Of a stretch of DNA of 64,000 nucleotides, positions 1 to 64,000 are shown in pieces (within the stretch, counting starts at the first letter, position 1; the number at the start of each line of letters is the position of its first letter). The notes under the pieces are model-generated. The model was given only the letters and a program-made list of their open reading frames with translations. It had not been told where the DNA came from and did no database searches. The translations under genes were made by a program, and so were the position numbers. The stretch spans positions 608,001 through 672,000 of the forward strand of contig JAFATB010000014.1 in NCBI GenBank assembly GCA_019244185.1, written 5' to 3'. The DNA is from Acidobacteriota bacterium. Its GTDB lineage: Bacteria; Acidobacteriota; Thermoanaerobaculia; Gp7-AA8.

Positions 1-1
1 G

Positions 2-124
2 GGGATGGCCGCGACGGCGACTCCGGGCGTCGAGTCTTACGTCAACGGCAACAACCCCGCGGGCGGCGGCACGGAGCTCATCTCCGGCACGTCCGGCTTC
101 GTGAGCTGCAACAGCGCTCCGTAA
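2..124 (+). CDS. 3' end of a gene running into the window; C-terminus paralogous to the giant surface protein at 387-7502
   Basis: Frame 2 reads GMAATATPGVESYVNGNNPAGGGTELISGTSGFVSCNSAP*, which aligns with PAVEAYVDGLNPAGGGTVLLSATTGFTNCTLP* at the end of 387-7502. Confidence 0.8.
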   Translation, partial: GMAATATPGVESYVNGNNPAGGGTELISGTSGFVSCNSAP

Positions 125-145
125 ATCTCTCTACTCGCTGTATCG

Positions 146-182
146 AAAAGGCCCTGCGCGGATCCGCGCAGGGCCTTTTTTT
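146..182 (+). terminator. Rho-independent terminator, probably bidirectional
   Basis: Perfect inverted repeat AAAAGGCCCTGCGCGGA/TCCGCGCAGGGCCTTTT followed by a T-run, just after the stop at 124. Confidence 0.85.
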
Positions 183-386
183 ACGTCTGCGCTGACAGCG
201 GCAAATGAACGCTTGCGCATGGGTGGAACAGACGTTAAATTGTCTGGCGATCGTCCGAGAGAGATAACGAAGTCAACGCAGGCAAGTCGCCTTTCCGAGA
301 CCTTTTTGCGGAACGGCGGTGCGATTCATTCACGGTCCAACGGTTACGAACAAACGTTTCCTGCAGCGATCCGGAGGGGTTTCCGT

Positions 387-3300
387 ATGCGTTCCCTGTC
401 ATTGCGGCTTTTGCTCTCGTTGCTGTCTCTGATCGCCGTGCCGGTCGCATTCGCGCACGACGTGACGATCAGCGGAACCAACTCGTTCGCGGCTCTCGAC
501 GGCTCTGCCGTCGACCACGATCACGCCGTCAACGGCGTCTTCACCGTGAACGACGGCAACCTGATCGTGAACGGCACCGTCAACTGCAATGACGACGGCG
601 CCTCCGCCAACAGCGCGTGCGCGATGGCGTTCGTCGTCAGCGGCAACGTCACGATCAACGCGGGCGGCGCGCTCTACGCGGAGAACCGCGCAGGAAACGG
701 CTCCGGCGGCGCGATCTCGGTCAGCGCCGGCGGGAGCCTCACGCTGAACGGCAACGCGATCATCTCCGCGTCGTCGAACGGCGGCTCCTCCACCTCGAAC
801 GGCGGCAACGTCAGCATCACCGCGGGCGCCGTGACGCTCGGCTCGACGAGCACGATCGACGCCGGCGCGTCGGGCGGCCAGGCCGGCAGCATCACCATCG
901 GCGCGGGCGGCGTCGTCACCATCGCCGGCAACGTCCTCTCCGGTCCGAGCCGCGCGCTCCTCGCCACGCGCCTCACCGGCGCGGTGCTGAACGGCGGCGG
1001 CGGGAACCAGAGCGGCGGCGCGATCACCATCGCCACCACGACCTTCATCGAGCCCGCGCTCGTCGTCTCCTCCACCGCAAACATCGTGTCGCAGGGTGAG
1101 AAGAACGGCGCCGGCAACGTCACCCTCGATGCGTGCGGCATCGAGATCCGAGGACTCGTCGCAGCGGTGTCGACCAAGGATCTGCCGGCGCATGTGATCG
1201 TGCGTTCCGGCAAGAGCCTCCTCGTCGATGGCCGCGACCTCGGCGCGACCGGCACGCGCATGGGCCGCGTTCGCGCGGACGCGCTCAACGACGGCGCGAC
1301 CGACGACGGCGTCGATCTCTTCGCGCGCGGCGACGTCTCCGTCTACGGCCCGCTCACCGGCTCGCTCTTCGTCGTCAGCTCCGTTCCGGGCGGCAAGGTG
1401 AAGAAGGACGGCTCCGGCACGATCCGCGTCGTCTCGCTCGAGGGCGCCGCCACCGTCTCCGGCAAGGCGTTCATCGCAGGCATCGACGGCAAGGGCACGC
1501 GCGGCGGCACGATCTCGATCGACAGCGCCGGCACGGCCACGCTCGACACCGCCACCCTCGTCGCCATCGGCGACTACACGAAACCGAAGAAGCAGAGCGC
1601 CGGCGGCCACATCGCCGTCCGCTCGTACAGCGGCGACGTCCTCTGGCGCAACGGCACCGGCGACATCCGCCCGGTCGGCTCCGATGCCGACGTGCCTCCC
1701 GCGGATCAGGGCACGATCGTCCTCACCGCATGCGGCACCGTGAACACGACCGGCTCGTCGTTCCCGACCACCGGCGTCGCCACGAGCGTCTTCCCGCAGA
1801 CGCAGACCGGCGTCTGCTCGCCGGCCGCGCCGTCGCTGCCCGCCGGCACGCCGCCGCTCGTCACGTGCAATACGCCGCCCGTCGCGAACGACACGAGCGC
1901 CTCGACGAACGAGGACAACGCCGTCACCGTGCACCTCAGCGGCAGCGACGCCGACGGCGACTCGCTCACGTTCTCCATCGTCACCCCGCCTGCGCACGGC
2001 TCCCTCGGCGCGGTCGTCTCCACCGGACCGACCACCGCCGACGTCACCTACACGCCGGCGCTCAACTACAACGGCAGCGACAGCTTCGTCTATCGCGCCA
2101 ACGACGGCAACGGCGGCACCGACGACGCGAACGCGACGATCACCATCGCGCCCGTCAACGACCCGCCGTCGTTCCTCGCCGGTCCCACCGTCACCGTGCT
2201 CGAAGACTCGGGCCCGAAGACGGTCGTGAGCTGGGCGACGTCGATCTCGCCCGGTCCCGCCGACGAGTCGGCGCAGAGCGTGACCTTCACCGTCACCAAC
2301 GACAACAACGCGCTCTTCGCCGTGCAGCCGGCCGTCGCGCCGAACGGCACGCTCACGTTCACGCCGGCCGCGAACGCGTACGGCTCCGCGACCATCACCA
2401 TCGTCGCGCACGACAACGGCGGCACCGCGAACGGCGGCAACGACACCTCCGCGCCGCAGACGAGCACGATCACCGTCACCGCCGTCAACGACCCGCCGTC
2501 GTTCACCGCCGGTCCGAACCAGACCGTGAACGAGGACTCAGGCGCGCAGAGCGTCGCGAATTGGGCGACGTCGATCTCGGCCGGTCCGAACGAATCGGGG
2601 CAGGCGCTCACGTTCCACGTCTCGAACGACAACAACGCGCTCTTCAGCGCGCAGCCGGCCGTTTCGCCGAGCGGCACGCTCACGTACACGCCTGCCGCGA
2701 ACGCGAACGGCACCGCCATCGTGACCGTCTATCTGCAGGATGACGGCGGCACCGCGAATGGCGGCGTCGACACCTCCGCGACGCAGACGTTCACCATCAC
2801 CGTCAACGCCGTCAACGACGAGCCGTCCTTCACCAGCGGCGGCAACGTCAGCGTGCTCGAAGACTCCGGCGCGTACAGCGCGCCGTGGGCGACCTCGATC
2901 AGCGCCGGCCCCGCCGACGAGAGCGGCCAGACGGTCACCTTCTCGACGTCGAACGACAACCACGCGCTCTTCAGCGTGCAGCCGTCCGTCGCGTCGAACG
3001 GCGTGCTGTCGTTCACTCCCGCCGCGAACGCCTTCGGCACCGCCACGGTCACCGTGACGCTGTCGGACAACGGCGGCACCGCGAACGGCGGCGACGACAC
3101 CTCGCCGTCGCAGACGTTCACCATCACCGTGAACGCCGTCAACGACGAGCCGTCCTTCACCAGCGGCGGCAACATCAGCGTGCTCGAAGACTCCGGCGCG
3201 TATTCGGCGCCGTGGGCCACCGGCATCAGCGCCGGTCCGAACGAGTCGGCGCAGGCGCTCACGTTCCACGCCTCGAACGACAACAACGCGCTCTTCAGCG

Positions 3301-6300
3301 TGCAGCCGAGCATCGCGCCAGACGGCACGCTCACGTTCACGCCGGCCGCGAATGCGAACGGCACCGCCACGGTAACCGTCTATCTGACGGATGACGGTGG
3401 CACCGCGAACGGCGGCGACGACACCTCGCCCTCGCAGACCTTCACCATCAACGTCACGGCCGTCAACGACGCGCCGTCGTTCACGAGCGGCGGCAACGTG
3501 ACGGTGAACGAAGACTCCGGCGCGTACAGCGCGCCGTGGGCCACGTCGATCAGCGCCGGCCCCGCCGACGAGTCGGGCCAGACGCTCACGTTCCACGTCA
3601 CGGGCAACAGCAATCCGTCGCTCTTCTCCGTGGCGCCGTCCATCGCGCCCGACGGCACGCTGACGTTCACGCCGGCCGCGAACGCGTTCGGCAGCTCCAC
3701 CATCACCGTGACGCTCTCCGACGACGGCATGACCGCCAACGGCGGCGCCGACACGAGCGCGCCGCAGTCGTTCACGATCACCGTGAACAACGTCAACGAC
3801 GAGCCGAGCTTCACCGCCGGCGGCAACGTCACCGTCAACGAAGACTCCGGTGCGTACTCCGCGGCGTGGGCGACGGGCATCAGCGCCGGTCCGAACGAGG
3901 GCTCGCAGACGCTGACGTTCCACGTCTCGAACGACAACAACGCGCTCTTCGCCGCGCAGCCCGCGATCAGCGCGAGCGGCGTGCTCACCTTCACGCCGGC
4001 GTCGAACGCGTTCGGCACCGCCACCGTAACCGTCTATCTGCAGGATGACGGTGGCACGGCGAACGGCGGCGACGACACGTCCGCCAGCGTCACGTTCCAG
4101 ATCACCATCAACCCCGTGAACGACGCGCCGTCGTTCAACTCCGGCGGCGACGTGACGGTCAACGAAGACAGCGGCGCGTACACCGCGCCGTGGGCCACGT
4201 CCGTCAGCGCCGGCCCGGCCAACGAGTCCGGCCAGACGCTCGCCTTCGTCATCACCGGCAACACCAATCCGTCGCTCTTCGCCGCCGGTCCATCCATCGC
4301 GCCCGACGGCACGCTGACGTTCACGCCGGCCGCGAACGCCTTCGGCTCCGCGGCCATCACCGTGCACCTGCAGGACGACGGCGGTACCGCAAACGGCGGC
4401 GCCGACACCTCGGGCTCCGTGACCTTCAACATCAACGTCACCTCCGTCAACGATCCGCCGTCGTTCACCGCCGGCGGCAATGTGACGGTCAACGAAGACA
4501 GCGGCCCGTACTCGGCGACGTGGGCGACGAGCATCTCCGCCGGCCCGGGCGAGTCGCAGCCGCTGACTTTCAACGTCAGCAACGACAACAACGCGCTCTT
4601 CGCCGTCCAGCCCGCGATCAGCCCGAGCGGCGTGCTGACGTTCACGCCCGCGCCGAACGCGTTCGGCTCCGCGAATGTCACCGTCACGCTCTCCGACGGC
4701 ATCGACACGACCTCGCCGGTGACCTTCGTCATCACGGTCAACGGCGTCAACGATCCGCCGACCGCGAACAACGATACGTGGGAGACGGAAGGCAACACCG
4801 AACTGCGCGTCGACGTCGGCCCGTCCGCGACGCCGCATGTCTCGGATACGACGCCCTCCGGCCGAGGCGTTGCCGACAATGACGCCGACACGGTGGAAGG
4901 CGATCCGTTCAGCGTCACCGGCATCGTCGGCTGCGCCGACACCACCGCGCCGTACGTCTGCAGCGTCGCCGGCGGTACGGTCACGATGAATGCGAACGGC
5001 AGCTTCTCCTTCATGCCGTCGCCTGGCGCGACCAGCGCTACGTTCCAGTACACCGTCACCGACCAGCCCGCGGCAGGCATCCCCGCCAGCGCCACCGGCA
5101 CGGTCACGATCACGATCCACGACATGATCTGGTACGTGAACGGCGGCGCTCCCGCGGGCGGCAACGGCACGTCCGCCTCGCCGTTCAACTCGTTCGCGCC
5201 GCTCAACGGCGGCGGCGACGCCGACGTCGCGGGCGACTACATCTTCGTGCACGCCTCCACCGTCAACGGCGGCATCGCGCTCGAGCCGAACGAGAAGCTG
5301 TGGGGCGAGGGCGTCGGTCTCATCATTCCGCGCAATCTCAACGGCAACGGCTCGCCGACGACGCTCGTCGCGCCCGGCGTGAAGCCGCTAATCGCCGCCT
5401 CGGTCGGCAACGCGGTCGACGTGAGCTCCGTGAGCGGCGTCGAGATCGCCGGTCTCGCGCTCTCCGCGCCGACCGGCAACGGCATCGACGTCACCAGCCC
5501 GATCGCCGGCGCTGCCGCGGGTGCGCGCATCTACAGCAACAGCATCACCGCCGCCGGCCAGCAGGGCATCGACATCAGCGCCTTCGGTCCGATCGGCACC
5601 GACGTGTCGATCGACAGCACCTCGATCGTGTCGACCGGCACGGGCATCGCTCTCTTCGGTTCCGACGGCACGGTGACCTTCTCGTGCACCAACACCTCGA
5701 TCCGCTCGATCGCGGGCTCCGGCATTACCGCCGATGCCAGCGCTGCCGACGCGTTCTACGTCACCGGCCTCGCCAACGTCAGCGTCGATGGCGCGACGCC
5801 TGGCGCGGGCATCTCGGTCACCGGCGCGACCTTCGATGCGAATCCGTCGACGGCGGCGTTCGACACCGTCAACACCGGCACGCTCAACATCGGCTCGAGC
5901 GTCGACCCGGTCGGCACTTCGGGTCTCACGCTCACGAATGCGAGCGGTGACGTCGCCATCGGCACGCTCAACTCGTTCGCCGCGACGCAGGCGCTCGGCG
6001 TTGCCGGCAGCGGTCTCTTCACCGGCACGACCGGCCTGCAGCTGACGTCCGGCGGCGGCTCGCTCGCGGCCACCGCGGGCGTCGGTCTCAGCGTCACCAA
6101 CACCACCATCGGCGCGGCGAACCTCTCGTTCACCAGCGTGTCCGCCGCGGGCGCGACCAACGGCATCGTGCTGAACAACACCGGCACCACGGGCGGACTC
6201 AAGGTCCTCGGCACCGGCTCCGCGAACAGCGGCGGCACGATCCAGAACACCACCAGCCACGGCGTCCTGCTGACGAACACCACCGCGCCGTCGTTCAACA

Positions 6301-7502
6301 ACGTGCGCGTGCAGAACACCGGCGGCAGCGGCGTCAAGGGCACGCAGGTGAACGGCTTCACGTTCACCAACGGCTCGATCGCGAGCTCCGGCACCGCCGG
6401 CGGTGCGGACGACAGCAACATCGCGTTCAACACCTTCACCAGCGGCAACGAGCAGAACGTCTCCGGCGTCGTCACGATCACCGGCAACACGCTGACCACC
6501 GCGCTGTGGAACGGCATTCACATTCGCAACGGGAACGGCGTGCTGGCGAACGTCATCGCCTCGAACAACACCATCACCAGCGCGACTACGACCGCCGCGT
6601 CGAAGGGCACGGGCATCAACATCGAGCTCCTCGGGAACGCTTCGACGGTGGCGAGCCTGACCAAGGCGAGCTTCGCGAACAACGTGATCTCGAACTTCCC
6701 GAGCGGCGGCGGCATCCAGATCCTCGGCGGCAATGCGAACGCCGCCGGACCGGCAGGCACCGCCGGCATCGACGGCGATCCGGCGAACGTCGTCTCGATC
6801 ACCGGCAACTCGATCAAGGGTCTGAGCCCCGCGAGCCGCATGGGTACGAACGCGATCGTCGTGTCCGTCGGCGGCAAGGGTCAGGGCAACTTCGCCGTGA
6901 ACAACAACGGCGCGGCCGGCAACCCGATCACGAACGTGCTCGGCGCCGCGATTCTCGTCGGCGTGAACGGCAACGCGCACGCGACGGTCGATACGAGCAG
7001 CAACGTCATCGTCGCGAACAACTCGCTCGGCTCAGCGGGCATCTCCGGCGGCACCGGCATCACGTTTGGCAACACCGACACGCCGATCCTGTCGTGGACC
7101 ATCAACGGCAACAGCGTCAGCGCCACGGACGGCAACGGCATTCTCGCCGTCGCGCGCGGCGCGGCGGGCCAGTTGAAGACCGCCATTACGAACAACGTCG
7201 TGGCCGCGCCGCTGACCGGTGCGCGTCCCGGCATCCGCGTCGACGCCGGCACCGCTGCCTCGACCGACGATGCGGTCTGCCTCTCGATCTCCGGCAACAC
7301 CAGCGCCGGCAGCGGCGGGCTTCAGGGCATCGGTCTGCGCAAGCAGGGGAGCAACCCGACCATCAACGATTTCGCGATCGTCGGGAACCCTGCCACCTCG
7401 TCGCCGGCGGTCGAAGCGTACGTCGACGGTCTCAATCCCGCCGGGGGCGGGACGGTGCTTCTTTCCGCAACCACGGGATTCACGAACTGCACGCTGCCCT
7501 GA
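387..7502 (+). CDS. Giant secreted adhesin-like protein: Gly-rich N-terminal region, ~10 Ig-like (Big_9/cadherin-like) domains, C-terminal parallel beta-helix
   Basis: GGAGG at 373-377 before ATG 387; Sec signal MRSLSLRLLLSLLSLIAVPVAFA; repeated VNDxPSF...GTLTFTPAANAxG...DDGGTANGGxD units; Asn/Gly/Thr-rich beta-helix-like C-terminal third. Confidence 0.88.
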   Translation: MRSLSLRLLLSLLSLIAVPVAFAHDVTISGTNSFAALDGSAVDHDHAVNGVFTVNDGNLIVNGTVNCNDDGASANSACAMAFVVSGNVTINAGGALYAENRAGNGSGGAISVSAGGSLTLNGNAIISASSNGGSSTSNGGNVSITAGAVTLGSTSTIDAGASGGQAGSITIGAGGVVTIAGNVLSGPSRALLATRLTGAVLNGGGGNQSGGAITIATTTFIEPALVVSSTANIVSQGEKNGAGNVTLDACGIEIRGLVAAVSTKDLPAHVIVRSGKSLLVDGRDLGATGTRMGRVRADALNDGATDDGVDLFARGDVSVYGPLTGSLFVVSSVPGGKVKKDGSGTIRVVSLEGAATVSGKAFIAGIDGKGTRGGTISIDSAGTATLDTATLVAIGDYTKPKKQSAGGHIAVRSYSGDVLWRNGTGDIRPVGSDADVPPADQGTIVLTACGTVNTTGSSFPTTGVATSVFPQTQTGVCSPAAPSLPAGTPPLVTCNTPPVANDTSASTNEDNAVTVHLSGSDADGDSLTFSIVTPPAHGSLGAVVSTGPTTADVTYTPALNYNGSDSFVYRANDGNGGTDDANATITIAPVNDPPSFLAGPTVTVLEDSGPKTVVSWATSISPGPADESAQSVTFTVTNDNNALFAVQPAVAPNGTLTFTPAANAYGSATITIVAHDNGGTANGGNDTSAPQTSTITVTAVNDPPSFTAGPNQTVNEDSGAQSVANWATSISAGPNESGQALTFHVSNDNNALFSAQPAVSPSGTLTYTPAANANGTAIVTVYLQDDGGTANGGVDTSATQTFTITVNAVNDEPSFTSGGNVSVLEDSGAYSAPWATSISAGPADESGQTVTFSTSNDNHALFSVQPSVASNGVLSFTPAANAFGTATVTVTLSDNGGTANGGDDTSPSQTFTITVNAVNDEPSFTSGGNISVLEDSGAYSAPWATGISAGPNESAQALTFHASNDNNALFSVQPSIAPDGTLTFTPAANANGTATVTVYLTDDGGTANGGDDTSPSQTFTINVTAVNDAPSFTSGGNVTVNEDSGAYSAPWATSISAGPADESGQTLTFHVTGNSNPSLFSVAPSIAPDGTLTFTPAANAFGSSTITVTLSDDGMTANGGADTSAPQSFTITVNNVNDEPSFTAGGNVTVNEDSGAYSAAWATGISAGPNEGSQTLTFHVSNDNNALFAAQPAISASGVLTFTPASNAFGTATVTVYLQDDGGTANGGDDTSASVTFQITINPVNDAPSFNSGGDVTVNEDSGAYTAPWATSVSAGPANESGQTLAFVITGNTNPSLFAAGPSIAPDGTLTFTPAANAFGSAAITVHLQDDGGTANGGADTSGSVTFNINVTSVNDPPSFTAGGNVTVNEDSGPYSATWATSISAGPGESQPLTFNVSNDNNALFAVQPAISPSGVLTFTPAPNAFGSANVTVTLSDGIDTTSPVTFVITVNGVNDPPTANNDTWETEGNTELRVDVGPSATPHVSDTTPSGRGVADNDADTVEGDPFSVTGIVGCADTTAPYVCSVAGGTVTMNANGSFSFMPSPGATSATFQYTVTDQPAAGIPASATGTVTITIHDMIWYVNGGAPAGGNGTSASPFNSFAPLNGGGDADVAGDYIFVHASTVNGGIALEPNEKLWGEGVGLIIPRNLNGNGSPTTLVAPGVKPLIAASVGNAVDVSSVSGVEIAGLALSAPTGNGIDVTSPIAGAAAGARIYSNSITAAGQQGIDISAFGPIGTDVSIDSTSIVSTGTGIALFGSDGTVTFSCTNTSIRSIAGSGITADASAADAFYVTGLANVSVDGATPGAGISVTGATFDANPSTAAFDTVNTGTLNIGSSVDPVGTSGLTLTNASGDVAIGTLNSFAATQALGVAGSGLFTGTTGLQLTSGGGSLAATAGVGLSVTNTTIGAANLSFTSVSAAGATNGIVLNNTGTTGGLKVLGTGSANSGGTIQNTTSHGVLLTNTTAPSFNNVRVQNTGGSGVKGTQVNGFTFTNGSIASSGTAGGADDSNIAFNTFTSGNEQNVSGVVTITGNTLTTALWNGIHIRNGNGVLANVIASNNTITSATTTAASKGTGINIELLGNASTVASLTKASFANNVISNFPSGGGIQILGGNANAAGPAGTAGIDGDPANVVSITGNSIKGLSPASRMGTNAIVVSVGGKGQGNFAVNNNGAAGNPITNVLGAAILVGVNGNAHATVDTSSNVIVANNSLGSAGISGGTGITFGNTDTPILSWTINGNSVSATDGNGILAVARGAAGQLKTAITNNVVAAPLTGARPGIRVDAGTAASTDDAVCLSISGNTSAGSGGLQGIGLRKQGSNPTINDFAIVGNPATSSPAVEAYVDGLNPAGGGTVLLSATTGFTNCTLP
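2154..4745 (+). repeat. Eight tandem intragenic ~325-bp repeats (Ig-like domains)
   Basis: Unit starts (VND codons) at 2154, 2484, 2811, 3138, 3462, 3792, 4116 and 4446; the last unit is shorter (300 bp). Confidence 0.9.
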
Positions 7503-7551
7503 ACGGGCGGCGTGCAGTTCTCGATCGAAGTTTGTAGACAGGAGGAAATCG

Positions 7552-8061
7552 ATGGCAGAACCATTTCTCTCGGAGATCCGGATCATGAGCTTCGTGTTCG
7601 CGCCGAAAGGGTGGGCTCTGACCAATGGGCAGTTGCTGCCCATCAATCAGAACCAGCCGCTCTTCTCGCTGCTCGGCACCACGTTCGGCGGCGATGGCCG
7701 CGTGAACTTCGCGCTGCCGGATCTTCGCGGACGCGTGCCGATTCACGTCGGCAGCGGGCACACGCTGGGCGAGCGCGGCGGCGAGCAGGCGCATACGTTG
7801 TCGATCGGGGAGCTCCCGACGCACACGCACGTCCTGAACGCCACGAGCATCGACGCGACCACGAACACCGCCGCGAACAACGTGCTGCTCGCCAAGACGA
7901 CGGCGGCCAACATGTACGCGCCGGCGAGCTCGAACCTCGCCGCGATGGCGCCCGCGGCGATCGCGAGTGTCGGCGGCTCGCAGGCTCACCTGAACATGCA
8001 GCCCTTCCTCACGCTGTCGTTCTGCATCGCACTGCAGGGCATCTTCCCGTCGCAAACTTAG
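7552..8061 (+). CDS. Phage tail-collar domain protein (microcystin-dependent protein-like), subtype A
   Basis: AGGAGG before ATG 7552; EIRIMSFVFAPKGW...FALPDLRGRVP, LPTHTH, HLNMQPFL...CIALQGIFP. Confidence 0.9.
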   Translation: MAEPFLSEIRIMSFVFAPKGWALTNGQLLPINQNQPLFSLLGTTFGGDGRVNFALPDLRGRVPIHVGSGHTLGERGGEQAHTLSIGELPTHTHVLNATSIDATTNTAANNVLLAKTTAANMYAPASSNLAAMAPAAIASVGGSQAHLNMQPFLTLSFCIALQGIFPSQT

Positions 8062-8076
8062 AAAGGAATCGCGATC

Positions 8077-8589
8077 ATGGCCCAGCCCTACGTTGGTGAG
8101 ATCAGAATGTTTGCGGGCAACTTCGCGCCCGCCGGCTGGATGTTCTGCGAGGGACAGCTCCTGCCGATTTCGGAGTACGAAACGCTGTTCAACCTGATTG
8201 GAACGACTTACGGAGGCGACGGACAAAGCACCTTCGCGCTGCCCGACCTCCGCGGCCGGATTCCGCTTCATCAGGGGAACGGCTTCATCCTCGCCGAGAC
8301 CGGCGGCGCCGAGGAGATCACGCTGACCGTCGCGCAGATGGCGGGGCACTCGCACGCGCTGCTCGCCACGCGCAACCCGGCCTCCAGTTCGTCACCGGGA
8401 TCGAGCGTCCTGCCCGGCATCACGGCCGCGTCGACCATCACGCCGTACGGTACCGACGCCCCGCGCGGTCCCGCGGCCCCGAGCGCCGTCAGCGCGGTCG
8501 GTGGCAGTCAGCCGCACAACAACTTCCAGCCCTATCTCTGCGTGGACTTCATCATTTCGCTGTTCGGCATCTTCCCGTCTCCGACTTGA
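8077..8589 (+). CDS. Phage tail-collar domain protein, subtype B
   Basis: GEIRMFAGNFAPAGW...FALPDLRGR, GHSH, HNNFQPYL. Confidence 0.9.
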   Translation: MAQPYVGEIRMFAGNFAPAGWMFCEGQLLPISEYETLFNLIGTTYGGDGQSTFALPDLRGRIPLHQGNGFILAETGGAEEITLTVAQMAGHSHALLATRNPASSSSPGSSVLPGITAASTITPYGTDAPRGPAAPSAVSAVGGSQPHNNFQPYLCVDFIISLFGIFPSPT

Positions 8590-8634
8590 TGCCATTGGTG
8601 GAAGCGCCGCATTCGCGAAAGAGAGGAGAAAACG

Positions 8635-9153
8635 ATGGCCGATCCGTTTGTTGCTGAAATCCGCATCTTCCCCTTCAACTTCGCCCCCAAAGGGTGGGCG
8701 TGGTGCGACGGGCAGCTCCTGCCGCTGTCGCAGAACACCGCGTTGTTCTCGCTGCTCGGAACGACCTATGGCGGTGATGGCAAGTCCACCTTTGCGTTGC
8801 CCGATATGCAGGGCAACACCCCGATGCATCCGGGACAGGGACCCGGACTGTCGCTGCATGACCTCGGCGAGACCGGCGGCTCCGAAACCGTCTCGCTGCT
8901 CGAGTCCGAGATCCCGTCGCACAGCCATGGCCTGATGATCTCGTATCAGGACGGCACCGATCAGTCGCCCGTCAACGAGCAGTACTCGAGCGGCGTCGGC
9001 ATCGGACAGTGGGCCGTTCCGGGGGCGCTGGTCGCGCTCTCCGACAACGCCCTCGCCCCCGCCGGCGGCGACCAGCCGCACAACAACATGCAGCCGTACC
9101 TGACGCTGTACTTCAACATCGCGCTGCAGGGCGTTTACCCGCCGCGCACCTGA
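8635..9153 (+). CDS. Phage tail-collar domain protein, subtype C
   Basis: AEIRIFPFNFAPKGW...FALPD, GQGPGLS insertion, SHSH, HNNMQPYL; GAGGAG ribosome-binding site. Confidence 0.9.
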   Translation: MADPFVAEIRIFPFNFAPKGWAWCDGQLLPLSQNTALFSLLGTTYGGDGKSTFALPDMQGNTPMHPGQGPGLSLHDLGETGGSETVSLLESEIPSHSHGLMISYQDGTDQSPVNEQYSSGVGIGQWAVPGALVALSDNALAPAGGDQPHNNMQPYLTLYFNIALQGVYPPRT

Positions 9154-9201
9154 TTCACGTTCACGTTCATCGAGAGAGAGACAAGACTGGAGATCCGCAT
9201 C

Positions 9202-9939
9202 ATGAACACGACCTGCCGCCCTGGTGACATTGGCAGACGTGAGTTTCTCGTGCTGTCGTCGACGTGTGCCGCCGCGACAGCGGCCTTCGGACCGAAGCTG
9301 TTCGCCGCCGAATCGCAGGCGGTGGCGAAGCGGCTTGCCGTCGGCTTCACTGATGCCGAGGAGGGAGCGGCGTTCGTTCCGGCGGCGCAGATCCCTTCGG
9401 GCGACGGCGGCTTCATCAGCCGGGGCGCACGCATCGCGGTCTCGGGCGCAAGTGGAGTGCCCGCGGCTCCGGATGCACGCCGCACCGTCGAGTTGCGTAC
9501 GCACTTTCCGTACTTCGAAGGGGCGGACCGCCGCGAGGCGTTGTATCTCGCGTGGGGTTCGAACCGCCGCACCGGCAGTCAGGGTGCGCCGGTGAGCTTC
9601 ATCGCGCCGGTCGACGTCGAGCAGAAGGTTCTGCTCAGCGTCGCCGTCGAATCGGGAGCGGTCGGCGGTGCGCCGACGCGCCGCCGCGCCGTGGGTGGCG
9701 CGGGCACGGCGTCGTCGAGCATGCTGCCGCTCACGCTCGCGCTCACGAGCGAGGCTGAAACGCTGAAGCTCGTGCGTGGCTACTACGCGGTCGTCCCGCT
9801 GTTCGAGAACGACCGCGAGCCGCGCTGGTCCGACTACACGCTCGCGCGCAAGGACGCGCGCTGGGCGCTGGTCGACCGCAACGGCGAAGTCGCACCGTTC
9901 GAGCATTTCGTTCTCCGCATCGATTACGCCACCGTCTGA
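9202..9939 (+). CDS. Hypothetical TAT-exported protein
   Basis: GRREFL twin-arginine motif followed by an Ala-rich hydrophobic segment; GGAG upstream. Confidence 0.7.
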   Translation: MNTTCRPGDIGRREFLVLSSTCAAATAAFGPKLFAAESQAVAKRLAVGFTDAEEGAAFVPAAQIPSGDGGFISRGARIAVSGASGVPAAPDARRTVELRTHFPYFEGADRREALYLAWGSNRRTGSQGAPVSFIAPVDVEQKVLLSVAVESGAVGGAPTRRRAVGGAGTASSSMLPLTLALTSEAETLKLVRGYYAVVPLFENDREPRWSDYTLARKDARWALVDRNGEVAPFEHFVLRIDYATV

Positions 9940-9941
9940 TC

Positions 9942-10466
9942 GTGACCTCATCCGCTTCGGGTGACCGCGCCGCCGGCGCGGTCACCCTTCGTCCCGCCAC
10001 CGACGCCGACTACGCGTTCATGCGTTTCCTCTACGGCTCGACACGCGAAGAGGAACTGCAGCATTTCCCGTTCGACGATGCGCAGAAGTCCGCGTTCCTC
10101 GACCAGCAGTTCGCCGCGCAGTACGAGCATTACCGCGTGCATTACCCGACCTGCGAGCGCAACATCATCGAGGTTGGCGGCGAGCTCGCGGGCCGGCTCT
10201 GGCTCGACGAATGGCGCGATCAGATCCGCCTCGTCGACATCGCGCTCCTGCCGCGGTGGCGCGGCACCGGCGTCGGCACGAGCCTCGTGCGCAACGTGCT
10301 CGCGCGCGGCGCCGCGGCGGGGAAGCCGGTCACGATCCACGTCGAAGCCTACAACCCCGCGCTGCGGCTCTACCAGCGCCTCGGCTTCGAGAACGTCGAC
10401 ACCAACGGCGTCTACCTCCTCATGCGCTGGGCGCCGCCCGATCAGGCGAAGACGGCTTCGTACTGA
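9942..10466 (+). CDS. GNAT family N-acetyltransferase
   Basis: LRPAT..D start, DIALLPRWRGTGVGT acetyl-CoA motif A, NPALRLYQRLGF motif B. Confidence 0.9.
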   Translation: MTSSASGDRAAGAVTLRPATDADYAFMRFLYGSTREEELQHFPFDDAQKSAFLDQQFAAQYEHYRVHYPTCERNIIEVGGELAGRLWLDEWRDQIRLVDIALLPRWRGTGVGTSLVRNVLARGAAAGKPVTIHVEAYNPALRLYQRLGFENVDTNGVYLLMRWAPPDQAKTASY

Positions 10467-10741
10467 TAGACGTCTTTCGTCTCGCCGACCGGCACGAGGA
10501 AGATGTCCATCGGCTCCGCGGTCTCGTGCGTGACGTGATAGATGCGCTGCTGCAGCAGGTACGAGCGCGGGCCGATGAAGTAGAGCGAGAACGGATGGCG
10601 CGGCAGCTGCGCGGCCTCGCTCTCCATCACTTTTGCGGCGCGCTCGAGCCGCAGTTCCACCTTCGCACCATTCGGGAATTCGGCCCAGAAACTCGTTCCC
10701 ACGAGCGGTTCGAACGATTCGACGGTGAGCTGATCCAGCAT
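10442..10741 (-). CDS. DUF6916-like small protein, typically found with tail-collar/GNAT clusters
   Basis: PFSLYFIGP, LQQRIY, IFLVPVG, YEAVFA C-terminus. Confidence 0.8.
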   Translation of the reverse strand: MLDQLTVESFEPLVGTSFWAEFPNGAKVELRLERAAKVMESEAAQLPRHPFSLYFIGPRSYLLQQRIYHVTHETAEPMDIFLVPVGETKDVYQYEAVFA

Positions 10742-10776
10742 GCCGCGTTTTTAGCACAGTTTCGCGTTGCGCTACG

Positions 10777-11754
10777 ATGCCGGACGTGGCTGTCGATGAA
10801 CGCCTGACGCCCGCCGCGCCGCCGCAGGATGTGAACTCCGACCTCGGCTTCGGCGCCGTCGTCTCGCGCGAGAGCCGCGCGCGTCTGCTCAACCGCGACG
10901 GCAGCTTCAACGTCCGCCGCACCGGCCTGCGCGTGTGGGAGTCGCTCTCGATCTACCACTACTTCCTCACGCTGTCGTGGCCGCGCTTCCTCTCGTTCGT
11001 GATGGTCGTATACGTCGCCACGAACGCGCTCTTCGGCCTCGTCTACGTTTCGCTGGGAGACGGCGCGCTGCAGGGCGCCGAGCATCTCGACGCGATGCAT
11101 CGCTACGCGAAGTCGTTCTTCTTCAGCGTGCATACGCTGGCCACGATCGGCTACGGCAACGTCGTCCCGGCCACGCTCTCCGCCGACGTCGTGGTCACGC
11201 TCGAGTCGCTGGTCGGCATCCTCGGCTTCGCCGTCGTCGCCGGCATCGTCTTCGCGCGTTTCGCGCGGCCGGTGGCGCGCATCGTCTTCAGCCGCAACGC
11301 CGTCATCGCGCCGTATCGCGGCAGCCGCGCGTTCATGTTCCGCATCGTCAACCAGCGCTCGACGCAGCTCGTGCAGCTCGAGGCGCGCGTGCTCCTCGCG
11401 CGGCGCCGCGTGCCCGGCGCGCGCACGGCCGACCGCGAGTTCGTACAGCTCGAGCTCGAACGCGATCACGTCGTCTTCTTCCCGCTGGCGTGGACGATCG
11501 TGCATCCGATCGATGAGCGCAGTCCGCTCCGCGACTGGACAGAAGAAGACCTGCGCGAGTGCGATGCCGAGTTCCTCATCCTGCTCAATGGCTTCGACGA
11601 GACCTTCTCGCAGACCGTGCACGCGCGCTCGTCGTACAAGGTGCAGGACGTCGTGTGGGGCGCGCGCTTCGCGAGCATGTTCAATCCGACGGAAGACGGC
11701 GTGGTGAGCGTCGACATCCGCAAGCTCGACGACCTCGAACCCGCGACCGTCTGA
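10777..11754 (+). CDS. Inward-rectifier potassium channel (KirBac-like); start may be GTG 10786
   Basis: FFFSVHTLATIGYG selectivity filter, two TM helices, FARFARP, WTIVHPIDERSPL cytoplasmic domain. Confidence 0.92.
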   Translation: MPDVAVDERLTPAAPPQDVNSDLGFGAVVSRESRARLLNRDGSFNVRRTGLRVWESLSIYHYFLTLSWPRFLSFVMVVYVATNALFGLVYVSLGDGALQGAEHLDAMHRYAKSFFFSVHTLATIGYGNVVPATLSADVVVTLESLVGILGFAVVAGIVFARFARPVARIVFSRNAVIAPYRGSRAFMFRIVNQRSTQLVQLEARVLLARRRVPGARTADREFVQLELERDHVVFFPLAWTIVHPIDERSPLRDWTEEDLRECDAEFLILLNGFDETFSQTVHARSSYKVQDVVWGARFASMFNPTEDGVVSVDIRKLDDLEPATV

Positions 11755-11772
11755 GCTACACTGAAGGCAAGC

Positions 11773-12711
11773 ATGCAGGTCATCCTCCAGGGGAGTCTGC
11801 GGCACTTTCCGCCGGCAGAGCTCCTCTCGTTCCTGTCTCGCCGCGGGCAGCGCGGCACGCTCGATCTCGAGACCACCGGCCGCCGCGCGCGCATCGTCTT
11901 CGAGCGCGAAACGATCGTGGCCGCGGAGTCGAACAAGGCCAACGACGCACGTGACGCGGTGCTCGACGCGCTCTCCTGGCCCGGCGGCTCGTTCACGCTG
12001 CTCGACGATGCCGTATTGCCCGAGAACGCGGCCAAGCTCGCGCTGCCGCTCGATGCTCTTCTCGAAGAAGCGAAACGCCGCGCCGCCGCGGGCTCGGTCT
12101 ACGCCGACGCGACGAGCTTCCGCGTCATCGACGCGCCGTCGCTGCAGCAGCAGGTGAGTCTCACGGCCGAGGAGTTCAAGCTGTTGTTCCGCATCGCGAG
12201 CGGAAAGACGTTCGTCGAGCTCGTGACGGAGCTCGGCGTCCCGCGGCAGGAGCTCGCGGAGCGATTGCAGCGGCTCGAACAGATCGGACTCGTCGCCGCG
12301 ATGCGCGCGGAGCCGGGCACCGATCCGGGCGCGGAGAAGACGGCGCCGCAGGCCATGCTGCCGCGGCAGCGCACGCTCGTCGGCTCGCTCACGCCGGACG
12401 ACGCGCCCGACAGCGTGTGGCCGCTGCTCGACGCGGAGGCGACGATGGGCCGCGCGCCCGCGAATGCGATCGTCATTCAGGACGGCAGCGTGTCGTCGCG
12501 CCACGCGCGCATCGTGCGCGGCGCCGACGGCTTCTATCTCGAAGATCTGCAGAGCCGCAACGGCACGTTCGTGAACGGCGAGAAGGTCACCGAGAAGCGC
12601 CTCCTCGCCGACGGCGATCTCATTCGCCTCGGCAAGATCATCATGACGTTCAACGTCGCGCGCGAAGGGAAAGCGGGCGATACCACGCAGCCGGAGGTCC
12701 GGGTCGTGTAG
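11773..12711 (+). CDS. DUF4388-like N-terminal domain plus C-terminal FHA domain protein
   Basis: LQGSLRHFPPAELL...GTLDL (DUF4388/PATAN-like); FHA motifs GR, SSRH, SRNGTFVNG. Confidence 0.85.
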   Translation: MQVILQGSLRHFPPAELLSFLSRRGQRGTLDLETTGRRARIVFERETIVAAESNKANDARDAVLDALSWPGGSFTLLDDAVLPENAAKLALPLDALLEEAKRRAAAGSVYADATSFRVIDAPSLQQQVSLTAEEFKLLFRIASGKTFVELVTELGVPRQELAERLQRLEQIGLVAAMRAEPGTDPGAEKTAPQAMLPRQRTLVGSLTPDDAPDSVWPLLDAEATMGRAPANAIVIQDGSVSSRHARIVRGADGFYLEDLQSRNGTFVNGEKVTEKRLLADGDLIRLGKIIMTFNVAREGKAGDTTQPEVRVV

Positions 12712-12727
12712 CCCGCCCGGCGCGCCG

Positions 12728-15106
12728 ATGACCTCCTACGATCTGCTCATCGTCGGCTCCGGTCCCGCCGGTCTTGCCACCGCCTCGCACGCGCGGGACA
12801 ACGGCCTCGCGTACGCGCTCCTCGAACGCACCGATCATCTCGCCGACACGATCGACAGCTATCAGGCGCGCAAGTTCGTCATGGCCGAGCCGGTGATGAT
12901 CCCCGCGCGCGGCGAGCTGCCGTTCGAGGCCGGCTCGCGCGAGTCGATCCTCGACGCGTGGCAGCGCCATGTCGCGGAGAAGCAGCTCAACGTCGTCTTC
13001 AATGCCGAGGTCAAGTCGCTCGAGAAAAAAACGAGCGGCTTCGTCGTGAAGACCGCGGCAGGCGCGGTTTACGAGGCGAAGAACGTCGTACTCGCGATGG
13101 GGACGCAGGGCAACCCGCGCAAGCTCGGCGTGTCCGGCGACAGTCTGCCGCACGTGCGCTACCGGCTCGTCGATCCGGCGGAACATCAGGATGAAGACAT
13201 CCTCGTCGTCGGCGCGGGCGACTCCGCGCTCGAGATCGCGATCGCGCTCTCCGACGAGAACCGCGTCGGCCTCGTCGTGCGCGGCTCGGAGATCACGCGC
13301 GCGAACGAGATCCTCACGCGCGAAGTGCTCTCGCGGCAGGCCGCGGGACGGATGACGGTCTGGTACAACGCGACCGTTCGCGAAGTCTTCGAAGGCTACG
13401 CCGATCTCACCGTGCGCGGCGACGTCACGCGCGTGCCCGCGGAGCTCATCTTCCTCAAGCTCGGCGCCGATCCGCCGCGTCGCTTCTTCGAGGCCGCGGG
13501 CATCCGCTACAGCGGCGACGCGAAAGACGCGCGGCCGATCCTCAGCCCCGTGCACGAGTCGAGCGTGCCGGGACTCTTCCTCATCGGCGCGGCCAGCGGC
13601 CGCGATCTCATCAAGCTCGGCATGAACCAGGGGTGGGAAGTCGTCGAGCATCTGATGGGACGCGAGGTCGAGCCGGCGGACGAAGCGGTGCTCAAGGAGC
13701 GGCTGCCGTTCTGGAGCGGCTCCGTGCGCGAGCGCATCGCCGCGATCCGCAGCCGTGTGCCGCTGCTCGCCGCCGCCGACGAACAACAGCTGCGCGACAC
13801 GTTTCTCGCCACGCGCGTGCGCGAGTATCGCGACGGCGAGACGATCATCCGCCAGAACGACTACACGAACGACTTCCTCATCATCGTCGCCGGGCGCGTC
13901 GCGCTCTTTCGCCAGCCCGAGCAGTCGCAGAGCGAGGTCCGCATCGCCGAGCTCACCGCCGGCAACTTCTTCGGCGAGATGAGCCTCATCTCCGGCCGCC
14001 GCCGCACCGCCACGGCGCGCGCGGTGGGGGAGACGCGGATGATCGAGATTCCGCGCAAGGCCATTCTCAAGATGCTCGCGTCCGCGCCGCGCGCGAAGGC
14101 GCTCGTCGACCAGGCGTTCCTCCTGCGCGCGTTCGGCGGCTATCTCTTCCCCGGCGTTCCCGAGGCGCTCCTCGGCGAGCTCGTGGACAAGGCGGTCGTG
14201 CAGACGTTCGGCAAGGACGCGCCGGTCTTCAAGCAGGGCGACCACGCCGACGCGTTCTATCTGATCCGCAACGGCATGGTGAAGATCGCCAAGAAGTCGG
14301 GCGACAAGGAAGTCGTGCTGTCGTATCTCGTCGCGGGAAACTTCTTCGGCGAGGCGGCGCTCTTCTCCGACGCGAATCGCACGGCCAGCGTCACCACGAT
14401 CTTTCCGTCCGATCTCATCAAGCTCTCGAAGCGCGACTTCGACGCGTTCCTCGCCGCGCATCCCGATCTGCGCGAGGCGCCGCTGCGCAAGCTCGAGGAG
14501 CGCCGCATCGCCGGCCTCATCGCCGAGGGGACGCCGGGCTCCGGCAACATCCTCGGCGATCTCATTCGCGAGGAAGTGGTGATGGGGACGCAGACGCTGC
14601 TCATCGACGAGCACCGCTGCATCCGCTGCAACAACTGCATCCGCGCGTGCGAAGGCGTGCACGACGACGGACAGGCGCGCCTCTCGCTGACCGGCATCAA
14701 GCTCTACAACCTCCTCGCGCCGAACTCCTGCTGGCAGTGCGAGAACCCGCTGTGCATGCTCGACTGCCCGCCCGACGCGATCGCGCGCGATCCGCGCGGC
14801 GAGGTGTACATCAAGAGCAACTGCATCGGCTGCGGCAACTGCGAGCGCAACTGCCCCTACGGCAACATCTTCATGGTGCACAAGGAGCCGTCGCGCTCCG
14901 TCTTCTCCTGGATCAAAGCTCTCTTCCGCAAAGAGGCCGAGCCAAGCGCCGAACAGACCGTCGCCGTGAAGTGCGATCTCTGCCGCGGCATCAGCGGCGG
15001 CCCCGCGTGCGTGCGCGGATGCCCGACCGGAGCGGCGATCCGGCTGACGCCGGAGCAGTATCGGGAGACGCTGGAGGAGATCGTGATCTCACGAGGCGAG
15101 CGATGA
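12728..15106 (+). CDS. FAD/NAD(P)H oxidoreductase fused to two cNMP-binding domains and a DmsB/NrfC-type 4x[4Fe-4S] domain
   Basis: GSGPAG and GAGDSA Rossmann motifs; two FFGE...RTA cNMP cassettes; CIRCNNCIRAC, CWQC..PLCMLDCP, CIGCGNCERNCP, CDLC...ACVRGCP. Confidence 0.9.
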   Translation: MTSYDLLIVGSGPAGLATASHARDNGLAYALLERTDHLADTIDSYQARKFVMAEPVMIPARGELPFEAGSRESILDAWQRHVAEKQLNVVFNAEVKSLEKKTSGFVVKTAAGAVYEAKNVVLAMGTQGNPRKLGVSGDSLPHVRYRLVDPAEHQDEDILVVGAGDSALEIAIALSDENRVGLVVRGSEITRANEILTREVLSRQAAGRMTVWYNATVREVFEGYADLTVRGDVTRVPAELIFLKLGADPPRRFFEAAGIRYSGDAKDARPILSPVHESSVPGLFLIGAASGRDLIKLGMNQGWEVVEHLMGREVEPADEAVLKERLPFWSGSVRERIAAIRSRVPLLAAADEQQLRDTFLATRVREYRDGETIIRQNDYTNDFLIIVAGRVALFRQPEQSQSEVRIAELTAGNFFGEMSLISGRRRTATARAVGETRMIEIPRKAILKMLASAPRAKALVDQAFLLRAFGGYLFPGVPEALLGELVDKAVVQTFGKDAPVFKQGDHADAFYLIRNGMVKIAKKSGDKEVVLSYLVAGNFFGEAALFSDANRTASVTTIFPSDLIKLSKRDFDAFLAAHPDLREAPLRKLEERRIAGLIAEGTPGSGNILGDLIREEVVMGTQTLLIDEHRCIRCNNCIRACEGVHDDGQARLSLTGIKLYNLLAPNSCWQCENPLCMLDCPPDAIARDPRGEVYIKSNCIGCGNCERNCPYGNIFMVHKEPSRSVFSWIKALFRKEAEPSAEQTVAVKCDLCRGISGGPACVRGCPTGAAIRLTPEQYRETLEEIVISRGER

Positions 15107-15199
15107 ATGAAGAACGCAGAACGCAGAACGCAGAATTGAGAAAAGGGAGCCGGTTCTCCTTTCTTCATTCTTCGTTCTGCGTTCTGCGTTCTTCATTCA
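15104..15199. repeat. Palindromic intergenic element built from heptamer repeats (GAACGCA)n...(TTCTGCG)n
   Basis: TGAATGAAGAACGCAGAACGCAGAACGCAGAAT...ATTCTTCGTTCTGCGTTCTGCGTTCTTCATTCA; AT-rich relative to its flanks; related copy at 36858. Confidence 0.85.
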
Positions 15200-15212
15200 A
15201 GCGGAGGCCAGC

Positions 15213-16046
15213 ATGGCCGTAGCGCGGTCAGGTCCCTTCTGGCGCCGCACCTTCGTCCTCCTCCTCATCGCGCTCACCGCGTCCTACATCAACTACGCGC
15301 GCCGTGAGTTTCCGCACGGCGGCTCGCGCTACGGCCTCGCCTACGGCATCGGCGGCTCCGCGCTGATTCTGCTGCTGGCGTTCTTCGGCATCCGCAAGCG
15401 CTGGTATCGCTCGCGTTTCGGGACGCTCGAGCAATGGCTGCAGTCGCACATCTACCTCGGCGTGCTCGCGCTGGTCGTGCTCGTGTTCCACACCGGGATG
15501 CGCTTTCACGATCGCATCGCCGTGACGACGTTCGTGCTCGTCGTGATCGTCGTCGTCAGCGGGATCTTCGGCGCGATTCTGTACGTGACGCTGCCGCGGA
15601 TGCTGACGGAAGTCGAGAGCAATCTCACCGTCGATGAGATCTCCGAGCAGCTCAACCAGCTCGCGCGTTCGATGGCGCGCATCGCCTCGGGGCGCTCCGC
15701 AGCGTTCCAGCGGATCTACGACGAGCTCCTGCGGCAGTCGATGCCGCGCGGACTCGCGGGCTGGCGCCTGCTGCTCTCGGTCGGCAGCGCGCGCCGCAAG
15801 CAGCAGGAGACCTCGGATTGGGCGCGGCTGCTCGGGCTCGTGCCGATCGACGAGCAGGAAGAGCTGCGGCAGATGCTCGTCGTCTCGCGGCAGCGCAAAG
15901 AGCTCCTGCTGCGGCTCGTCTATCGCCAGCGCTACAAGAACGCGCTCGAGGCGTGGCTCTACGTGCACGTGCCGTTCACCATCGCGCTCATCGTCTTCGC
16001 CGTCGTGCACGTCGCGGCGGTGTTTTATTACGGGAGGGTCTGGTGA
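15213..16046 (+). CDS. Integral membrane protein with four helix-associated His (ferric reductase-like/cytochrome b-type)
   Basis: About 5 TM segments; WLQSHIYLG, FHTG, WLYVHVP, VHVAAV; GGAGG ribosome-binding site. Confidence 0.75.
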   Translation: MAVARSGPFWRRTFVLLLIALTASYINYARREFPHGGSRYGLAYGIGGSALILLLAFFGIRKRWYRSRFGTLEQWLQSHIYLGVLALVVLVFHTGMRFHDRIAVTTFVLVVIVVVSGIFGAILYVTLPRMLTEVESNLTVDEISEQLNQLARSMARIASGRSAAFQRIYDELLRQSMPRGLAGWRLLLSVGSARRKQQETSDWARLLGLVPIDEQEELRQMLVVSRQRKELLLRLVYRQRYKNALEAWLYVHVPFTIALIVFAVVHVAAVFYYGRVW

Positions 16047-18331
16047 GCTTTCTCATCCAGCGGACGGCCGGCCGCGGATTGACGCTCACGCAGGTGCAGG
16101 CGCCGGTGCTGCGCATCGGCCGCGGCACGAATCAGGAGCTGCGCTCCGAGAACCCCGCGGTCGCGCTCGAGCACGCGGTCATCGAAGTCGACAGCGCCGG
16201 CTACGTCATCACCGACAAGGGCTCGATCACCGGCACGTACGTCAATCGCCGGCCCGTCGAGTCGGCGCGTCTCGCGAAAGGCGACGTCATCGAGATCGGC
16301 GACCTCCGCGTCGAAGTGCAGCTCGCCGATCCCGCGAAACCGCTCTTCCTCCGCGTCGTCACCACGCGCGTCGCGACGGCGGTCGTCGTGGATGATGAAG
16401 AAGAGCACGCGGCCGCCGCGGCGGTCGTGGCGCCGGGCGCGCGCGTCGTGCGCGCGAAAAAGATCGATTACGCCGGCGCGTACCGCCTCGCGCGTCCGTA
16501 TCTGACGAAGCTCTCGCTCACGGCGATCCTGCTCATCCTCGCGCTCGGCCTCATCGGCGCGCTCGCGCAGCCGGAGAACCAGCGCTTCTTCCGCCCGGGC
16601 GACGTCTCGTCCGCGCACGCGCGCGCGGCGGGCGGCATCGGCGATCGCTGCGACGCGTGTCATACGCCGTGGCGCAGCGTCGACAACAACAAGTGCAAGA
16701 GCTGTCACGCGCAGCAGGCGCACGCGACGCTCGAGAAAGATCCGCCCGCGTGCTCGACGTGTCACGCCGAGCATCGCGCGCAGATGAAGCTCGCGAACCT
16801 CCCGCAGTCGCGCTGCACGAGCTGTCACGCGAACCTGGGCGCACACGTCGTCGCCGCGCCCGCGCAGCTCGTCGCGTTCCGCGCCGCGGACGACCGCTAC
16901 GACTTCGACGACATCGCGCACATCGCCTCGTTCGACACGCACCCCGACTTCCGCTATCTGCCCGACCGCGACACGCTGCGCTTCAACCACAAGCTCCATC
17001 TCGCGCCGCGCGGCATCTTCAACGCATCGGGCCGGCGCGAGATCCTGCAATGCGTGGGCTGCCACGAGCAGATCACCGTCAAAGGCAAGACCGATCCCGC
17101 GCCGATCCGGTTCGAGAAGCACTGCCAGCGCTGCCACCGCCTCACGTTCGACGCGCGTTTCGGCGACGCGGAAGTGCCGCACGGCGGCGATCCCGGCATC
17201 GTCTACGGGTTCGTCGTCGGCATGTACACCGGCAACCGCGACCTCGCGAGCAAGTCACCCGAGGAAGTGCGGCGGATGCTCACGACGGGGCGCGCGACGT
17301 CGAACGATCCGGGGGCGGTGCTGCACGCCGAGCAGGTCATCAAGACGAAGTGCACGAAGTGCCACGACGTGCAGCGCGCGGGCGCGCGGCTCGCGGTGAC
17401 GAAGCCGGTCCTCGCGTCGGTGTGGCTCACGCGCTCGCGCTTCTCGCACGGGCCGCATCGCAACGTCGCGTGCGAGAGCTGTCATCGCGCGTCGAACAGC
17501 GTCGCCACGAGCGACGTGATCATGCCGCACCGCGACGACTGCGTCACCTGTCACGCGCAGAACGCGAAGACGATGCAGGCGGCGAGCACATGCCTGGGCT
17601 GTCACGAGTATCATCAACACACCCAGAGACCGGTTGTGACGGCATCGCTCGCCCAGGCAGGAATGGGCGGGCTCGGAAGCGGAGGGCGAATGCTGCAGGG
17701 GATCCTGCTCGCGGTGATCGTGGTGTTGCTGCTGGTCGTGCTCGTGCCGGTCGGCATCGCTCTGTTCCAGCGGTTGCGTCCGGAGCGTTCCGCGCCCGCG
17801 CCGCGCGAGCGAGCGACGCCCGCGCCGCCGCCACCGCCGGCGATGCTCGCGCGTCCCGACGGCGTGACGGACAAGGTGCCGCGCCAGAGCGCGCCGCCTC
17901 CGCCCGATCTCACGCCGCGCGCCGCGGAAGCGCCCGCGCCGCCGTCCACGGTCGTCACGCCGATCCGCGAAGACACGGTCGTCAACCTCGACGAGCCGAA
18001 AGCTTCGAGCACGGAGATGGTGCAGTGGTACGGCATGCTGAACTGCACGGGCGGCCCGCTCGAAGGACAGCGCTTCATCATCGACGAGGCGGGCTTCTAC
18101 ATCGGCCGCGATCCCGCGCTCGCGAAAGTCGTGGTGCCCGACACGCGCGTTTCGAAGCGCCATCTGCGCATCGTGCCGCGCGACGGAAAAGTGTGGGCGA
18201 TCGATCAGGGCTCGACGAACGGAACGTTCCTCACGTCGGCGCCGACGCAGCGGATCACCGAGGTGCAGTTGAAGCGCGGCGATACGCTGGTGCTCGGGGA
18301 TAACGCGGCCACGTTCATCTATCAGATATGA
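16043..18331 (+). CDS. FHA - TM - decaheme cytochrome c - TM - Pro-rich linker - FHA protein
   Basis: GTG overlaps the upstream TGA; 10 CxxCH motifs (CDACH, CKSCH, CSTCH, CTSCH, CVGCH, CQRCH, CTKCH, CESCH, CVTCH, CLGCH); FHA-like domains at both ends. Confidence 0.88.
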   Translation: MSFLIQRTAGRGLTLTQVQAPVLRIGRGTNQELRSENPAVALEHAVIEVDSAGYVITDKGSITGTYVNRRPVESARLAKGDVIEIGDLRVEVQLADPAKPLFLRVVTTRVATAVVVDDEEEHAAAAAVVAPGARVVRAKKIDYAGAYRLARPYLTKLSLTAILLILALGLIGALAQPENQRFFRPGDVSSAHARAAGGIGDRCDACHTPWRSVDNNKCKSCHAQQAHATLEKDPPACSTCHAEHRAQMKLANLPQSRCTSCHANLGAHVVAAPAQLVAFRAADDRYDFDDIAHIASFDTHPDFRYLPDRDTLRFNHKLHLAPRGIFNASGRREILQCVGCHEQITVKGKTDPAPIRFEKHCQRCHRLTFDARFGDAEVPHGGDPGIVYGFVVGMYTGNRDLASKSPEEVRRMLTTGRATSNDPGAVLHAEQVIKTKCTKCHDVQRAGARLAVTKPVLASVWLTRSRFSHGPHRNVACESCHRASNSVATSDVIMPHRDDCVTCHAQNAKTMQAASTCLGCHEYHQHTQRPVVTASLAQAGMGGLGSGGRMLQGILLAVIVVLLLVVLVPVGIALFQRLRPERSAPAPRERATPAPPPPPAMLARPDGVTDKVPRQSAPPPPDLTPRAAEAPAPPSTVVTPIREDTVVNLDEPKASSTEMVQWYGMLNCTGGPLEGQRFIIDEAGFYIGRDPALAKVVVPDTRVSKRHLRIVPRDGKVWAIDQGSTNGTFLTSAPTQRITEVQLKRGDTLVLGDNAATFIYQI

Positions 18332-20061
18332 GACGCCTCGCCGCGGCACTCCTCGTCGCCGGGGTGGCGTGGTCGGCGGAAGCGGCGCGCGTGCGTGCGG
18401 TGCGCACGGGCGGCACGCCCGCGCCGGTGCCGCAGGCGATTCCGGTCTATCCGGAGCCGGCGGGTTGCGCGGTGCCGCCGGTGTTTCCCGGCGCGACGTG
18501 CAGTGAAGGCTCCGCGGCGTTCGCGGCGTTGCGCGACAACGAAGTCGACGCCGTCGTGCGCGCCGCGGCGAAAGCGCTCGACGTGCCGATGACCATCGCC
18601 GTCGTCGACCGCGCGGGACGCGTCCTCGCGCTCGCGCACAAGGCGGGAGCGGGCAGCGCGACGGACGATGATCTCGCCGTCGGTGTTGCGCGCACGGCCG
18701 CGTTCTTCAGCCACGACATGGCGCCGCTCTCGTCGCGCACCGTGCGCTTCCTCAGCGGCGTGCACTTTCCGCCCGGCATCACGAACACGCCCAGCGCCGC
18801 GCTGTACGGCATCGAGAACACGAACCGCGGCTGCGACATGAACCTCGACTTCGTCGCGGGGCAGTGTCTGCCCACGGCGCGCAGCGTGAACGGTTTGCCG
18901 TGCGACTCGACGAACGCGTCCGGCTGCGGCCCGGGTATCGTCACCGGGAAGGTCTTCCCGAACGACGCCGATCCGTCGAGCGTGAACGCCGGAGGAATTC
19001 CGCTGTACCGCGTCGACGCGAACGGCGGCGTCGTGTCGAATGGAAAGCTCGTCGGCGCGATCGGCATCAGCGGCGTCGGCGGCGACTCGCAGCGCGCGGA
19101 GTTCGCGTCGGTCAGCGGCGCATTCGGCTCGCTCGTCACCGGCATCGCGCCCGTGCCGTTCTATCCGCTGCCCGATCCCGGCAACGTCTTCATCGACGGC
19201 GTGCGCCTGCCGTTCCTCGGCCCCGATCTGCGCCTCACGTTCGCGAACGACGGTCTGCCGAACGGCGTGCGCCGGCTCGACGGCACGAGCGCCGGCACCG
19301 ACGCGACGCTCGTCTACGCGATCGCACCGGGCTTCGGCGGCTGCGCGCCGAACGGCTATCTCGTCGCGCCGCGTGCGAGCAGCGTGTCCGCGTTGAGCGC
19401 GGTCGACGTCGACACCATCGTGCAGCGCGCGATCGCGACGGCGAAGAAAACGCGCGCGGTCATCCGCCTGCCGCTCAACAGCTACGCGCGCATGGTCATC
19501 GCCGTGGCCGATACCGACGGAACGATTCTCGCGCTGTACCGCATGCCCGACGCGACGGTCTTCTCCGTCGACGTCGCGGTGGCGAAGTCACGCAACGTCG
19601 TCTACTTCAGCCAGCACGGCATCGGCTCGTCGGTGCCTGCGGGAACCGCGGTCAGCAACCGGACGATTGCATTCGGGGGCCAGCCGACGTTCCCCTCCGG
19701 CATCGACTCTCACGTCTTCGATCCGCGCGAAGGGCCGTGGTATCAGTCGCTCTTCGTCCACGACCTCGCCAATCCCTGCTCGCAGGGCACGCAGCCGGCG
19801 AACCCGAATCAGAACGGAATCGTCTTCTTCGCCGGCTCGACGCCGCTCTATCGCGGCTCGACGCTCGTCGGCGGCCTCGGCGTCAGCGGCGACGGCATCG
19901 AGCAGGACGACTACGTCTCATACTACGGCGCCGGCGAGCTTCTCCCGCCGCAGTCGATCTGGGCCGATCAAATCGTCGTCGACGGCGTGCGCCTGCCGAT
20001 GTTCAAGTTCCCCCGTCACCCGGAAGGAGTCACCGAGTGCGGAGGGCAGCCGTGCAGCTGA
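18328..20061 (+). CDS. Secreted heme-binding protein with two GlcG/HbpS-like domains
   Basis: Signal peptide; duplicated IAVVDRAG/IAVADTDG, ARTA/AKSRN and GAIGISG/GGLGVSG motifs. Confidence 0.8.
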   Translation: MRRLAAALLVAGVAWSAEAARVRAVRTGGTPAPVPQAIPVYPEPAGCAVPPVFPGATCSEGSAAFAALRDNEVDAVVRAAAKALDVPMTIAVVDRAGRVLALAHKAGAGSATDDDLAVGVARTAAFFSHDMAPLSSRTVRFLSGVHFPPGITNTPSAALYGIENTNRGCDMNLDFVAGQCLPTARSVNGLPCDSTNASGCGPGIVTGKVFPNDADPSSVNAGGIPLYRVDANGGVVSNGKLVGAIGISGVGGDSQRAEFASVSGAFGSLVTGIAPVPFYPLPDPGNVFIDGVRLPFLGPDLRLTFANDGLPNGVRRLDGTSAGTDATLVYAIAPGFGGCAPNGYLVAPRASSVSALSAVDVDTIVQRAIATAKKTRAVIRLPLNSYARMVIAVADTDGTILALYRMPDATVFSVDVAVAKSRNVVYFSQHGIGSSVPAGTAVSNRTIAFGGQPTFPSGIDSHVFDPREGPWYQSLFVHDLANPCSQGTQPANPNQNGIVFFAGSTPLYRGSTLVGGLGVSGDGIEQDDYVSYYGAGELLPPQSIWADQIVVDGVRLPMFKFPRHPEGVTECGGQPCS

Positions 20062-21974
20062 TCGCGGTCCTCGTCGCCACGCTCCTCGCGAACGGCGTCA
20101 TCTTCACCGACGAGATCCCCTTCACGCTCAACGGCACGACCGCGGCGGCGCCGGGCACGCGCGTCGTCGTGATGGTCGCCGGTGCGCGCGGCGAGACCGT
20201 CGTCGGCGCGGACGGCACGTGGTCGCTGCTCTGGACCGCTCCGCTGAAAACCGGGACGTATGACATCACGGTGGATGTCGGCGGAGCCGTCGAGACGCAA
20301 CTCCTGCGCGTGCAACTCCCCGGAATTCTGGCTCGCCAGCCGGGCATCGAGCCGTCCTTGCCGAAGTATGCCGAGCCGCCGCCGCCCGAGCCGTCGCTGC
20401 AGGAGATGACCGATCGCTGGCGGATCGTACCGCCGCCGTACGAGCTCGACGAGCACTCGCGCGGCCGTCTCGATCCGTACAACCAGAACGTCCTCAAGGG
20501 CGACTTTCCGATCAGCGGCAATGACACGTTCTTCGTGCTGACCGGCATCAGCGACACGCTCTCCGAAGCGCGCACGCTGCCGACGCCGAGCAACGTCAGC
20601 TCCGACCGGCCGGGGAGCTTCCGCTTCTTCGGACGCGACGCGCAGGGACTCTTCGTTCAGAACCTCATTCTCTCGGGCGATCTCTTCGAAGGCGACACCA
20701 CCTTTCAGCCGGTCAAGCAGCGCGTGAAGATGACGCTCGTCGCGAACGCGAACTACGTGCGCGTCGAAGAGAACGGCATCCTCAAACCCGACGTCCGCCG
20801 CGGCACCACGCGTGGCGACGGTCGTCTGTCGCTGCAGGAGCTCTTCTACGAGCGGCGCCTGCGCACGCTCTCGCCGAACTTCGACTTCGTCTCGTTCCGC
20901 GCCGGCATTCAGCCGTTCTCGAGCGACTTCCGCGGCTTCATCTTCTCCGACACGAACGCGGGCGTCCGCGGCTTCGGCAACCTGCGCGCGAATCGCATCC
21001 AGTACAACCTCGCGCTCTTCGACCGCCTCGAGAAAGACACGAACAGCGGCCTCAATCTGCTGAAGCGCCGCGACCAGCAGGTGCTCGTCGCGAACGTCTA
21101 CCTGCAGGACTTTTTCCGCCACGGCTACACGCAGTCGTTCTCGATCCACCACGTGCGCGACGGCGCGTCCGTCGCCTACGACCGCAACGGCGTGCTCGTG
21201 CGGCCGGCACCTGTCGGCGAAGCCAAGCCGCACGACGTCGAGGCGACCTACGTCGGCGAGGCGGGCCTCGGACACCTCGGCCGCTTCAACGTCGATCATG
21301 CCGCGTACTTTGTCTTCGGCCGCGACTCGCTCAATCCGATCGCCGGCGCCGATCCGCTGCTGCGCGGCCGCGACTCGGTGCGCATCGGCGCGGGGATGGC
21401 TGCGCTCGAAGTCTCCTACGATCACGACTGGCTGCGCCCGCGTCTCGGCTTCTTCTACGCGAGCGGCGACCGCAATCCGCGCGACCGCACCGCGCGCGGC
21501 TTTGATTCGATCTTCGACAACCCCGCGTTCGCCGGCGGCGGCTTCTCGTTCTTCAACCGCCTCGGCATCCGCTTCGCGTCGACCGGCGTCACGCTCGTCG
21601 ACCGCGGCAGCCTCCTGCCGTCGCTGCGCAGCAGCAAGGACGAAGGGCAGCCGAACTACGTCAACCCCGGCGTGCAGCTCGCGACGCTCGGTCTCGACGT
21701 CGACGTCACGCCGCGCCTCAAGGCCATCTTCACCGGCAACTACATCCGTTTCGATGCGACGGAGTCGCTCGAAGAGATTCTCTTCCAGGGCAACATCCGC
21801 AAAGACCTCGGCACCGATCTCAGCGCCGGCTTTCGCTACCGGCCGTTCCTCAGCAACAACATCGTCGTCGTCGGCGGGGCCGCGGTGCTGCTGCCCGGCC
21901 GCGGCTTCGCAGACATCTACGAGAAAAAAGACCCGCTGTACCACACGTTTGTGGACCTCATTCTTCAGTTCTGA
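20052..21974 (+). CDS. Putative outer-membrane beta-barrel with N-terminal Ig-like domain
   Basis: GGAGG then GTG overlapping the upstream gene; amphipathic beta-strands; ends TFVDLILQF (terminal Phe beta-signal). Confidence 0.7.
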   Translation: MQLIAVLVATLLANGVIFTDEIPFTLNGTTAAAPGTRVVVMVAGARGETVVGADGTWSLLWTAPLKTGTYDITVDVGGAVETQLLRVQLPGILARQPGIEPSLPKYAEPPPPEPSLQEMTDRWRIVPPPYELDEHSRGRLDPYNQNVLKGDFPISGNDTFFVLTGISDTLSEARTLPTPSNVSSDRPGSFRFFGRDAQGLFVQNLILSGDLFEGDTTFQPVKQRVKMTLVANANYVRVEENGILKPDVRRGTTRGDGRLSLQELFYERRLRTLSPNFDFVSFRAGIQPFSSDFRGFIFSDTNAGVRGFGNLRANRIQYNLALFDRLEKDTNSGLNLLKRRDQQVLVANVYLQDFFRHGYTQSFSIHHVRDGASVAYDRNGVLVRPAPVGEAKPHDVEATYVGEAGLGHLGRFNVDHAAYFVFGRDSLNPIAGADPLLRGRDSVRIGAGMAALEVSYDHDWLRPRLGFFYASGDRNPRDRTARGFDSIFDNPAFAGGGFSFFNRLGIRFASTGVTLVDRGSLLPSLRSSKDEGQPNYVNPGVQLATLGLDVDVTPRLKAIFTGNYIRFDATESLEEILFQGNIRKDLGTDLSAGFRYRPFLSNNIVVVGGAAVLLPGRGFADIYEKKDPLYHTFVDLILQF

Positions 21975-24900
21975 TGCGAAAGACGCTCATCGCCACCGCG
22001 CTCGCGGCCGCCGCTGCAACGATCCTCGCGCAAGCGCGCGACACGTCGTCGCCGGCGCCGATGCCGTCGCTGCGAACGCAGACGCAGGCGCAGGCCGACG
22101 CCAAGTCCGCCGGCTGCCTCACGTGTCATCACGGCATCGAGCCGATGCACGCGTCGGCCGCGGTGCGTCTCGGCTGCACCGACTGCCACGGCGGCGACGC
22201 GAGCGCGCGCACGAAAGAGGCGGCGCACGTGCAGCCGCGCGATCCGTCGCTCTGGAAGACCTCCGCGAATCCGCCGCGCACCTACACCGCGCTTTTGCGC
22301 GAGTCGCCCGAGTTCGTGAAGTTCATCAACCCCGGCGACCTCCGCGTCTCGCACGAGACGTGCGGCGGCTGCCACGCGAAAGAAACCGCCGCGGTGCCGC
22401 GCAGCACGATGACGACGAGCGCCGTCTTCTGGGCCGCCGTCGGCTACGCGAACGGCCTGCTCGGCCAGAAGCCCGCCTTCCTCGGCGAGTCGTACAACCG
22501 CGCCGGCAATCCGCAGATCCTCCTGCCCGCGACGCCGCCCACGCCCGCGCAGATCGCGAAAGGCGCGCTCCCGCGGCTCCTGCCGCTGCCGCGCTGGGAA
22601 ATCTTCCAGCCCGGCGAATACCTGCGCGCGTTCGAACGCGGCGGCTCCGCGAACAACACCATTCCGCCGGAGATCGGCAACCCGAGCGCGAACGACGAAG
22701 CCGGCCGTCCCGACATTCGCCTCGGCAATCGCGGACGCGGCACCGGCTCGCGCATCTCGCCCGGCCTCATCAACCTGCAGAAGACGCGGCTCAACGATCC
22801 GCATCTCTCGTTTCTCGGCACCAACGATCATCCTGGCGACTACCGCTCGTCCGGCTGCAGCGCGTGTCACGTCGTCTACGCGAACGACCGCGATCCGCTG
22901 CACTCCGCGTCGTTCGCGTCCGCGGGAAACACCGGACTCTCGCAAACCGGCGACCCGACCATCCCGAAGAACGAGAAAGGTCATCCGATCCGCCACCAGT
23001 TCACGCGCGCCGTGCCGACGAGCCAGTGCATGAGCTGCCACATGCATCAGCCGAACTCCTTCGTGAACACGTACCTCGGCTACACGATGTGGGACTACGA
23101 GACCGACGCGGAGCTCTTCTGGCCGAAGGAGCAGCGCCATCCGACGGAAGCGGAGAAGCGCGCGTCGCTCGATCACAATCCCGAGGGCGCGGCCGTGCGC
23201 GGGCTGTGGACGAATGTCGATTTTCTGGAGCGCGTTTCCGAGCTGAACGCAAAGGCGAAGCAGACGCAGTTCGCCGACTATCACGGCCACGGCTGGAACT
23301 TCATGGCCGTCTACAAACGCGATCGCAAGGGGAACCTGCTCGACGCGAACGATCGTGTCGTCGATTTCAACGATCCCGCGAAGTTCAGAAAAGCCGTGCA
23401 CCTGCAGGACATCCATCTCGAGAAGGGGATGCACTGCGTCGACTGCCACTTCTCGCAGGACGAGCACGGGAACGGGCAGCTGTACGGCGAGTACGGCAAC
23501 AACATCGAGATCGAGTGCCAGGACTGCCACGGCACGACGAACGCGTACACGAACCTGCGCACGTCCGGTCCCGCGGCGCCCGCGAACGGAACCGATCTCG
23601 CGATGGGCACGACGCCGTTCGGACGCCGACGCTTCGCGTGGGTGAACGGCACACTCTTCCAGCGCTCGATGCTCGACCCGAACCTGCAGTGGGAAGTCGT
23701 GCAGGTGAAGGACACCATCACGCCGGGACATCCGCGCTACAACGCGCGCTCCGCGTACGCGAAGACCATCCGGAACAGCGCAGGCGGCGTCGCGCACAGC
23801 GACGCGAAGATGACGTGCTACGCGTGCCATACGTCGTGGATGACGTCGTGCTCCGGCTGCCATCTGCCGCAGGAGCAGAACGCGAAGAGCGAGACGCATC
23901 ACTACGAGGGCACCGAGACGCGCAACTACGCCTCGTACAACCCGCAGGTCATCCGCACGGACGCCTTCATGCTCGGCGTGAACGGCACGACGAAGGGACA
24001 TCGCCTCGCGCCGGTGCGCTCGTCGAGCGCGCTCGTCATCAGCTCGACCAATCAGCTGCGCGACCGCATCTACATCCAGCAGCCGCCGATCGCCGCGTCG
24101 GGCTACAGCAGCCAGGCCTTCAACGCGCACGTGCCGCACACCGTTCGCGCGCGAGAGACGCAGGGCTGCGGCAGCTGCCACCTCACGAAAGAGAACGACA
24201 ACAATGCGTGGCTCGCGCAGCTGCTGCTGCAGGGCACGAACTTCGTGAACTTCATCGGCCGCTACGCGTACGTCGCGACCGGCAAGGAAGGCTTCGAAGC
24301 CGTTGCGGTGACGGGGTGGGACGAGCCGCAGGCGGTCATCGGCTCGTCGCTGCAGCGCATCGTCTATCCCGACGACTACGCGCGTCACGAGCGCAATCAC
24401 CGCGAGCTCGAGGTCGCGCATCACCACGATGCCGGCGACGCGCGCTCGATCCAGCTGCGCGGCGAGTACGTCTACGTCGCCAGCGGCGCGGATGGCTTCG
24501 CGGTGTACGACGTCGCGAACGTCGACAACAAGGACTTCTCCGAGCACATCACCAGCGCGCCGGTCTCGCCGCTCGGCCAGCGCACGTACGTGAAGACGAA
24601 GTTCGCCAGCGCCGTCGCGTTGCCGACGACGATGCCGATGGATCCGACGCGCAAGACGCAGTTCATCCCCGAGAACGAAGAGCAGCCGATCCATCCGCTC
24701 TATCGCTACGCGTACATCGCCGACCGCGAAGAAGGGTTGATCCTGGTCGACGTCGACACGCTCACCGACGCGAACCCGTCAAACAACTTCCTTGCCCGCG
24801 CGCTGACGTTCAATCCGAACGGCGCGCTCGCCGGCGCGAACAGCATCGCCGTCGCCGGACGCTGGCTCTTCATCGGCGCGCGCGACGCGCTCGTCGTCGT

Positions 24901-25549
24901 CGACATCGACAAGCCGCTGGCGCCGCGCATCGTGGCGACGCTCCCCGAGGTCAAGAACGCCACCGGTATCGGCGTGCAGTTCCGCTATGCGTTCGTCACC
25001 GACGCGCGCGGGCTGCATTCGATCGACATCACCGATCCCGCGCATCCGCGTATCGCCGCGAGCGTGCCGATCGAAAACGCGCGCAGCGTCTACGTCGCGC
25101 GCACGTATGCGTACGTTGCCGCGGGCAAGCGCGGCGTCGTGATCGTCGACGTCGAGCGTCCGGAGAAGCCGTTCGTCGACCAGACCTTCAGCGATGGCAT
25201 TCACGACGCGCACGACGTGAAAGTCGCGTCGACGAACGCCAGCACGTTCGCGTACGTCGCCGACGGCGAGGAAGGGCTGAAAGTCCTGCAACTCACGTCG
25301 CCCGAATGGACGCCCGGCTACGCCGGCTTCAGCCCGCGTCCCGCGCCGCGCCTCATCGCCGTGCGGCACACGCACGGTCCGGCGCTGGCGATCTCGAAGG
25401 GACTCGACCGCGACCGCGCGGTCGACGAGAGCGGCGATCAGGTCTCGACGTTCAACCGCATCGGCGCGCGCCCGATGACCCTTCCCGAGATGCAGCGCCT
25501 CTACCTGCGGAACGGCGCGATCTACACCGTCAGTGAGGAACCGAAATGA
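21974..25549 (+). CDS. Decaheme cytochrome c with C-terminal LVIVD-repeat beta-propeller
   Basis: Signal peptide; 10 CxxCH motifs (CLTCH, CTDCH, CGGCH, CSACH, CMSCH, CVDCH, CQDCH, CYACH, CSGCH, CGSCH); repeated YAYVA.G..G..xxDV units. Confidence 0.88.
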   Translation: MRKTLIATALAAAAATILAQARDTSSPAPMPSLRTQTQAQADAKSAGCLTCHHGIEPMHASAAVRLGCTDCHGGDASARTKEAAHVQPRDPSLWKTSANPPRTYTALLRESPEFVKFINPGDLRVSHETCGGCHAKETAAVPRSTMTTSAVFWAAVGYANGLLGQKPAFLGESYNRAGNPQILLPATPPTPAQIAKGALPRLLPLPRWEIFQPGEYLRAFERGGSANNTIPPEIGNPSANDEAGRPDIRLGNRGRGTGSRISPGLINLQKTRLNDPHLSFLGTNDHPGDYRSSGCSACHVVYANDRDPLHSASFASAGNTGLSQTGDPTIPKNEKGHPIRHQFTRAVPTSQCMSCHMHQPNSFVNTYLGYTMWDYETDAELFWPKEQRHPTEAEKRASLDHNPEGAAVRGLWTNVDFLERVSELNAKAKQTQFADYHGHGWNFMAVYKRDRKGNLLDANDRVVDFNDPAKFRKAVHLQDIHLEKGMHCVDCHFSQDEHGNGQLYGEYGNNIEIECQDCHGTTNAYTNLRTSGPAAPANGTDLAMGTTPFGRRRFAWVNGTLFQRSMLDPNLQWEVVQVKDTITPGHPRYNARSAYAKTIRNSAGGVAHSDAKMTCYACHTSWMTSCSGCHLPQEQNAKSETHHYEGTETRNYASYNPQVIRTDAFMLGVNGTTKGHRLAPVRSSSALVISSTNQLRDRIYIQQPPIAASGYSSQAFNAHVPHTVRARETQGCGSCHLTKENDNNAWLAQLLLQGTNFVNFIGRYAYVATGKEGFEAVAVTGWDEPQAVIGSSLQRIVYPDDYARHERNHRELEVAHHHDAGDARSIQLRGEYVYVASGADGFAVYDVANVDNKDFSEHITSAPVSPLGQRTYVKTKFASAVALPTTMPMDPTRKTQFIPENEEQPIHPLYRYAYIADREEGLILVDVDTLTDANPSNNFLARALTFNPNGALAGANSIAVAGRWLFIGARDALVVVDIDKPLAPRIVATLPEVKNATGIGVQFRYAFVTDARGLHSIDITDPAHPRIAASVPIENARSVYVARTYAYVAAGKRGVVIVDVERPEKPFVDQTFSDGIHDAHDVKVASTNASTFAYVADGEEGLKVLQLTSPEWTPGYAGFSPRPAPRLIAVRHTHGPALAISKGLDRDRAVDESGDQVSTFNRIGARPMTLPEMQRLYLRNGAIYTVSEEPK

Positions 25550-26859
25550 AACGCGTGAGCCTCGCGATCGCACTCTGCGCTGTCGTCGCCGTCGCCGCAC
25601 AGCAGCCGCCCGCCGCGCCGCCCGCACCAGCGCCCGAAGCCGCCGCGCCGTCGTCGACGCCTGGCCACTACGCCGGCGTGGCGTCCTGCGCGAACTCCGG
25701 CTGCCACGGCTCGACCCAGCCGCTCAACGCGACGCGCGTGCTGCAGAACGAGTACTACACCTGGCTCAATCACGATCGCCACGCCGGCGCGTACAACGTC
25801 CTCTTCAACCAGCTCTCCGCGCGCATCGCGAAGAACATGCGCCTGCGCAAGCACGCGTACGAGGAAGCGCTCTGCCTCGACTGTCACACCACGAACGTTC
25901 CCGCGTCGCTCGTCGAAGGACGCGTCGACGTCGAAGACGGCATCCAGTGCGAGGTCTGTCACGGCCCGGCCAGCGGCTGGCGCGCCGAGCACACGGAAGA
26001 AGGGTGGACGCACGCGCAGAGCGTCGCGCGCGGCATGATCGATCTGCGACGCATCTCCGCGCGCGCGCAGGTCTGCACGGCCTGTCACGTCGGCAGCGCG
26101 CGCAAGGAAGTCGACCACGAGCTGATCGCGTCGGGACATCCGCAGACGCCGTTCGAGCTCGATAACTTCACCGAGGTCGAGCCGCCGCACTGGACGCCGG
26201 GCAGGGAGACGCATGGCGTGCCGGCGTGGGCGGTGGGGCAGGTGGTCGCGTTCCGCGAGTCGCTCGACAACCTCGCGCGTCATGCGCGCGGCGAGAAGTG
26301 GCCCGAGTTCTCGGACATGAGCTGCTACAACTGCCATCACGATCTCAAGGACAGCCAGTGGCGGCAGGAGCGTGGCTGGCCGGATCGGGCCGGACTGCCC
26401 GCGTGGAGTCCGCAGCGCTGGGCCGTGCTGCGCTTGCTCGTGGGACGCGTGTCGCCGTCGTCGCGCGACGCGCTCGATCCGCTCGTCGCGCAGCTCGCGC
26501 GCAACGTCTCGCGCATGAACGATTCCGCGGCCGTCGCGGCGACGGCGGAGAACGTGCGTCGCGTCGTCGAGCCGCTCGTCGGAAAAGTCGAAGCGGCGCG
26601 CTGGAACGAAGGCGACGTCCGCGCGCTCATGGCGTCCATCACCGATGATCGCGGTGTCCTTGCCGACGTGCATTCCGCGCAGCAGGCCGCGCTCGCGCTG
26701 CAGAGCCTCGCCAGCGTGCTCACGCGCCGCGATCCGCGTCTGTTGCGCGGCGCGCTCGTGAAGTCGATCGACGCGCTCTTCGACGACGTGCAGAAGCGCG
26801 ACGAGTACGAGCCCGCGCGTTTCGCGCAGAAGCTGGCGGCGGTGAAAGCCGCGCTGTAG
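25546..26859 (+). CDS. Multiheme cytochrome c554-like protein
   Basis: Signal peptide; CANSGCH (CX4CH), CLDCH, GIQCEVCHGP, CTACH, CYNCH. Confidence 0.85.
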   Translation: MKRVSLAIALCAVVAVAAQQPPAAPPAPAPEAAAPSSTPGHYAGVASCANSGCHGSTQPLNATRVLQNEYYTWLNHDRHAGAYNVLFNQLSARIAKNMRLRKHAYEEALCLDCHTTNVPASLVEGRVDVEDGIQCEVCHGPASGWRAEHTEEGWTHAQSVARGMIDLRRISARAQVCTACHVGSARKEVDHELIASGHPQTPFELDNFTEVEPPHWTPGRETHGVPAWAVGQVVAFRESLDNLARHARGEKWPEFSDMSCYNCHHDLKDSQWRQERGWPDRAGLPAWSPQRWAVLRLLVGRVSPSSRDALDPLVAQLARNVSRMNDSAAVAATAENVRRVVEPLVGKVEAARWNEGDVRALMASITDDRGVLADVHSAQQAALALQSLASVLTRRDPRLLRGALVKSIDALFDDVQKRDEYEPARFAQKLAAVKAAL

Positions 26860-26924
26860 CGCGGCGTTCGCCTGCTATCATCGTCGCGGGTCAGATCCCC
26901 ACCACAATTCGAGCGGAGGTCGAG

Positions 26925-27422
26925 ATGGCGGAACCCTTCACCGGTGAAGTCCGGATGTTCGCGTTCGAGCTCGTGCCGGAAGGCTGGGCGCGCTGCGATG
27001 GACAGATCCTCCCCATCAGCCAGAACCAGGCGCTCTACAGTTTGTATGGGAAGACGTTCGGCGGCGACGGCATGCGGACCTTCGCGCTTCCCGATCTCCG
27101 CGGGCGCGTGGCCATTCATCCGGACCGCGAGCTGCCGCAGGGAAGCAGCGGCGGCGAAGCGGAGCATGTCCTCAACGCGTACGAGATGCCCGCGCACACG
27201 CACCGTCTGCGCGCCGCCAACGCGCCGCCCTCGACGAACGATCCTTCGCGCGGTGTGCTCGCGGGCGCGCCGATCTGGATCGCCGCGAAACATGGAAACG
27301 TCGAAGCTCTCGCGTCCGGCACGGTCGTTCCCGCGGGCATGCACAAGCCGCACGCGAACATGCAGCCGTATCTCACGGTCTCGTTCTGCGTCTCGCTCGT
27401 CGGGCATTACCCGAGGCGTTAG
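26925..27422 (+). CDS. Phage tail-collar domain protein, subtype A'
   Basis: GEVRMFAF..PEGW...FALPDLRGR, AHTH, HANMQPYL; GGAGG ribosome-binding site. Confidence 0.9.
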   Translation: MAEPFTGEVRMFAFELVPEGWARCDGQILPISQNQALYSLYGKTFGGDGMRTFALPDLRGRVAIHPDRELPQGSSGGEAEHVLNAYEMPAHTHRLRAANAPPSTNDPSRGVLAGAPIWIAAKHGNVEALASGTVVPAGMHKPHANMQPYLTVSFCVSLVGHYPRR

Positions 27423-27442
27423 AAGTTCCTCAGGAGGAAGCG

Positions 27443-27937
27443 ATGTACGACGCGTTCATCGGTGAGATTCGCATGTTCGCCGGCAACTACGCGCCGGAAG
27501 GATGGGCCTTCTGCGACGGCGCCGAGCTCTCCATCGGCGAACAGCCGGTGCTCTTCAGGCTGATCCAGACGAAGTACGGCGGCGACGGCCACAGCACCTT
27601 CCGGCTGCCCGACCTCCGCGGACGCGCGCCGGTGCACGCGGGCAATGGCTACGCCCTCGGGCAGAAGGGCGGCAGCGAGACCGTCACCCTCACGCTGGCC
27701 GAGCTGCCGATCCACATTCATGGGTTCAACGCCAGCACCGCTGTCGCCACCGACTCCACTCCCGAGAACAAACTCTTCGGCGAGGCCGCGAGCATGTCCA
27801 TCTACGCGGCCACGGCCAACGCGCCCGTGCCGAACGCGCTCGATGCGGCCGGCGGCGGGCAACCGCACGAGAACATGCAGCCGTTCCAGGTCGTGAACTA
27901 CATCATCTGCATGCAGGGCTACTACCCGCAGGGGTGA
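27443..27937 (+). CDS. Phage tail-collar domain protein, subtype B'
   Basis: GEIRMFAGNYAPEGW...FRLPDLRGR, IHIH, HENMQPF. Confidence 0.9.
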   Translation: MYDAFIGEIRMFAGNYAPEGWAFCDGAELSIGEQPVLFRLIQTKYGGDGHSTFRLPDLRGRAPVHAGNGYALGQKGGSETVTLTLAELPIHIHGFNASTAVATDSTPENKLFGEAASMSIYAATANAPVPNALDAAGGGQPHENMQPFQVVNYIICMQGYYPQG

Positions 27938-27946
27938 GGAGGCGCC

Positions 27947-28456
27947 ATGGAACCGTTCATCGCGGAGATCCGCATCATGCCGTATTCGTTCGCGCCGGAT
28001 GGCTGGGCGATGTGCGAGGGGCAGTTGCTGCGCATCGCACAGCACAACGCGCTCTTCAGCATCATCGGCATGCAGTTCGGCGGTGACGGCCGCGACACGT
28101 TCGGCTTGCCCGACCTGCGCGGCGCCGTCCCGATCGGCCGCGGAGCGGCACCGGGGCTCACGAACCGCAACCTCGGCGAGAAGGGCGGCGCCGCCACCGT
28201 CACGCTGACCGAGCGCGAGATGCCGGCGCATACGCACACGCTGCTCCTCTCGTCGAGCGCGCCCAACTCGCTCCGCCCCGGCGGGAAGGTGCCGGGCGCG
28301 GCGAAGCTGTATGCGCCTCTCACGAATCCGGTCGCGGTCGCGGAACAAGTCATCGGCGTCGCCGGCCAGGGCATGCCGCACAACAACATGCAGCCGTATC
28401 TCTCCCTGAATTACTGCATTGCGTTGCGCGGCGTCTTCCCGATGCGCCCGCGCTGA
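27947..28456 (+). CDS. Phage tail-collar domain protein, subtype C'
   Basis: AEIRIMPYSFAPDGW...GRGAAPGLT, AHTH, HNNMQPYL. Confidence 0.9.
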   Translation: MEPFIAEIRIMPYSFAPDGWAMCEGQLLRIAQHNALFSIIGMQFGGDGRDTFGLPDLRGAVPIGRGAAPGLTNRNLGEKGGAATVTLTEREMPAHTHTLLLSSSAPNSLRPGGKVPGAAKLYAPLTNPVAVAEQVIGVAGQGMPHNNMQPYLSLNYCIALRGVFPMRPR

Positions 28457-28515
28457 GCCGCGTCTGCTGAAACTGATGTAAACGCGGCGATGTGCTGCGC
28501 TGTCCAAAGCGCATC

Positions 28516-30349
28516 ATGCGAGTTCTCGCGCTTCTCGCCGCCGTCGCCGTGACGGCTCCCGCCGCGGCGCCTGTCACCACAGCCGATTGCCCGCGTGCCG
28601 TGCTCGGCAGCGCGAACGCCGCGTCCGCCGCGCTGATCCACCAGCTCTCCGTCCACGCGGAGAAGGTCGCGCCCACGCCGCCGGGAAAACACCGCGCCGT
28701 CGCGCATCCGTCGAACGCCGCGCTGCCGGTCGCGAACTACATCGACACGTGGATCGCCGCGAAGCAGACCGCGGATCACGTCGTGCCGACCTCGCTCGCC
28801 GGCGACGAGGAGTTCCTCCGCCGCGTCTCGCTCGATCTCACCGGACAGATCCCGACGTCCGCGCAAGTCACCGCGTTCGTCGCCGATCCATCGCCGGCGA
28901 AGCGCGCGCACGAGATCGACGCGCTGCTCGCCTCCGACGCGTTCGTCGACCGCTGGACGATGTGGTTCGGCGATCTCGTGCAGAACGTGCAGGTCTCGAC
29001 GAACGCGCGCGAGTTCTACGTCGGCCGCAACATGTACTACGGATGGATCCGCGACTCGATCCGCGCCGGCAAGCCGTACGACGTCATGGTGCGCGAGCTC
29101 CTCGCCGGCAAGGGCGATTCCTTCGTGACGGGGACGCCGAACTATGTCGTGCGGCAACTGCAGAACAACGGACCTCCGCAGGACACCTACGACAACCTCG
29201 CCGCGCATTCCGCCGAGAAGTTCCTCGGCATCCCGATGCTCTGCATCTCCTGCCACGACGGCACGGGGCATCTCGAGCTCGTGAACTGGTATCTCCGCGG
29301 GAAGAAGCGCTACGACTTCTGGCGCATGGCCGCGTTCTTCGCGCGCGTCACCGCGAAGTCGAGCCCGTACACCGATCCCGCGAATCCGAACGTCAACCTG
29401 CCGCAAGTTCGACGTCGAGGAAAATCCCAACGGCCGCTACCTGCTGAACACCGACTCCGGCAACAAGACGCCGCGCGCGCCCGCCGCCGGAGCGACGACG
29501 AACGTCGTCACGCCGGCGTTCCTCCTCACCGGCGAAGAGCCGCGCGCGGGCGAGCCGTATCGCGACGCGTACGGCCGCATGCTCACGGCCGACCGCCAGT
29601 TCGCGCGCGCGGCGGTGAACTATCTCTGGAAGGAGATGTTCGGACTCGGACTCGTCGAGCCGGTGAACGCGTTCGATCTCACGAAGCTCACCACGCAGCC
29701 GACGCATCCCGAGCTGCTCGAAGCGCTCGCCGGCGACTTCATCGCCAAGAACTACGATCTGCGCGCGCTGCTGCGCACGATCGCGAATTCGAGCACGTAT
29801 CAGCTCTCCGCGAAGTACACGCCGGCGACGTGGCAGGAAGCGTGGGTGCCGGACTACGCGCGGCGTTATCCGCAGCGGTTGCCGGCCGAGGCGCTGCTCG
29901 ATGCGATTGCGACGGCGACGGCGCTGCCGCCGGACATCAACGTGAACGGCGCCGCGACGGTGCATCGCGCGATGCAGCTGCCCGACACGACGGAATCGCG
30001 TCGCACCGCGAACGGGCGCTTTCTCGACGCCTTCGGACGCGGCGATCGCGACGAGAACAAACGCACGAACGACGCGTCGATCTCGCAGGCGCTGTCGATG
30101 CTCAACGATCCGATCGTCACGACGCGCGTGCGCCGCGCGACGAAAGGCTCGACGGTGTCGGCGGTGCTCGCGTCGACGAACGATCCCGGAACGATCGCGG
30201 ACAAGCTGTACCTCGCGACGCTGTCGCGCAATCCGACGGCGAGCGAACGGCAGCTCGCGATCGACTATCTGCGAAGCGGCAACCTCGGCGATCGTGCCGA
30301 GGATCTGCAGTTCGCGCTCATCAACAGCCTCGAGTTTCTCTTCAACTGA
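28516..30349 (+). pseudogene. DUF1549/DUF1553 (PSD1-type) protein split by a +1 frameshift at ~29401 (real lesion or sequencing error)
   Basis: DEEFLRRVSLDLTGQIP and CISCHD in the first frame; after the extra C in AAC CTG C CGC AAG the shifted frame reads RKFDVEENP...AVNYLWKEMFGLGLVEP..PTHPELL...LINSLEFLFN. Confidence 0.8.
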
Positions 30350-30351
30350 TC

Positions 30352-31734
30352 ATGTGCGACCGCGACGGATCGTTCTCTCTCCACGGTGACGGCTTCTCGC
30401 GTCGGCGCTTTATCAAAGTCGCCGGCACCGGCCTCGTCGCCTCGTACTTTGCCGACGTGCTCGAGCCGCGGCTGCTGCTCGCGGATACCACGACCGCGAA
30501 CGTGCATCTGCAGAACAGCGCCAAGAGCTGCATCTTCATCTTCCTTGCGGGCGCACCGAGTCAGACCGACTTGTGGGATCTGAAAGAGGGGAGCTGGACG
30601 CCGGCCGACTTCGCGCCAACGTCGCATGGCGACGTGCGCTGGCCGCAGGGACTCCTCGGCAAGACCAGCGATCATCTCGCGCGCCTCAGCATCATCCGCT
30701 GCTCGCTGGCGTGGGCGGCGGTGCATTCGCTCGGGCAGGCGTGGGCGCAGATCGCGCGCAATCCCGGCGGCGCGACCGGCTCGATCGCGCCGCACATCGG
30801 CGCCGTCGTCTCGCTCGAGTCGCAAGCCGCGCGCACGCCGAGCGAAGTGCTGCCCGGCTTCATCGCGCTCAACGCCGGCTCGATCCCGACGTCGGGTTAT
30901 CTGCCGGCGAAGTACGCGCCGTTCGGCGTCACGACGGCGTCGACGGGACTCTCCGCGCTGCAGCATCCCGACGGCGCCGCGCGCTTCGCCTCGCGCTGGG
31001 ATTTTCTGCATCGCCTCGACGCCGCGCGCAGCAGCGACTCGCTGGGCAAGCGCGCCAGCGACATGGACGATTTCTACGACGCGGGCAAGCAGCTGATGGA
31101 CACGCCCGCCGTCAACGCGCTGTTCTCGTTCAGCGATGCCGAGCACGCCCGCTACGGCGCGTCCGACTTCGGCGACTCGCTCGTCGTCGCGCGCAACCTC
31201 GTCTCGTCCGGACTCGGCGCGCGCTTCGTGCAGGCCACGCTCGGCGGCTGGGACCATCACTCCGACATCTACGACAACAGCGCCACGAGTTCGCTGTACT
31301 CGCAATGCGCGCAGTTCGATCCCGCGTTCGCCGCGCTGCTCGCCGATCTCTCGTCGATGCCGGGACTCTCCGCCGGCAAGACCATGCTCGACGACACGCT
31401 CATCGTCGTCGTCGGCGAGTTCGGCCGCACCGTCGGACCGCTGAACAATCAGGGCGGACGCGATCACTACCTGCGCAACTCGGTCGTCCTGGCCGGCGGC
31501 GGCACGCGCGGCGGCAAAGTCGTCGGACAGACCGACAGCGTCGGCGACAAGGTGACGGACTACCAGTGGTCCGGCAATCGCGACGTGCGTCCCGAAGACA
31601 TCACGTGCACGATGTACTCCGCGCTCGGCATCGACTACACGAAGGTGCGCACCGACGATCCGCTCGGCCGCGGCTTCGAGTACGTGCCCGGCGCGGGCAT
31701 CGGCGAGTACGTTCCACTCGACGAGCTGTTCTGA
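30352..31734 (+). CDS. DUF1501 family TAT-exported protein
   Basis: SRRRFIK TAT motif; IFIFLAGAPSQTDLWD, GGWDHH, GEFGRT, GGRDH. Confidence 0.88.
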   Translation: MCDRDGSFSLHGDGFSRRRFIKVAGTGLVASYFADVLEPRLLLADTTTANVHLQNSAKSCIFIFLAGAPSQTDLWDLKEGSWTPADFAPTSHGDVRWPQGLLGKTSDHLARLSIIRCSLAWAAVHSLGQAWAQIARNPGGATGSIAPHIGAVVSLESQAARTPSEVLPGFIALNAGSIPTSGYLPAKYAPFGVTTASTGLSALQHPDGAARFASRWDFLHRLDAARSSDSLGKRASDMDDFYDAGKQLMDTPAVNALFSFSDAEHARYGASDFGDSLVVARNLVSSGLGARFVQATLGGWDHHSDIYDNSATSSLYSQCAQFDPAFAALLADLSSMPGLSAGKTMLDDTLIVVVGEFGRTVGPLNNQGGRDHYLRNSVVLAGGGTRGGKVVGQTDSVGDKVTDYQWSGNRDVRPEDITCTMYSALGIDYTKVRTDDPLGRGFEYVPGAGIGEYVPLDELF

Positions 31735-31805
31735 CGTCGAGCTGTTCTGACGCGCGCCTCCGCATCGGTGGCGCCGCGCGCGGCAGCGACGTATGCTCGC
31801 CGCGC

Positions 31806-33080
31806 GTGACCATCGCCGAGTTTCTGCTCGCGCTCATCGCGATCTTCGTGGCCGCGAAAGTCTTCGGGACGCTCGCGGAGCGCGTCGGCCAGCCCGCGGT
31901 GCTCGGCGAGCTCGCGGGCGGCGTGGTGGTCGGCGTCTCCGGCCTGCAGCTCGTCGATCCGCACGACATCACCGTCCGCCTGCTCTCCGAGCTCGGCGTC
32001 GTCCTGCTGCTCTTTCTGATCGGCCTCGAGACGGATCTCAAGAAGCTGATGGAAGTCGGCGGCTCCGCGACCGCGGTCGCGTGCGTCGGCGTCGCATTGC
32101 CGCTCGCCGGCGGCTTCGCGCTCGGCCAGCTCCTCGGCTACCGCGTGATGGTCTCGGTGTTCCTCGGCGCGGCGCTCACCGCGACGTCCGTCGGCATCAC
32201 CGCGCGCGTGCTCTCCGACCTCGGCCATCTCCGCGATCCCGAATCGCAGGTGATCCTCGGCGCCGCCGTCGTCGACGACATCATCGGCCTCGTGCTACTG
32301 ACGCTCGTCGGCACGCTGGCCGAAGGCGGCGAGCTGACGTTCCTCGGCGTCGGCCGCGTGATTCTCGTTGCCTTCGGCTTCGTCATCCTCGCCATCGTGA
32401 TCGGCTCGCAGCTCGCGCCGGCGCTGATCCGCCTCATCGACCGCATCGACGTCGCACGCGGCCTCTTCTTCTCCGCGATCGTCTTCGCGCTGCTGCTCGC
32501 GTATCTCGCGCAACGCGTCGGCTCCGCGATCATCATCGGCTCCTTCGCCGCGGGACTCGTCCTCGCACGCACGCACCGCGGCAAGGACATCGAACGCGAG
32601 GTGCACGACGTCGCGCAGTTCTTCATCCCGATCTTCTTCGTCGTCGTCGGCGCCGCGATCGACCTGCACACCGTCAATCCGTTCGACGCGCGCGCGCGGC
32701 CGTTCCTGCTGATCGGCCTCGGCCTCACAATCGTCGGCGTCGCGGGCAAGATCGCCGCGGGGTTCGTGGTGTGGAAGAAGGAACTGAAGCGCAGCGTGAT
32801 CGGAATCGGGATGATTCCGCGCGGCGAGGTCGGTCTGATCTTCGCCCAGATCGGCCTCACCACGAAGCTGCTCTCGCCCGGTCTCTACAGCGCCGTTGCG
32901 ATCATGGTGATGCTGACGACGTTCATCACGCCGCCGCTCCTGCGACGCCTGCTCGTCGCGGGAACGCCGATGAAGTTCGACGGCGTCTCCGCCGACTACA
33001 TCATGGATGCGCCGATGGATCGCCTCGACGCGGACGACGACGCGACGGATGCGTCAGGCACGGCGTTGCCGCCGGCCTGA
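31806..33080 (+). CDS. Cation:proton antiporter (CPA2 family)
   Basis: GQPAVLGE, LFLIGLE, ATSVGIT, AVVDD, GMIPRGEV; ~12 TM segments. Confidence 0.9.
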   Translation: MTIAEFLLALIAIFVAAKVFGTLAERVGQPAVLGELAGGVVVGVSGLQLVDPHDITVRLLSELGVVLLLFLIGLETDLKKLMEVGGSATAVACVGVALPLAGGFALGQLLGYRVMVSVFLGAALTATSVGITARVLSDLGHLRDPESQVILGAAVVDDIIGLVLLTLVGTLAEGGELTFLGVGRVILVAFGFVILAIVIGSQLAPALIRLIDRIDVARGLFFSAIVFALLLAYLAQRVGSAIIIGSFAAGLVLARTHRGKDIEREVHDVAQFFIPIFFVVVGAAIDLHTVNPFDARARPFLLIGLGLTIVGVAGKIAAGFVVWKKELKRSVIGIGMIPRGEVGLIFAQIGLTTKLLSPGLYSAVAIMVMLTTFITPPLLRRLLVAGTPMKFDGVSADYIMDAPMDRLDADDDATDASGTALPPA

Positions 33081-33097
33081 CGTTTGTCTCCTCCGCG

Positions 33098-33904
33098 CTA
33101 CTGCACGCGACGCCGCGCGTCCTGGAACGCCGGCTCGTCGGTGACGCCGCCGGGGCCGAGCTGCTGCGCGCGCGCTTCCGCGTCGCGGATGCGCGACTCG
33201 GTCGTCGGGTGCGTGGCGAAGAACTGCTCGACGCGACTCGGCTCGCTCTGCTGATGCGCGAGCAGCACGCGGAACATCGCCGCCATGCCGCGCGGGTCGT
33301 ACCCCGCATCGTGCATCAACCGGATCCCGAGCTCGTCCGCCTCCGCCTCCGCCTCGCGGCTGAAACGCGCGATCGCACCGCCCGCGACAATCTGCGCGAC
33401 GATCTGCTGCAACTGTCCCGGGTTCTGCCCGAGGACGAGTCCCGCGAGGATCGAGAGGCCGTACTCGCGCGAGATCTGTTCGGTCGTGTGCCGCGCCGTG
33501 ACGTGGCTCATCTCGTGGCCCATCACGCCCGCGAGCTCCGACGCGTTCTCCGCGGCTTTGATGAGCCCCGTGTTGACGTACACGTGGCCGCCCGGGATCG
33601 CGAAGGCGTTGATGTTGTCGTCCTGCACGACCTGGAACGTCCACGGCAACGTGTTGAACGGCGCCGGCGTGCGCTCGCGCAACCGATTTCCGATCTGCTG
33701 GATGTACGCGTTGACCGCCGGATCGGTGTTGAACCGGACCTGACTCGCGACCTCCTGCGACAGCTGCTGCCCGAGCTGCCATTCCTCATCGATGGAGATG
33801 AGGTTGAAGTCTTTGACGCCGCCACCGCCGCCACTCGATCCGCACTGGACCGAGAACAAGGTGACGAGCGCGACCGCGACGAGAGCTGTGCTGCGTTTCT
33901 TCAT
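33098..33904 (-). CDS. M48 family metalloprotease (lipoprotein)
   Basis: INAFAIPGG, HEMSH zinc motif, EAEAD, FFATHP; signal peptide ending in Cys. Confidence 0.9.
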   Translation of the reverse strand: MKKRSTALVAVALVTLFSVQCGSSGGGGGVKDFNLISIDEEWQLGQQLSQEVASQVRFNTDPAVNAYIQQIGNRLRERTPAPFNTLPWTFQVVQDDNINAFAIPGGHVYVNTGLIKAAENASELAGVMGHEMSHVTARHTTEQISREYGLSILAGLVLGQNPGQLQQIVAQIVAGGAIARFSREAEAEADELGIRLMHDAGYDPRGMAAMFRVLLAHQQSEPSRVEQFFATHPTTESRIRDAEARAQQLGPGGVTDEPAFQDARRRVQ

Positions 33905-33933
33905 GCCGAGGCGACGTGCAAGAGAAACGCCCG

Positions 33934-34086
33934 GGAGCGCCTCCGGCGGGCCGGCGCGGCCGGCTGCGCTAAGGGCCTAGCCAGTACGCACGTGCGGCTG
34001 CCGTCAATGTCGTTTAGGGCAGCCGCACGTGCGAATAGGCTAGGCCCTTAGCGCAGCCGGCCGCGCCGGCCCGCCGGAGGCGCTCC
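33934..34086. repeat. 153-bp near-perfect palindrome (REP/MITE-like)
   Basis: Arms GGAGCGCCTCCGGCGGGCCGGCGCGGCCGGCTGCGCTAAGGGCCTAGCC...CGCACGTGCGGCTGCC and their reverse complement flank a short loop. Confidence 0.9.
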
Positions 34087-34128
34087 TCGTCGGGAAGCCC
34101 CTTACGGCCGCTCTTGTTGCGCGCGGCG

Positions 34129-36141
34129 ATGGTTCGTCGTCTGGTGCTCCTCGTCTTGCTTGCGCTCCCGGTGCTCGCGCAGCAGACGCAGCCGAATGCC
34201 GCGAGTGCGCTTGCGAATGCGGCGAGCCGGTACGTGCGCGACGGGGCGGGGAGTCCGGTTGCGTGGCAGGCGTGGGGACCGGCGGCGTTCGAACGGGCGA
34301 AGCGCGAGAAAAAGCCGCTCTTCGTCTCGATCGGGATCGCGGCGTCGTACGACGTCTATCGCATGCAGCGCGAGGCGTTCACGATCGGGGAGCTCGCGGA
34401 GACGCTGAACACGTATACCGTCCCGGTGCTGCTCGACCGGTTGGAGTATCCCGAGATCGCGGAAGCGCTGGCGACCGTCGCGAAATCGATGCAAGTGGGG
34501 GATGCGCAGGGCAATCGCGGCTGGCCGCTGAACGTGCTGCTCACGCACAACCTCGAGCCGTTCGCGGCGGCGGGCGCGTTGGCGCCGGACGCCCTCGGAC
34601 GCTTTCTCGTCATCAACACCAATCGGTGGACGCATGAACGGGCGGCGGTGGATGCGGAAGCGCACGCGAATGTCGAGAAAGCGCGGGCGCTGGGGGAGAA
34701 GAGGGCGCCGGGCGACGTCGACGCGGCCGTGCTCGACGCGCTCGCACCGGAGCTCGCGAAAGAGACGACGCCACGCGCGATGGCCTTGTCGTTTTTGCTG
34801 CGCAATGCGGATCGGCTGAAGAACGACGCGCAACGTGATTGGGTGGTGGATCGTTTGCGGCGCATCGCGGTTTCGCCGCTGTACGACCAGTTCGGCGGCG
34901 GTTTTCATCGCACGCCGGACGCGTACGAAAAGATGCTCGGCGATCAGGCGCTGATGGCCATGTTGTACACGGATGCGTGGCAGCTCTCGCACGATCCCGA
35001 TCTCGCGCTTGTCGCGCGCGCCACGCTCGACTACGTCGTGCGCGATCTGCATGCGAGGGGCGGCGGCTTCGACGCGTCGCAGGATGCGGGGAGTCTGATT
35101 CCGGGACAAGGTCCCGAACTGCACAACGGCATCTTCTATCTCTGGACCAAAGACGAGATCACGCGGCTCCTCGGGCGCGACGACGCCGCGAAACTCTTCG
35201 CTGCGTTTCACATGAGCGAAAACGCGGGCAACCGTCCGCTGCTCGGCGATCCGACGCATCTGCACGAGCTGCGCGACACGCTCGCGGCGCCCGTCGCGAA
35301 ACTGCTCGACGTGCGGCAGAAACGCCCCGAGCCGTTCCGCGACTTCGACGAGATCGCGAGCCTCAACGGCCTCATGATCTCCGCACTCGCGCGCGGCGGC
35401 GCGGTGTTCAACGAGCCGCGCTATACAAACGCCGCGACCGAAGCGGCGCGGGCGGTCACCTCGAAGCTCTGGCTGGCGCCGCAGGGAAAGCTCTATCGCA
35501 ACGACGCCGCGAGCGCGCCGCACGCCGACGCGCTGACCGAAGACTACGCGCTCCTCGTGCAGGGACTGCTCGACCTCTTCGACGCGAGCTACGATGCGCA
35601 GTGGCTCGAGCGCGCGATCGCGATCCAGCAACGGCAGGATGCGCTCTTCTGGGATGCGAGCTGGGGACGCTACACGACGGGAAGCAGCACGCCGGAGTCG
35701 CTGCGCGGGCTGCACGTCGAGCGCGACGATGACGTGCCGTCCGCGAACGCCGTCTCCGCGCAGAACCTCCTGCGCCTCGCCGCGCTCACCGGCAATGCGA
35801 CGTGGCGCACGCGTCCGGCCACGATCTTCCAGTCGTTCGGCGCGCGCCTGCGCCGCGACGGCGCGTCGCTGCCGCAGCTCGCGAACGCGTATGTCGCGTC
35901 GCTCGTCGCGCCGAAGATCGTGGTGGTCACCGGCGATGCGCGCAAGAAGCCGACGGTCGACCTGCTGCAGTCGCTCGCGGCGCAGTGGGATCCGATGCGC
36001 GCGCTCGTGTTTCTGCCGACCTCGGGGCCCGCGCGCGATCGCATCCTTCGCGATCTCCCGTTCGTGGGCGCGCTCACCGCGGCCAAGGACAACCTGCCAC
36101 TCGCGTACGTCTGCGCGAACGGGCGCTGCGAGAGACAGTAA
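34129..36141 (+). CDS. YyaL/SSP411 (DUF255) family protein with signal peptide; thioredoxin CxxC absent
   Basis: PVAWQAWG..AFERAKRE.KPLFVSIG, GWPLNV, GGGFHR, YEKML.DQA, NGLMISAL, EDYA, PSANAV. Confidence 0.85.
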   Translation: MVRRLVLLVLLALPVLAQQTQPNAASALANAASRYVRDGAGSPVAWQAWGPAAFERAKREKKPLFVSIGIAASYDVYRMQREAFTIGELAETLNTYTVPVLLDRLEYPEIAEALATVAKSMQVGDAQGNRGWPLNVLLTHNLEPFAAAGALAPDALGRFLVINTNRWTHERAAVDAEAHANVEKARALGEKRAPGDVDAAVLDALAPELAKETTPRAMALSFLLRNADRLKNDAQRDWVVDRLRRIAVSPLYDQFGGGFHRTPDAYEKMLGDQALMAMLYTDAWQLSHDPDLALVARATLDYVVRDLHARGGGFDASQDAGSLIPGQGPELHNGIFYLWTKDEITRLLGRDDAAKLFAAFHMSENAGNRPLLGDPTHLHELRDTLAAPVAKLLDVRQKRPEPFRDFDEIASLNGLMISALARGGAVFNEPRYTNAATEAARAVTSKLWLAPQGKLYRNDAASAPHADALTEDYALLVQGLLDLFDASYDAQWLERAIAIQQRQDALFWDASWGRYTTGSSTPESLRGLHVERDDDVPSANAVSAQNLLRLAALTGNATWRTRPATIFQSFGARLRRDGASLPQLANAYVASLVAPKIVVVTGDARKKPTVDLLQSLAAQWDPMRALVFLPTSGPARDRILRDLPFVGALTAAKDNLPLAYVCANGRCERQ

Positions 36142-36152
36142 ACTCTTCGCAC

Positions 36153-36863
36153 ATGCGCCCCGCCAACAGCGTCGTCGCCGTCGTCGATGACGAGGAGAAC
36201 ATCCGCGAGACGGTCGGCTTCGCGCTGCGCCGCGAAGGCTATCCGGTCGAGCTTTACGCGACCGGCCTCGAAGGCTGGCGCGCGTTTCAGCAGAAGCTGC
36301 CCGGCCTCGTCATCCTCGACATCACCATGCCGGAGATGGACGGCCTCGAGCTCTGCCGCCGCATCCGCGCGGTCTCGGAATCGACGCCGATCATCTTCCT
36401 CACCTCGCGCGACGAAGAGCTCGACCGCGTCCTCGGGCTCGAGATCGGCGCCGACGACTACCTCTGCAAACCGTTCTCGATGCGCGAGCTCCTCGCGCGC
36501 GTGAAAGTCCTCTTCCGCCGCGCCGCCATCGACCACGGCGCCACGCGTCCCGCCGCCGACGCGCCCGTGCGCTTGGGGGAGCTCGAGCTCGACCTGCAGC
36601 GTTACGCCGTCCGCTGGAGAGGCACGCCGATCAGCCTCACCGTCACCGAGTTCATGATGCTCCACGCCCTCGTGCGCTACCCCGGCCACGTGAAGACGCG
36701 CAAGCAGCTGCACCAGGACGGCTACCCGCACGACGCGTACGTATCCGACCGCACGATCGACAGCCACATCAAACGTCTGCGCCGCAAGTTCGAGGAAGCC
36801 GACGAGACGTTCGATCGCGTGGAGACGGTGTACGGGCTGGGGTACCGGTGGAGAGACGAATGA
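36153..36863 (+). CDS. OmpR-family response regulator, ChvI-like
   Basis: VVDDE, ILDITMP, GADDY.CKPF, DRTIDSHIKRLRRKF. Confidence 0.9.
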   Translation: MRPANSVVAVVDDEENIRETVGFALRREGYPVELYATGLEGWRAFQQKLPGLVILDITMPEMDGLELCRRIRAVSESTPIIFLTSRDEELDRVLGLEIGADDYLCKPFSMRELLARVKVLFRRAAIDHGATRPAADAPVRLGELELDLQRYAVRWRGTPISLTVTEFMMLHALVRYPGHVKTRKQLHQDGYPHDAYVSDRTIDSHIKRLRRKFEEADETFDRVETVYGLGYRWRDE

Positions 36864-36969
36864 AGAATTTAGAATGCAGAACGCAGAATGAAGAATTGTG
36901 GTGGGCCGCCTTTGGCGGCCGCGTCTCTCGTTTCTGCATTCTGCATTCTGCGTTCTGCATTCTTCATTC
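36858..36969. repeat. Second heptamer-repeat palindromic element
   Basis: GAATGAAGAATTTAGAATGCAGAACGCAGAATGAAGAA...TTCTGCATTCTGCATTCTGCGTTCTGCATTCTTCATTC. Confidence 0.85.
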
Positions 36970-36978
36970 GCTTCATCC

Positions 36979-38496
36979 ATGAAGCGCCTTCCTCTCCGTC
37001 TCCTCGCCTTCAACCTCCTGCTCGTCTTTCTGCCCATCGGGGGCGTGTTGTTTCTCGGGCAGTACGAGGAGCGGCTCGAGTCGGCCGAGGTGCGCGACAT
37101 GACGCACCAGGCGCGGCTCGTCGCGGGGACGGTGGCGCGGGCGGGATCTCTCGATGCGGATGCGTTCGAGGATCTGATCCGGCGCGCGCGCAGCGACGTG
37201 CGCGTGCGGCTCATCGACTCGCGCGGGAACGTCGTCGGCGACTCGCGGGACATCGTCGGCCTCGCGCCGCAGCGTCCGCCGCGCACCGACCGGCGCAACG
37301 CGCTCTATCGCGTCGGCGCGTTTCTGCTGCGTCCCGTGCTGCGCTGGGTCCGGCCGCTGGAGCCGGCGCTGGAGTTGGACTTTTACGAAAACGCGCGGCG
37401 GCTGACCGGTCCCGAGATCGCCGACGTGCTGCGCGGACGCGAAGGCTTCGAGAAGCGCATCACCGCGCACAACAAACGCTCGGTCACGCTGTACCGCATG
37501 GTGCCGGTCGTCGTGGGCGGGTGGACGGTCGGCGCGGTCGTGACGTCGAAGAGCACGTACACGATCCTGCAGGACCTCTACGCCGTGCGCTTGCGCGTGA
37601 TGCGCGTCTTCGTCGCTTCGCTCGCGCTGGCGCTCGTCGTCAGCGTCTTCTTCTCCGCGACGATCGTGAAGCCGTTGCGCGAGCTGCGCGTCGACGCGCG
37701 CGCGGTGCTGGACCGGCGCGGTCGCATGCGCGGCACGCGTTTCAAAGGCTCGAAGCGGCGCGACGAGATCGGCGAGCTCTCGCGCGCACTGGAGCGCATC
37801 ATGCGGCGCCTCGACGCGCATGTGGCCTTCATCGAGACCTTCGCCAGCGACGTCGTGCACGAGCTCAAGAACCCGCTCGCATCGATCCGCAACGCGAACG
37901 AGATGCTCGGCGACGTCGCCGATCCCGCGGATCGCCGCCGCTTCGTGCGCGTCATCGAGCAGGAAGTGGCGCGGATGGAACGCCTGCTCGCCGGGGTGCG
38001 CGAGATCTCGAAGATCGACGCGGGACTCGTGCGCGAGGCGCCGCGCACGATCGACCTCGGCGCGCTGCTCGCGAAGATCGTCGACGGCTTCCGCCTGCGC
38101 GAACCGGCGCTGCACTTCGACCTCGTCGCCGGAGACGGTCCGCTCCTCGTCGACGCCTCGGAAGACCGCTTGATTCAGGTCTTCGAGAACATCCTCGACA
38201 ACGCCGCCAGCTTCTCGCCGCGCGGCGGCACGGTGTCCGTGCGCGTGGCGGCCGAGGGGAACGAGGTCGTCACGCGCATCGCCGATCAGGGGCCGGGCAT
38301 CCCCGACGCGAACCGCACGCGCATCTTCGACCGCTTCTTCACGCACCGTCCCGACGAGTCGCGCCACGACGGCGGCCACACCGGTCTCGGGCTGGCCATC
38401 GTCAAGACCATCATCGAAGGCCACGGCGGCAGCGTCGGCGCGGCGAACGGGGAGGGTGGGGGAGCGGCGTTCACGATCGCGCTGCCGAAGAAGTAA
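36979..38496 (+). CDS. Sensor histidine kinase, ChvG-like
   Basis: Two TM segments, HAMP (DEIGELS), DVVHELKNPL H-box, NILDNA, DQGPGI, GLGLAI. Confidence 0.9.
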   Translation: MKRLPLRLLAFNLLLVFLPIGGVLFLGQYEERLESAEVRDMTHQARLVAGTVARAGSLDADAFEDLIRRARSDVRVRLIDSRGNVVGDSRDIVGLAPQRPPRTDRRNALYRVGAFLLRPVLRWVRPLEPALELDFYENARRLTGPEIADVLRGREGFEKRITAHNKRSVTLYRMVPVVVGGWTVGAVVTSKSTYTILQDLYAVRLRVMRVFVASLALALVVSVFFSATIVKPLRELRVDARAVLDRRGRMRGTRFKGSKRRDEIGELSRALERIMRRLDAHVAFIETFASDVVHELKNPLASIRNANEMLGDVADPADRRRFVRVIEQEVARMERLLAGVREISKIDAGLVREAPRTIDLGALLAKIVDGFRLREPALHFDLVAGDGPLLVDASEDRLIQVFENILDNAASFSPRGGTVSVRVAAEGNEVVTRIADQGPGIPDANRTRIFDRFFTHRPDESRHDGGHTGLGLAIVKTIIEGHGGSVGAANGEGGGAAFTIALPKK

Positions 38497-38502
38497 TCGC
38501 TC

Positions 38503-38531
38503 TTGACAAAACAATTTGTCGGCGAGACGAT
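38503..38531 (+). promoter_or_regulatory. Sigma70-type promoter with overlapping inverted-repeat operator
   Basis: TTGACA (38503) N17 GACGAT; GACAAA-N4-TTTGTC palindrome at 38505-38520; ATG 6 nt after the -10 box. Confidence 0.65.
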
Positions 38532-38537
38532 GGCGGC

Positions 38538-39122
38538 ATGCCGCTCGAGCTCGTCGACCGTTCCGCCAGCGCGGCGGCCATGCTCCATCCGATGCGGCTG
38601 CGCATCCTCGACGCGCTGCGCGAGCCCGGCTCCGCCAGCGCCGTCGCGCGACAGCTCGGCGTCCCGCGGCAGAAAGTGAACTACCACCTCCGCGAGCTCG
38701 AGAAGGCCGGCTTCCTCGAGGAAGTCGAACAGCGCCGCGCCGGCAACTGCATCGAGCGCATCGTGCGCGCGAAAGCGACGCACTACCTCATCGACCCGCA
38801 GCTCCTCGGCGCGCTCGCCGCCGACGGCACGTCCGTCGAAGACCGCTTCTCGAGCACGTACCTCATCGCCCTTGCCGCCGGCGCCATCCGCGACGTCGCC
38901 GCGCTGCAGCAGAAAGCGGCGAAGGCGAGGAAGCGCGTGCCGACGTTCGCGCTGCAGACCGACATTCGCTTTGCGAGTGCCGAGGAGCGGGCGGAATTCA
39001 CGAATGCACTGGCCAACGCGGTGGCGCGGCTGGTCGCGAAATATCACGACGCGGAAACGCCCGGCGGGCGCTCGTTCCGCTTTGTCATCGGCGCGTATCC
39101 CGCGCGCACGAAGGAGGATTGA
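38538..39122 (+). CDS. ArsR-like winged-helix transcriptional regulator
   Basis: HPMRLRILDALREPGSASAVARQLGVPRQKVNYHLRELE. Confidence 0.85.
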   Translation: MPLELVDRSASAAAMLHPMRLRILDALREPGSASAVARQLGVPRQKVNYHLRELEKAGFLEEVEQRRAGNCIERIVRAKATHYLIDPQLLGALAADGTSVEDRFSSTYLIALAAGAIRDVAALQQKAAKARKRVPTFALQTDIRFASAEERAEFTNALANAVARLVAKYHDAETPGGRSFRFVIGAYPARTKED

Positions 39123-39124
39123 CG

Positions 39125-39898
39125 ATGTCGGACGAAACGAAAACTCTCAACCTGGAGATCGCCCTCGACGCGGACGCGGAAACGGTCTGGCGCGCCGTCA
39201 GCGAAGGCGAAGAGCTGAAGCGCTGGTTCCCGCTCGACGCGCGCGTGACGCCGGGTGTGGGCGGCGCGGTCTGGTGCTCGTTCGGCGGCGGGATGGACTG
39301 GGAGACGCCGATCGAGGTGTGGGAGCCGAACCATCATCTGCGCACCGCCGATCCGCCGCCGTCCGGCATCGCCGTCGACTACTTCATCGAGGCGCGCGGC
39401 GGCGAGACCGTCCTGCGCATCGTGCAATCCGGCTTCGCGGCCGCGGGGTGGGACGACGAGTTGATCGAGACCGCGCAGGGCGGGTGGCGTTCCTTCCTCG
39501 CCACTCTCCGGCATTACCTCCGCTTCCATCGCGGCGAGCCGCGCACGATGGCGTACGTGCGGCATGATGCCGTTCCGCTTTCGCGGCCGGAAGCCTTTCA
39601 GCGGATGCTCACTGCCTTCGGCTTCGTGCCCGCGGAATTACGCGAGGGTGGACGTTTCGACGTCACCGCGGCGAACGGCGACCGCTTCACCGGCGTCATC
39701 GACGTGCTCAATCCGCCCATGCATCTCAGTGGCTCGTTCGAGAATCACGGCAACGCGTTTTTCATGATCGAGATCGAGCCGGGGAAGGAGCGCTGCCGGC
39801 CGGCGATCTGGGTTTCGTTGTACGGCGAGGCGGGGCGCGAGGCGCCGGCGCTCCAGGCGCGTCTGCGCGAGCTCGTGGTCAGCACCTTCGGACGGTGA
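39125..39898 (+). CDS. SRPBCC/AHSA1 domain protein
   Basis: VWRAV...LKRWF, ETVLRIVQSGF, GGW..FL..L; GGAGG ribosome-binding site. Confidence 0.85.
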   Translation: MSDETKTLNLEIALDADAETVWRAVSEGEELKRWFPLDARVTPGVGGAVWCSFGGGMDWETPIEVWEPNHHLRTADPPPSGIAVDYFIEARGGETVLRIVQSGFAAAGWDDELIETAQGGWRSFLATLRHYLRFHRGEPRTMAYVRHDAVPLSRPEAFQRMLTAFGFVPAELREGGRFDVTAANGDRFTGVIDVLNPPMHLSGSFENHGNAFFMIEIEPGKERCRPAIWVSLYGEAGREAPALQARLRELVVSTFGR

Positions 39899-39935
39899 CG
39901 CAAGTCGGTCCGGCTGGATGTCCACCCGAAATTGT

Positions 39936-39964
39936 GTTGCGAATCGCAACCGAGCGGGTAATAT
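39936..39964 (+). promoter_or_regulatory. Sigma70-type promoter with palindromic operator over the -35 box
   Basis: TTGCGA (39937) N16 TAATAT (39959); GTTGCGA-A-TCGCAAC palindrome at 39936-39950. Confidence 0.55.
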
Positions 39965-40172
39965 GTTGCTGCGTTGGAGTGCGACTCTCCAGCGCTCCCA
40001 AAGGTCCGGTAGCAACAGCTCGCAGAGTAGAGGCCTCGTGTCTGTGGTAAGGCTGTACGTGATTGACGATGTACGGCCTTAGGCAGGTACGGAAAGATAG
40101 ACATCGGCCGGTGAAGGAAGTAAACTGCATTCGCCTGACACCGGCCGTCTAAACCAACACCGAGGAGTGCGT

Positions 40173-40445
40173 GTGAGCCCTGCAAAAAGCAATCGCGGTC
40201 GTCCCATCGTCCACACCGAGCCCTGGGCGAAGATCACGGTCGTCCTGCTCGACCGTCACGTCGCCTATCTCGATCGCCTGGCGATCGACATCCGGCTCAA
40301 GCACGGCAAGGCCATCAGCCGCGCCGAAATCATCCGCGGCCTGATCGAGGCGGCTTTCCAGAGCGGAACCGACCTCTCTCAGGCAGACTCGATCGACTCG
40401 ATCGTCGAGCTGTTGACGAGCTCGAAGAAAAAAGTCGCGCGCTAG
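40173..40445 (+). CDS. Small putative DNA-binding protein (ribbon-helix-helix-like, RGRP motif)
   Basis: GAGGAG then GTG; KITVVL strand, helix, then SRAEIIRGLI helix. Confidence 0.65.
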   Translation: MSPAKSNRGRPIVHTEPWAKITVVLLDRHVAYLDRLAIDIRLKHGKAISRAEIIRGLIEAAFQSGTDLSQADSIDSIVELLTSSKKKVAR

Positions 40446-40731
40446 GACGCGGAGCACTTCGCCGCAGCCCCTGGTTTCGGAGACGCCCCGCGGCGAGCCG
40501 GGCGATCTCTTCTTCGCTACAGGCGTCCGTCAGGTCGATTCCGCTCTCCTCGATTCGGTCGAGCAAGGCGCGAATGAGGAACGGCAGACCGAACGACGCC
40601 GGCATGTCCGGATTCAATTCGTGAGCAAGTTGCCCCAGATAGTCGAGATGCTTCCCGGAGAGGGCGATCGTCTCCAGCTCGCCATGCGAGCCGGTACGCC
40701 CTTCCTGTGGAAGCGGTGGCATGAGGTCCAT
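40330..40731 (-). CDS. Small protein paralogous to 40173-40445
   Basis: KHLDYLGQLA...LIRALL...SGIDLTDA matches RHVAYLDRLA...IIRGLI...SGTDLSQA. Confidence 0.55.
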   Translation of the reverse strand: MDLMPPLPQEGRTGSHGELETIALSGKHLDYLGQLAHELNPDMPASFGLPFLIRALLDRIEESGIDLTDACSEEEIARLAAGRLRNQGLRRSAPRPSARLFSSSSSTARRSSRSSLPERGRFRSGKPPRSGRG

Positions 40732-40798
40732 TCAGGCAGCTCCGACTTAGGAGTGACTGGCGCGCCCGTTTCCCTACCCTCGATCTCGTAAATAGTTC

Positions 40799-40825
40799 GA
40801 GCGGGAGCGTAAAGCGCTCCCGCTC
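40799..40825. terminator. GC-rich hairpin downstream of the 40844-41095 gene
   Basis: GAGCGGGAGCG-TAAAG-CGCTCCCGCTC; no strong U-tract. Confidence 0.45.
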
Positions 40826-40843
40826 AACCCCTTCCCAAAACCC

Positions 40844-41095
40844 TCAGTTCGTCAGTCCGCCGCGGTTCTCCGGCTTCTCGTCTCCATGCCGGTGCGGCGC
40901 CGGGTTCGGGTCGAGGTTCTCGATGCGCCCCGCGGCGCTGCCGCTCGTCGCGCCCGCGTTCGACAGCTCGCTCGATCCTTCCGCTCCCAGCGCCTCGGCC
41001 TGCACCGATTTGTCGGAGCCGCCCGAGACATCATCTTCGTGCGGCCGGTACTCGGTCACGGCACCATGCTTGCGGATCTCGTCGTCTTTGGACAT
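40844..41095 (-). CDS. Small hydrophilic hypothetical protein
   Basis: AGGAGG 5 nt before ATG (MSKDDEIRKH...). Confidence 0.6.
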   Translation of the reverse strand: MSKDDEIRKHGAVTEYRPHEDDVSGGSDKSVQAEALGAEGSSELSNAGATSGSAAGRIENLDPNPAPHRHGDEKPENRGGLTN

Positions 41096-41111
41096 CGTGT
41101 CCTCCTGAACC

Positions 41112-42563
41112 GTGATGAGCGACGCACGTGCCACTGCAACCTCGTATGACGCCGTCGTGGTCGGCTCCGGCCCCAACGGACTCGCCGCCGCGATCGTGCT
41201 CGCGCGCGCCGGACGCTCCGTGCTCGTCCTCGAAGAGAAAGAGACGATCGGCGGCGGCGCGCGCACGCAGGAAGTGACGATCCCCGGCTTCCACCACGAC
41301 ATCTGCTCCGCCATTCATCCGATGGCGCTCGTGTCGCCGTTCTTCCGCGACCTGCCGCTCGCCGACTACGGCCTCTCGTGGGCGTACTCGCCCGCGGCCA
41401 TCGCGCATCCGCTCGACGACGGCAGCGCTGCGACGCTGGAGCTCGATCTCGACGCCACCGCCGCGCGCCTCGGCGACGATGCCGCCGCATACCGCTCGCT
41501 GCTGCGGCCGTTCGCGAAACGCGCCGGCGCGATGTTCGACTCGATCCTCCGTCCGATCTCGCCGTTCACGCGGCATCCGCTGCTCCTCGCGCACTTTGGC
41601 CTGCTCGGCCTGCAGCCGGCGACGCGTCTCGCGAATCGCTTCCGCACGAATCACGCGCGCGCGCTTCTCGCCGGCTGCTCCGCGCATTCGTTTCTCCCGC
41701 TCGACCGCGTCGGCTCCGCGTCGTTCGGACTCGTGCTCATGCTCGCCGGTCACGCCATCGGCTGGCCCGCCGCGAAAGGCGGCTCGATCGCGATCATCAA
41801 CGCGCTCGCCGCGTATCTCCGCTCCCTCGGCGGCACCATTCGCACGGGACATCCGGTACGCTCGCTGCGCGACGTGCCCGACTCGCGCGCGGTGATCTTC
41901 GACGTCACGCCGCGGCAGCTGGCCGCGATCGCCGGCGACGCGCTCCCCGCGCGCTACGTGCGCCGGCTGCAGCACTTCCGCTACGGCCCCGGCGTCTTCA
42001 AGATCGACTTCGCGCTCGACGGTCCGATTCCGTGGAAGGCGGCCGAATGCTCGCGCAGCGCGACGGTGCACGTCGGCGGCACGCTCGAGGAGATCGCCGC
42101 GCACGAGCGCTCGGTGTTTCATGGACGCATGACCGACAAGCCGTTCGTGCTCGTTGCGCAGCAGAGCATGTTCGACGACACGCGCGCGCCGCGCGGCCAG
42201 CACACCGGTTGGGCGTACTGTCACGTGCCGCAGGGCTCGACCGATGACGCGAGCGAGGCGATCGTCGGGCAGATCGAGCGCTTCGCGCCCGGCTTCCGCG
42301 ACCGCATCCTGGCGCGCCGCACGATCAACACCGCGCAGTACGAGGCGTACAACGCGAACTTCGTCGGCGGAGACATCGCCGGCGGCGCGAACGTGATGCT
42401 GCAGTTCCTCACGCGTCCGTTCCCGCGCGTCGATCCGTACGCGACGCCGAACCGGCGCCTGTACATCGCCTCGAGCTCGACGCCGCCGGGCGGCGGCGTG
42501 CACGGCATGTGCGGCTACTGGGCGGCGCGCAGCGCGCTACGGCACGCGTTCGGACGCCACTGA
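41112..42563 (+). CDS. Phytoene desaturase-family FAD-dependent oxidoreductase
   Basis: VVVGSGPNGL, GGGART, HDICSAIHP, STPPGGGVHGMCG. Confidence 0.9.
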   Translation: MMSDARATATSYDAVVVGSGPNGLAAAIVLARAGRSVLVLEEKETIGGGARTQEVTIPGFHHDICSAIHPMALVSPFFRDLPLADYGLSWAYSPAAIAHPLDDGSAATLELDLDATAARLGDDAAAYRSLLRPFAKRAGAMFDSILRPISPFTRHPLLLAHFGLLGLQPATRLANRFRTNHARALLAGCSAHSFLPLDRVGSASFGLVLMLAGHAIGWPAAKGGSIAIINALAAYLRSLGGTIRTGHPVRSLRDVPDSRAVIFDVTPRQLAAIAGDALPARYVRRLQHFRYGPGVFKIDFALDGPIPWKAAECSRSATVHVGGTLEEIAAHERSVFHGRMTDKPFVLVAQQSMFDDTRAPRGQHTGWAYCHVPQGSTDDASEAIVGQIERFAPGFRDRILARRTINTAQYEAYNANFVGGDIAGGANVMLQFLTRPFPRVDPYATPNRRLYIASSSTPPGGGVHGMCGYWAARSALRHAFGRH

Positions 42564-44024
42564 CTCGTGCGCATCCTTGCGTTTGCGCGCGTCGATGAGC
42601 GCGCGCACGCGCCGCTCGACGTTCTCCGCGTCCTCGCCGCGCAGCATCTCCTTCTCCTGCTGCACGCCGCTCGACGTGCCGCCGCTCGCGTCGATGACGC
42701 GCTGCACGACCGCGCGCCAGTTCGCCGACTGCGCCGCCGCCCCGATCGTGCGGATGGCGATCCAGTCGACGACGTTCGACGCGCGCGCCCAGACATCGAT
42801 GCTGAACTCGATCGCGCCGGCGTGATCGCGGCTCGTGAACTCCACGATGCCGGCGAGCGGATGGCCTTCGATCGTGGCGAAGACGACGTGCGTCGGCTCC
42901 GCGACCTCGACGCGCACCTGGAAGTTGCCGCGCAACGGCAGCGCGCCGGTTAGCGTCTGCCCGTGCTCGACGCGCTCGGGCACGTCCGGCTCCGCCGCGA
43001 ACTCGACCGGCATGAAGTCGTTGACGCGGTCGCGGAAGAGCGTCATCAGCGTCGCCGCGGTATGGCGCGAGTTGCGGATCTCGGCGTGGAAGCGCTTGTG
43101 CTCGAGCGCGCCGAAGCCTTCGTCCGGCGTGACTTCCGGCAGCGAATCGGCGAGGAGGCGCAGGCCGTGATCGAGCGGCGTCGTGTCGAGCTCGAGAAGC
43201 GCGACGGCGTTGCGGCCGCGCGAGACGTTCTTCTCCTCGAGCATCTTCAGCTCGGACTCGTTCACCGGCAGGTCGACGGCCATCGATGCGAAACGCGTCG
43301 TCAGCTGCGCGAGCGCCATCGGCACCGGTATGCGCAGCGGCTTGCGGTCCGTGATCGCGCCGAAGCGGCGCAGGAGATCGTTCATCGTCGTGATCTCGGG
43401 ACCGGTCGCGTCGAGGATCTGTCCCGCGAGGTCGTCGTGTTCGAGAATCGTGGCGAGGATTTTCGCGAGGTCCTGGTGCCAGATCGGCTGGAACTCCTGC
43501 TCGCCGTCGTCGATGATCGGCACCGCGGGGAGCGCGCGCACCATCTTCAGCAGCAGCGAGATCACCTCGTCGCCGGGGCCGTACACGTTGCCCGGCCGCA
43601 CGATGGTCCAGCGCAGCTCCGAACGTTCGACCAGCCCTTCCGCGGCGTGCTTCGACTTGTGGTAGTCGGAGGTGCCGAAGTCGGCGCCGAGGGAGGAGAC
43701 ATGCACGAATCGCCGCGCGCCGGCGCGTTGGGCGGCGTCGAGCATGTTGCGCGTCCCGCCGACGTTCACCTTCTCGAACGTGCGCTCGGGCGGATCCTCA
43801 TCGACGATGCCCGCGATGTGCAGCACCGCGTTGCAGCCGTTGGCCGCGCCTTCCAGCGAGGCCGCATCCGAGACGTCGCCCGGAAACGGCTCGACGCCTT
43901 CCCATTGCCGCGCGTCATCGTCCGCGTGACGCGAGAGCAGACGAACGCTGTGGCCACGCGCGAGCAGCTCCGTGATCGCGCTCGCGCCGATCACTCCGGT
44001 ACCGCCGGTCACCAGGATCTTCAT
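42537..44024 (-). CDS. NAD-dependent epimerase/dehydratase with C-terminal DUF1990-like domain
   Basis: MKILVTGGTGVIG, YHKSK, RPGNVYGPG; C-terminal TIEGHPLAG. Confidence 0.85.
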   Translation of the reverse strand: MKILVTGGTGVIGASAITELLARGHSVRLLSRHADDDARQWEGVEPFPGDVSDAASLEGAANGCNAVLHIAGIVDEDPPERTFEKVNVGGTRNMLDAAQRAGARRFVHVSSLGADFGTSDYHKSKHAAEGLVERSELRWTIVRPGNVYGPGDEVISLLLKMVRALPAVPIIDDGEQEFQPIWHQDLAKILATILEHDDLAGQILDATGPEITTMNDLLRRFGAITDRKPLRIPVPMALAQLTTRFASMAVDLPVNESELKMLEEKNVSRGRNAVALLELDTTPLDHGLRLLADSLPEVTPDEGFGALEHKRFHAEIRNSRHTAATLMTLFRDRVNDFMPVEFAAEPDVPERVEHGQTLTGALPLRGNFQVRVEVAEPTHVVFATIEGHPLAGIVEFTSRDHAGAIEFSIDVWARASNVVDWIAIRTIGAAAQSANWRAVVQRVIDASGGTSSGVQQEKEMLRGEDAENVERRVRALIDARKRKDAHESVASERVP

Positions 44025-44149
44025 GCGCGCCCATCGAGCATGCGCGGTGCCATTCAGCGTGGCAAACCGAGCCTGTAGTACATCCCGCACAAGACGAGCT
44101 CGCGGAACTTTCGGCCGCGTGCGGCGTTCGTGGAACAGTGGGTCCGCAA

Positions 44150-45400
44150 ATGCTGATCAGAACGGCGAACGTCGCTGCCACGCTTTTCGTCGCCGCCGTG
44201 GCCGCGGCTTCGCCGCTTCTCGAACGCGCCGACGCGAAGTTCCGCGACGGCGACCTCGACGCCGCGCAGAAACTCTACGCGGCGAGCTCTCCCGCTACCA
44301 CTGCCGCCGCGGCCACGGGCCTCGGCAACATCGCGTTTCTGCGCGGAGATCTCGACGAAGCCGTCCGCTGGCTGAAGTCCGCGAACCGCCTCGCGCCCGA
44401 CGACAAGCGCGCCGCGAAACTGCTGGCGCAGGCGTTCTATCGTCGCAACGACTTCGCCCACGCCGCACCGTTGTACCGCGCCATCGGCCTCGATGCGATG
44501 GCGAAGAAACTGGAGAGCTTCCACGGCCCCGCGCCGTATCGCATCAGCGGCGCCGCGGACGTCGTGCATCTGTCGTGGCTGCAGTCGGATCCGCTGCCGG
44601 TCATCCGTGCGCGCGTGAACGGCAAGGTCGACGTCAACCTCCTCATCGACACCGGCGGCGCGGAGCTCCTCCTCGATCCCACGATCGGAGCGAGCGCCGG
44701 CGCGACGACGTTCGGCGAGAACAAAGGCACCTTCGCCGGCGGAAAGCAGTCATCCGTGCAGCAAGCCCGCGTCGACTCCGTCGCGCTCGGCGGCTTCACG
44801 ATCCATAACGTTCCGCTGCAACTCCTCGACACGCGCCGGTTCGCCGCGGCCGCCGGGGGCAATCTCCGCATCGACGGCGTCCTCGGCACGGTCCTGCTCG
44901 CGCAGTTCATCCCGACGCTCGACTATCGCCGCGGCGAGCTCGTGCTCCGCCGGCGTACGCGCGCGCAGCGGCACGCGACGGATCGCGCGGCAAGCGTGGG
45001 AACGACGCTGCCGATTCTCTTCGCCGGCGATCATCTGATTCTCACGCGCGGCTCCGCCGGCGCGGCGCGGCCGATGCTCTTCCTCGTCGACACCGGCCTC
45101 GCCGGCGGCGGCTTTCTCGCGCCTGATTCGACCCTGAAAGAAGCAGGACTCGTTCCGGACGGAGCGCAGGTCGAAGGCGTCGGCGGTGGCGGCAAGCTCA
45201 CCGTAACCCCGTTCACCGTGCCGGACGTCAGCCTCGGATCGATTCACGTGAAGAACGTGGCCGCATTCGCCGGCGCGTTTCCGCCGTCGCTGGAGACGAG
45301 CGAGACCATCCGCATCGGCGGCCTCGTGTCGCACGACTTCTTCAGGAACTTCGCGGTGACGTTCGACTTCGACCGCATGCGGATGATCGTCGAACGCTGA
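44150..45400 (+). CDS. Secreted TPR plus double retropepsin-like aspartyl protease
   Basis: Signal-like N-terminus, TPR helices, LLIDTGG...DGVLG and FLVDTG...GGLVS. Confidence 0.8.
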   Translation: MLIRTANVAATLFVAAVAAASPLLERADAKFRDGDLDAAQKLYAASSPATTAAAATGLGNIAFLRGDLDEAVRWLKSANRLAPDDKRAAKLLAQAFYRRNDFAHAAPLYRAIGLDAMAKKLESFHGPAPYRISGAADVVHLSWLQSDPLPVIRARVNGKVDVNLLIDTGGAELLLDPTIGASAGATTFGENKGTFAGGKQSSVQQARVDSVALGGFTIHNVPLQLLDTRRFAAAAGGNLRIDGVLGTVLLAQFIPTLDYRRGELVLRRRTRAQRHATDRAASVGTTLPILFAGDHLILTRGSAGAARPMLFLVDTGLAGGGFLAPDSTLKEAGLVPDGAQVEGVGGGGKLTVTPFTVPDVSLGSIHVKNVAAFAGAFPPSLETSETIRIGGLVSHDFFRNFAVTFDFDRMRMIVER

Positions 45401-45404
45401 TCGT

Positions 45405-46709
45405 TCAGTGCGGCAGCCCGAAGAGGTAGTACAGCGCGCAGAGCAGCGCGAGGACGATGCTGCCCGCATGCAGCTCGCGCGCGCGTCTGCCGAGGAGCTT
45501 CACGAGCGGATAGAGCATCAGCCCGGCGGTCAGGCCGTTGGCGATGTTGTAGGTGAACACCATCATCACGATCGTCGCGAACGCGGGCACGAGCTCGGTG
45601 AGATCGTCGAAGTCGATGTGCGCGACCGCGCCGAGCATGAGCATGCCGACGATGAGCAGCGCCGGCGCGTACGCGTAGCGCAACGACTGCATCGGCTCGA
45701 AGAGCGGAATGAAGAAGAGCGACAGCGCGAAGAGCGCGGCGGTGACGACGGACGCGAGTCCGGTGCGCGCGCCTTCGCGGATGCCGGTCGACGACTCGAT
45801 GTACGCGCCGCTGGTCGACGTACCGACCAGGCCGCTGAAGACGCACGTCAGCGCGTCGACGAGCATCGGCTTCTCGATGTCGGGCAGATCACCGCGCTCG
45901 TCGAGGAGGTTCGCCGCCGCGCCGAGGCCGACGAGCGTGCCGAGTGTGTCGAGCAGCGACATGAGGAACAGCGTCAGCAGAATCGGCAGAAAGCTGATGC
46001 GCAGCACCGAGTTCAGATCGAGCTGGAAGGCGAGCGAGGAGAGATCGTACGCGCCGGTGAACGGCAGCGCCGCGACGTGCGACGGCGCGTGTCCTTCGCC
46101 GAGAAGTACGCCCGCGACCGCGGTGACGGCGATGCCGATGAGGATCGCGCCGGGCACGCGGCGATGCGTCAGCACGGCGATGACGAGAAAGCCGAAAATC
46201 GCGAGGAGCACCGGCGCGCTGCGCACGTCGCCGAGCTGCACCGGCACCGCCTGCGCGGACTTTACGATGCCGCTCTCGTACAGGCCGATGAACGTGAGAA
46301 AGAGTCCGATGCCGGCGGCGAAGCTGTGCTTCATCGACGGCGAGATCGCGCGCGCGAGCCACGTGCGCACGCCGAAGAGCGTGATCGCGAGGAACACCAA
46401 TCCGCTGAGAAACACCGCGCCGAGGCGCTGCTGCCACGTGATGCCGAACGCGGCGAGGCCAAAGGCGATGAACGCGTTCTCGCCCATGTACGGCGCGACC
46501 GCGATGGGACGGTTCGCGTAGAGCCCCATCAGCAGCGTGCCGAAGACGGCGGTGAGGATCGTGGCGACGGTGGACGGGCCGGGCGGAATGCCGGCGAAGG
46601 CGAGGATCGCCGGATTCACGACGATGATGTACGCCATCGAGACGAACGTCGTGATGCCGCCGAGGACTTCTACGCGAACGGTGGTGCCACGCGCGCGGAG
46701 ATCGAACAC
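45405..46709 (-). CDS. NCS2/AzgA family purine permease
   Basis: GITTFVSMAYIIVVNP, APYMGENAF, YIESSTGI..GARTGL. Confidence 0.92.
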   Translation of the reverse strand: MFDLRARGTTVRVEVLGGITTFVSMAYIIVVNPAILAFAGIPPGPSTVATILTAVFGTLLMGLYANRPIAVAPYMGENAFIAFGLAAFGITWQQRLGAVFLSGLVFLAITLFGVRTWLARAISPSMKHSFAAGIGLFLTFIGLYESGIVKSAQAVPVQLGDVRSAPVLLAIFGFLVIAVLTHRRVPGAILIGIAVTAVAGVLLGEGHAPSHVAALPFTGAYDLSSLAFQLDLNSVLRISFLPILLTLFLMSLLDTLGTLVGLGAAANLLDERGDLPDIEKPMLVDALTCVFSGLVGTSTSGAYIESSTGIREGARTGLASVVTAALFALSLFFIPLFEPMQSLRYAYAPALLIVGMLMLGAVAHIDFDDLTELVPAFATIVMMVFTYNIANGLTAGLMLYPLVKLLGRRARELHAGSIVLALLCALYYLFGLPH

Positions 46710-46794
46710 GCGCGCATTGTAGTTGCGGTGAGGAACGCGGACGAGGGATGCGGCCTGGCCGTCATCCCTCGCTCGCGCGTGTGAGCCCGGTGCG

Positions 46795-47106
46795 TCAGCC
46801 TACAGTGAGGCCGCTCGCGTCGACGCTCCTCACGCCGTCCACGCCGCGCACTTTGGCGATGATGGCGTCACGGTCCGACGCGCTGTCGACGTGACCCGAC
46901 AGAGCGACCACGCCGCCGTCGTGCACGTTCACTTCGATGGCGAACGTCTTGTTCGGAACGGCGGTGGCGATGGCGCCGCGGACGTCCGCTTCCATGGCGG
47001 TCTTGTCGACTTGCTTCGGCAGGACCTTGTTGGTCGCGCAGGCGGCGGCGGTCAGAAGAGCGATGAGGGTCAGAGCGATGAGGATCCCGGTGCGATTGCG
47101 ATTCAT
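46795..47106 (-). CDS. BON domain lipoprotein
   Basis: Lipobox LTAAAC; IEVNVHDGGVVALSGHV...VDGVRSV. Confidence 0.8.
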   Translation of the reverse strand: MNRNRTGILIALTLIALLTAAACATNKVLPKQVDKTAMEADVRGAIATAVPNKTFAIEVNVHDGGVVALSGHVDSASDRDAIIAKVRGVDGVRSVDASGLTVG

Positions 47107-47226
47107 GTGATGCGAAAACCTCCTTCGGCCCAGTCGGGTAGCAACGGCTGTTCCCGCCGCGGCAAGAGGCACGTGCATTGCTCTTAATAACTGCGCATTC
47201 GCTGCGCCATCTCTGAAGGAGGCAAC

Positions 47227-48450
47227 ATGCGCAAGACTCTCGATCCACGAAACTTATCCGAGCGGCCGCTAGCGCGCGCGCTGGCCGCGCTTTCGCTCTC
47301 GGCCTCGCTCGCCGCATTCGGCTGTTCCACCAACCACATGCCCGGCAACGGGCAGCCTGCCGGCCTCGAGCCGACGGTCGGCACGACCGCTCCGGGCGTG
47401 AGCGGCACTTCGTCCGGTACGTCCACGCCGCCGCCGATGGTGTCGTCGTCGACGTACGACGCGTCGATGCTGAACGCTGCCACGGTCAACACCGTTAACT
47501 CCGGCGCGAGCGCCACCAGCATTCACCGCCGTACGGCCGACGAAGCCGCGGCGATCATGGCCGGAGTCGCTCCGCTCCGCGGCCGCGTCCTCGGTCCCGT
47601 GTCGCCGGCGACGAATCGTCCGGCGCAGTCGGCTCCGGCGATCGTGACCGGGCAGTTCATCAATCCCGCGCTCCGCACGAATCCCGAAGTGACCGTGAAC
47701 TCCTCGATCAGCTCGCCCGCCACGCCCGCGATCACGAGCGGCGCGGGTGACGGACTCGATGCGGACGCCGTGTTCGCCGAGGCCGTGGTCGCCGGCGCGT
47801 CGACGACCGCGGCCGCGACCGTCGGCACCGCGGCCGGCACCACCGCTGGCACGGCGGCGACCAACACCGCCGCCGCGACGATCGTCCCGACGACGACCGC
47901 GACCGGCGGCAACATCGCCGCGTCCGGACTCGGCGGCCTGCTGACGTCGAACGCCGCGGCGGTGCGCAGCGGCATCGGCACGGGTGTGCCGACCGGCGCG
48001 CTCGTCACCTCGAACGCCGCGCGCGTCACCGGCGACGTCGGCCCCGGCATCGCCACCAGCGCCATGACCGGCACCACCGGCCTGACGCTCGGCGACGTCG
48101 CGCCGGCCACGACCATCGGCACGACCACGACTCCTGCAACGACGACCACCACCGGCACGAGGACGGCGGCCGATACTGCATCGACCACCGGCACGACCGT
48201 GACGGCGACCACCGGCAGCGTGAGCGGCAACACCGCGGCGCGCGGCACGCGTGCGCTCGCCCGCGCGACGAGCCGCGGCACGACGGCGTCGACCACTTCG
48301 TCCGCCACGACGACCACGTCCGGACGGACGACGACCGCGTCGGGTCGCAGCGCGACGACCACGTCCGCCAGCCCGGTGCGCGTCACGCGCTCCGTCAACG
48401 GCACCGTGACCGTCACGAACGTCGGCAGCAGCGGCAGTTCACAGCGTTAA
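47227..48450 (+). CDS. Thr/Ala/Ser-rich low-complexity putative lipoprotein
   Basis: GGAGG ribosome-binding site, LAAFGC lipobox, Thr-rich body. Confidence 0.7.
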   Translation: MRKTLDPRNLSERPLARALAALSLSASLAAFGCSTNHMPGNGQPAGLEPTVGTTAPGVSGTSSGTSTPPPMVSSSTYDASMLNAATVNTVNSGASATSIHRRTADEAAAIMAGVAPLRGRVLGPVSPATNRPAQSAPAIVTGQFINPALRTNPEVTVNSSISSPATPAITSGAGDGLDADAVFAEAVVAGASTTAAATVGTAAGTTAGTAATNTAAATIVPTTTATGGNIAASGLGGLLTSNAAAVRSGIGTGVPTGALVTSNAARVTGDVGPGIATSAMTGTTGLTLGDVAPATTIGTTTTPATTTTTGTRTAADTASTTGTTVTATTGSVSGNTAARGTRALARATSRGTTASTTSSATTTTSGRTTTASGRSATTTSASPVRVTRSVNGTVTVTNVGSSGSSQR

Positions 48451-48522
48451 CGATTTCACACGCGATGCGGCGGCGTGGGATCCCGCACCGCCGCATCGAC
48501 GCCACGCCTGGAGCGACGACAG

Positions 48523-49293
48523 ATGGCAGAGATCCGCATCGGCACGTCCGGCTATCACTACAAACACTGGGTCGGCCGCTATTACCCGGCCGGCATCAAG
48601 TCCGCGGACATGCTCGCGCACTACCTGCGCGACTTCGACACGGTGGAGCTCAACAACACGTTCTATCAACTGCCGAACGAGTCGTCATTCGAGACGTGGC
48701 GCAAGTCCACGCCCTCCGATTTTCTCTTCGCCGTCAAAGGCAGCCGCTTCATCTCGCACATGATCAAGCTGAAGGATCCGGAGCGTGGGCTCGTGAACTT
48801 TCTGCCGCGCGCCGAGCGTCTCCGCGGCAAGCTCGGACCGATCCTCTGGCAACTGCCGCCGGGCTGGAAGGTCAACCTCGAGCGGCTCGAGACGTTCCTC
48901 GAGCTGCTGCCGCGCGAGCATCGCTACACGTTCGAGCTGCGCAATCCGACGTGGATGACGGACGAGGTGTACGAGATCCTGCGCAAGTACAACGCGGCGT
49001 TCTGCATCTACGAGCTCGCCGGATACCAGTCGCCGATCGAAGTCACCGCCGACTGGACGTACATCCGCCTGCACGGCCCGACCGCCTTCAAGTATCAGGG
49101 GAGCTACACCGACGAGCAGCTCGCCGCGTGGGCCGACCGCATCCGCGCGTGGAGTCGCCGCATGAAGGCGATCTACGTCTACTTCGACAACGACGACTCC
49201 GCGTACGCGGTCGACAACGCGCTCACTCTGAAGCGGATGTTGAAGCGCCTGTTGAAGGGGCAGTCGAGCCGGACTTCGACGCGGGCCGCGTAG
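48523..49293 (+). CDS. DUF72 family protein
   Basis: IGTSGY, VELNNTFY, LGPILWQLPP, YIRLHG, YVYFDN. Confidence 0.92.
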   Translation: MAEIRIGTSGYHYKHWVGRYYPAGIKSADMLAHYLRDFDTVELNNTFYQLPNESSFETWRKSTPSDFLFAVKGSRFISHMIKLKDPERGLVNFLPRAERLRGKLGPILWQLPPGWKVNLERLETFLELLPREHRYTFELRNPTWMTDEVYEILRKYNAAFCIYELAGYQSPIEVTADWTYIRLHGPTAFKYQGSYTDEQLAAWADRIRAWSRRMKAIYVYFDNDDSAYAVDNALTLKRMLKRLLKGQSSRTSTRAA

Positions 49294-51051
49294 CCTCGAA
49301 CCGATGCGTCTCGCGCATCACGTGCGCCTCGAGCACCGGCAGCGGCATCGAGCCCCGCGCGAGCACCCATTCGTGAAACTGGCGGATGTCGAAGTTCGTG
49401 CCGAGCTCGCGCTCGACGCGCCGCCGCAACTCGATCATGCGCAGGCTGCCGATCTTGTACGCGAGCGCCTGCGCCGGGATGTCGACCGAGTAGCGCAGCG
49501 TCTCGGTTTGGATCTCCGTCTCGGACATCAGCGTGTTCTCGCGCAGGAACTCGATCGCGCGCTCGCGCGACCAGCCGAGGGCTTCATGCCGGTGTCGACG
49601 ACGAGGCGCGACGAGAGCATCGCATCCATCATCAGGCGGCCGTAGTGATCGTACGGATCGGAGTAGAGCCCGAGCTCATTGCCGAGCCACGCCGAGTACT
49701 CGCCCCAGCCTTCGACGAAGACGGTGTGGAACGAGCGGCGGCGGAACAGCGGAATGGTCTCGTCCTCGAGCTGCCGCGCGATCTGGAAGTGATGCCCCGG
49801 AATGAGCTCGTGCAGCATGAGCGCGCCCGCGAAGAGCAGCGAGCGCTCGTTCGGCTTCGAGCCGTTGAAGTAGTAGTGGCCGGTGGTTTGATGCGCCTTC
49901 GGCGCGTCGTAGTAACCGAACGTCATGCCGCCTTCGAGCGCGGGATCGAGACGCTGCACGTCGTACGGCGCGCGCGGCAGCCGCGCGAAGTACTTCGGAA
50001 TCTGCGGCTCGATCCGTCGCACGTAGGACGTCAGCCGCGCGCCGATCTCTTCGGCGGACGTCGCGAAGAAGCGCGGATCGGTGCGGAGGAACTGGTGGAA
50101 CTGCGCCTTCGTTCCCGTGAAGCCGAGCTGCGTGCGGACGTCCGCCATCTCACGGTTGATGCGCTCGACTTCGCGCAGGCCGAGCTCGTGGATCTCGCGC
50201 GGGTCGAGATCGAGCGTGGTCGACTCGCGCACGAGCTCGCGATACGCGGCCGCGCCGCCGGGATACTGCGCCAGCCCGACGCCCGCCGGCGCGGCGGTCT
50301 CGTACGCGGGCGAGAAGATCTCGAGGATGCGCGACAGCGCCGGATTGACGCGCGTGGCGATCGCCTCGCGCACCTGCGCGGTGAACGCGGCGTCGCCTTC
50401 GCGCGCGAACATGCTCTCTTCCGGCGGGCGGCGCAGTCCGGCGATCATCGCGCGCACGAGCGGCAGCTCCGGCTTCGGCAGCAGAATCCCGCGGCGCTGC
50501 TGCTCGCGCGTGATCTCCGCGATGCCGTCCAGGAACGTTCCGTACTCGCCGACGAGCCGCACGTATCGCGCGCGCTCGTCCGCGGTCGCGAGCGGCATCG
50601 ACACGATCGCGAGGCCGATGCCGCGGATCGGCGACGCGTACGGCGTCACCCACCAGTGGAGATAGAAGTGCGGCAGGCCGTCGATGGTCTGTTGCTGCAG
50701 GTTTTTCAGCACCGCCAGCGTGATGCGGTCGTCTTCGGCGAGCGCGTTCTCATCGATCCCGTCGAGCTGTGCGAGGAGCGACTGCGCGAACGTCGCCTCG
50801 GTCTCCTCGTGCGCGTACGAGAAGTCGGGCAGATGCTCGATCGGCAGCCCGAGTTCCGCGCGGGCGTTCACGTCCTGCTCGAGGCGATGCTGCCAGTACG
50901 CATCGACGAGCCGCGCCAGCGTGCTTGCGGCGTTGGGTGCCGGCGTGGCGGTCGGTGTCGCCGCGACCGCGGCCGGCGCCGGTGCGGGCGGCGGCGTCGT
51001 GGCGCAGGCGGCGAGCGAGAGGACGACAAACGCGAGCGTCAGGCGGCGCAT
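49223..51051 (-). pseudogene. DUF885 family lipoprotein with a 1-nt deletion at ~49583 (real lesion or sequencing error)
   Basis: HELIPGHH, EGWGEY, RLVVDTGM in one frame; ATG AA GCC CTC GGC TGG continues as ALGWSRERAI...QALAYKIG...FDIRQFH in the next frame. Confidence 0.82.
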
Positions 51052-51086
51052 GCGCCGGATGATCGCACACGCGCCGCTGCTGGCCG

Positions 51087-51734
51087 CTACGCGACGGGCA
51101 GACTTTCGATGAGCGCGCCGGCGAGCGCGTCCGCGATCTCCGCGCGCGTCTTTCCGTGCGCGGGACCGACGTTCAGCAGCGCGTCTACGGCGGGGATGTC
51201 GATGAACTCCAGCTCGACGAGGCACGCGCGCACGTTCGGACCGAGGTCGTGATCGCGCAGCACGCCGAGCTGCTGTTCCTTCACGCCGCGATTCTTCGTC
51301 GCGGGATCGGCCTTCTTGATGGTCATGAAGACCGCGTTCTGGATCGTCGTTGCGAACGCGGCGTCGTCGGCGTGATTTGGATTGTCCGCCGCGGTCGGAC
51401 GCACGAGCGTCTCCACGCCGCGCGCGTTGTGGCCGTCGCTCGCGTTGCAGTGGATGCTCAGGAACAGATTCGCGCCGTGCGCCTGTGCGACCTGCGCGCG
51501 CTGCGCGAGGCCGAGGTTCACGTCGGACTCGCGCGTCAGCACGATGCGCACGTCGTGGCCTTCGGCCTGGGCGCGGCGCTGGACCGCGTCGCGCGTGAGA
51601 AACGCCATCTGCAGCGTGATGTTCTTCTCCAGCACGCCGCTGGGACTGGTGGCGTTGTTCGGCGACGAGCCGCCGACTTTCACGGTGCCGCCGTGGCCGG
51701 GATCGAGAACGATGGTTCCGCGTCGTTGGGTCAT
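51087..51734 (-). CDS. N-acetylmuramoyl-L-alanine amidase (Amidase_3), no signal peptide
   Basis: LDPGHGG, LEK, LSIHCNA, LVELEFI. Confidence 0.9.
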   Translation of the reverse strand: MTQRRGTIVLDPGHGGTVKVGGSSPNNATSPSGVLEKNITLQMAFLTRDAVQRRAQAEGHDVRIVLTRESDVNLGLAQRAQVAQAHGANLFLSIHCNASDGHNARGVETLVRPTAADNPNHADDAAFATTIQNAVFMTIKKADPATKNRGVKEQQLGVLRDHDLGPNVRACLVELEFIDIPAVDALLNVGPAHGKTRAEIADALAGALIESLPVA

Positions 51735-51747
51735 GGCTCAGCTCTCC

Positions 51748-52749
51748 TCAGATGTCCTGCTCGCCCGGAGCGTCGATGACGGCATTCGCGGCGACCGCCG
51801 CCGCGGCGTTCGCGCTGCCGCTCGCGGAAGTGCTGGTGTGATCGATCGACTTCGCACCGAGATACGTGGCGTGGCTGATCGTGAGAATCGCCAGGAGGCC
51901 CGATCCGATCGCGGGGAGTTGCGCGAGCGTCGCGGCCTTCGGCGCGGTGAGCAGGTGATTCGCGAAGTGCGTCGCCAGCATCGTGAAGACCTCGGACGCA
52001 TACGCGACGATCGCGGCGATGGTGAAGAAGAACATCTGCACCTTCGCCATGTCGACGTACGCGGTGTTGCCGACTTCGACGCCTTGGAACATGTCGACGA
52101 AGCTCGCGTCGGAAGGCTTCGGGTTGCCGTAGAGCGTGCCCGCGCGGTGCAGCTCGATCTCCTGCACGTTCGTCTGCTCCGCCGCGCTCTTCGCGTTGTC
52201 GTTGATCGCCGCCGCGCTGTTCGCCGCGGCGACGTCGGGGTTCGAAGGCTGCTTCTCCTTCTTCATCGCGTGCACGACCTCGCGGCCGACCGCGGACGCC
52301 GACGTGATGCCGAGCAGCTTCCACAGCTCCGGCGGCACGGTGATGTTCAGCGCGTCGTTCACGCCCGAGAACGCGCGGATCAGGGCGATGGTGAGGAACG
52401 CCGAGACGACGAGCACCGTCCACGCGACGAGCTGAAAGCGCGAGAGGCTCATCAGGTTCTGCTCGTCGATCAGCGCGCCGCCGATGCGGCCGTTGATCTG
52501 CAGCCCGATCATCGCGAGCAGCACGATCATCGAGCCGGCGATGAGCCCCCACGCGAGATCGGGTGCGACGCCCTTCACGTCCGCGGTCTGTGGCGTTTGC
52601 CACCACTGCAGCGTGCGCGCGCTGTAGTAGCCGGACACGACGACGACGGCGACGAGCAACAGCGCGACGGCGGCCAGTCGCTTCGCGGACGCTTTCGCAT
52701 CCTTCGCGATGGCGATCTTCCAGACTTCGGTGAAGAAGTTTCCGATCAT
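51748..52749 (-). CDS. Multi-pass membrane hypothetical protein
   Basis: AGGAGA ribosome-binding site; ~6 hydrophobic segments; SLSRFQ..W, DMAKVQMFFFT, ISHATYLGAK. Confidence 0.75.
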   Translation of the reverse strand: MIGNFFTEVWKIAIAKDAKASAKRLAAVALLLVAVVVVSGYYSARTLQWWQTPQTADVKGVAPDLAWGLIAGSMIVLLAMIGLQINGRIGGALIDEQNLMSLSRFQLVAWTVLVVSAFLTIALIRAFSGVNDALNITVPPELWKLLGITSASAVGREVVHAMKKEKQPSNPDVAAANSAAAINDNAKSAAEQTNVQEIELHRAGTLYGNPKPSDASFVDMFQGVEVGNTAYVDMAKVQMFFFTIAAIVAYASEVFTMLATHFANHLLTAPKAATLAQLPAIGSGLLAILTISHATYLGAKSIDHTSTSASGSANAAAAVAANAVIDAPGEQDI

Positions 52750-52817
52750 CGATCTCTCCTCGGTGATCCGTGGGTTCACCGATAGGAGAGACGCGCGGCG
52801 TGGTTTTCCCTACCCGC

Positions 52818-52850
52818 AAAACAAAAGCGCCGGCGTTTCGCCGGCGCTTT
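52818..52850 (-). terminator. Rho-independent terminator of the yccA-like gene
   Basis: AAAGCGCCGGCG/CGCCGGCGCTTT hairpin with a minus-strand T-tract. Confidence 0.75.
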
Positions 52851-52871
52851 CGATCGTGATGCGGAGAAACG

Positions 52872-53600
52872 TTACCTGCGGCTGCTGCCGCCGCCGAAGA
52901 GGCGGAGCAGGAACAGGAAGAGGTTGATGAAGTCGAGATACAGCGCGAGCGCGCCGTAGACGGCGAGATTCTCGCGCAGCTGCGGCGCCGTGGCATACGC
53001 CTTCAGCTTCTGCGTGTCGTACGCGGTGAGGCCGAGGAACACGAAGACGCCGATGAGCGAGATCGCCCACGCGAACGCGGGAGACTTCAGGAAGATGTTG
53101 ACGACGCTGCAGATCAGAATGCCGATGAGACCCATGAAGAAGAACGAACCCCACGAGGTGAGGTCGCGCTTGGTCACGGTGCCGTAGACGCTCATCGCGC
53201 CGAACATCCCCGCCGCGACGGCGAACGCCTGGAAGATCGATTGCGCCGTGTAGGCGAAGAAGATCACGCTCAGCGACAACCCGTTGAGCAGCGAGAAGAC
53301 GAGAAACGCGGATGCGGCCGCGGCCGCGGACATGCGCGTGATGCGCGCGCTGAGATAGAAGACGAGGCCGAGCTCCACGAGCATCAGCACCCACGGCATC
53401 GCGCGGTTGCCGAAGATCAGCTGCTGCATCCCTTCCGACAGCACGACCCACAGCGAGGCGCCGGCGGTGATCGCCAGTCCGGCGAACATCCACGCGTACA
53501 CCGAGCGGACGAAGCTGCGCTCGCGTTCGACGGTCTGCGCGGTGCTGGCGTCGATCCACGCCGGCTGGGCCGGCTGCGGTTGATAGCGGTAATCGCTCAT
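52872..53600 (-). CDS. Bax inhibitor-1/YccA family membrane protein
   Basis: [37 protein letters not shown]. Confidence 0.92.
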
Positions 53601-53656
53601 CGAGAATCCTCCAAAGTTACGACGAATCATAACCCCACTTCGTCGCGGCGTAGTCC

Positions 53657-53729
53657 TTGCACGTTCGGAATTTACAATGCTAGACTCAGGTTTGCTCAGA
53701 TAGCGAAACTTGATAGCGGAACGCTCAAC
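53657..53729 (+). promoter_or_regulatory. dnaK promoter with two HAIR-like (HspR) operators
   Basis: TTGCAC N18 TAGACT; CTAGACT-N7-GCTCAGA (53680) and CTTGATA-N7-GCTCAAC (53709) versus consensus CTTGAGT-N7-ACTCAAG. Confidence 0.65.
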
Positions 53730-53759
53730 CGTTCTGAACTGTCAGAAGGAGAAGAACTT

Positions 53760-55664
53760 ATGTCAAAGATCATCGGCATTGACCTCGGTACGACCAACTC
53801 GGTCGTCGCGGTCATGGAAGGCAACGAGCCGAAGGTCATCGTGAACGCCGAGGGGAGCCGCATCACCCCGTCGGTGGTCGGCTTCGCCAAGAACGGCGAG
53901 CGTCTCGTCGGCCAGGTCGCGAAACGCCAGGCCGTCACGAATCCCGAAAACACGGTGTTCTCGATCAAGCGCTTCATGGGACGCAAGTTCAATGAAGTCA
54001 ACGAAGAAATGAAGATGGTCCCGTACAAGGTGACGCAGGCGTCGAACGGCGACGTGCGCGTCGACGTGCAGGGCAAGATGTACTCGCCGCCGGAGATCTC
54101 CGCGATGATCCTGCAGAAGCTCAAGCAGGCCGCGGAAGACTACCTCGGCGAGAAAGTCGAGCGCGCGGTGATCACGGTTCCCGCGTACTTCAACGACTCG
54201 CAGCGCCAGGCCACGAAAGACGCGGGCGAGATCGCCGGCCTCAAGGTCGAGCGCCTCGTCAACGAGCCGACGGCCGCCGCACTCGCCTACGGCCTCGACA
54301 AGAAGACGAACGAAACCATCGCCGTGTATGACTTCGGCGGCGGCACGTTCGACATTTCGATTCTCGAAGTCGGCGACGGCGTCGTCGAAGTGAAGTCGAC
54401 CAACGGCGACACGCACCTCGGCGGCGACAACATCGACCAGAAGCTCATCGACTGGATCATCGACGAGTTCCGCAAGGACCAGGGCATCGATCTGTCGAAA
54501 GACAAGATGGCTCTGCAGCGCCTCAAGGAAGCCGCCGAGAAAGCGAAGATCGAGCTCTCGTCGACGATGTCCACCGACATCAACCTGCCATTCATCACGG
54601 CCGATGCGTCCGGTCCGAAGCACCTCAACATGCAGCTCACGCGAGCGAAGTTCGAGCAGCTCATCGGCGACATCGTCAACAAGACGATGGGTCCGGTGAA
54701 GCAGGCGCTCTCCGACGCCGGCGTCGATCCGAAGAAGATCGATGAAGTCGTGCTCGTCGGCGGCTCCACGCGCATCCCGATCGTGCAGCAGCTCGTCAAG
54801 GACTACTTCGGCAAGGAGCCGCACAAGGGCGTGAACCCCGACGAAGTCGTCGCGGTCGGCGCGGCGGTGCAGGGCGGCGTTCTGCGCGGTGACGTCAAGG
54901 ACGTCCTGCTGCTCGACGTCACTCCGCTCTCGCTCGGCATCGAGACGCTCGGCGGCGTGATGACGAAGCTCATCGAGCGTAACACGACCATCCCCACGCG
55001 CAAGTCGGAGATCTTCTCGACGGCCGCCGACAACCAGACGTCGGTCGAGATCAAGGTCTATCAGGGCGAGCGCGAGATGGCCGCGGCCAACAAGCTCCTC
55101 GGCGCGTTCCACCTCGTCGGCATTCCGCCGGCGCCGCGCGGCCTGCCGCAGATCGAAGTCGGCTTCGACATCGACGCGAACGGCATCATGAACGTGTCGG
55201 CCAAGGACCTCGGCACCGGCAAGGAGCAGAAGATCACCATCACCAGCTCCTCCGGTCTGTCGAAGGACGAAGTCGATCGCCTCGTGAAGGACGCGGAGTC
55301 GCACGCGGATGAAGACAAGAAGCGCCGCGAAGAAATCGAGGCGAAGAACCAGCTCGACGGCCTCGTGTATCAGGTCGAGAAGATGCTGAGCGAGAACCGC
55401 GAGAAGCTTTCCGGTGGCGACGTGCAGTCGCTCGAGAGCGCGATCAGCGATGCTCGCAAGGCGATGGAGCAGGGCGGCGTCGACAACCTCCGCTCCGCCA
55501 CCGACAACCTCCAGAAGGCGTCGCACAAGCTCGCCGAGATCATGTATCAGCAGGCGGGTGCCGGCGCCGGTGCGAACGCGGATGCGGGCGCGTCGGGTGC
55601 GGCCGGCGGCGGCAACGGCAAGGATGACGTCATCGAAGCCGAAGTCGTCGACGAGAACAAGTAA
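53760..55664 (+). CDS. dnaK: Chaperone DnaK (Hsp70)
   Basis: [35 protein letters not shown]. Confidence 0.99.
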
Positions 55665-55671
55665 TGAGTCA

Positions 55672-55705
55672 GCGCGGCGGGCGTCTTAGCCCGCCGCGCG
55701 TTTTT
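55672..55705 (+). terminator. Terminator-like hairpin between dnaK and hspR
   Basis: GCGCGGCGGGC-loop-GCCCGCCGCGC followed by GTTTTT. Confidence 0.6.
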
Positions 55706-55720
55706 CCGGAGATTCCAGAC

Positions 55721-56095
55721 ATGGCTCGCCGCAGAGCAGATGGTTACGTGATGATCTCGATCATCGCGGAACGCTACAACATTCACCCGCAGACGCTGCG
55801 GCTGTACGAGCGCGAAGGGCTGATCCGCCCCGCGCGCACCGCCGGCAACACGCGTCTCTACGGTGAAGACGAGATCCGCAAGCTGGAGATGATTCTCACG
55901 CTGACGCGCGACCTCGGCGTGAACCTCGCCGGCGTGGAAGTGGTGCTGCAGCTCGCGCGGATGATGAACGACGCGGACATGGAGTTCGGCCGCCTGCTCG
56001 ACTACATCCGCCAGCTGATGCTCGACAAGCGCCACGGCATCGAGCGCACGAACGCGCTCGTCAAAGCCGCGCCGCTCGGCCTCACGAAACGCTAG
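55721..56095 (+). CDS. hspR: MerR-family heat-shock repressor HspR
   Basis: ISIIAE.YNIHPQTLRLYEREGLI.P.RT.GNTRLY...LGVNLAGV; directly downstream of dnaK. Confidence 0.85.
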   Translation: MARRRADGYVMISIIAERYNIHPQTLRLYEREGLIRPARTAGNTRLYGEDEIRKLEMILTLTRDLGVNLAGVEVVLQLARMMNDADMEFGRLLDYIRQLMLDKRHGIERTNALVKAAPLGLTKR

Positions 56096-56096
56096 C

Positions 56097-56218
56097 TGGG
56101 CCGGCACGGCCGACTGCGCTCAGGGCATAGCCAGGCGATACGTGCGGCTGCTCTAAACGACACTCAGGGCAGCCGCGCGTGTAGATAGGCTATGCCTTTA
56201 GCGCCCTCGGCCGCGCCG
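56097..56218. repeat. Degenerate inverted copy of the 33934-34086 palindrome
   Basis: GGGCCGGCACGGCCGACTGCGCTCAGGGCATAGCC..CGTGCGGCTGC-loop-GCAGCCGCGCGTG..GGCTATGCCTTTAGCGC; loop CTAAACGACA is the reverse complement of TGTCGTTTAG in the first copy. Confidence 0.8.
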
Positions 56219-56489
56219 AGCGGCCGAGGTTCGGCAGCGCGTGCGCGGAGAGGAACCGGCGGAGGACGATGCCGCCCAGCGAATGCGTGACGACGTCGAC
56301 GCGCGTGGCATCGGCGAGGCGTGGCGCGACTTCGCGAGCGAACGCATCCGCGTGTTCCGCGATCGATGCGCTGCGCGAGCGATAGTTCCAGTTGATCACC
56401 CTGTAGCCGCGCCGGCGAGCGGCAGCGGCGAGCGGCCACATCGAGCGATGCGTGCGGCCGAGGGCGTGGATCAGGACGAGCGTCTTCAT
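56190..56489 (-). pseudogene. Truncated alpha/beta hydrolase (lipase-like)
   Basis: VLIHALGR, VVTHSLGG nucleophile elbow; the frame enters the palindrome and stops at 99 aa. Confidence 0.7.
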
Positions 56490-56564
56490 ACGTTCTGCTT
56501 ACGTTTCGTAAGCGCCGCGGTTGCGCCGTCGTAGAATCGCGCGGCAATCAGGAGGTCCTTTCTC

Positions 56565-57314
56565 ATGGCCACCTTCACCTCGCATCCGCCCGGAACGTTC
56601 AACTGGATCGAGCTCGCCACCAACGACGTCGCCGCCGCCCGCGCGTTCTACACCGCGCTGTTCGGGTGGGACGTCACCGAGATCAAGGGCGAGTGGGGCT
56701 CGTACTTCATCTTCCGCAACAAGGAGCGCGATGCGGGGGCGATGTTCGACCCGGGCGCGGACAAGGGTCCGCCGCATTGGATCTCGTACGTCAGCGTGAC
56801 CGACGCGGATGAGACCGTGGCGAAGGCGAACAGTCTCGGCGCGACGGTCGTTGCGCCGCCGTACGACGTGTCCGACTACGGGCGCTCCGCCGTGCTGCAG
56901 GACCCGCAGGGTGCGACCTTCGCGATCTGGCAGGCGAGGAGCGGCATCGGCCTGCATGTCCGCGACGAGGTGAATGCGCTCTGCTGGAACGAGTTGCACG
57001 CGCGCGACGTCGAGCGCGCGCGTCAGTTCTATTCAGCGCTCTTTCAGTGGCGCGCGAAGGAGTCGCCCGAGTACACGGAGTGGCACGTCGGCGAGCATGC
57101 CATCGGAGGTATGCTGGCGGGACACGATCCGTCCACGCCGCCGTTCTGGCTGCCGTACTTTTCGGTCGCGGATTGTGATGCGACGGTCGCGGCCGCCGAG
57201 GGGCAGGGCGCGAAGGTCCATTTGCCGCCGATGAGCGTCGAGCACATCGGACGCTTTTCGATCCTGGCCGACCCGCAGGGCGCGGCATTCGCGGTCATTC
57301 GTCTCGCGAGTTGA
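56565..57314 (+). CDS. VOC/glyoxalase family protein with two domains
   Basis: WIEL..FY.ALFGW...DPQGA pattern occurs twice. Confidence 0.9.
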   Translation: MATFTSHPPGTFNWIELATNDVAAARAFYTALFGWDVTEIKGEWGSYFIFRNKERDAGAMFDPGADKGPPHWISYVSVTDADETVAKANSLGATVVAPPYDVSDYGRSAVLQDPQGATFAIWQARSGIGLHVRDEVNALCWNELHARDVERARQFYSALFQWRAKESPEYTEWHVGEHAIGGMLAGHDPSTPPFWLPYFSVADCDATVAAAEGQGAKVHLPPMSVEHIGRFSILADPQGAAFAVIRLAS

Positions 57315-57429
57315 GATGACGGAATGCCTTCCGGGGTGGTCGTGTTGTCATGACGGCTTCTGAAGGGATTTGCAACACCCGTGGCGATCTCCTGTCAGGC
57401 AGCAACATTAGGAAAGGAGATTCCACACC

Positions 57430-57633
57430 ATGCGTCAGACCGGAACCGTTAAGTGGTTCAACGATGCCAAGGGCTTCGGCTTCATCACGACCGAAGGTGG
57501 CGAGGACGTGTTCGTCCACTTCAGCGCCATTCAGTCCCGCGGCTTTCGCTCTCTTCAGGAGGGCGCGCAGGTCGAGTTCGATGTGACCCAGGGCCCGAAG
57601 GGCCTGCAGGCCGCGAACGTCACCGTCTCGTAA
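57430..57633 (+). CDS. Cold-shock protein (CspA family)
   Basis: [32 protein letters not shown]. Confidence 0.97.
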
Positions 57634-57650
57634 GCTCGCAACCATCGACA

Positions 57651-57690
57651 AAACAACAAGGGCGCGCCTGACGGCGCGCCCTTTTGTTTG
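57651..57690. terminator. Bidirectional terminator between convergent genes
   Basis: A-rich flank, AAGGGCGCGCC-TGAC-GGCGCGCCCTT, T-rich flank. Confidence 0.85.
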
Positions 57691-57706
57691 ATATCCACGT
57701 GATTCG

Positions 57707-58306
57707 CTACTTCTTGCGCGAGTACTCGATCGTCATCGACTTGTACATCTGCCCGTCCGGACCGGGCGTCCACATCTCCATGGTGTGGTGATTCGCGTCG
57801 ACGACGGTGATCGTCTCTTTCACGGTCGTGTCCTTGCCGGTCATCGGATCGGCCATCATGCCGTTGAACGTCCACGACTTGCCGTCGGCGGACATCCCCG
57901 TGCCGTTCGACATCATGATGCCGGTGGACATGTTGTCCATCCACGTGCCCCAGTACTGCTTGCGCACGTTGTCGTAGCCGGTGTAGCCGACGCCCTCGAA
58001 CGGCATGCCCATGAACGCGCCGCTGAAGTTCTGGCGCAGGTAGCGGCCGCCCATGATCCAGTCGTTCTGCGACGTGCCGGTCATGACCATCGGATCGGCG
58101 CCCGGCATCATCCACGTGGTGACCTTCGCGTCCCACGCGCCGGCCATGACGTCGAGCTTCTTCTGCGCGTCGCCCGGCATGCCCGCGTCCATCATCGCCT
58201 TCATCATCGCGGGATCCATGGCCGGCTTCTTCGGCGCATCGTCCGCGACCGACGCGAGCGCGCCCGCGCAGACCAGTCCCAGAGCCACCCAGGTCTTGAG
58301 TCTCAT
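57707..58306 (-). CDS. DUF1579 family secreted protein
   Basis: Signal peptide; GGRYL, GYTGYDN.RK.Y.GTW.DNMST. Confidence 0.85.
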   Translation of the reverse strand: MRLKTWVALGLVCAGALASVADDAPKKPAMDPAMMKAMMDAGMPGDAQKKLDVMAGAWDAKVTTWMMPGADPMVMTGTSQNDWIMGGRYLRQNFSGAFMGMPFEGVGYTGYDNVRKQYWGTWMDNMSTGIMMSNGTGMSADGKSWTFNGMMADPMTGKDTTVKETITVVDANHHTMEMWTPGPDGQMYKSMTIEYSRKK

Positions 58307-58341
58307 ACCATTCCTCCTCCAGTTGTTGCGATGGAGAAATG

Positions 58342-59922
58342 CTACTCCAACTCGCCGTCACTCCACGGGCGGGAGATGACGCACGAGTTGATGCCGCCCA
58401 CGCCCATGCTCAGCTTCCCGCTGTAGCCGTGGCGCACTTCGCAGCCGTCGCGCTGCACGAAGTTCGCGGTGTGCACTTTCACGTCGGCGTGCAGCTCGCC
58501 TTCGGTGAGCGGCATCGGGAAGAGTTTCCCGCGCGCCATGCCGAGGTGCTGGGCGGTGAGCTCCCAGCCTCCGCCGACGGACATGCCGTGGCCGAACGTG
58601 CCCTTGCGCGCGGTGAAGACGACGTCGGGATGCAGGAGCTCGAGCGAGTTCTCGATCTCCGTCGCATCGCCCGGCGTCGCGGTGGCGTGCATGTCCCACG
58701 TCGTGATGTCGGTGGCCTGCACTTCCTCCAGCGCCGCGCGCATCGCCAGCTGCGGTCCGCCTTTCGACGGCGTGATGATGTGGTGCGCGTCCGACGACGT
58801 TCCCACGCCGACGATCTCCATGCCGACGGGACGGAAGCCCTGCGCGGCGAGCGCCTCCGCGTCGCCGACGATCCAGATGCACGCGCCGCCCGCGACGTGC
58901 GTGCCTTTGAGTCCCGTCAGCGGACGCGAGACGTCGGCATCGGCGGAGAGCACGTTCGCATTGTAGAACGCGCTGATGACCATCTCGTGCGGCGGCGGAT
59001 CGGTCATGCCGATGACGACCGCGGTCGCCTCGCCGCGCTGGATCGCGTCGACGGCGAGCTTCGTCGCGACGCCGAACGACGCGCACGCCGCGACCGGCGC
59101 GAACGCCGGACCGACGATCTTGCCGAGCATCGAGATCTGCGATGCGGGGATGTTGGCGATGTTCCAGAGCAGGTTCGGCGACACCGCCGCCCACGGCTCT
59201 TCGGGGCAGCCCCATTTGCGATTCAGGTTGCGGATCTTGTTCAGCTTCTGCCGGATCGTGGAGAGCTTCGCGGAGCCGGACGACGGCGGCACCGGCTCGC
59301 CGTGAATCGCGCGCGCTTCGTCCAGATACTCCGCGAGCGCGTCGCTCTTCGCCGCCCAATGCGCTTCCCACGCGTGCTTCGCATCGATCCACGCTTCGGA
59401 GCCGAGCGGCGCGTCCGCCGGATTCGCCGGCGCGCTCGCGTCGGTCTCGCCCTCGAGATGCTTGCGCAGCGCGCTGCAACGTTCCGGCTTCGCCCAGAAC
59501 TCGTTCCACTTCCGCAGCGCGCGGTCGTACCCGAGCGCCTCGGCTTGCGTGACCGTGATCTCGCCGAGGCCGGTGCCGACGTAGATGTGGCAGCGCGTGC
59601 CGAGCGCTTGCAGATACTGCTCGATGCCGGGGTTCTGCCCGAGGGATTGGATGAATGCGCCGATGGCGTACTTCACCATCGGTCCCATTTTCTCTTTCAG
59701 CTGCGCGAACTTCGCGGGCGGAAAACGCTCGTCGAACCACGCGTGGTATGTTTCGAAATCGAAGTCCGGGTAACCGACCAGGAAGTTCGACTGCCCGTAA
59801 CCGGTGAACGGCGAGAGCCACGTGTCGGAGCTTTCGAGGTTGCGTTCGAAGGCGTCGACGTTCGGCGACTTCGGCGCGACGATGCCCCACCCGAAAACGC
59901 CGACTCGTTTGCGGTCCGACAT
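58342..59922 (-). CDS. Beta-ketoacyl synthase (FabF/FabB-like) with a large insertion
   Basis: AACAS catalytic Cys, SSDAHH, DMHATATPGD..E, KGTFGH, SMGVGGIN. Confidence 0.85.
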   Translation of the reverse strand: MSDRKRVGVFGWGIVAPKSPNVDAFERNLESSDTWLSPFTGYGQSNFLVGYPDFDFETYHAWFDERFPPAKFAQLKEKMGPMVKYAIGAFIQSLGQNPGIEQYLQALGTRCHIYVGTGLGEITVTQAEALGYDRALRKWNEFWAKPERCSALRKHLEGETDASAPANPADAPLGSEAWIDAKHAWEAHWAAKSDALAEYLDEARAIHGEPVPPSSGSAKLSTIRQKLNKIRNLNRKWGCPEEPWAAVSPNLLWNIANIPASQISMLGKIVGPAFAPVAACASFGVATKLAVDAIQRGEATAVVIGMTDPPPHEMVISAFYNANVLSADADVSRPLTGLKGTHVAGGACIWIVGDAEALAAQGFRPVGMEIVGVGTSSDAHHIITPSKGGPQLAMRAALEEVQATDITTWDMHATATPGDATEIENSLELLHPDVVFTARKGTFGHGMSVGGGWELTAQHLGMARGKLFPMPLTEGELHADVKVHTANFVQRDGCEVRHGYSGKLSMGVGGINSCVISRPWSDGELE

Positions 59923-59988
59923 AGGCGGTGCATTGTAATTGCATCAGACGACAGCCGCAGCAGCGAACTCCGCGAGAAAGAGGGATCC

Positions 59989-60324
59989 GTGAAGAGCTCA
60001 GCCAGGCGTTTCGCCGTCGTCGTTCTCCCCGTCGTTCTGATGGCGCTCGTCGCCGCCGCCGCGTGCGGCAAGCGCGAGAGCGCCGCGACCGGAAGCGCGA
60101 CCGAGACGATCGCTCCCGCGCCGCCGCAACCGGCGACGACCGGCACCGACGCTCTCACGCAGACCGTCGACGTGGAAGACAGCCGCTCGGAAGCCGAAGG
60201 CGGCGCGCTGACCGAGCCGACCACGGCGCAGACGTCGACCGCCTCCGCGACGACGAGCACGACTTCGACCGCGGCGACAAAAACATCGGCGTCCAAGAAA
60301 ACGGCTCCCAGCAAGAAGCACTGA
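59989..60324 (+). CDS. Small Thr-rich lipoprotein
   Basis: Signal ending VAAAAC-GK; stop overlaps the next ATG. Confidence 0.65.
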   Translation: MKSSARRFAVVVLPVVLMALVAAAACGKRESAATGSATETIAPAPPQPATTGTDALTQTVDVEDSRSEAEGGALTEPTTAQTSTASATTSTTSTAATKTSASKKTAPSKKH

Positions 60325-61175
60325 TGTCCAACGCGCTGTACGCGCCGCTGATCGAGCGCGAGCTCGACGCGATTCCCGCGGCCGCGCACGCGTTCGCCGA
60401 CGCGCATTCGGACGACGAGCTGTGGCTCGCGATCGCGCGTTTCGCCGTGCTCGCGTACGCGCCGTCGCAACACGCCAAGCGCGCGCTCCTCGCATGCCGC
60501 GCCGCGCACGAGATCCGCGACGAGACCGGCGAACGTTGGCGCGAGCTGCTCATCGCGTGCGCCGTCTACGTGGCGGAGAGTCGCCAACCGTGGAGCGAGC
60601 CCCCGATCCTCGAGCCGCCGCACGTCGATAACGCGCAGCCGCAAACGCTCGACGAGCTCCGCGCCGCGATGACGGAACGCGATCGTCTGCGCGGTGAACG
60701 CTGGCTCGCCGCGCGTCTGCACGATCCCATGCTGACGAACGAGCTGCGCGCGCTCGCCCGCGGCGACGCGCTCCTCGTCGTCGATGGCGTCCTCGCCTTG
60801 CTCCCGCTCCTCGGCGAGAAAGGCCGCTACGCGTTGCTACGCGTCGCGGTGTGGGAACTCGTCGCGAACGAGTCGGACGGCGATGATGCGCGCGAGTCGC
60901 TCGATGCGTGCATCGCGCGCGCCGTCGCCGAACACGGCTCGATTGCGTCCGTGCAGCCGGTGCTCGTCGCGATCGCACGCGAGCGCGCGATCGCGCCGCT
61001 CGCGCCGCCGTCGCGCACGTTCGCGCCATATCCGCTCGCGCGCGACTACGCCCAAACGCTGCTCGCCCACGCCGCCGCCCGCCGGCTCGACGCGCAATCC
61101 GCCGATGCGTTTCTCACCGCCGTGCACGACAATCTCGCCCATGGCGAAAGCTACGCGGATTTCAGCTTTGCGTAA
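60324..61175 (+). CDS. Hypothetical helical protein
   Basis: TGATG coupling to the upstream gene; GC3-rich codon usage. Confidence 0.65.
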   Translation: MSNALYAPLIERELDAIPAAAHAFADAHSDDELWLAIARFAVLAYAPSQHAKRALLACRAAHEIRDETGERWRELLIACAVYVAESRQPWSEPPILEPPHVDNAQPQTLDELRAAMTERDRLRGERWLAARLHDPMLTNELRALARGDALLVVDGVLALLPLLGEKGRYALLRVAVWELVANESDGDDARESLDACIARAVAEHGSIASVQPVLVAIARERAIAPLAPPSRTFAPYPLARDYAQTLLAHAAARRLDAQSADAFLTAVHDNLAHGESYADFSFA

Positions 61176-62364
61176 TTCTCAATTCTGCCTTCTGCCCTCT
61201 GCCTTCTGCCTTCTGCTTTTGACCTCCTGCGCAACGACAACGACGTCACCACTGCGACAAGCGATCGACAGCGAGATCGCAAAGTTCCCAAGAGCTCTCT
61301 GGTTCGCCGACGTCGAAGACGACAACGGCCACGTGCTCTACGCGCGCAACGCGAGCCTCCTCGCCGTGCCCGCTTCCAACCGCAAGCTCGCTGCTGCCGT
61401 CACCATCGCCAACTGCCTCGGCACCGACACGCGTCTCGCCACGACCATCTGGCGCGACGGCGACGATCTCGTCGTCTCCGGCGACGGCGACCCCTCCCTC
61501 GGCTCGTGGCGCTATGAACGCGACAACGACTTCGACGTCGTCGCCAATGCGCTCCGCGCGCGCGGCATCACGCGCGTCCGCGATCTCGTCGCCGACGTCT
61601 CGTCCTTCGGCGACCGCATCACGATTCCGCCGGCTTGGAAAGTGAACTACCTGCCCGAGACCTACGGCGCGCCCGTCGACGCGATCGCCTGGGAAGAGAA
61701 CGGCGCGAACGGCCACTCGATCCCCGATCCCGGCATGTTCGCGCTCGCCGCGCTGCGCGACGCGCTCGTGCTGCACGGGATCGCCGTCGACGGCACGCTG
61801 CGCGTCAACACGACAGCGCACGCGTTGAATGAGCAGATGGGCGAAAAGCTGCTCGAGATCCCGTCGCCATTCGTCGGACAGCTGCTGACGACGGTGCTGA
61901 AGAACAGCCAGAACCTCTACACCGAAATGCTCTTCAAACGCGCGAGCGACGGCACGTACGCGAGCTCGTTCGCACGCGAGCGCGCGCTGCTCGCGTCCGA
62001 TATCGGCGCGCGCGGCGACGCCTTCCGCTTCGTCGACGGCTGCGGTCTCGCGCCCGACGATCTCGTCGCGGCCGAGACGACGGTGAAGATCCTCCGCTGG
62101 ATGAACGACCCCGCGCGCCGCGGTTTCTGGTGGACGGTGCTCGCGCAACCGGGTGAGGAAGGCACGCTGCATCGCCGCGTCGTCGCGCTGCACGACCGCA
62201 TGCGCGGCAAGACCGGCACGTTGAACGGTGTCAACGCGCTGAGCGGCATCATCGCCATGCCCGACGGCCACTATCGCTACTTTTCGCTGATGGTGAATCA
62301 CCAGGCCAGCGACGCGGACGCGGAAGACGCGCTCGATGCGATGGCGCTGGCGATCGCGCGGTAG
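61141..62364 (+). CDS. dacB: D-alanyl-D-alanine carboxypeptidase/endopeptidase (PBP4, S13 family) lipoprotein
   Basis: PASNRK (SxxK), GDGDPS, SQN (SxN), KTGT; LLLTSC lipobox. Confidence 0.85.
   Translation: MAKATRISALRNSQFCLLPSAFCLLLLTSCATTTTSPLRQAIDSEIAKFPRALWFADVEDDNGHVLYARNASLLAVPASNRKLAAAVTIANCLGTDTRLATTIWRDGDDLVVSGDGDPSLGSWRYERDNDFDVVANALRARGITRVRDLVADVSSFGDRITIPPAWKVNYLPETYGAPVDAIAWEENGANGHSIPDPGMFALAALRDALVLHGIAVDGTLRVNTTAHALNEQMGEKLLEIPSPFVGQLLTTVLKNSQNLYTEMLFKRASDGTYASSFARERALLASDIGARGDAFRFVDGCGLAPDDLVAAETTVKILRWMNDPARRGFWWTVLAQPGEEGTLHRRVVALHDRMRGKTGTLNGVNALSGIIAMPDGHYRYFSLMVNHQASDADAEDALDAMALAIAR
61176..61216. repeat. Heptamer tandem repeat (TTCTGCC)n, a half-element of the heptamer family
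   Basis: TTCTCAATTCTGCCTTCTGCCCTCTGCCTTCTGCCTTCTGC. Confidence 0.75.
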
Positions 62365-62418
62365 CGCGCGTTCCAACGAATCGCGTTTCGCGACGTCTCT
62401 AGGCAGGGAGGGATTCGT

Positions 62419-63021
62419 ATGCCTCGCAGGACGTTGGCGCTCCTGTCGTTCGTCGTTGCACTGCATGTCGCGGCAGATCCGGCGAAGCCGTTGACGCTTC
62501 CGATCGGAACGCCGGCCCCCGTGCTCGAGGTGCGGTTTCTCGATGGCTCGAAACCGAAGCCGTGGCGGGAGCTCCGCGGGCGCGTCGTCGTGCTCGAGTT
62601 CTGGGCGAGCTGGTGCAGCCCGTGCGTCGCCGCGATCCCGCACATCGACGCGCTGAAGCGCGAGCTCGCGAACGAGCCGGTCGACATCATTTCCATCACC
62701 TACGAACCGAAGGCGAAGACGGACGCGTTTCTCGCGAAGCATCCGATGTCGACAAACGTGGCGCTGGACCACGATCTCGCGACATTCACCGCGTACATGG
62801 CCTGGGGCATTCCGATGGCGTACGTGATCGACAAGGAAGGCAACGTCGCGTCGGTCGTCTATCCCGCGAAGCTGACGGCGGCCGTCATTCGCGACGTCAT
62901 GGCCGGACGGAAACCGGACGTCGAGCAGGAGCAGGGCTGGTCGGATCCCGAGGGGGCGGCGAAGTACTTCCGCGAGCAGTTGGAGGCGGACCGGAAACAA
63001 TTCGGCAGCAGCGAGCCGTGA
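62419..63021 (+). CDS. TlpA/ResA-like thiol-disulfide oxidoreductase
   Basis: VVLEFWASWCSPC, GIPMAYVIDKEG; signal peptide. Confidence 0.9.
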   Translation: MPRRTLALLSFVVALHVAADPAKPLTLPIGTPAPVLEVRFLDGSKPKPWRELRGRVVVLEFWASWCSPCVAAIPHIDALKRELANEPVDIISITYEPKAKTDAFLAKHPMSTNVALDHDLATFTAYMAWGIPMAYVIDKEGNVASVVYPAKLTAAVIRDVMAGRKPDVEQEQGWSDPEGAAKYFREQLEADRKQFGSSEP

Positions 63022-63036
63022 AGTCGTGCGGCGAAT

Positions 63037-64000
63037 TCAACGCCGCGTGAAGGTCTCGTCGAAGAAAGTCAACGTCTTGACCGTCCCGTCGACATCGCTG
63101 CTGAACGCCACCTGCTCGTCGACGTCGTCCGGCTCGGAGACGGCGGTGAAGACGTCGTAGTGAAAGTGGGCGAGGGGAATGGTGAGGCGATTCCACCGCA
63201 GCACGAGCCCGTTCTCCGCGAGCGAGATCTTCACCGTACCGTACGCGCGGCTCTCGTAGTCGCCGGCGTACGCGGCGAGCGGATGCGACGGCGTCGTGTT
63301 CGGCTGGCGCCTGGCCTGCCGATCGAGCTTCTCCTTCGCTTCTTTCTCGTCCGCCTTGCGGTCGACCATGAGGTAGTACGCGTTCCAGTCGCGCCCCATC
63401 TTCGCGGTGAGCATGTCGATGAGCGTGTTACGCAGCGCGACGAGGGCCATGCCGCGGCCGAGGTTCGAGAGGATCACGAAACCGATGTTGCGGCGGGGGA
63501 GGAGATCGACGTGCGTGCGGAAGCCGTTGAGCGCGCCGGCGTGCGAGACGAGCAGCTCGCCGCGGTAGTCCTGCACGTTCCACCCCATCGCGTACGAGAG
63601 CAGTTGCGTCTCGGGGTTCGTGTCGCGCGTGAGCCCATCGAGCCGGATCACCGTCTGCGGCGTCTTCGTCTCCCCGAGCCCCTCGGCACTGACCAGCTGC
63701 CGGTTGTCGAAGAAGCCCTGCGCGAGCTGGAAGCGGATCCAGTTCGCCATGTCGTGGGCGCTCGACTTGATCGCGCCGCCCGCGCCGATCGTGGTCGTGT
63801 CGATCGGCTGCTGCGGCGTCACGCGCTCGGTCGTGAAGTCGTAGCGGAAGCCGTTCGCGTGATCGGACGCGGCCCAGTCGGCGTCGCTCGTCACCGTGCG
63901 CGTCATCTGCAGCGGCTGGAAGATGCGCGTCTTCACGAAGTCGTCCCAGCGCATCCCCGACGCGTGCGTCACGACTTCGCCCGCGGCGATGAACATGATG
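63037..64000 (-). CDS. Serine hydrolase (beta-lactamase family) with C-terminal DUF3471-like domain; 5' end outside the window
   Basis: RIFQPLQM, GAGGAIKSS..DMA, YAMGW, HAGALNGF, YAGDYES..YG. Confidence 0.88.
   Translation of the reverse strand, partial: IMFIAAGEVVTHASGMRWDDFVKTRIFQPLQMTRTVTSDADWAASDHANGFRYDFTTERVTPQQPIDTTTIGAGGAIKSSAHDMANWIRFQLAQGFFDNRQLVSAEGLGETKTPQTVIRLDGLTRDTNPETQLLSYAMGWNVQDYRGELLVSHAGALNGFRTHVDLLPRRNIGFVILSNLGRGMALVALRNTLIDMLTAKMGRDWNAYYLMVDRKADEKEAKEKLDRQARRQPNTTPSHPLAAYAGDYESRAYGTVKISLAENGLVLRWNRLTIPLAHFHYDVFTAVSEPDDVDEQVAFSSDVDGTVKTLTFFDETFTRR

Follow-up and report, generated by a model that had tools for sequence, protein, structure and literature searches.

A 64,000-nt stretch of the genome of a soil acidobacterium of the class Thermoanaerobaculia (assembly GCA_019244185.1, contig JAFATB010000014.1, positions 608,001 to 672,000; hereafter the window) contains eight co-directional genes at 11773-26859. 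We refer to them as g1 to g8:

11773..12711 (+). g1: cytoplasmic DUF4388 (PATAN-like) + weak HTH + FHA protein, 312 aa; candidate lineage-specific regulator.
12728..15106 (+). g2: cytoplasmic flavo-iron-sulfur protein, 792 aa, with a YpdA/TrxR-like FAD-NAD(P)H domain (1-300), two cNMP-binding domains (340-590) and a HycB/HydN-like 4x[4Fe-4S] domain (620-780); no signal peptide.
15213..16046 (+). g3: inner-membrane protein, 277 aa, with 5 predicted TM helices and a cytoplasmic helical insert; putative di-heme b transmembrane carrier.
16043..18331 (+). g4: FHA, TM, periplasmic decaheme domain, TM, Pro-rich linker, FHA, 762 aa.
18328..20061 (+). g5: secreted tandem GlcG/HbpS-like protein, 577 aa, 10 Cys.
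20052..21974 (+). g6: predicted outer-membrane protein with an N-terminal Ig-like beta-sandwich (9-87), a conserved linker (about 121-156), an 18-strand AlgE-like barrel (159-639) and a C-terminal Phe; the start may be 20037.
21974..25549 (+). g7: secreted decaheme cytochrome (about 40-780) fused to an LVIVD beta-propeller (about 800-1110) and a conserved C-terminal tail, 1191 aa; no lipobox.
25546..26859 (+). g8: secreted c554-like cytochrome with 4 CxxCH and one Cx4CH motif and a helical non-heme C-terminal half, 437 aa.

Gaps of 16 nt and 106 nt separate g1 from g2 and g2 from g3, respectively, and the remaining junctions overlap: the g3 stop (16046) with the g4 GTG (16043), the g4 stop (18331) with the g5 ATG (18328), the g5 stop (20061) with the g6 GTG (20052), and the g7 stop (25549) with the g8 ATG (25546), while the g6 stop and g7 ATG share base 21974. 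An alternative GTG for g6 at 20037 has a better Shine-Dalgarno-like sequence, GGAAGGAG, and gives an RR-containing signal peptide.

Profile searches against Pfam identified DUF4388 (2.7e-14) and FHA (5e-21) in g1; Pyr_redox_3 (9.4e-37), two cNMP_binding stretches (3.1e-42) and Fer4 families in g2; two FHA stretches (7.9e-29) in g4; two HbpS-like stretches (7.9e-23) in g5; LVIVD (8.9e-24) in g7; and Cytochrome_C554 (1.4e-09) in g8. Only weak hits were obtained for g3, to Ni_hydr_CYTB (PF01292, prokaryotic cytochrome b561; 23.3 bits, cut-off 30.1) and DUF4405. No barrel family was detected in g6, which ends in LILQF. In g2, all 16 Cys fall in four 4-Cys cluster motifs, three of the CxxCxxCxxxC type and one CxxCx8CxxxC. 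Both g4 and g7 contain 10 CxxCH motifs and g8 has four plus a CANSGCH, for a total of 24 + 1 heme motifs. The gene content, overlaps, domains and heme count reported in the first-pass annotation are thus confirmed.

To determine whether the genes form a conserved unit, we examined related loci. The cluster is such a unit: all 8 loci from kin genomes are collinear, and g1 lies upstream of g2 in the 7 whose contig reaches that far. Among 39 loci with 10 kb of upstream sequence, including Nitrospirota, Holophagales and a gammaproteobacterium, g2-g7 are collinear in 34 and 37 hold g2-g8; g6 is adjacent to g7 in 59 of 62. Homologues of g5 occur in most loci that reach upstream of g6, but none was detected in three loci (L084, L086 and L089) and the gene is relocated to the opposite strand in three others (L062, L075 and L082). 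Because the same genes recur in the same order in other genomes and phyla, the arrangement is far beyond chance.

The inner-membrane portion of the cluster is consistent with an electron donor module. Since g2 lacks a signal peptide and its Rossmann motif starts at residue 8, its FeS domain is cytoplasmic. The FAD domain resembles YpdA/TrxR-type reductases (7a7b, 2.7e-18; 2zbw, 8.1e-12), both GxGxxG/A motifs are kept, and the four Cys motifs are invariant in 21 sequences. In g3, H79, H93, H252 and H266 form two Hx13H pairs that are invariant in 20 sequences from at least 5 phyla. This matches the pattern of ferric reductase domains (NOX/FRE), in which two His pairs 12-13 residues apart lie in two TM helices, although g3 has no PF01794 hit at E <= 0.01. 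The g3 model (pLDDT 80.5) retrieved only generic helical bundles in fold searches, and its VIA scores to cytochrome b561 (4o6y, Z 8.6) and CybB (5oc0, Z 8.1) are within the range of such bundles. The nearest atlas clusters are auto-named "Ferric reductase like transmembrane component", which we regard only as a lead. Heme b binding by g3 is therefore a hypothesis.

Two further observations bear on a link between g2 and g3. First, a 739-aa protein, P0129, joins a ferredoxin, a g2-like FAD domain (35% identity, 8e-37) and a g3-like membrane domain (27%, 3e-07) in one chain, although it is the only such fusion found and comes from one contig. Second, complex prediction of g3 with g2 residues 605-792 gave a score of 0.60, compared to 0.02 for the best of 3 controls, with at least 89% of contacts agreeing between runs and partner pLDDT of at least 73. 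This support is weak: the mark was reached by 58 of 80 solved complexes and 2 of 110 mismatched pairs, but scores of 0.60 or under were seen in only 7 of those 80 and in both mismatches that passed. Downstream of g3, hydropathy places TM segments of g4 at 152-179 and 544-580, indicating an N-in/C-in topology with a periplasmic decaheme loop, and 16 of 17 g4 homologue ORFs have 10 CxxCH.

We next asked whether g6 folds as a barrel. An AlphaFold2 model (pLDDT 76.0, pTM 0.68) contains 18 long strands, and the best structural match is the alginate exporter AlgE (Foldseek E 7.0e-16, TM by target 0.64-0.71; VIA Z 27.7, rmsd 3.0 over 365 aligned residues), followed by OccD/OpdQ (Z 25.9) and chitoporin (Z 22.1). 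Identity to AlgE is 13-14%, there is no PF13372 hit at E <= 0.01, no alginate genes lie nearby, and g6 has an extra N-terminal Ig-like domain and conserved linker. Atlas neighbors are auto-named "Alginate export family", again only a lead. The barrel carries a highly conserved internal loop (471-540), so it may be too narrow or plugged for a heme domain.

The secreted cytochromes are also well conserved. In g7, all ten CxxCH are invariant, mean column identity is 60% across 21 sequences from several phyla, and identity between phyla is 55-59%. Of the g8 homologues with long alignments, 59 of 60 keep 4 CxxCH + Cx4CH. None of the cytochromes has a lipobox: the g7 signal peptide has no Cys, and g8 Cys11 is not in a lipobox. 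There is consequently no candidate surface lipoprotein cytochrome. Cytochrome c maturation genes are present.

The domains that might control this system are less uniform. Both cNMP pockets of g2 have the canonical phosphate-binding cassette, with Gly-Glu and Arg-Thr/Ser-Ala (FGEMSL..RRTAT and FGEAAL..NRTAS), but the key Arg is lost in Bacteroidota, Chlorobi and Zixibacteria homologues. The phosphothreonine-pocket residues of FHA domains (GR, SxxH, NG) are found in g1 and the g4 C-terminal FHA, whereas the g4 N-terminal FHA has Ala for Ser and Thr for Asn. Only two of the three FHA domains therefore look phospho-competent. No kinase or cyclase gene lies in the window.

Comparison with known systems revealed partial resemblances. 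As in the MtrCAB, PioAB and MtoAB conduits, an outer-membrane barrel is encoded next to a secreted decaheme cytochrome with additional periplasmic multiheme partners. However, MtrB_PioB barrels (PF11854) are large, with about 26 strands, and no PF11854 hit was found in g6 or anywhere in the genome. The MtrA/DmsE model (TIGR03508) hits only g8, at 18.9 bits against a cut-off of 192.2, with no hit to g4 or g7, and the MtrC/OmcA-type model PF22113 scores 21.7 bits (g4) and 28.7 bits (g8), below its cut-off of 30. Input would come from a cytoplasmic NAD(P)H flavo-FeS protein and a di-His membrane protein, where Mtr uses a quinol dehydrogenase. The Geobacter extHIJKLMNOPQS cluster (PMC5877670) likewise holds a porin-like protein, several multiheme cytochromes and membrane redox subunits. 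Residues 472-674 of g7 align with positions 251-444 of ExtM (GSU2935; NF040943, 2.5e-22), but the score is 78.9 bits against a cut-off of 800, ExtM has 12 hemes and no propeller, and the inner part of Ext is Rieske/cytochrome b and so quinol-linked. Overall, no Mtr, Pcc/Ext, Nrf or Hao family model matched above its cut-off.

Among the closest described systems is ptdABCDEFG, a related putative porin-cytochrome operon named in a 2024 preprint with unknown function (bioRxiv 10.1101/2023.11.21.568154). It is reported from saline habitats, in Nitrospirales, Gamma- and Alphaproteobacteria and Planctomycetes. Its FAD/NAD(P) oxidoreductase (PtdC), cNMP-binding FeS protein (PtdE), ferric-reductase-like membrane protein (PtdF), periplasmic decaheme (PtdG) and porin (PtdB) have counterparts, at the domain level only, in g2, g3, g4 and g6; it also has a tetraheme (PtdD). 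PtdC and PtdE are separate genes, and g2 fuses them. The outer cytochrome PtdA is described as a pentaheme with a beta-sandwich, and the gene next to the barrel here encodes a decaheme-LVIVD propeller. No tandem GlcG, FHA or DUF4388 is described in ptd.

Taken together, these results only partly support the interpretation in the first-pass annotation, which proposed an undescribed, signal-gated conduit running from NAD(P)H through FAD, FeS, heme b and periplasmic hemes to the outer membrane. Two checks it had named, gene co-occurrence and the barrel fold, came out in its favor, as did the absence of any match above cut-off to Mtr, Pcc/Ext, Nrf or Hao family models, and the proposed NAD(P)H-FAD-FeS-heme b link gained support. 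On the other hand, an MtrAB-style heme wire through an 18-strand AlgE/OccD-like barrel is not shown, signal gating is inference, and "undescribed" must be qualified by ptd.

Our preferred reading, to which we assign a probability of about 0.5, is a two-module electron-transfer machine that bypasses the quinone pool. In the inner module, g2 would oxidize NAD(P)H at its thioredoxin-reductase-type FAD domain and pass electrons along four [4Fe-4S] clusters to g3, which would hold two b hemes, one above the other, between its two His pairs. From there electrons would enter the ten c hemes of membrane-tethered g4. In the outer module, they would move on, perhaps via the five-heme g8, to the ten hemes of g7, which would sit with g5 at the g6 barrel. 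The net direction would be outward, spending reducing power without conserving energy on an acceptor at, beyond or just under the outer membrane. The logic is that of eukaryotic and bacterial NOX/FRE enzymes, which carry electrons from NAD(P)H through FAD and two stacked b hemes out of the cytoplasm without quinones. Here, however, g3 has 5 predicted helices, the dehydrogenase is a separate TrxR-type flavoprotein with four FeS clusters and cNMP domains, and the acceptor would be a c-heme chain rather than O2 or Fe(III) directly. In this lineage, the cNMP domains between the FAD and FeS domains of g2 and the canonical FHA domains of g1 and the g4 C-terminus most likely throttle the flux. The analysis itself establishes the gene content, its conservation, the predicted barrel fold and the conserved ligand residues; heme b binding by g3, the order of carriers, the direction, the acceptor, passage across the outer membrane and all regulation are inferred. 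Direction, in particular, is our inference from the membrane potential, which favors exporting electrons from a negative-inside cell and not importing them to make NAD(P)H. Some observations sit less easily with this model. The strong conservation of g7 is more like that of an enzyme or a many-partner subunit than a surface electron outlet. The genome encodes three heme-copper oxidases and many carriers elsewhere are Nitrospira-type aerobes, so metal respiration is not an obvious need. No expression data were found.

A less likely alternative is that the same NAD(P)H-fed chain ends at g7 inside the periplasm, where the decaheme-propeller reduces a soluble oxidant, for example an oxyanion such as selenite or tellurite, a nitrogen oxide or a peroxide, that enters through g6 acting as an ordinary substrate channel. 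In this view, nothing crosses the outer membrane as electrons. The resemblance of g6 to 18-strand substrate channels and exporters, the strong conservation of g7 and the aerobic carriers favor this idea. The only family hit of g7 is ExtM, from a cluster linked to selenite/tellurite reduction; there is also a marginal profile hit to octaheme nitrite reductases (E 0.0088 over about 50 residues), and the ptd preprint considers a nitrogen-cycle role. However, both matches are short and far below cut-offs. Moreover, the g7 heme domain has 15 invariant His besides the ten motif His, enough to give all ten hemes a second axial ligand, so no open catalytic heme is evident, and the propeller has no Cys and only two invariant His, so there is no obvious metal site.

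The first-pass annotation held that the cluster could equally be a redox-sensing signal transducer, in which the periplasmic hemes of g4, with g7/g8, sense envelope redox state, the FHA, DUF4388 and cNMP domains relay it, and electron flux is incidental. The sensor-like topology of g4, with a periplasmic cofactor domain between TM helices and cytoplasmic FHA domains, the purely signaling domains of g1 and the redox- or heme-sensing role of HbpS-like proteins (from the family name only) are compatible with this. We consider it unlikely, as a complete donor chain of FAD, four invariant FeS motifs and four invariant His is conserved across phyla, while g1, the C-terminal FHA and intact cNMP pockets are not. 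About 25 hemes and an outer-membrane barrel are excessive for sensing, and no kinase, transcription factor or output enzyme is conserved in the cluster. Least likely is inward uptake of electrons from extracellular Fe(II), minerals or humics: although the carriers are in principle reversible and PioAB/MtoAB-type two-component conduits work inward, flow to NAD(P)+ would be uphill in redox terms and opposed by the membrane potential, no coupling subunit is encoded, and no carbon-fixation or Fe-oxidizer context was seen in the window.

A bolder and more doubtful version of our reading also remains compatible with the data. In this version, the cluster is a bacterial counterpart of NOX/FRE enzymes extended across the whole envelope, with a flavo-polyferredoxin, a di-heme b membrane subunit, about 25 c hemes and a small outer-membrane barrel. 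Its flux would be set allosterically by cyclic nucleotide and, in this lineage, also by phosphothreonine signaling. Aerobic soil, freshwater and marine bacteria of many phyla would use it to reduce something outside the cytoplasm: Fe(III) or Mn oxides for acquisition, humics, or O2 to extracellular superoxide.

The family is abundant. At least 8000 clusters at 90% identity scored E <= 1e-10, the 120 best are all unnamed or "hypothetical protein", and 469 confirmed stretches were found in species-representative genomes. It sits mostly in aerobes, where known metal-respiration conduits are not expected. If the chain works as we read it, it is a route for electrons from cytoplasmic NAD(P)H to the cell envelope that bypasses quinones, and no such route has been shown for any characterized bacterial extracellular electron-transfer system. 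The cluster offers a defined case of a cNMP domain inserted between two redox domains, and a concrete, testable candidate for regulated extracellular reduction in soil Acidobacteriota, Nitrospirota and other phyla.

The eight-gene cluster lies in the window at 608001-672000 of its contig, in a genome of 5.3 Mb and 26 contigs. Eight + strand ORFs occupy 11773-26859, and the junctions between them are those given in the first-pass annotation: 16043/16046, 18328/18331, 20052/20061, a shared base at 21974, and 25546/25549. In addition, g1 and g2 are 16 nt apart, and g2 and g3 are 106 nt apart. For g6, a GTG at 20037 preceded by GGAAGGAG is an equally good or better start than the one at 20052. Profile searches with Pfam and NCBIfam confirmed every domain that the first-pass annotation had named, although g3 and the g6 barrel have no family above cut-off. 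The genes and their neighbors in the window are as follows.

105-7502 (+): a 2465-aa ORF with cadherin-like and Big_9 domains, probably a giant surface adhesin
8062-9153: small phage-tail-collar (PF07484) protein(s)
10777-11754 (+): a Kir-type K+ channel (IRK + IRK_C domains), 18 nt upstream of g1
11773-26859 (+): the eight-gene cluster, comprising
g1: DUF4388 + FHA
g2: a YpdA/TrxR-like FAD-NAD(P)H domain, two cNMP-binding domains and a HydN/HycB-like ferredoxin domain, with all 16 Cys in four 4-Cys cluster motifs
g3: membrane protein with no family above cut-off
g4: FHA, ten CxxCH, FHA
g5: two HbpS-like stretches
g6: predicted barrel with no family above cut-off
g7: ten CxxCH + LVIVD
g8: Cytochrome_C554 with four CxxCH and one CANSGCH
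26925-28456: small phage-tail-collar (PF07484) protein(s)
28492-31734 (+): a 1080-aa ORF carrying both PSCyt2 (84-286) and DUF1501 (677-1062)

Together the cytochromes hold 24 canonical haem motifs plus one atypical motif. The collar proteins flank the cluster on both sides, and collar paralogues also follow g8 in three related loci (L015, L020 and L034). The cluster may sit inside, or beside, an array of such genes. PSCyt2 and DUF1501 are usually encoded by two neighboring genes. Because a GC3 screen flags a different frame for part of the 1080-aa ORF, either a frameshift or a fusion is possible. A promoter scan found 0 sites, and the 11 terminator-like sites that it found, against 9.0 +/- 3.8 in shuffled sequence, are uninformative. 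A search for sequencing runs found five with DNA and none with RNA.

To determine how widely the cluster is carried, we searched for g7. A match, either full-length or cut or split by assembly, is found in 20 of 24 sampled genomes of the same genus; one of these, G009, holds only a C-terminal fragment at a contig end. No match was found in G011, G014, G018 and G021, which are 90-100% complete. Two of the 20 (G002 and G024) are unpublished genomes, and without them the count is 18 of 22. A match is also found in 2 of 2 genomes of another family of the order. In an even draw of the phylum, 17 of 151 genomes (16 of 106 genera) carry the g7 haem domain at E <= 1e-30; one of these, G087, is unpublished, and without it the count is 16 of 150. 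The distribution is therefore patchy. Among species-representative genomes, 469 of 526 pattern matches were confirmed as relatives, and the best 80 were kept. Most are Thermoanaerobaculia or Acidobacteriota, but full-length relatives at 54-62% identity are labelled as Binatia, Zixibacteriota, Cytophagia/Bacteroidota, Chlorobi, Nitrospira/Nitrospirales, Holophagales and Halioglobus. A protein database search returned at least 8000 clusters at E <= 1e-10, and the 120 best are all unnamed or "hypothetical protein."

The gene order is also conserved. In 8 loci taken from kin genomes, every gene that the contig could hold is present in the same order; six of these loci hold g1-g8 entire, and two are cut by contig ends. 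In one kin locus (L017, on contig C2 of the 4-contig assembly G003), the g2 and g7 homologues align in several separate tblastn pieces, suggesting frameshifts in that assembly. Of the 80 loci from species-representative genomes, 39 have a full 10 kb upstream of g7. In 34 of these g2-g3-g4-g5-g6-g7 are collinear, and 37 have all of g2-g8 somewhere in the locus. The exceptions are L062 and L082, in which g5 has moved to the other strand; L090 and L094, in which the inner genes lie downstream of g8; L071, in which no g2-g4 was found; and L095, which has no g8. In L071, g5-g6-g7-g8 are present but the search found no g2-g4 in the 6 kb upstream of g5, so the outer module can apparently occur without the adjacent inner module. 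Gene g6 lies within 400 nt upstream of g7 in 59 of 62 loci with room for it. These 80 loci are the best-scoring of 469 and therefore over-represent close kin. The K+ channel gene just upstream of g1 was found in none of the 88 related loci, ruling it out as part of the unit.

What varies among the loci is informative. In Bacteroidota, Chlorobi and Zixibacteria, the g2 homologue lacks the FAD domain. Outside the near kin of the window, g4 lacks the second TM helix and the C-terminal FHA. In distant phyla, g6 lacks the N-terminal Ig-like domain and g8 is a shorter trihaem protein. The invariant core therefore consists of a cNMP-like/FeS protein, g3, a TM-anchored decahaem, a tandem GlcG, a barrel and a decahaem-propeller.

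The predicted inner module begins with g2, which starts directly with its dinucleotide-binding motif and has no signal peptide. Its four clusters are therefore cytoplasmic, unlike those of NrfC/DmsB-type subunits. The FAD domain has no Cys and resembles YpdA and TrxR-like reductases. g3 models as five TM helices with a cytoplasmic helical insert (pLDDT 80.5). In 20 sequences from at least five phyla, only 18 columns are invariant, and four of them are H79, H93, H252 and H266, an Hx13H pattern in each of two TM helices. With the positive-inside loops, this places one His pair near each membrane face, the arrangement that holds two stacked b haems in ferric-reductase-domain and cytochrome b561 proteins. 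Fold searches could not decide the family: Foldseek found nothing at E <= 0.001, VIA gave only generic helical bundles, and no NOX/FRD chain appeared among the best matches. g4 has hydrophobic segments at 152-179 and 544-580 flanking the ten haem motifs, so its haems are periplasmic and both FHA domains are cytoplasmic.

Three independent hints link g2 to g3. First, their adjacency is fixed. Second, a 739-aa natural protein (P0129), a single sequence from one contig, joins a ferredoxin, a g2-like FAD domain and a g3-like membrane domain in one chain, a NOX-like fusion without cNMP domains. Third, a complex prediction of g3 with g2 residues 605-792 scored 0.60 against 0.02 for the best of three controls, with contact agreement of at least 89% and partner pLDDT of at least 73. 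This score is graded as weak support: the mark was reached by 58 of 80 solved complexes and 2 of 110 mismatches, but scores of 0.60 or under were seen in only 7 of those 80 and in both mismatches that passed.

In the predicted outer module, the g6 model (pLDDT 76.0, pTM 0.68) has a beta-sandwich (9-87), a linker and 18 long strands (159-639) with a conserved loop at 471-540. The linker is modelled with low confidence, but its sequence is nevertheless among the most conserved parts (R122, W123, P142, Y143 and K149-D151 are invariant). A search of the PDB with the g6 sequence gave nothing at E <= 1. The best structural matches are AlgE (Foldseek E 7.0e-16; VIA Z 27.7, rmsd 3.0, 365 aligned) and then 18-strand porins (MOMP Z 26.1, OccD/OpdQ Z 25.9), and MtrB did not appear among the best matches. 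The barrel fold had been set beforehand as a condition that could refute the proposal, and g6 does model as a barrel, but not one of the Mtr/Pio kind. The genome has no MtrB_PioB gene.

g5, g7 and g8 have Sec-type signal peptides and no lipobox. A surface lipoprotein cytochrome, as in Mtr or Pcc systems, is therefore absent. g7 is strikingly conserved: 21 sequences from several phyla give 60% mean column identity, and all ten CxxCH, 15 further His in the haem domain and a C-terminal tail (about 1110-1170) are invariant. We considered a metal site in the propeller and rejected it, because the propeller has no Cys and only two invariant His. g7 has no solved relative by sequence. A sequence search of the PDB gave nothing at E <= 1, and its profile gave only marginal hits to octahaem nitrite reductase (0.0088) and YncE (0.084). 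Its only family hit is a partial match to ExtM, at 78.9 bits against a cut-off of 800. g8 keeps 4 CxxCH + Cx4CH in 59 of 60 homologues with long alignments.

The first-pass annotation also proposed that the chain is controlled by cyclic nucleotides and Ser/Thr phosphorylation. Both cNMP domains of g2 have an intact phosphate-binding cassette here and in other Acidobacteriota, but the key Arg is replaced in Bacteroidota, Chlorobi and Zixibacteria and only partly kept in Nitrospirota. The FHA domains of g1 and of the g4 C-terminus have the canonical GR/SxxH/NG residues. In contrast, the widely conserved N-terminal FHA of g4 has Ala for Ser and Thr for Asn in Acidobacteriota and is degenerate in Halioglobus, and may therefore be a phospho-independent docking domain. 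The genome has one class III cyclase and about 35 Hanks-type kinase genes, none of them in the window. Gating by cNMP and phosphothreonine is thus plausible for this lineage, but it is an inference, and it is not a universal property of the family.

Full-text searches for this architecture, limited to one collection of papers, found a single relevant description (bioRxiv 10.1101/2023.11.21.568154). It names ptdABCDEFG, a putative porin-cytochrome operon "of unknown function," which as described shares the FAD, cNMP/FeS, ferric-reductase-like, decahaem and porin parts and has a different outer cytochrome. The uet cluster of Tenderiales (10.1101/2022.05.06.490989) is a different gene set, with an undecahaem, trihaems and NHL proteins, and its LVIVD protein is unrelated to its cytochromes. 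The Geobacter ext cluster (PMC5877670; PMC11976967) is likewise a different system.

Taken together, the observation made in the first-pass annotation is confirmed: the cluster is a real, conserved, multi-phylum unit, with no experimental characterisation. Its interpretation is supported in part. The electron path that it proposed is the best reading for the inner half, where we consider it somewhat more likely than not, whereas passage across the outer membrane is on present evidence only a possibility. We put the reading as a whole at about 0.5. The main rival, a periplasmic reductase fed by the same chain, seems unlikely but is not dismissed. The analysis itself establishes the gene content, its conservation across phyla and the invariant residues, while the binding of b haems by g3, the direction of flow and the gating are inferred. 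What this window adds is the fused g2, the double-FHA g4 and g1.

The genome encodes three haem-copper oxidase subunit I genes and cytochrome c maturation genes. In the proposed chain, electrons would leave a negative-inside cytoplasm from NAD(P)H without passing quinones or a pump. We therefore infer that the chain should run outward and dissipate energy instead of conserving it, which fits tight regulation and a role in acquisition, detoxification or redox balancing, not respiration.
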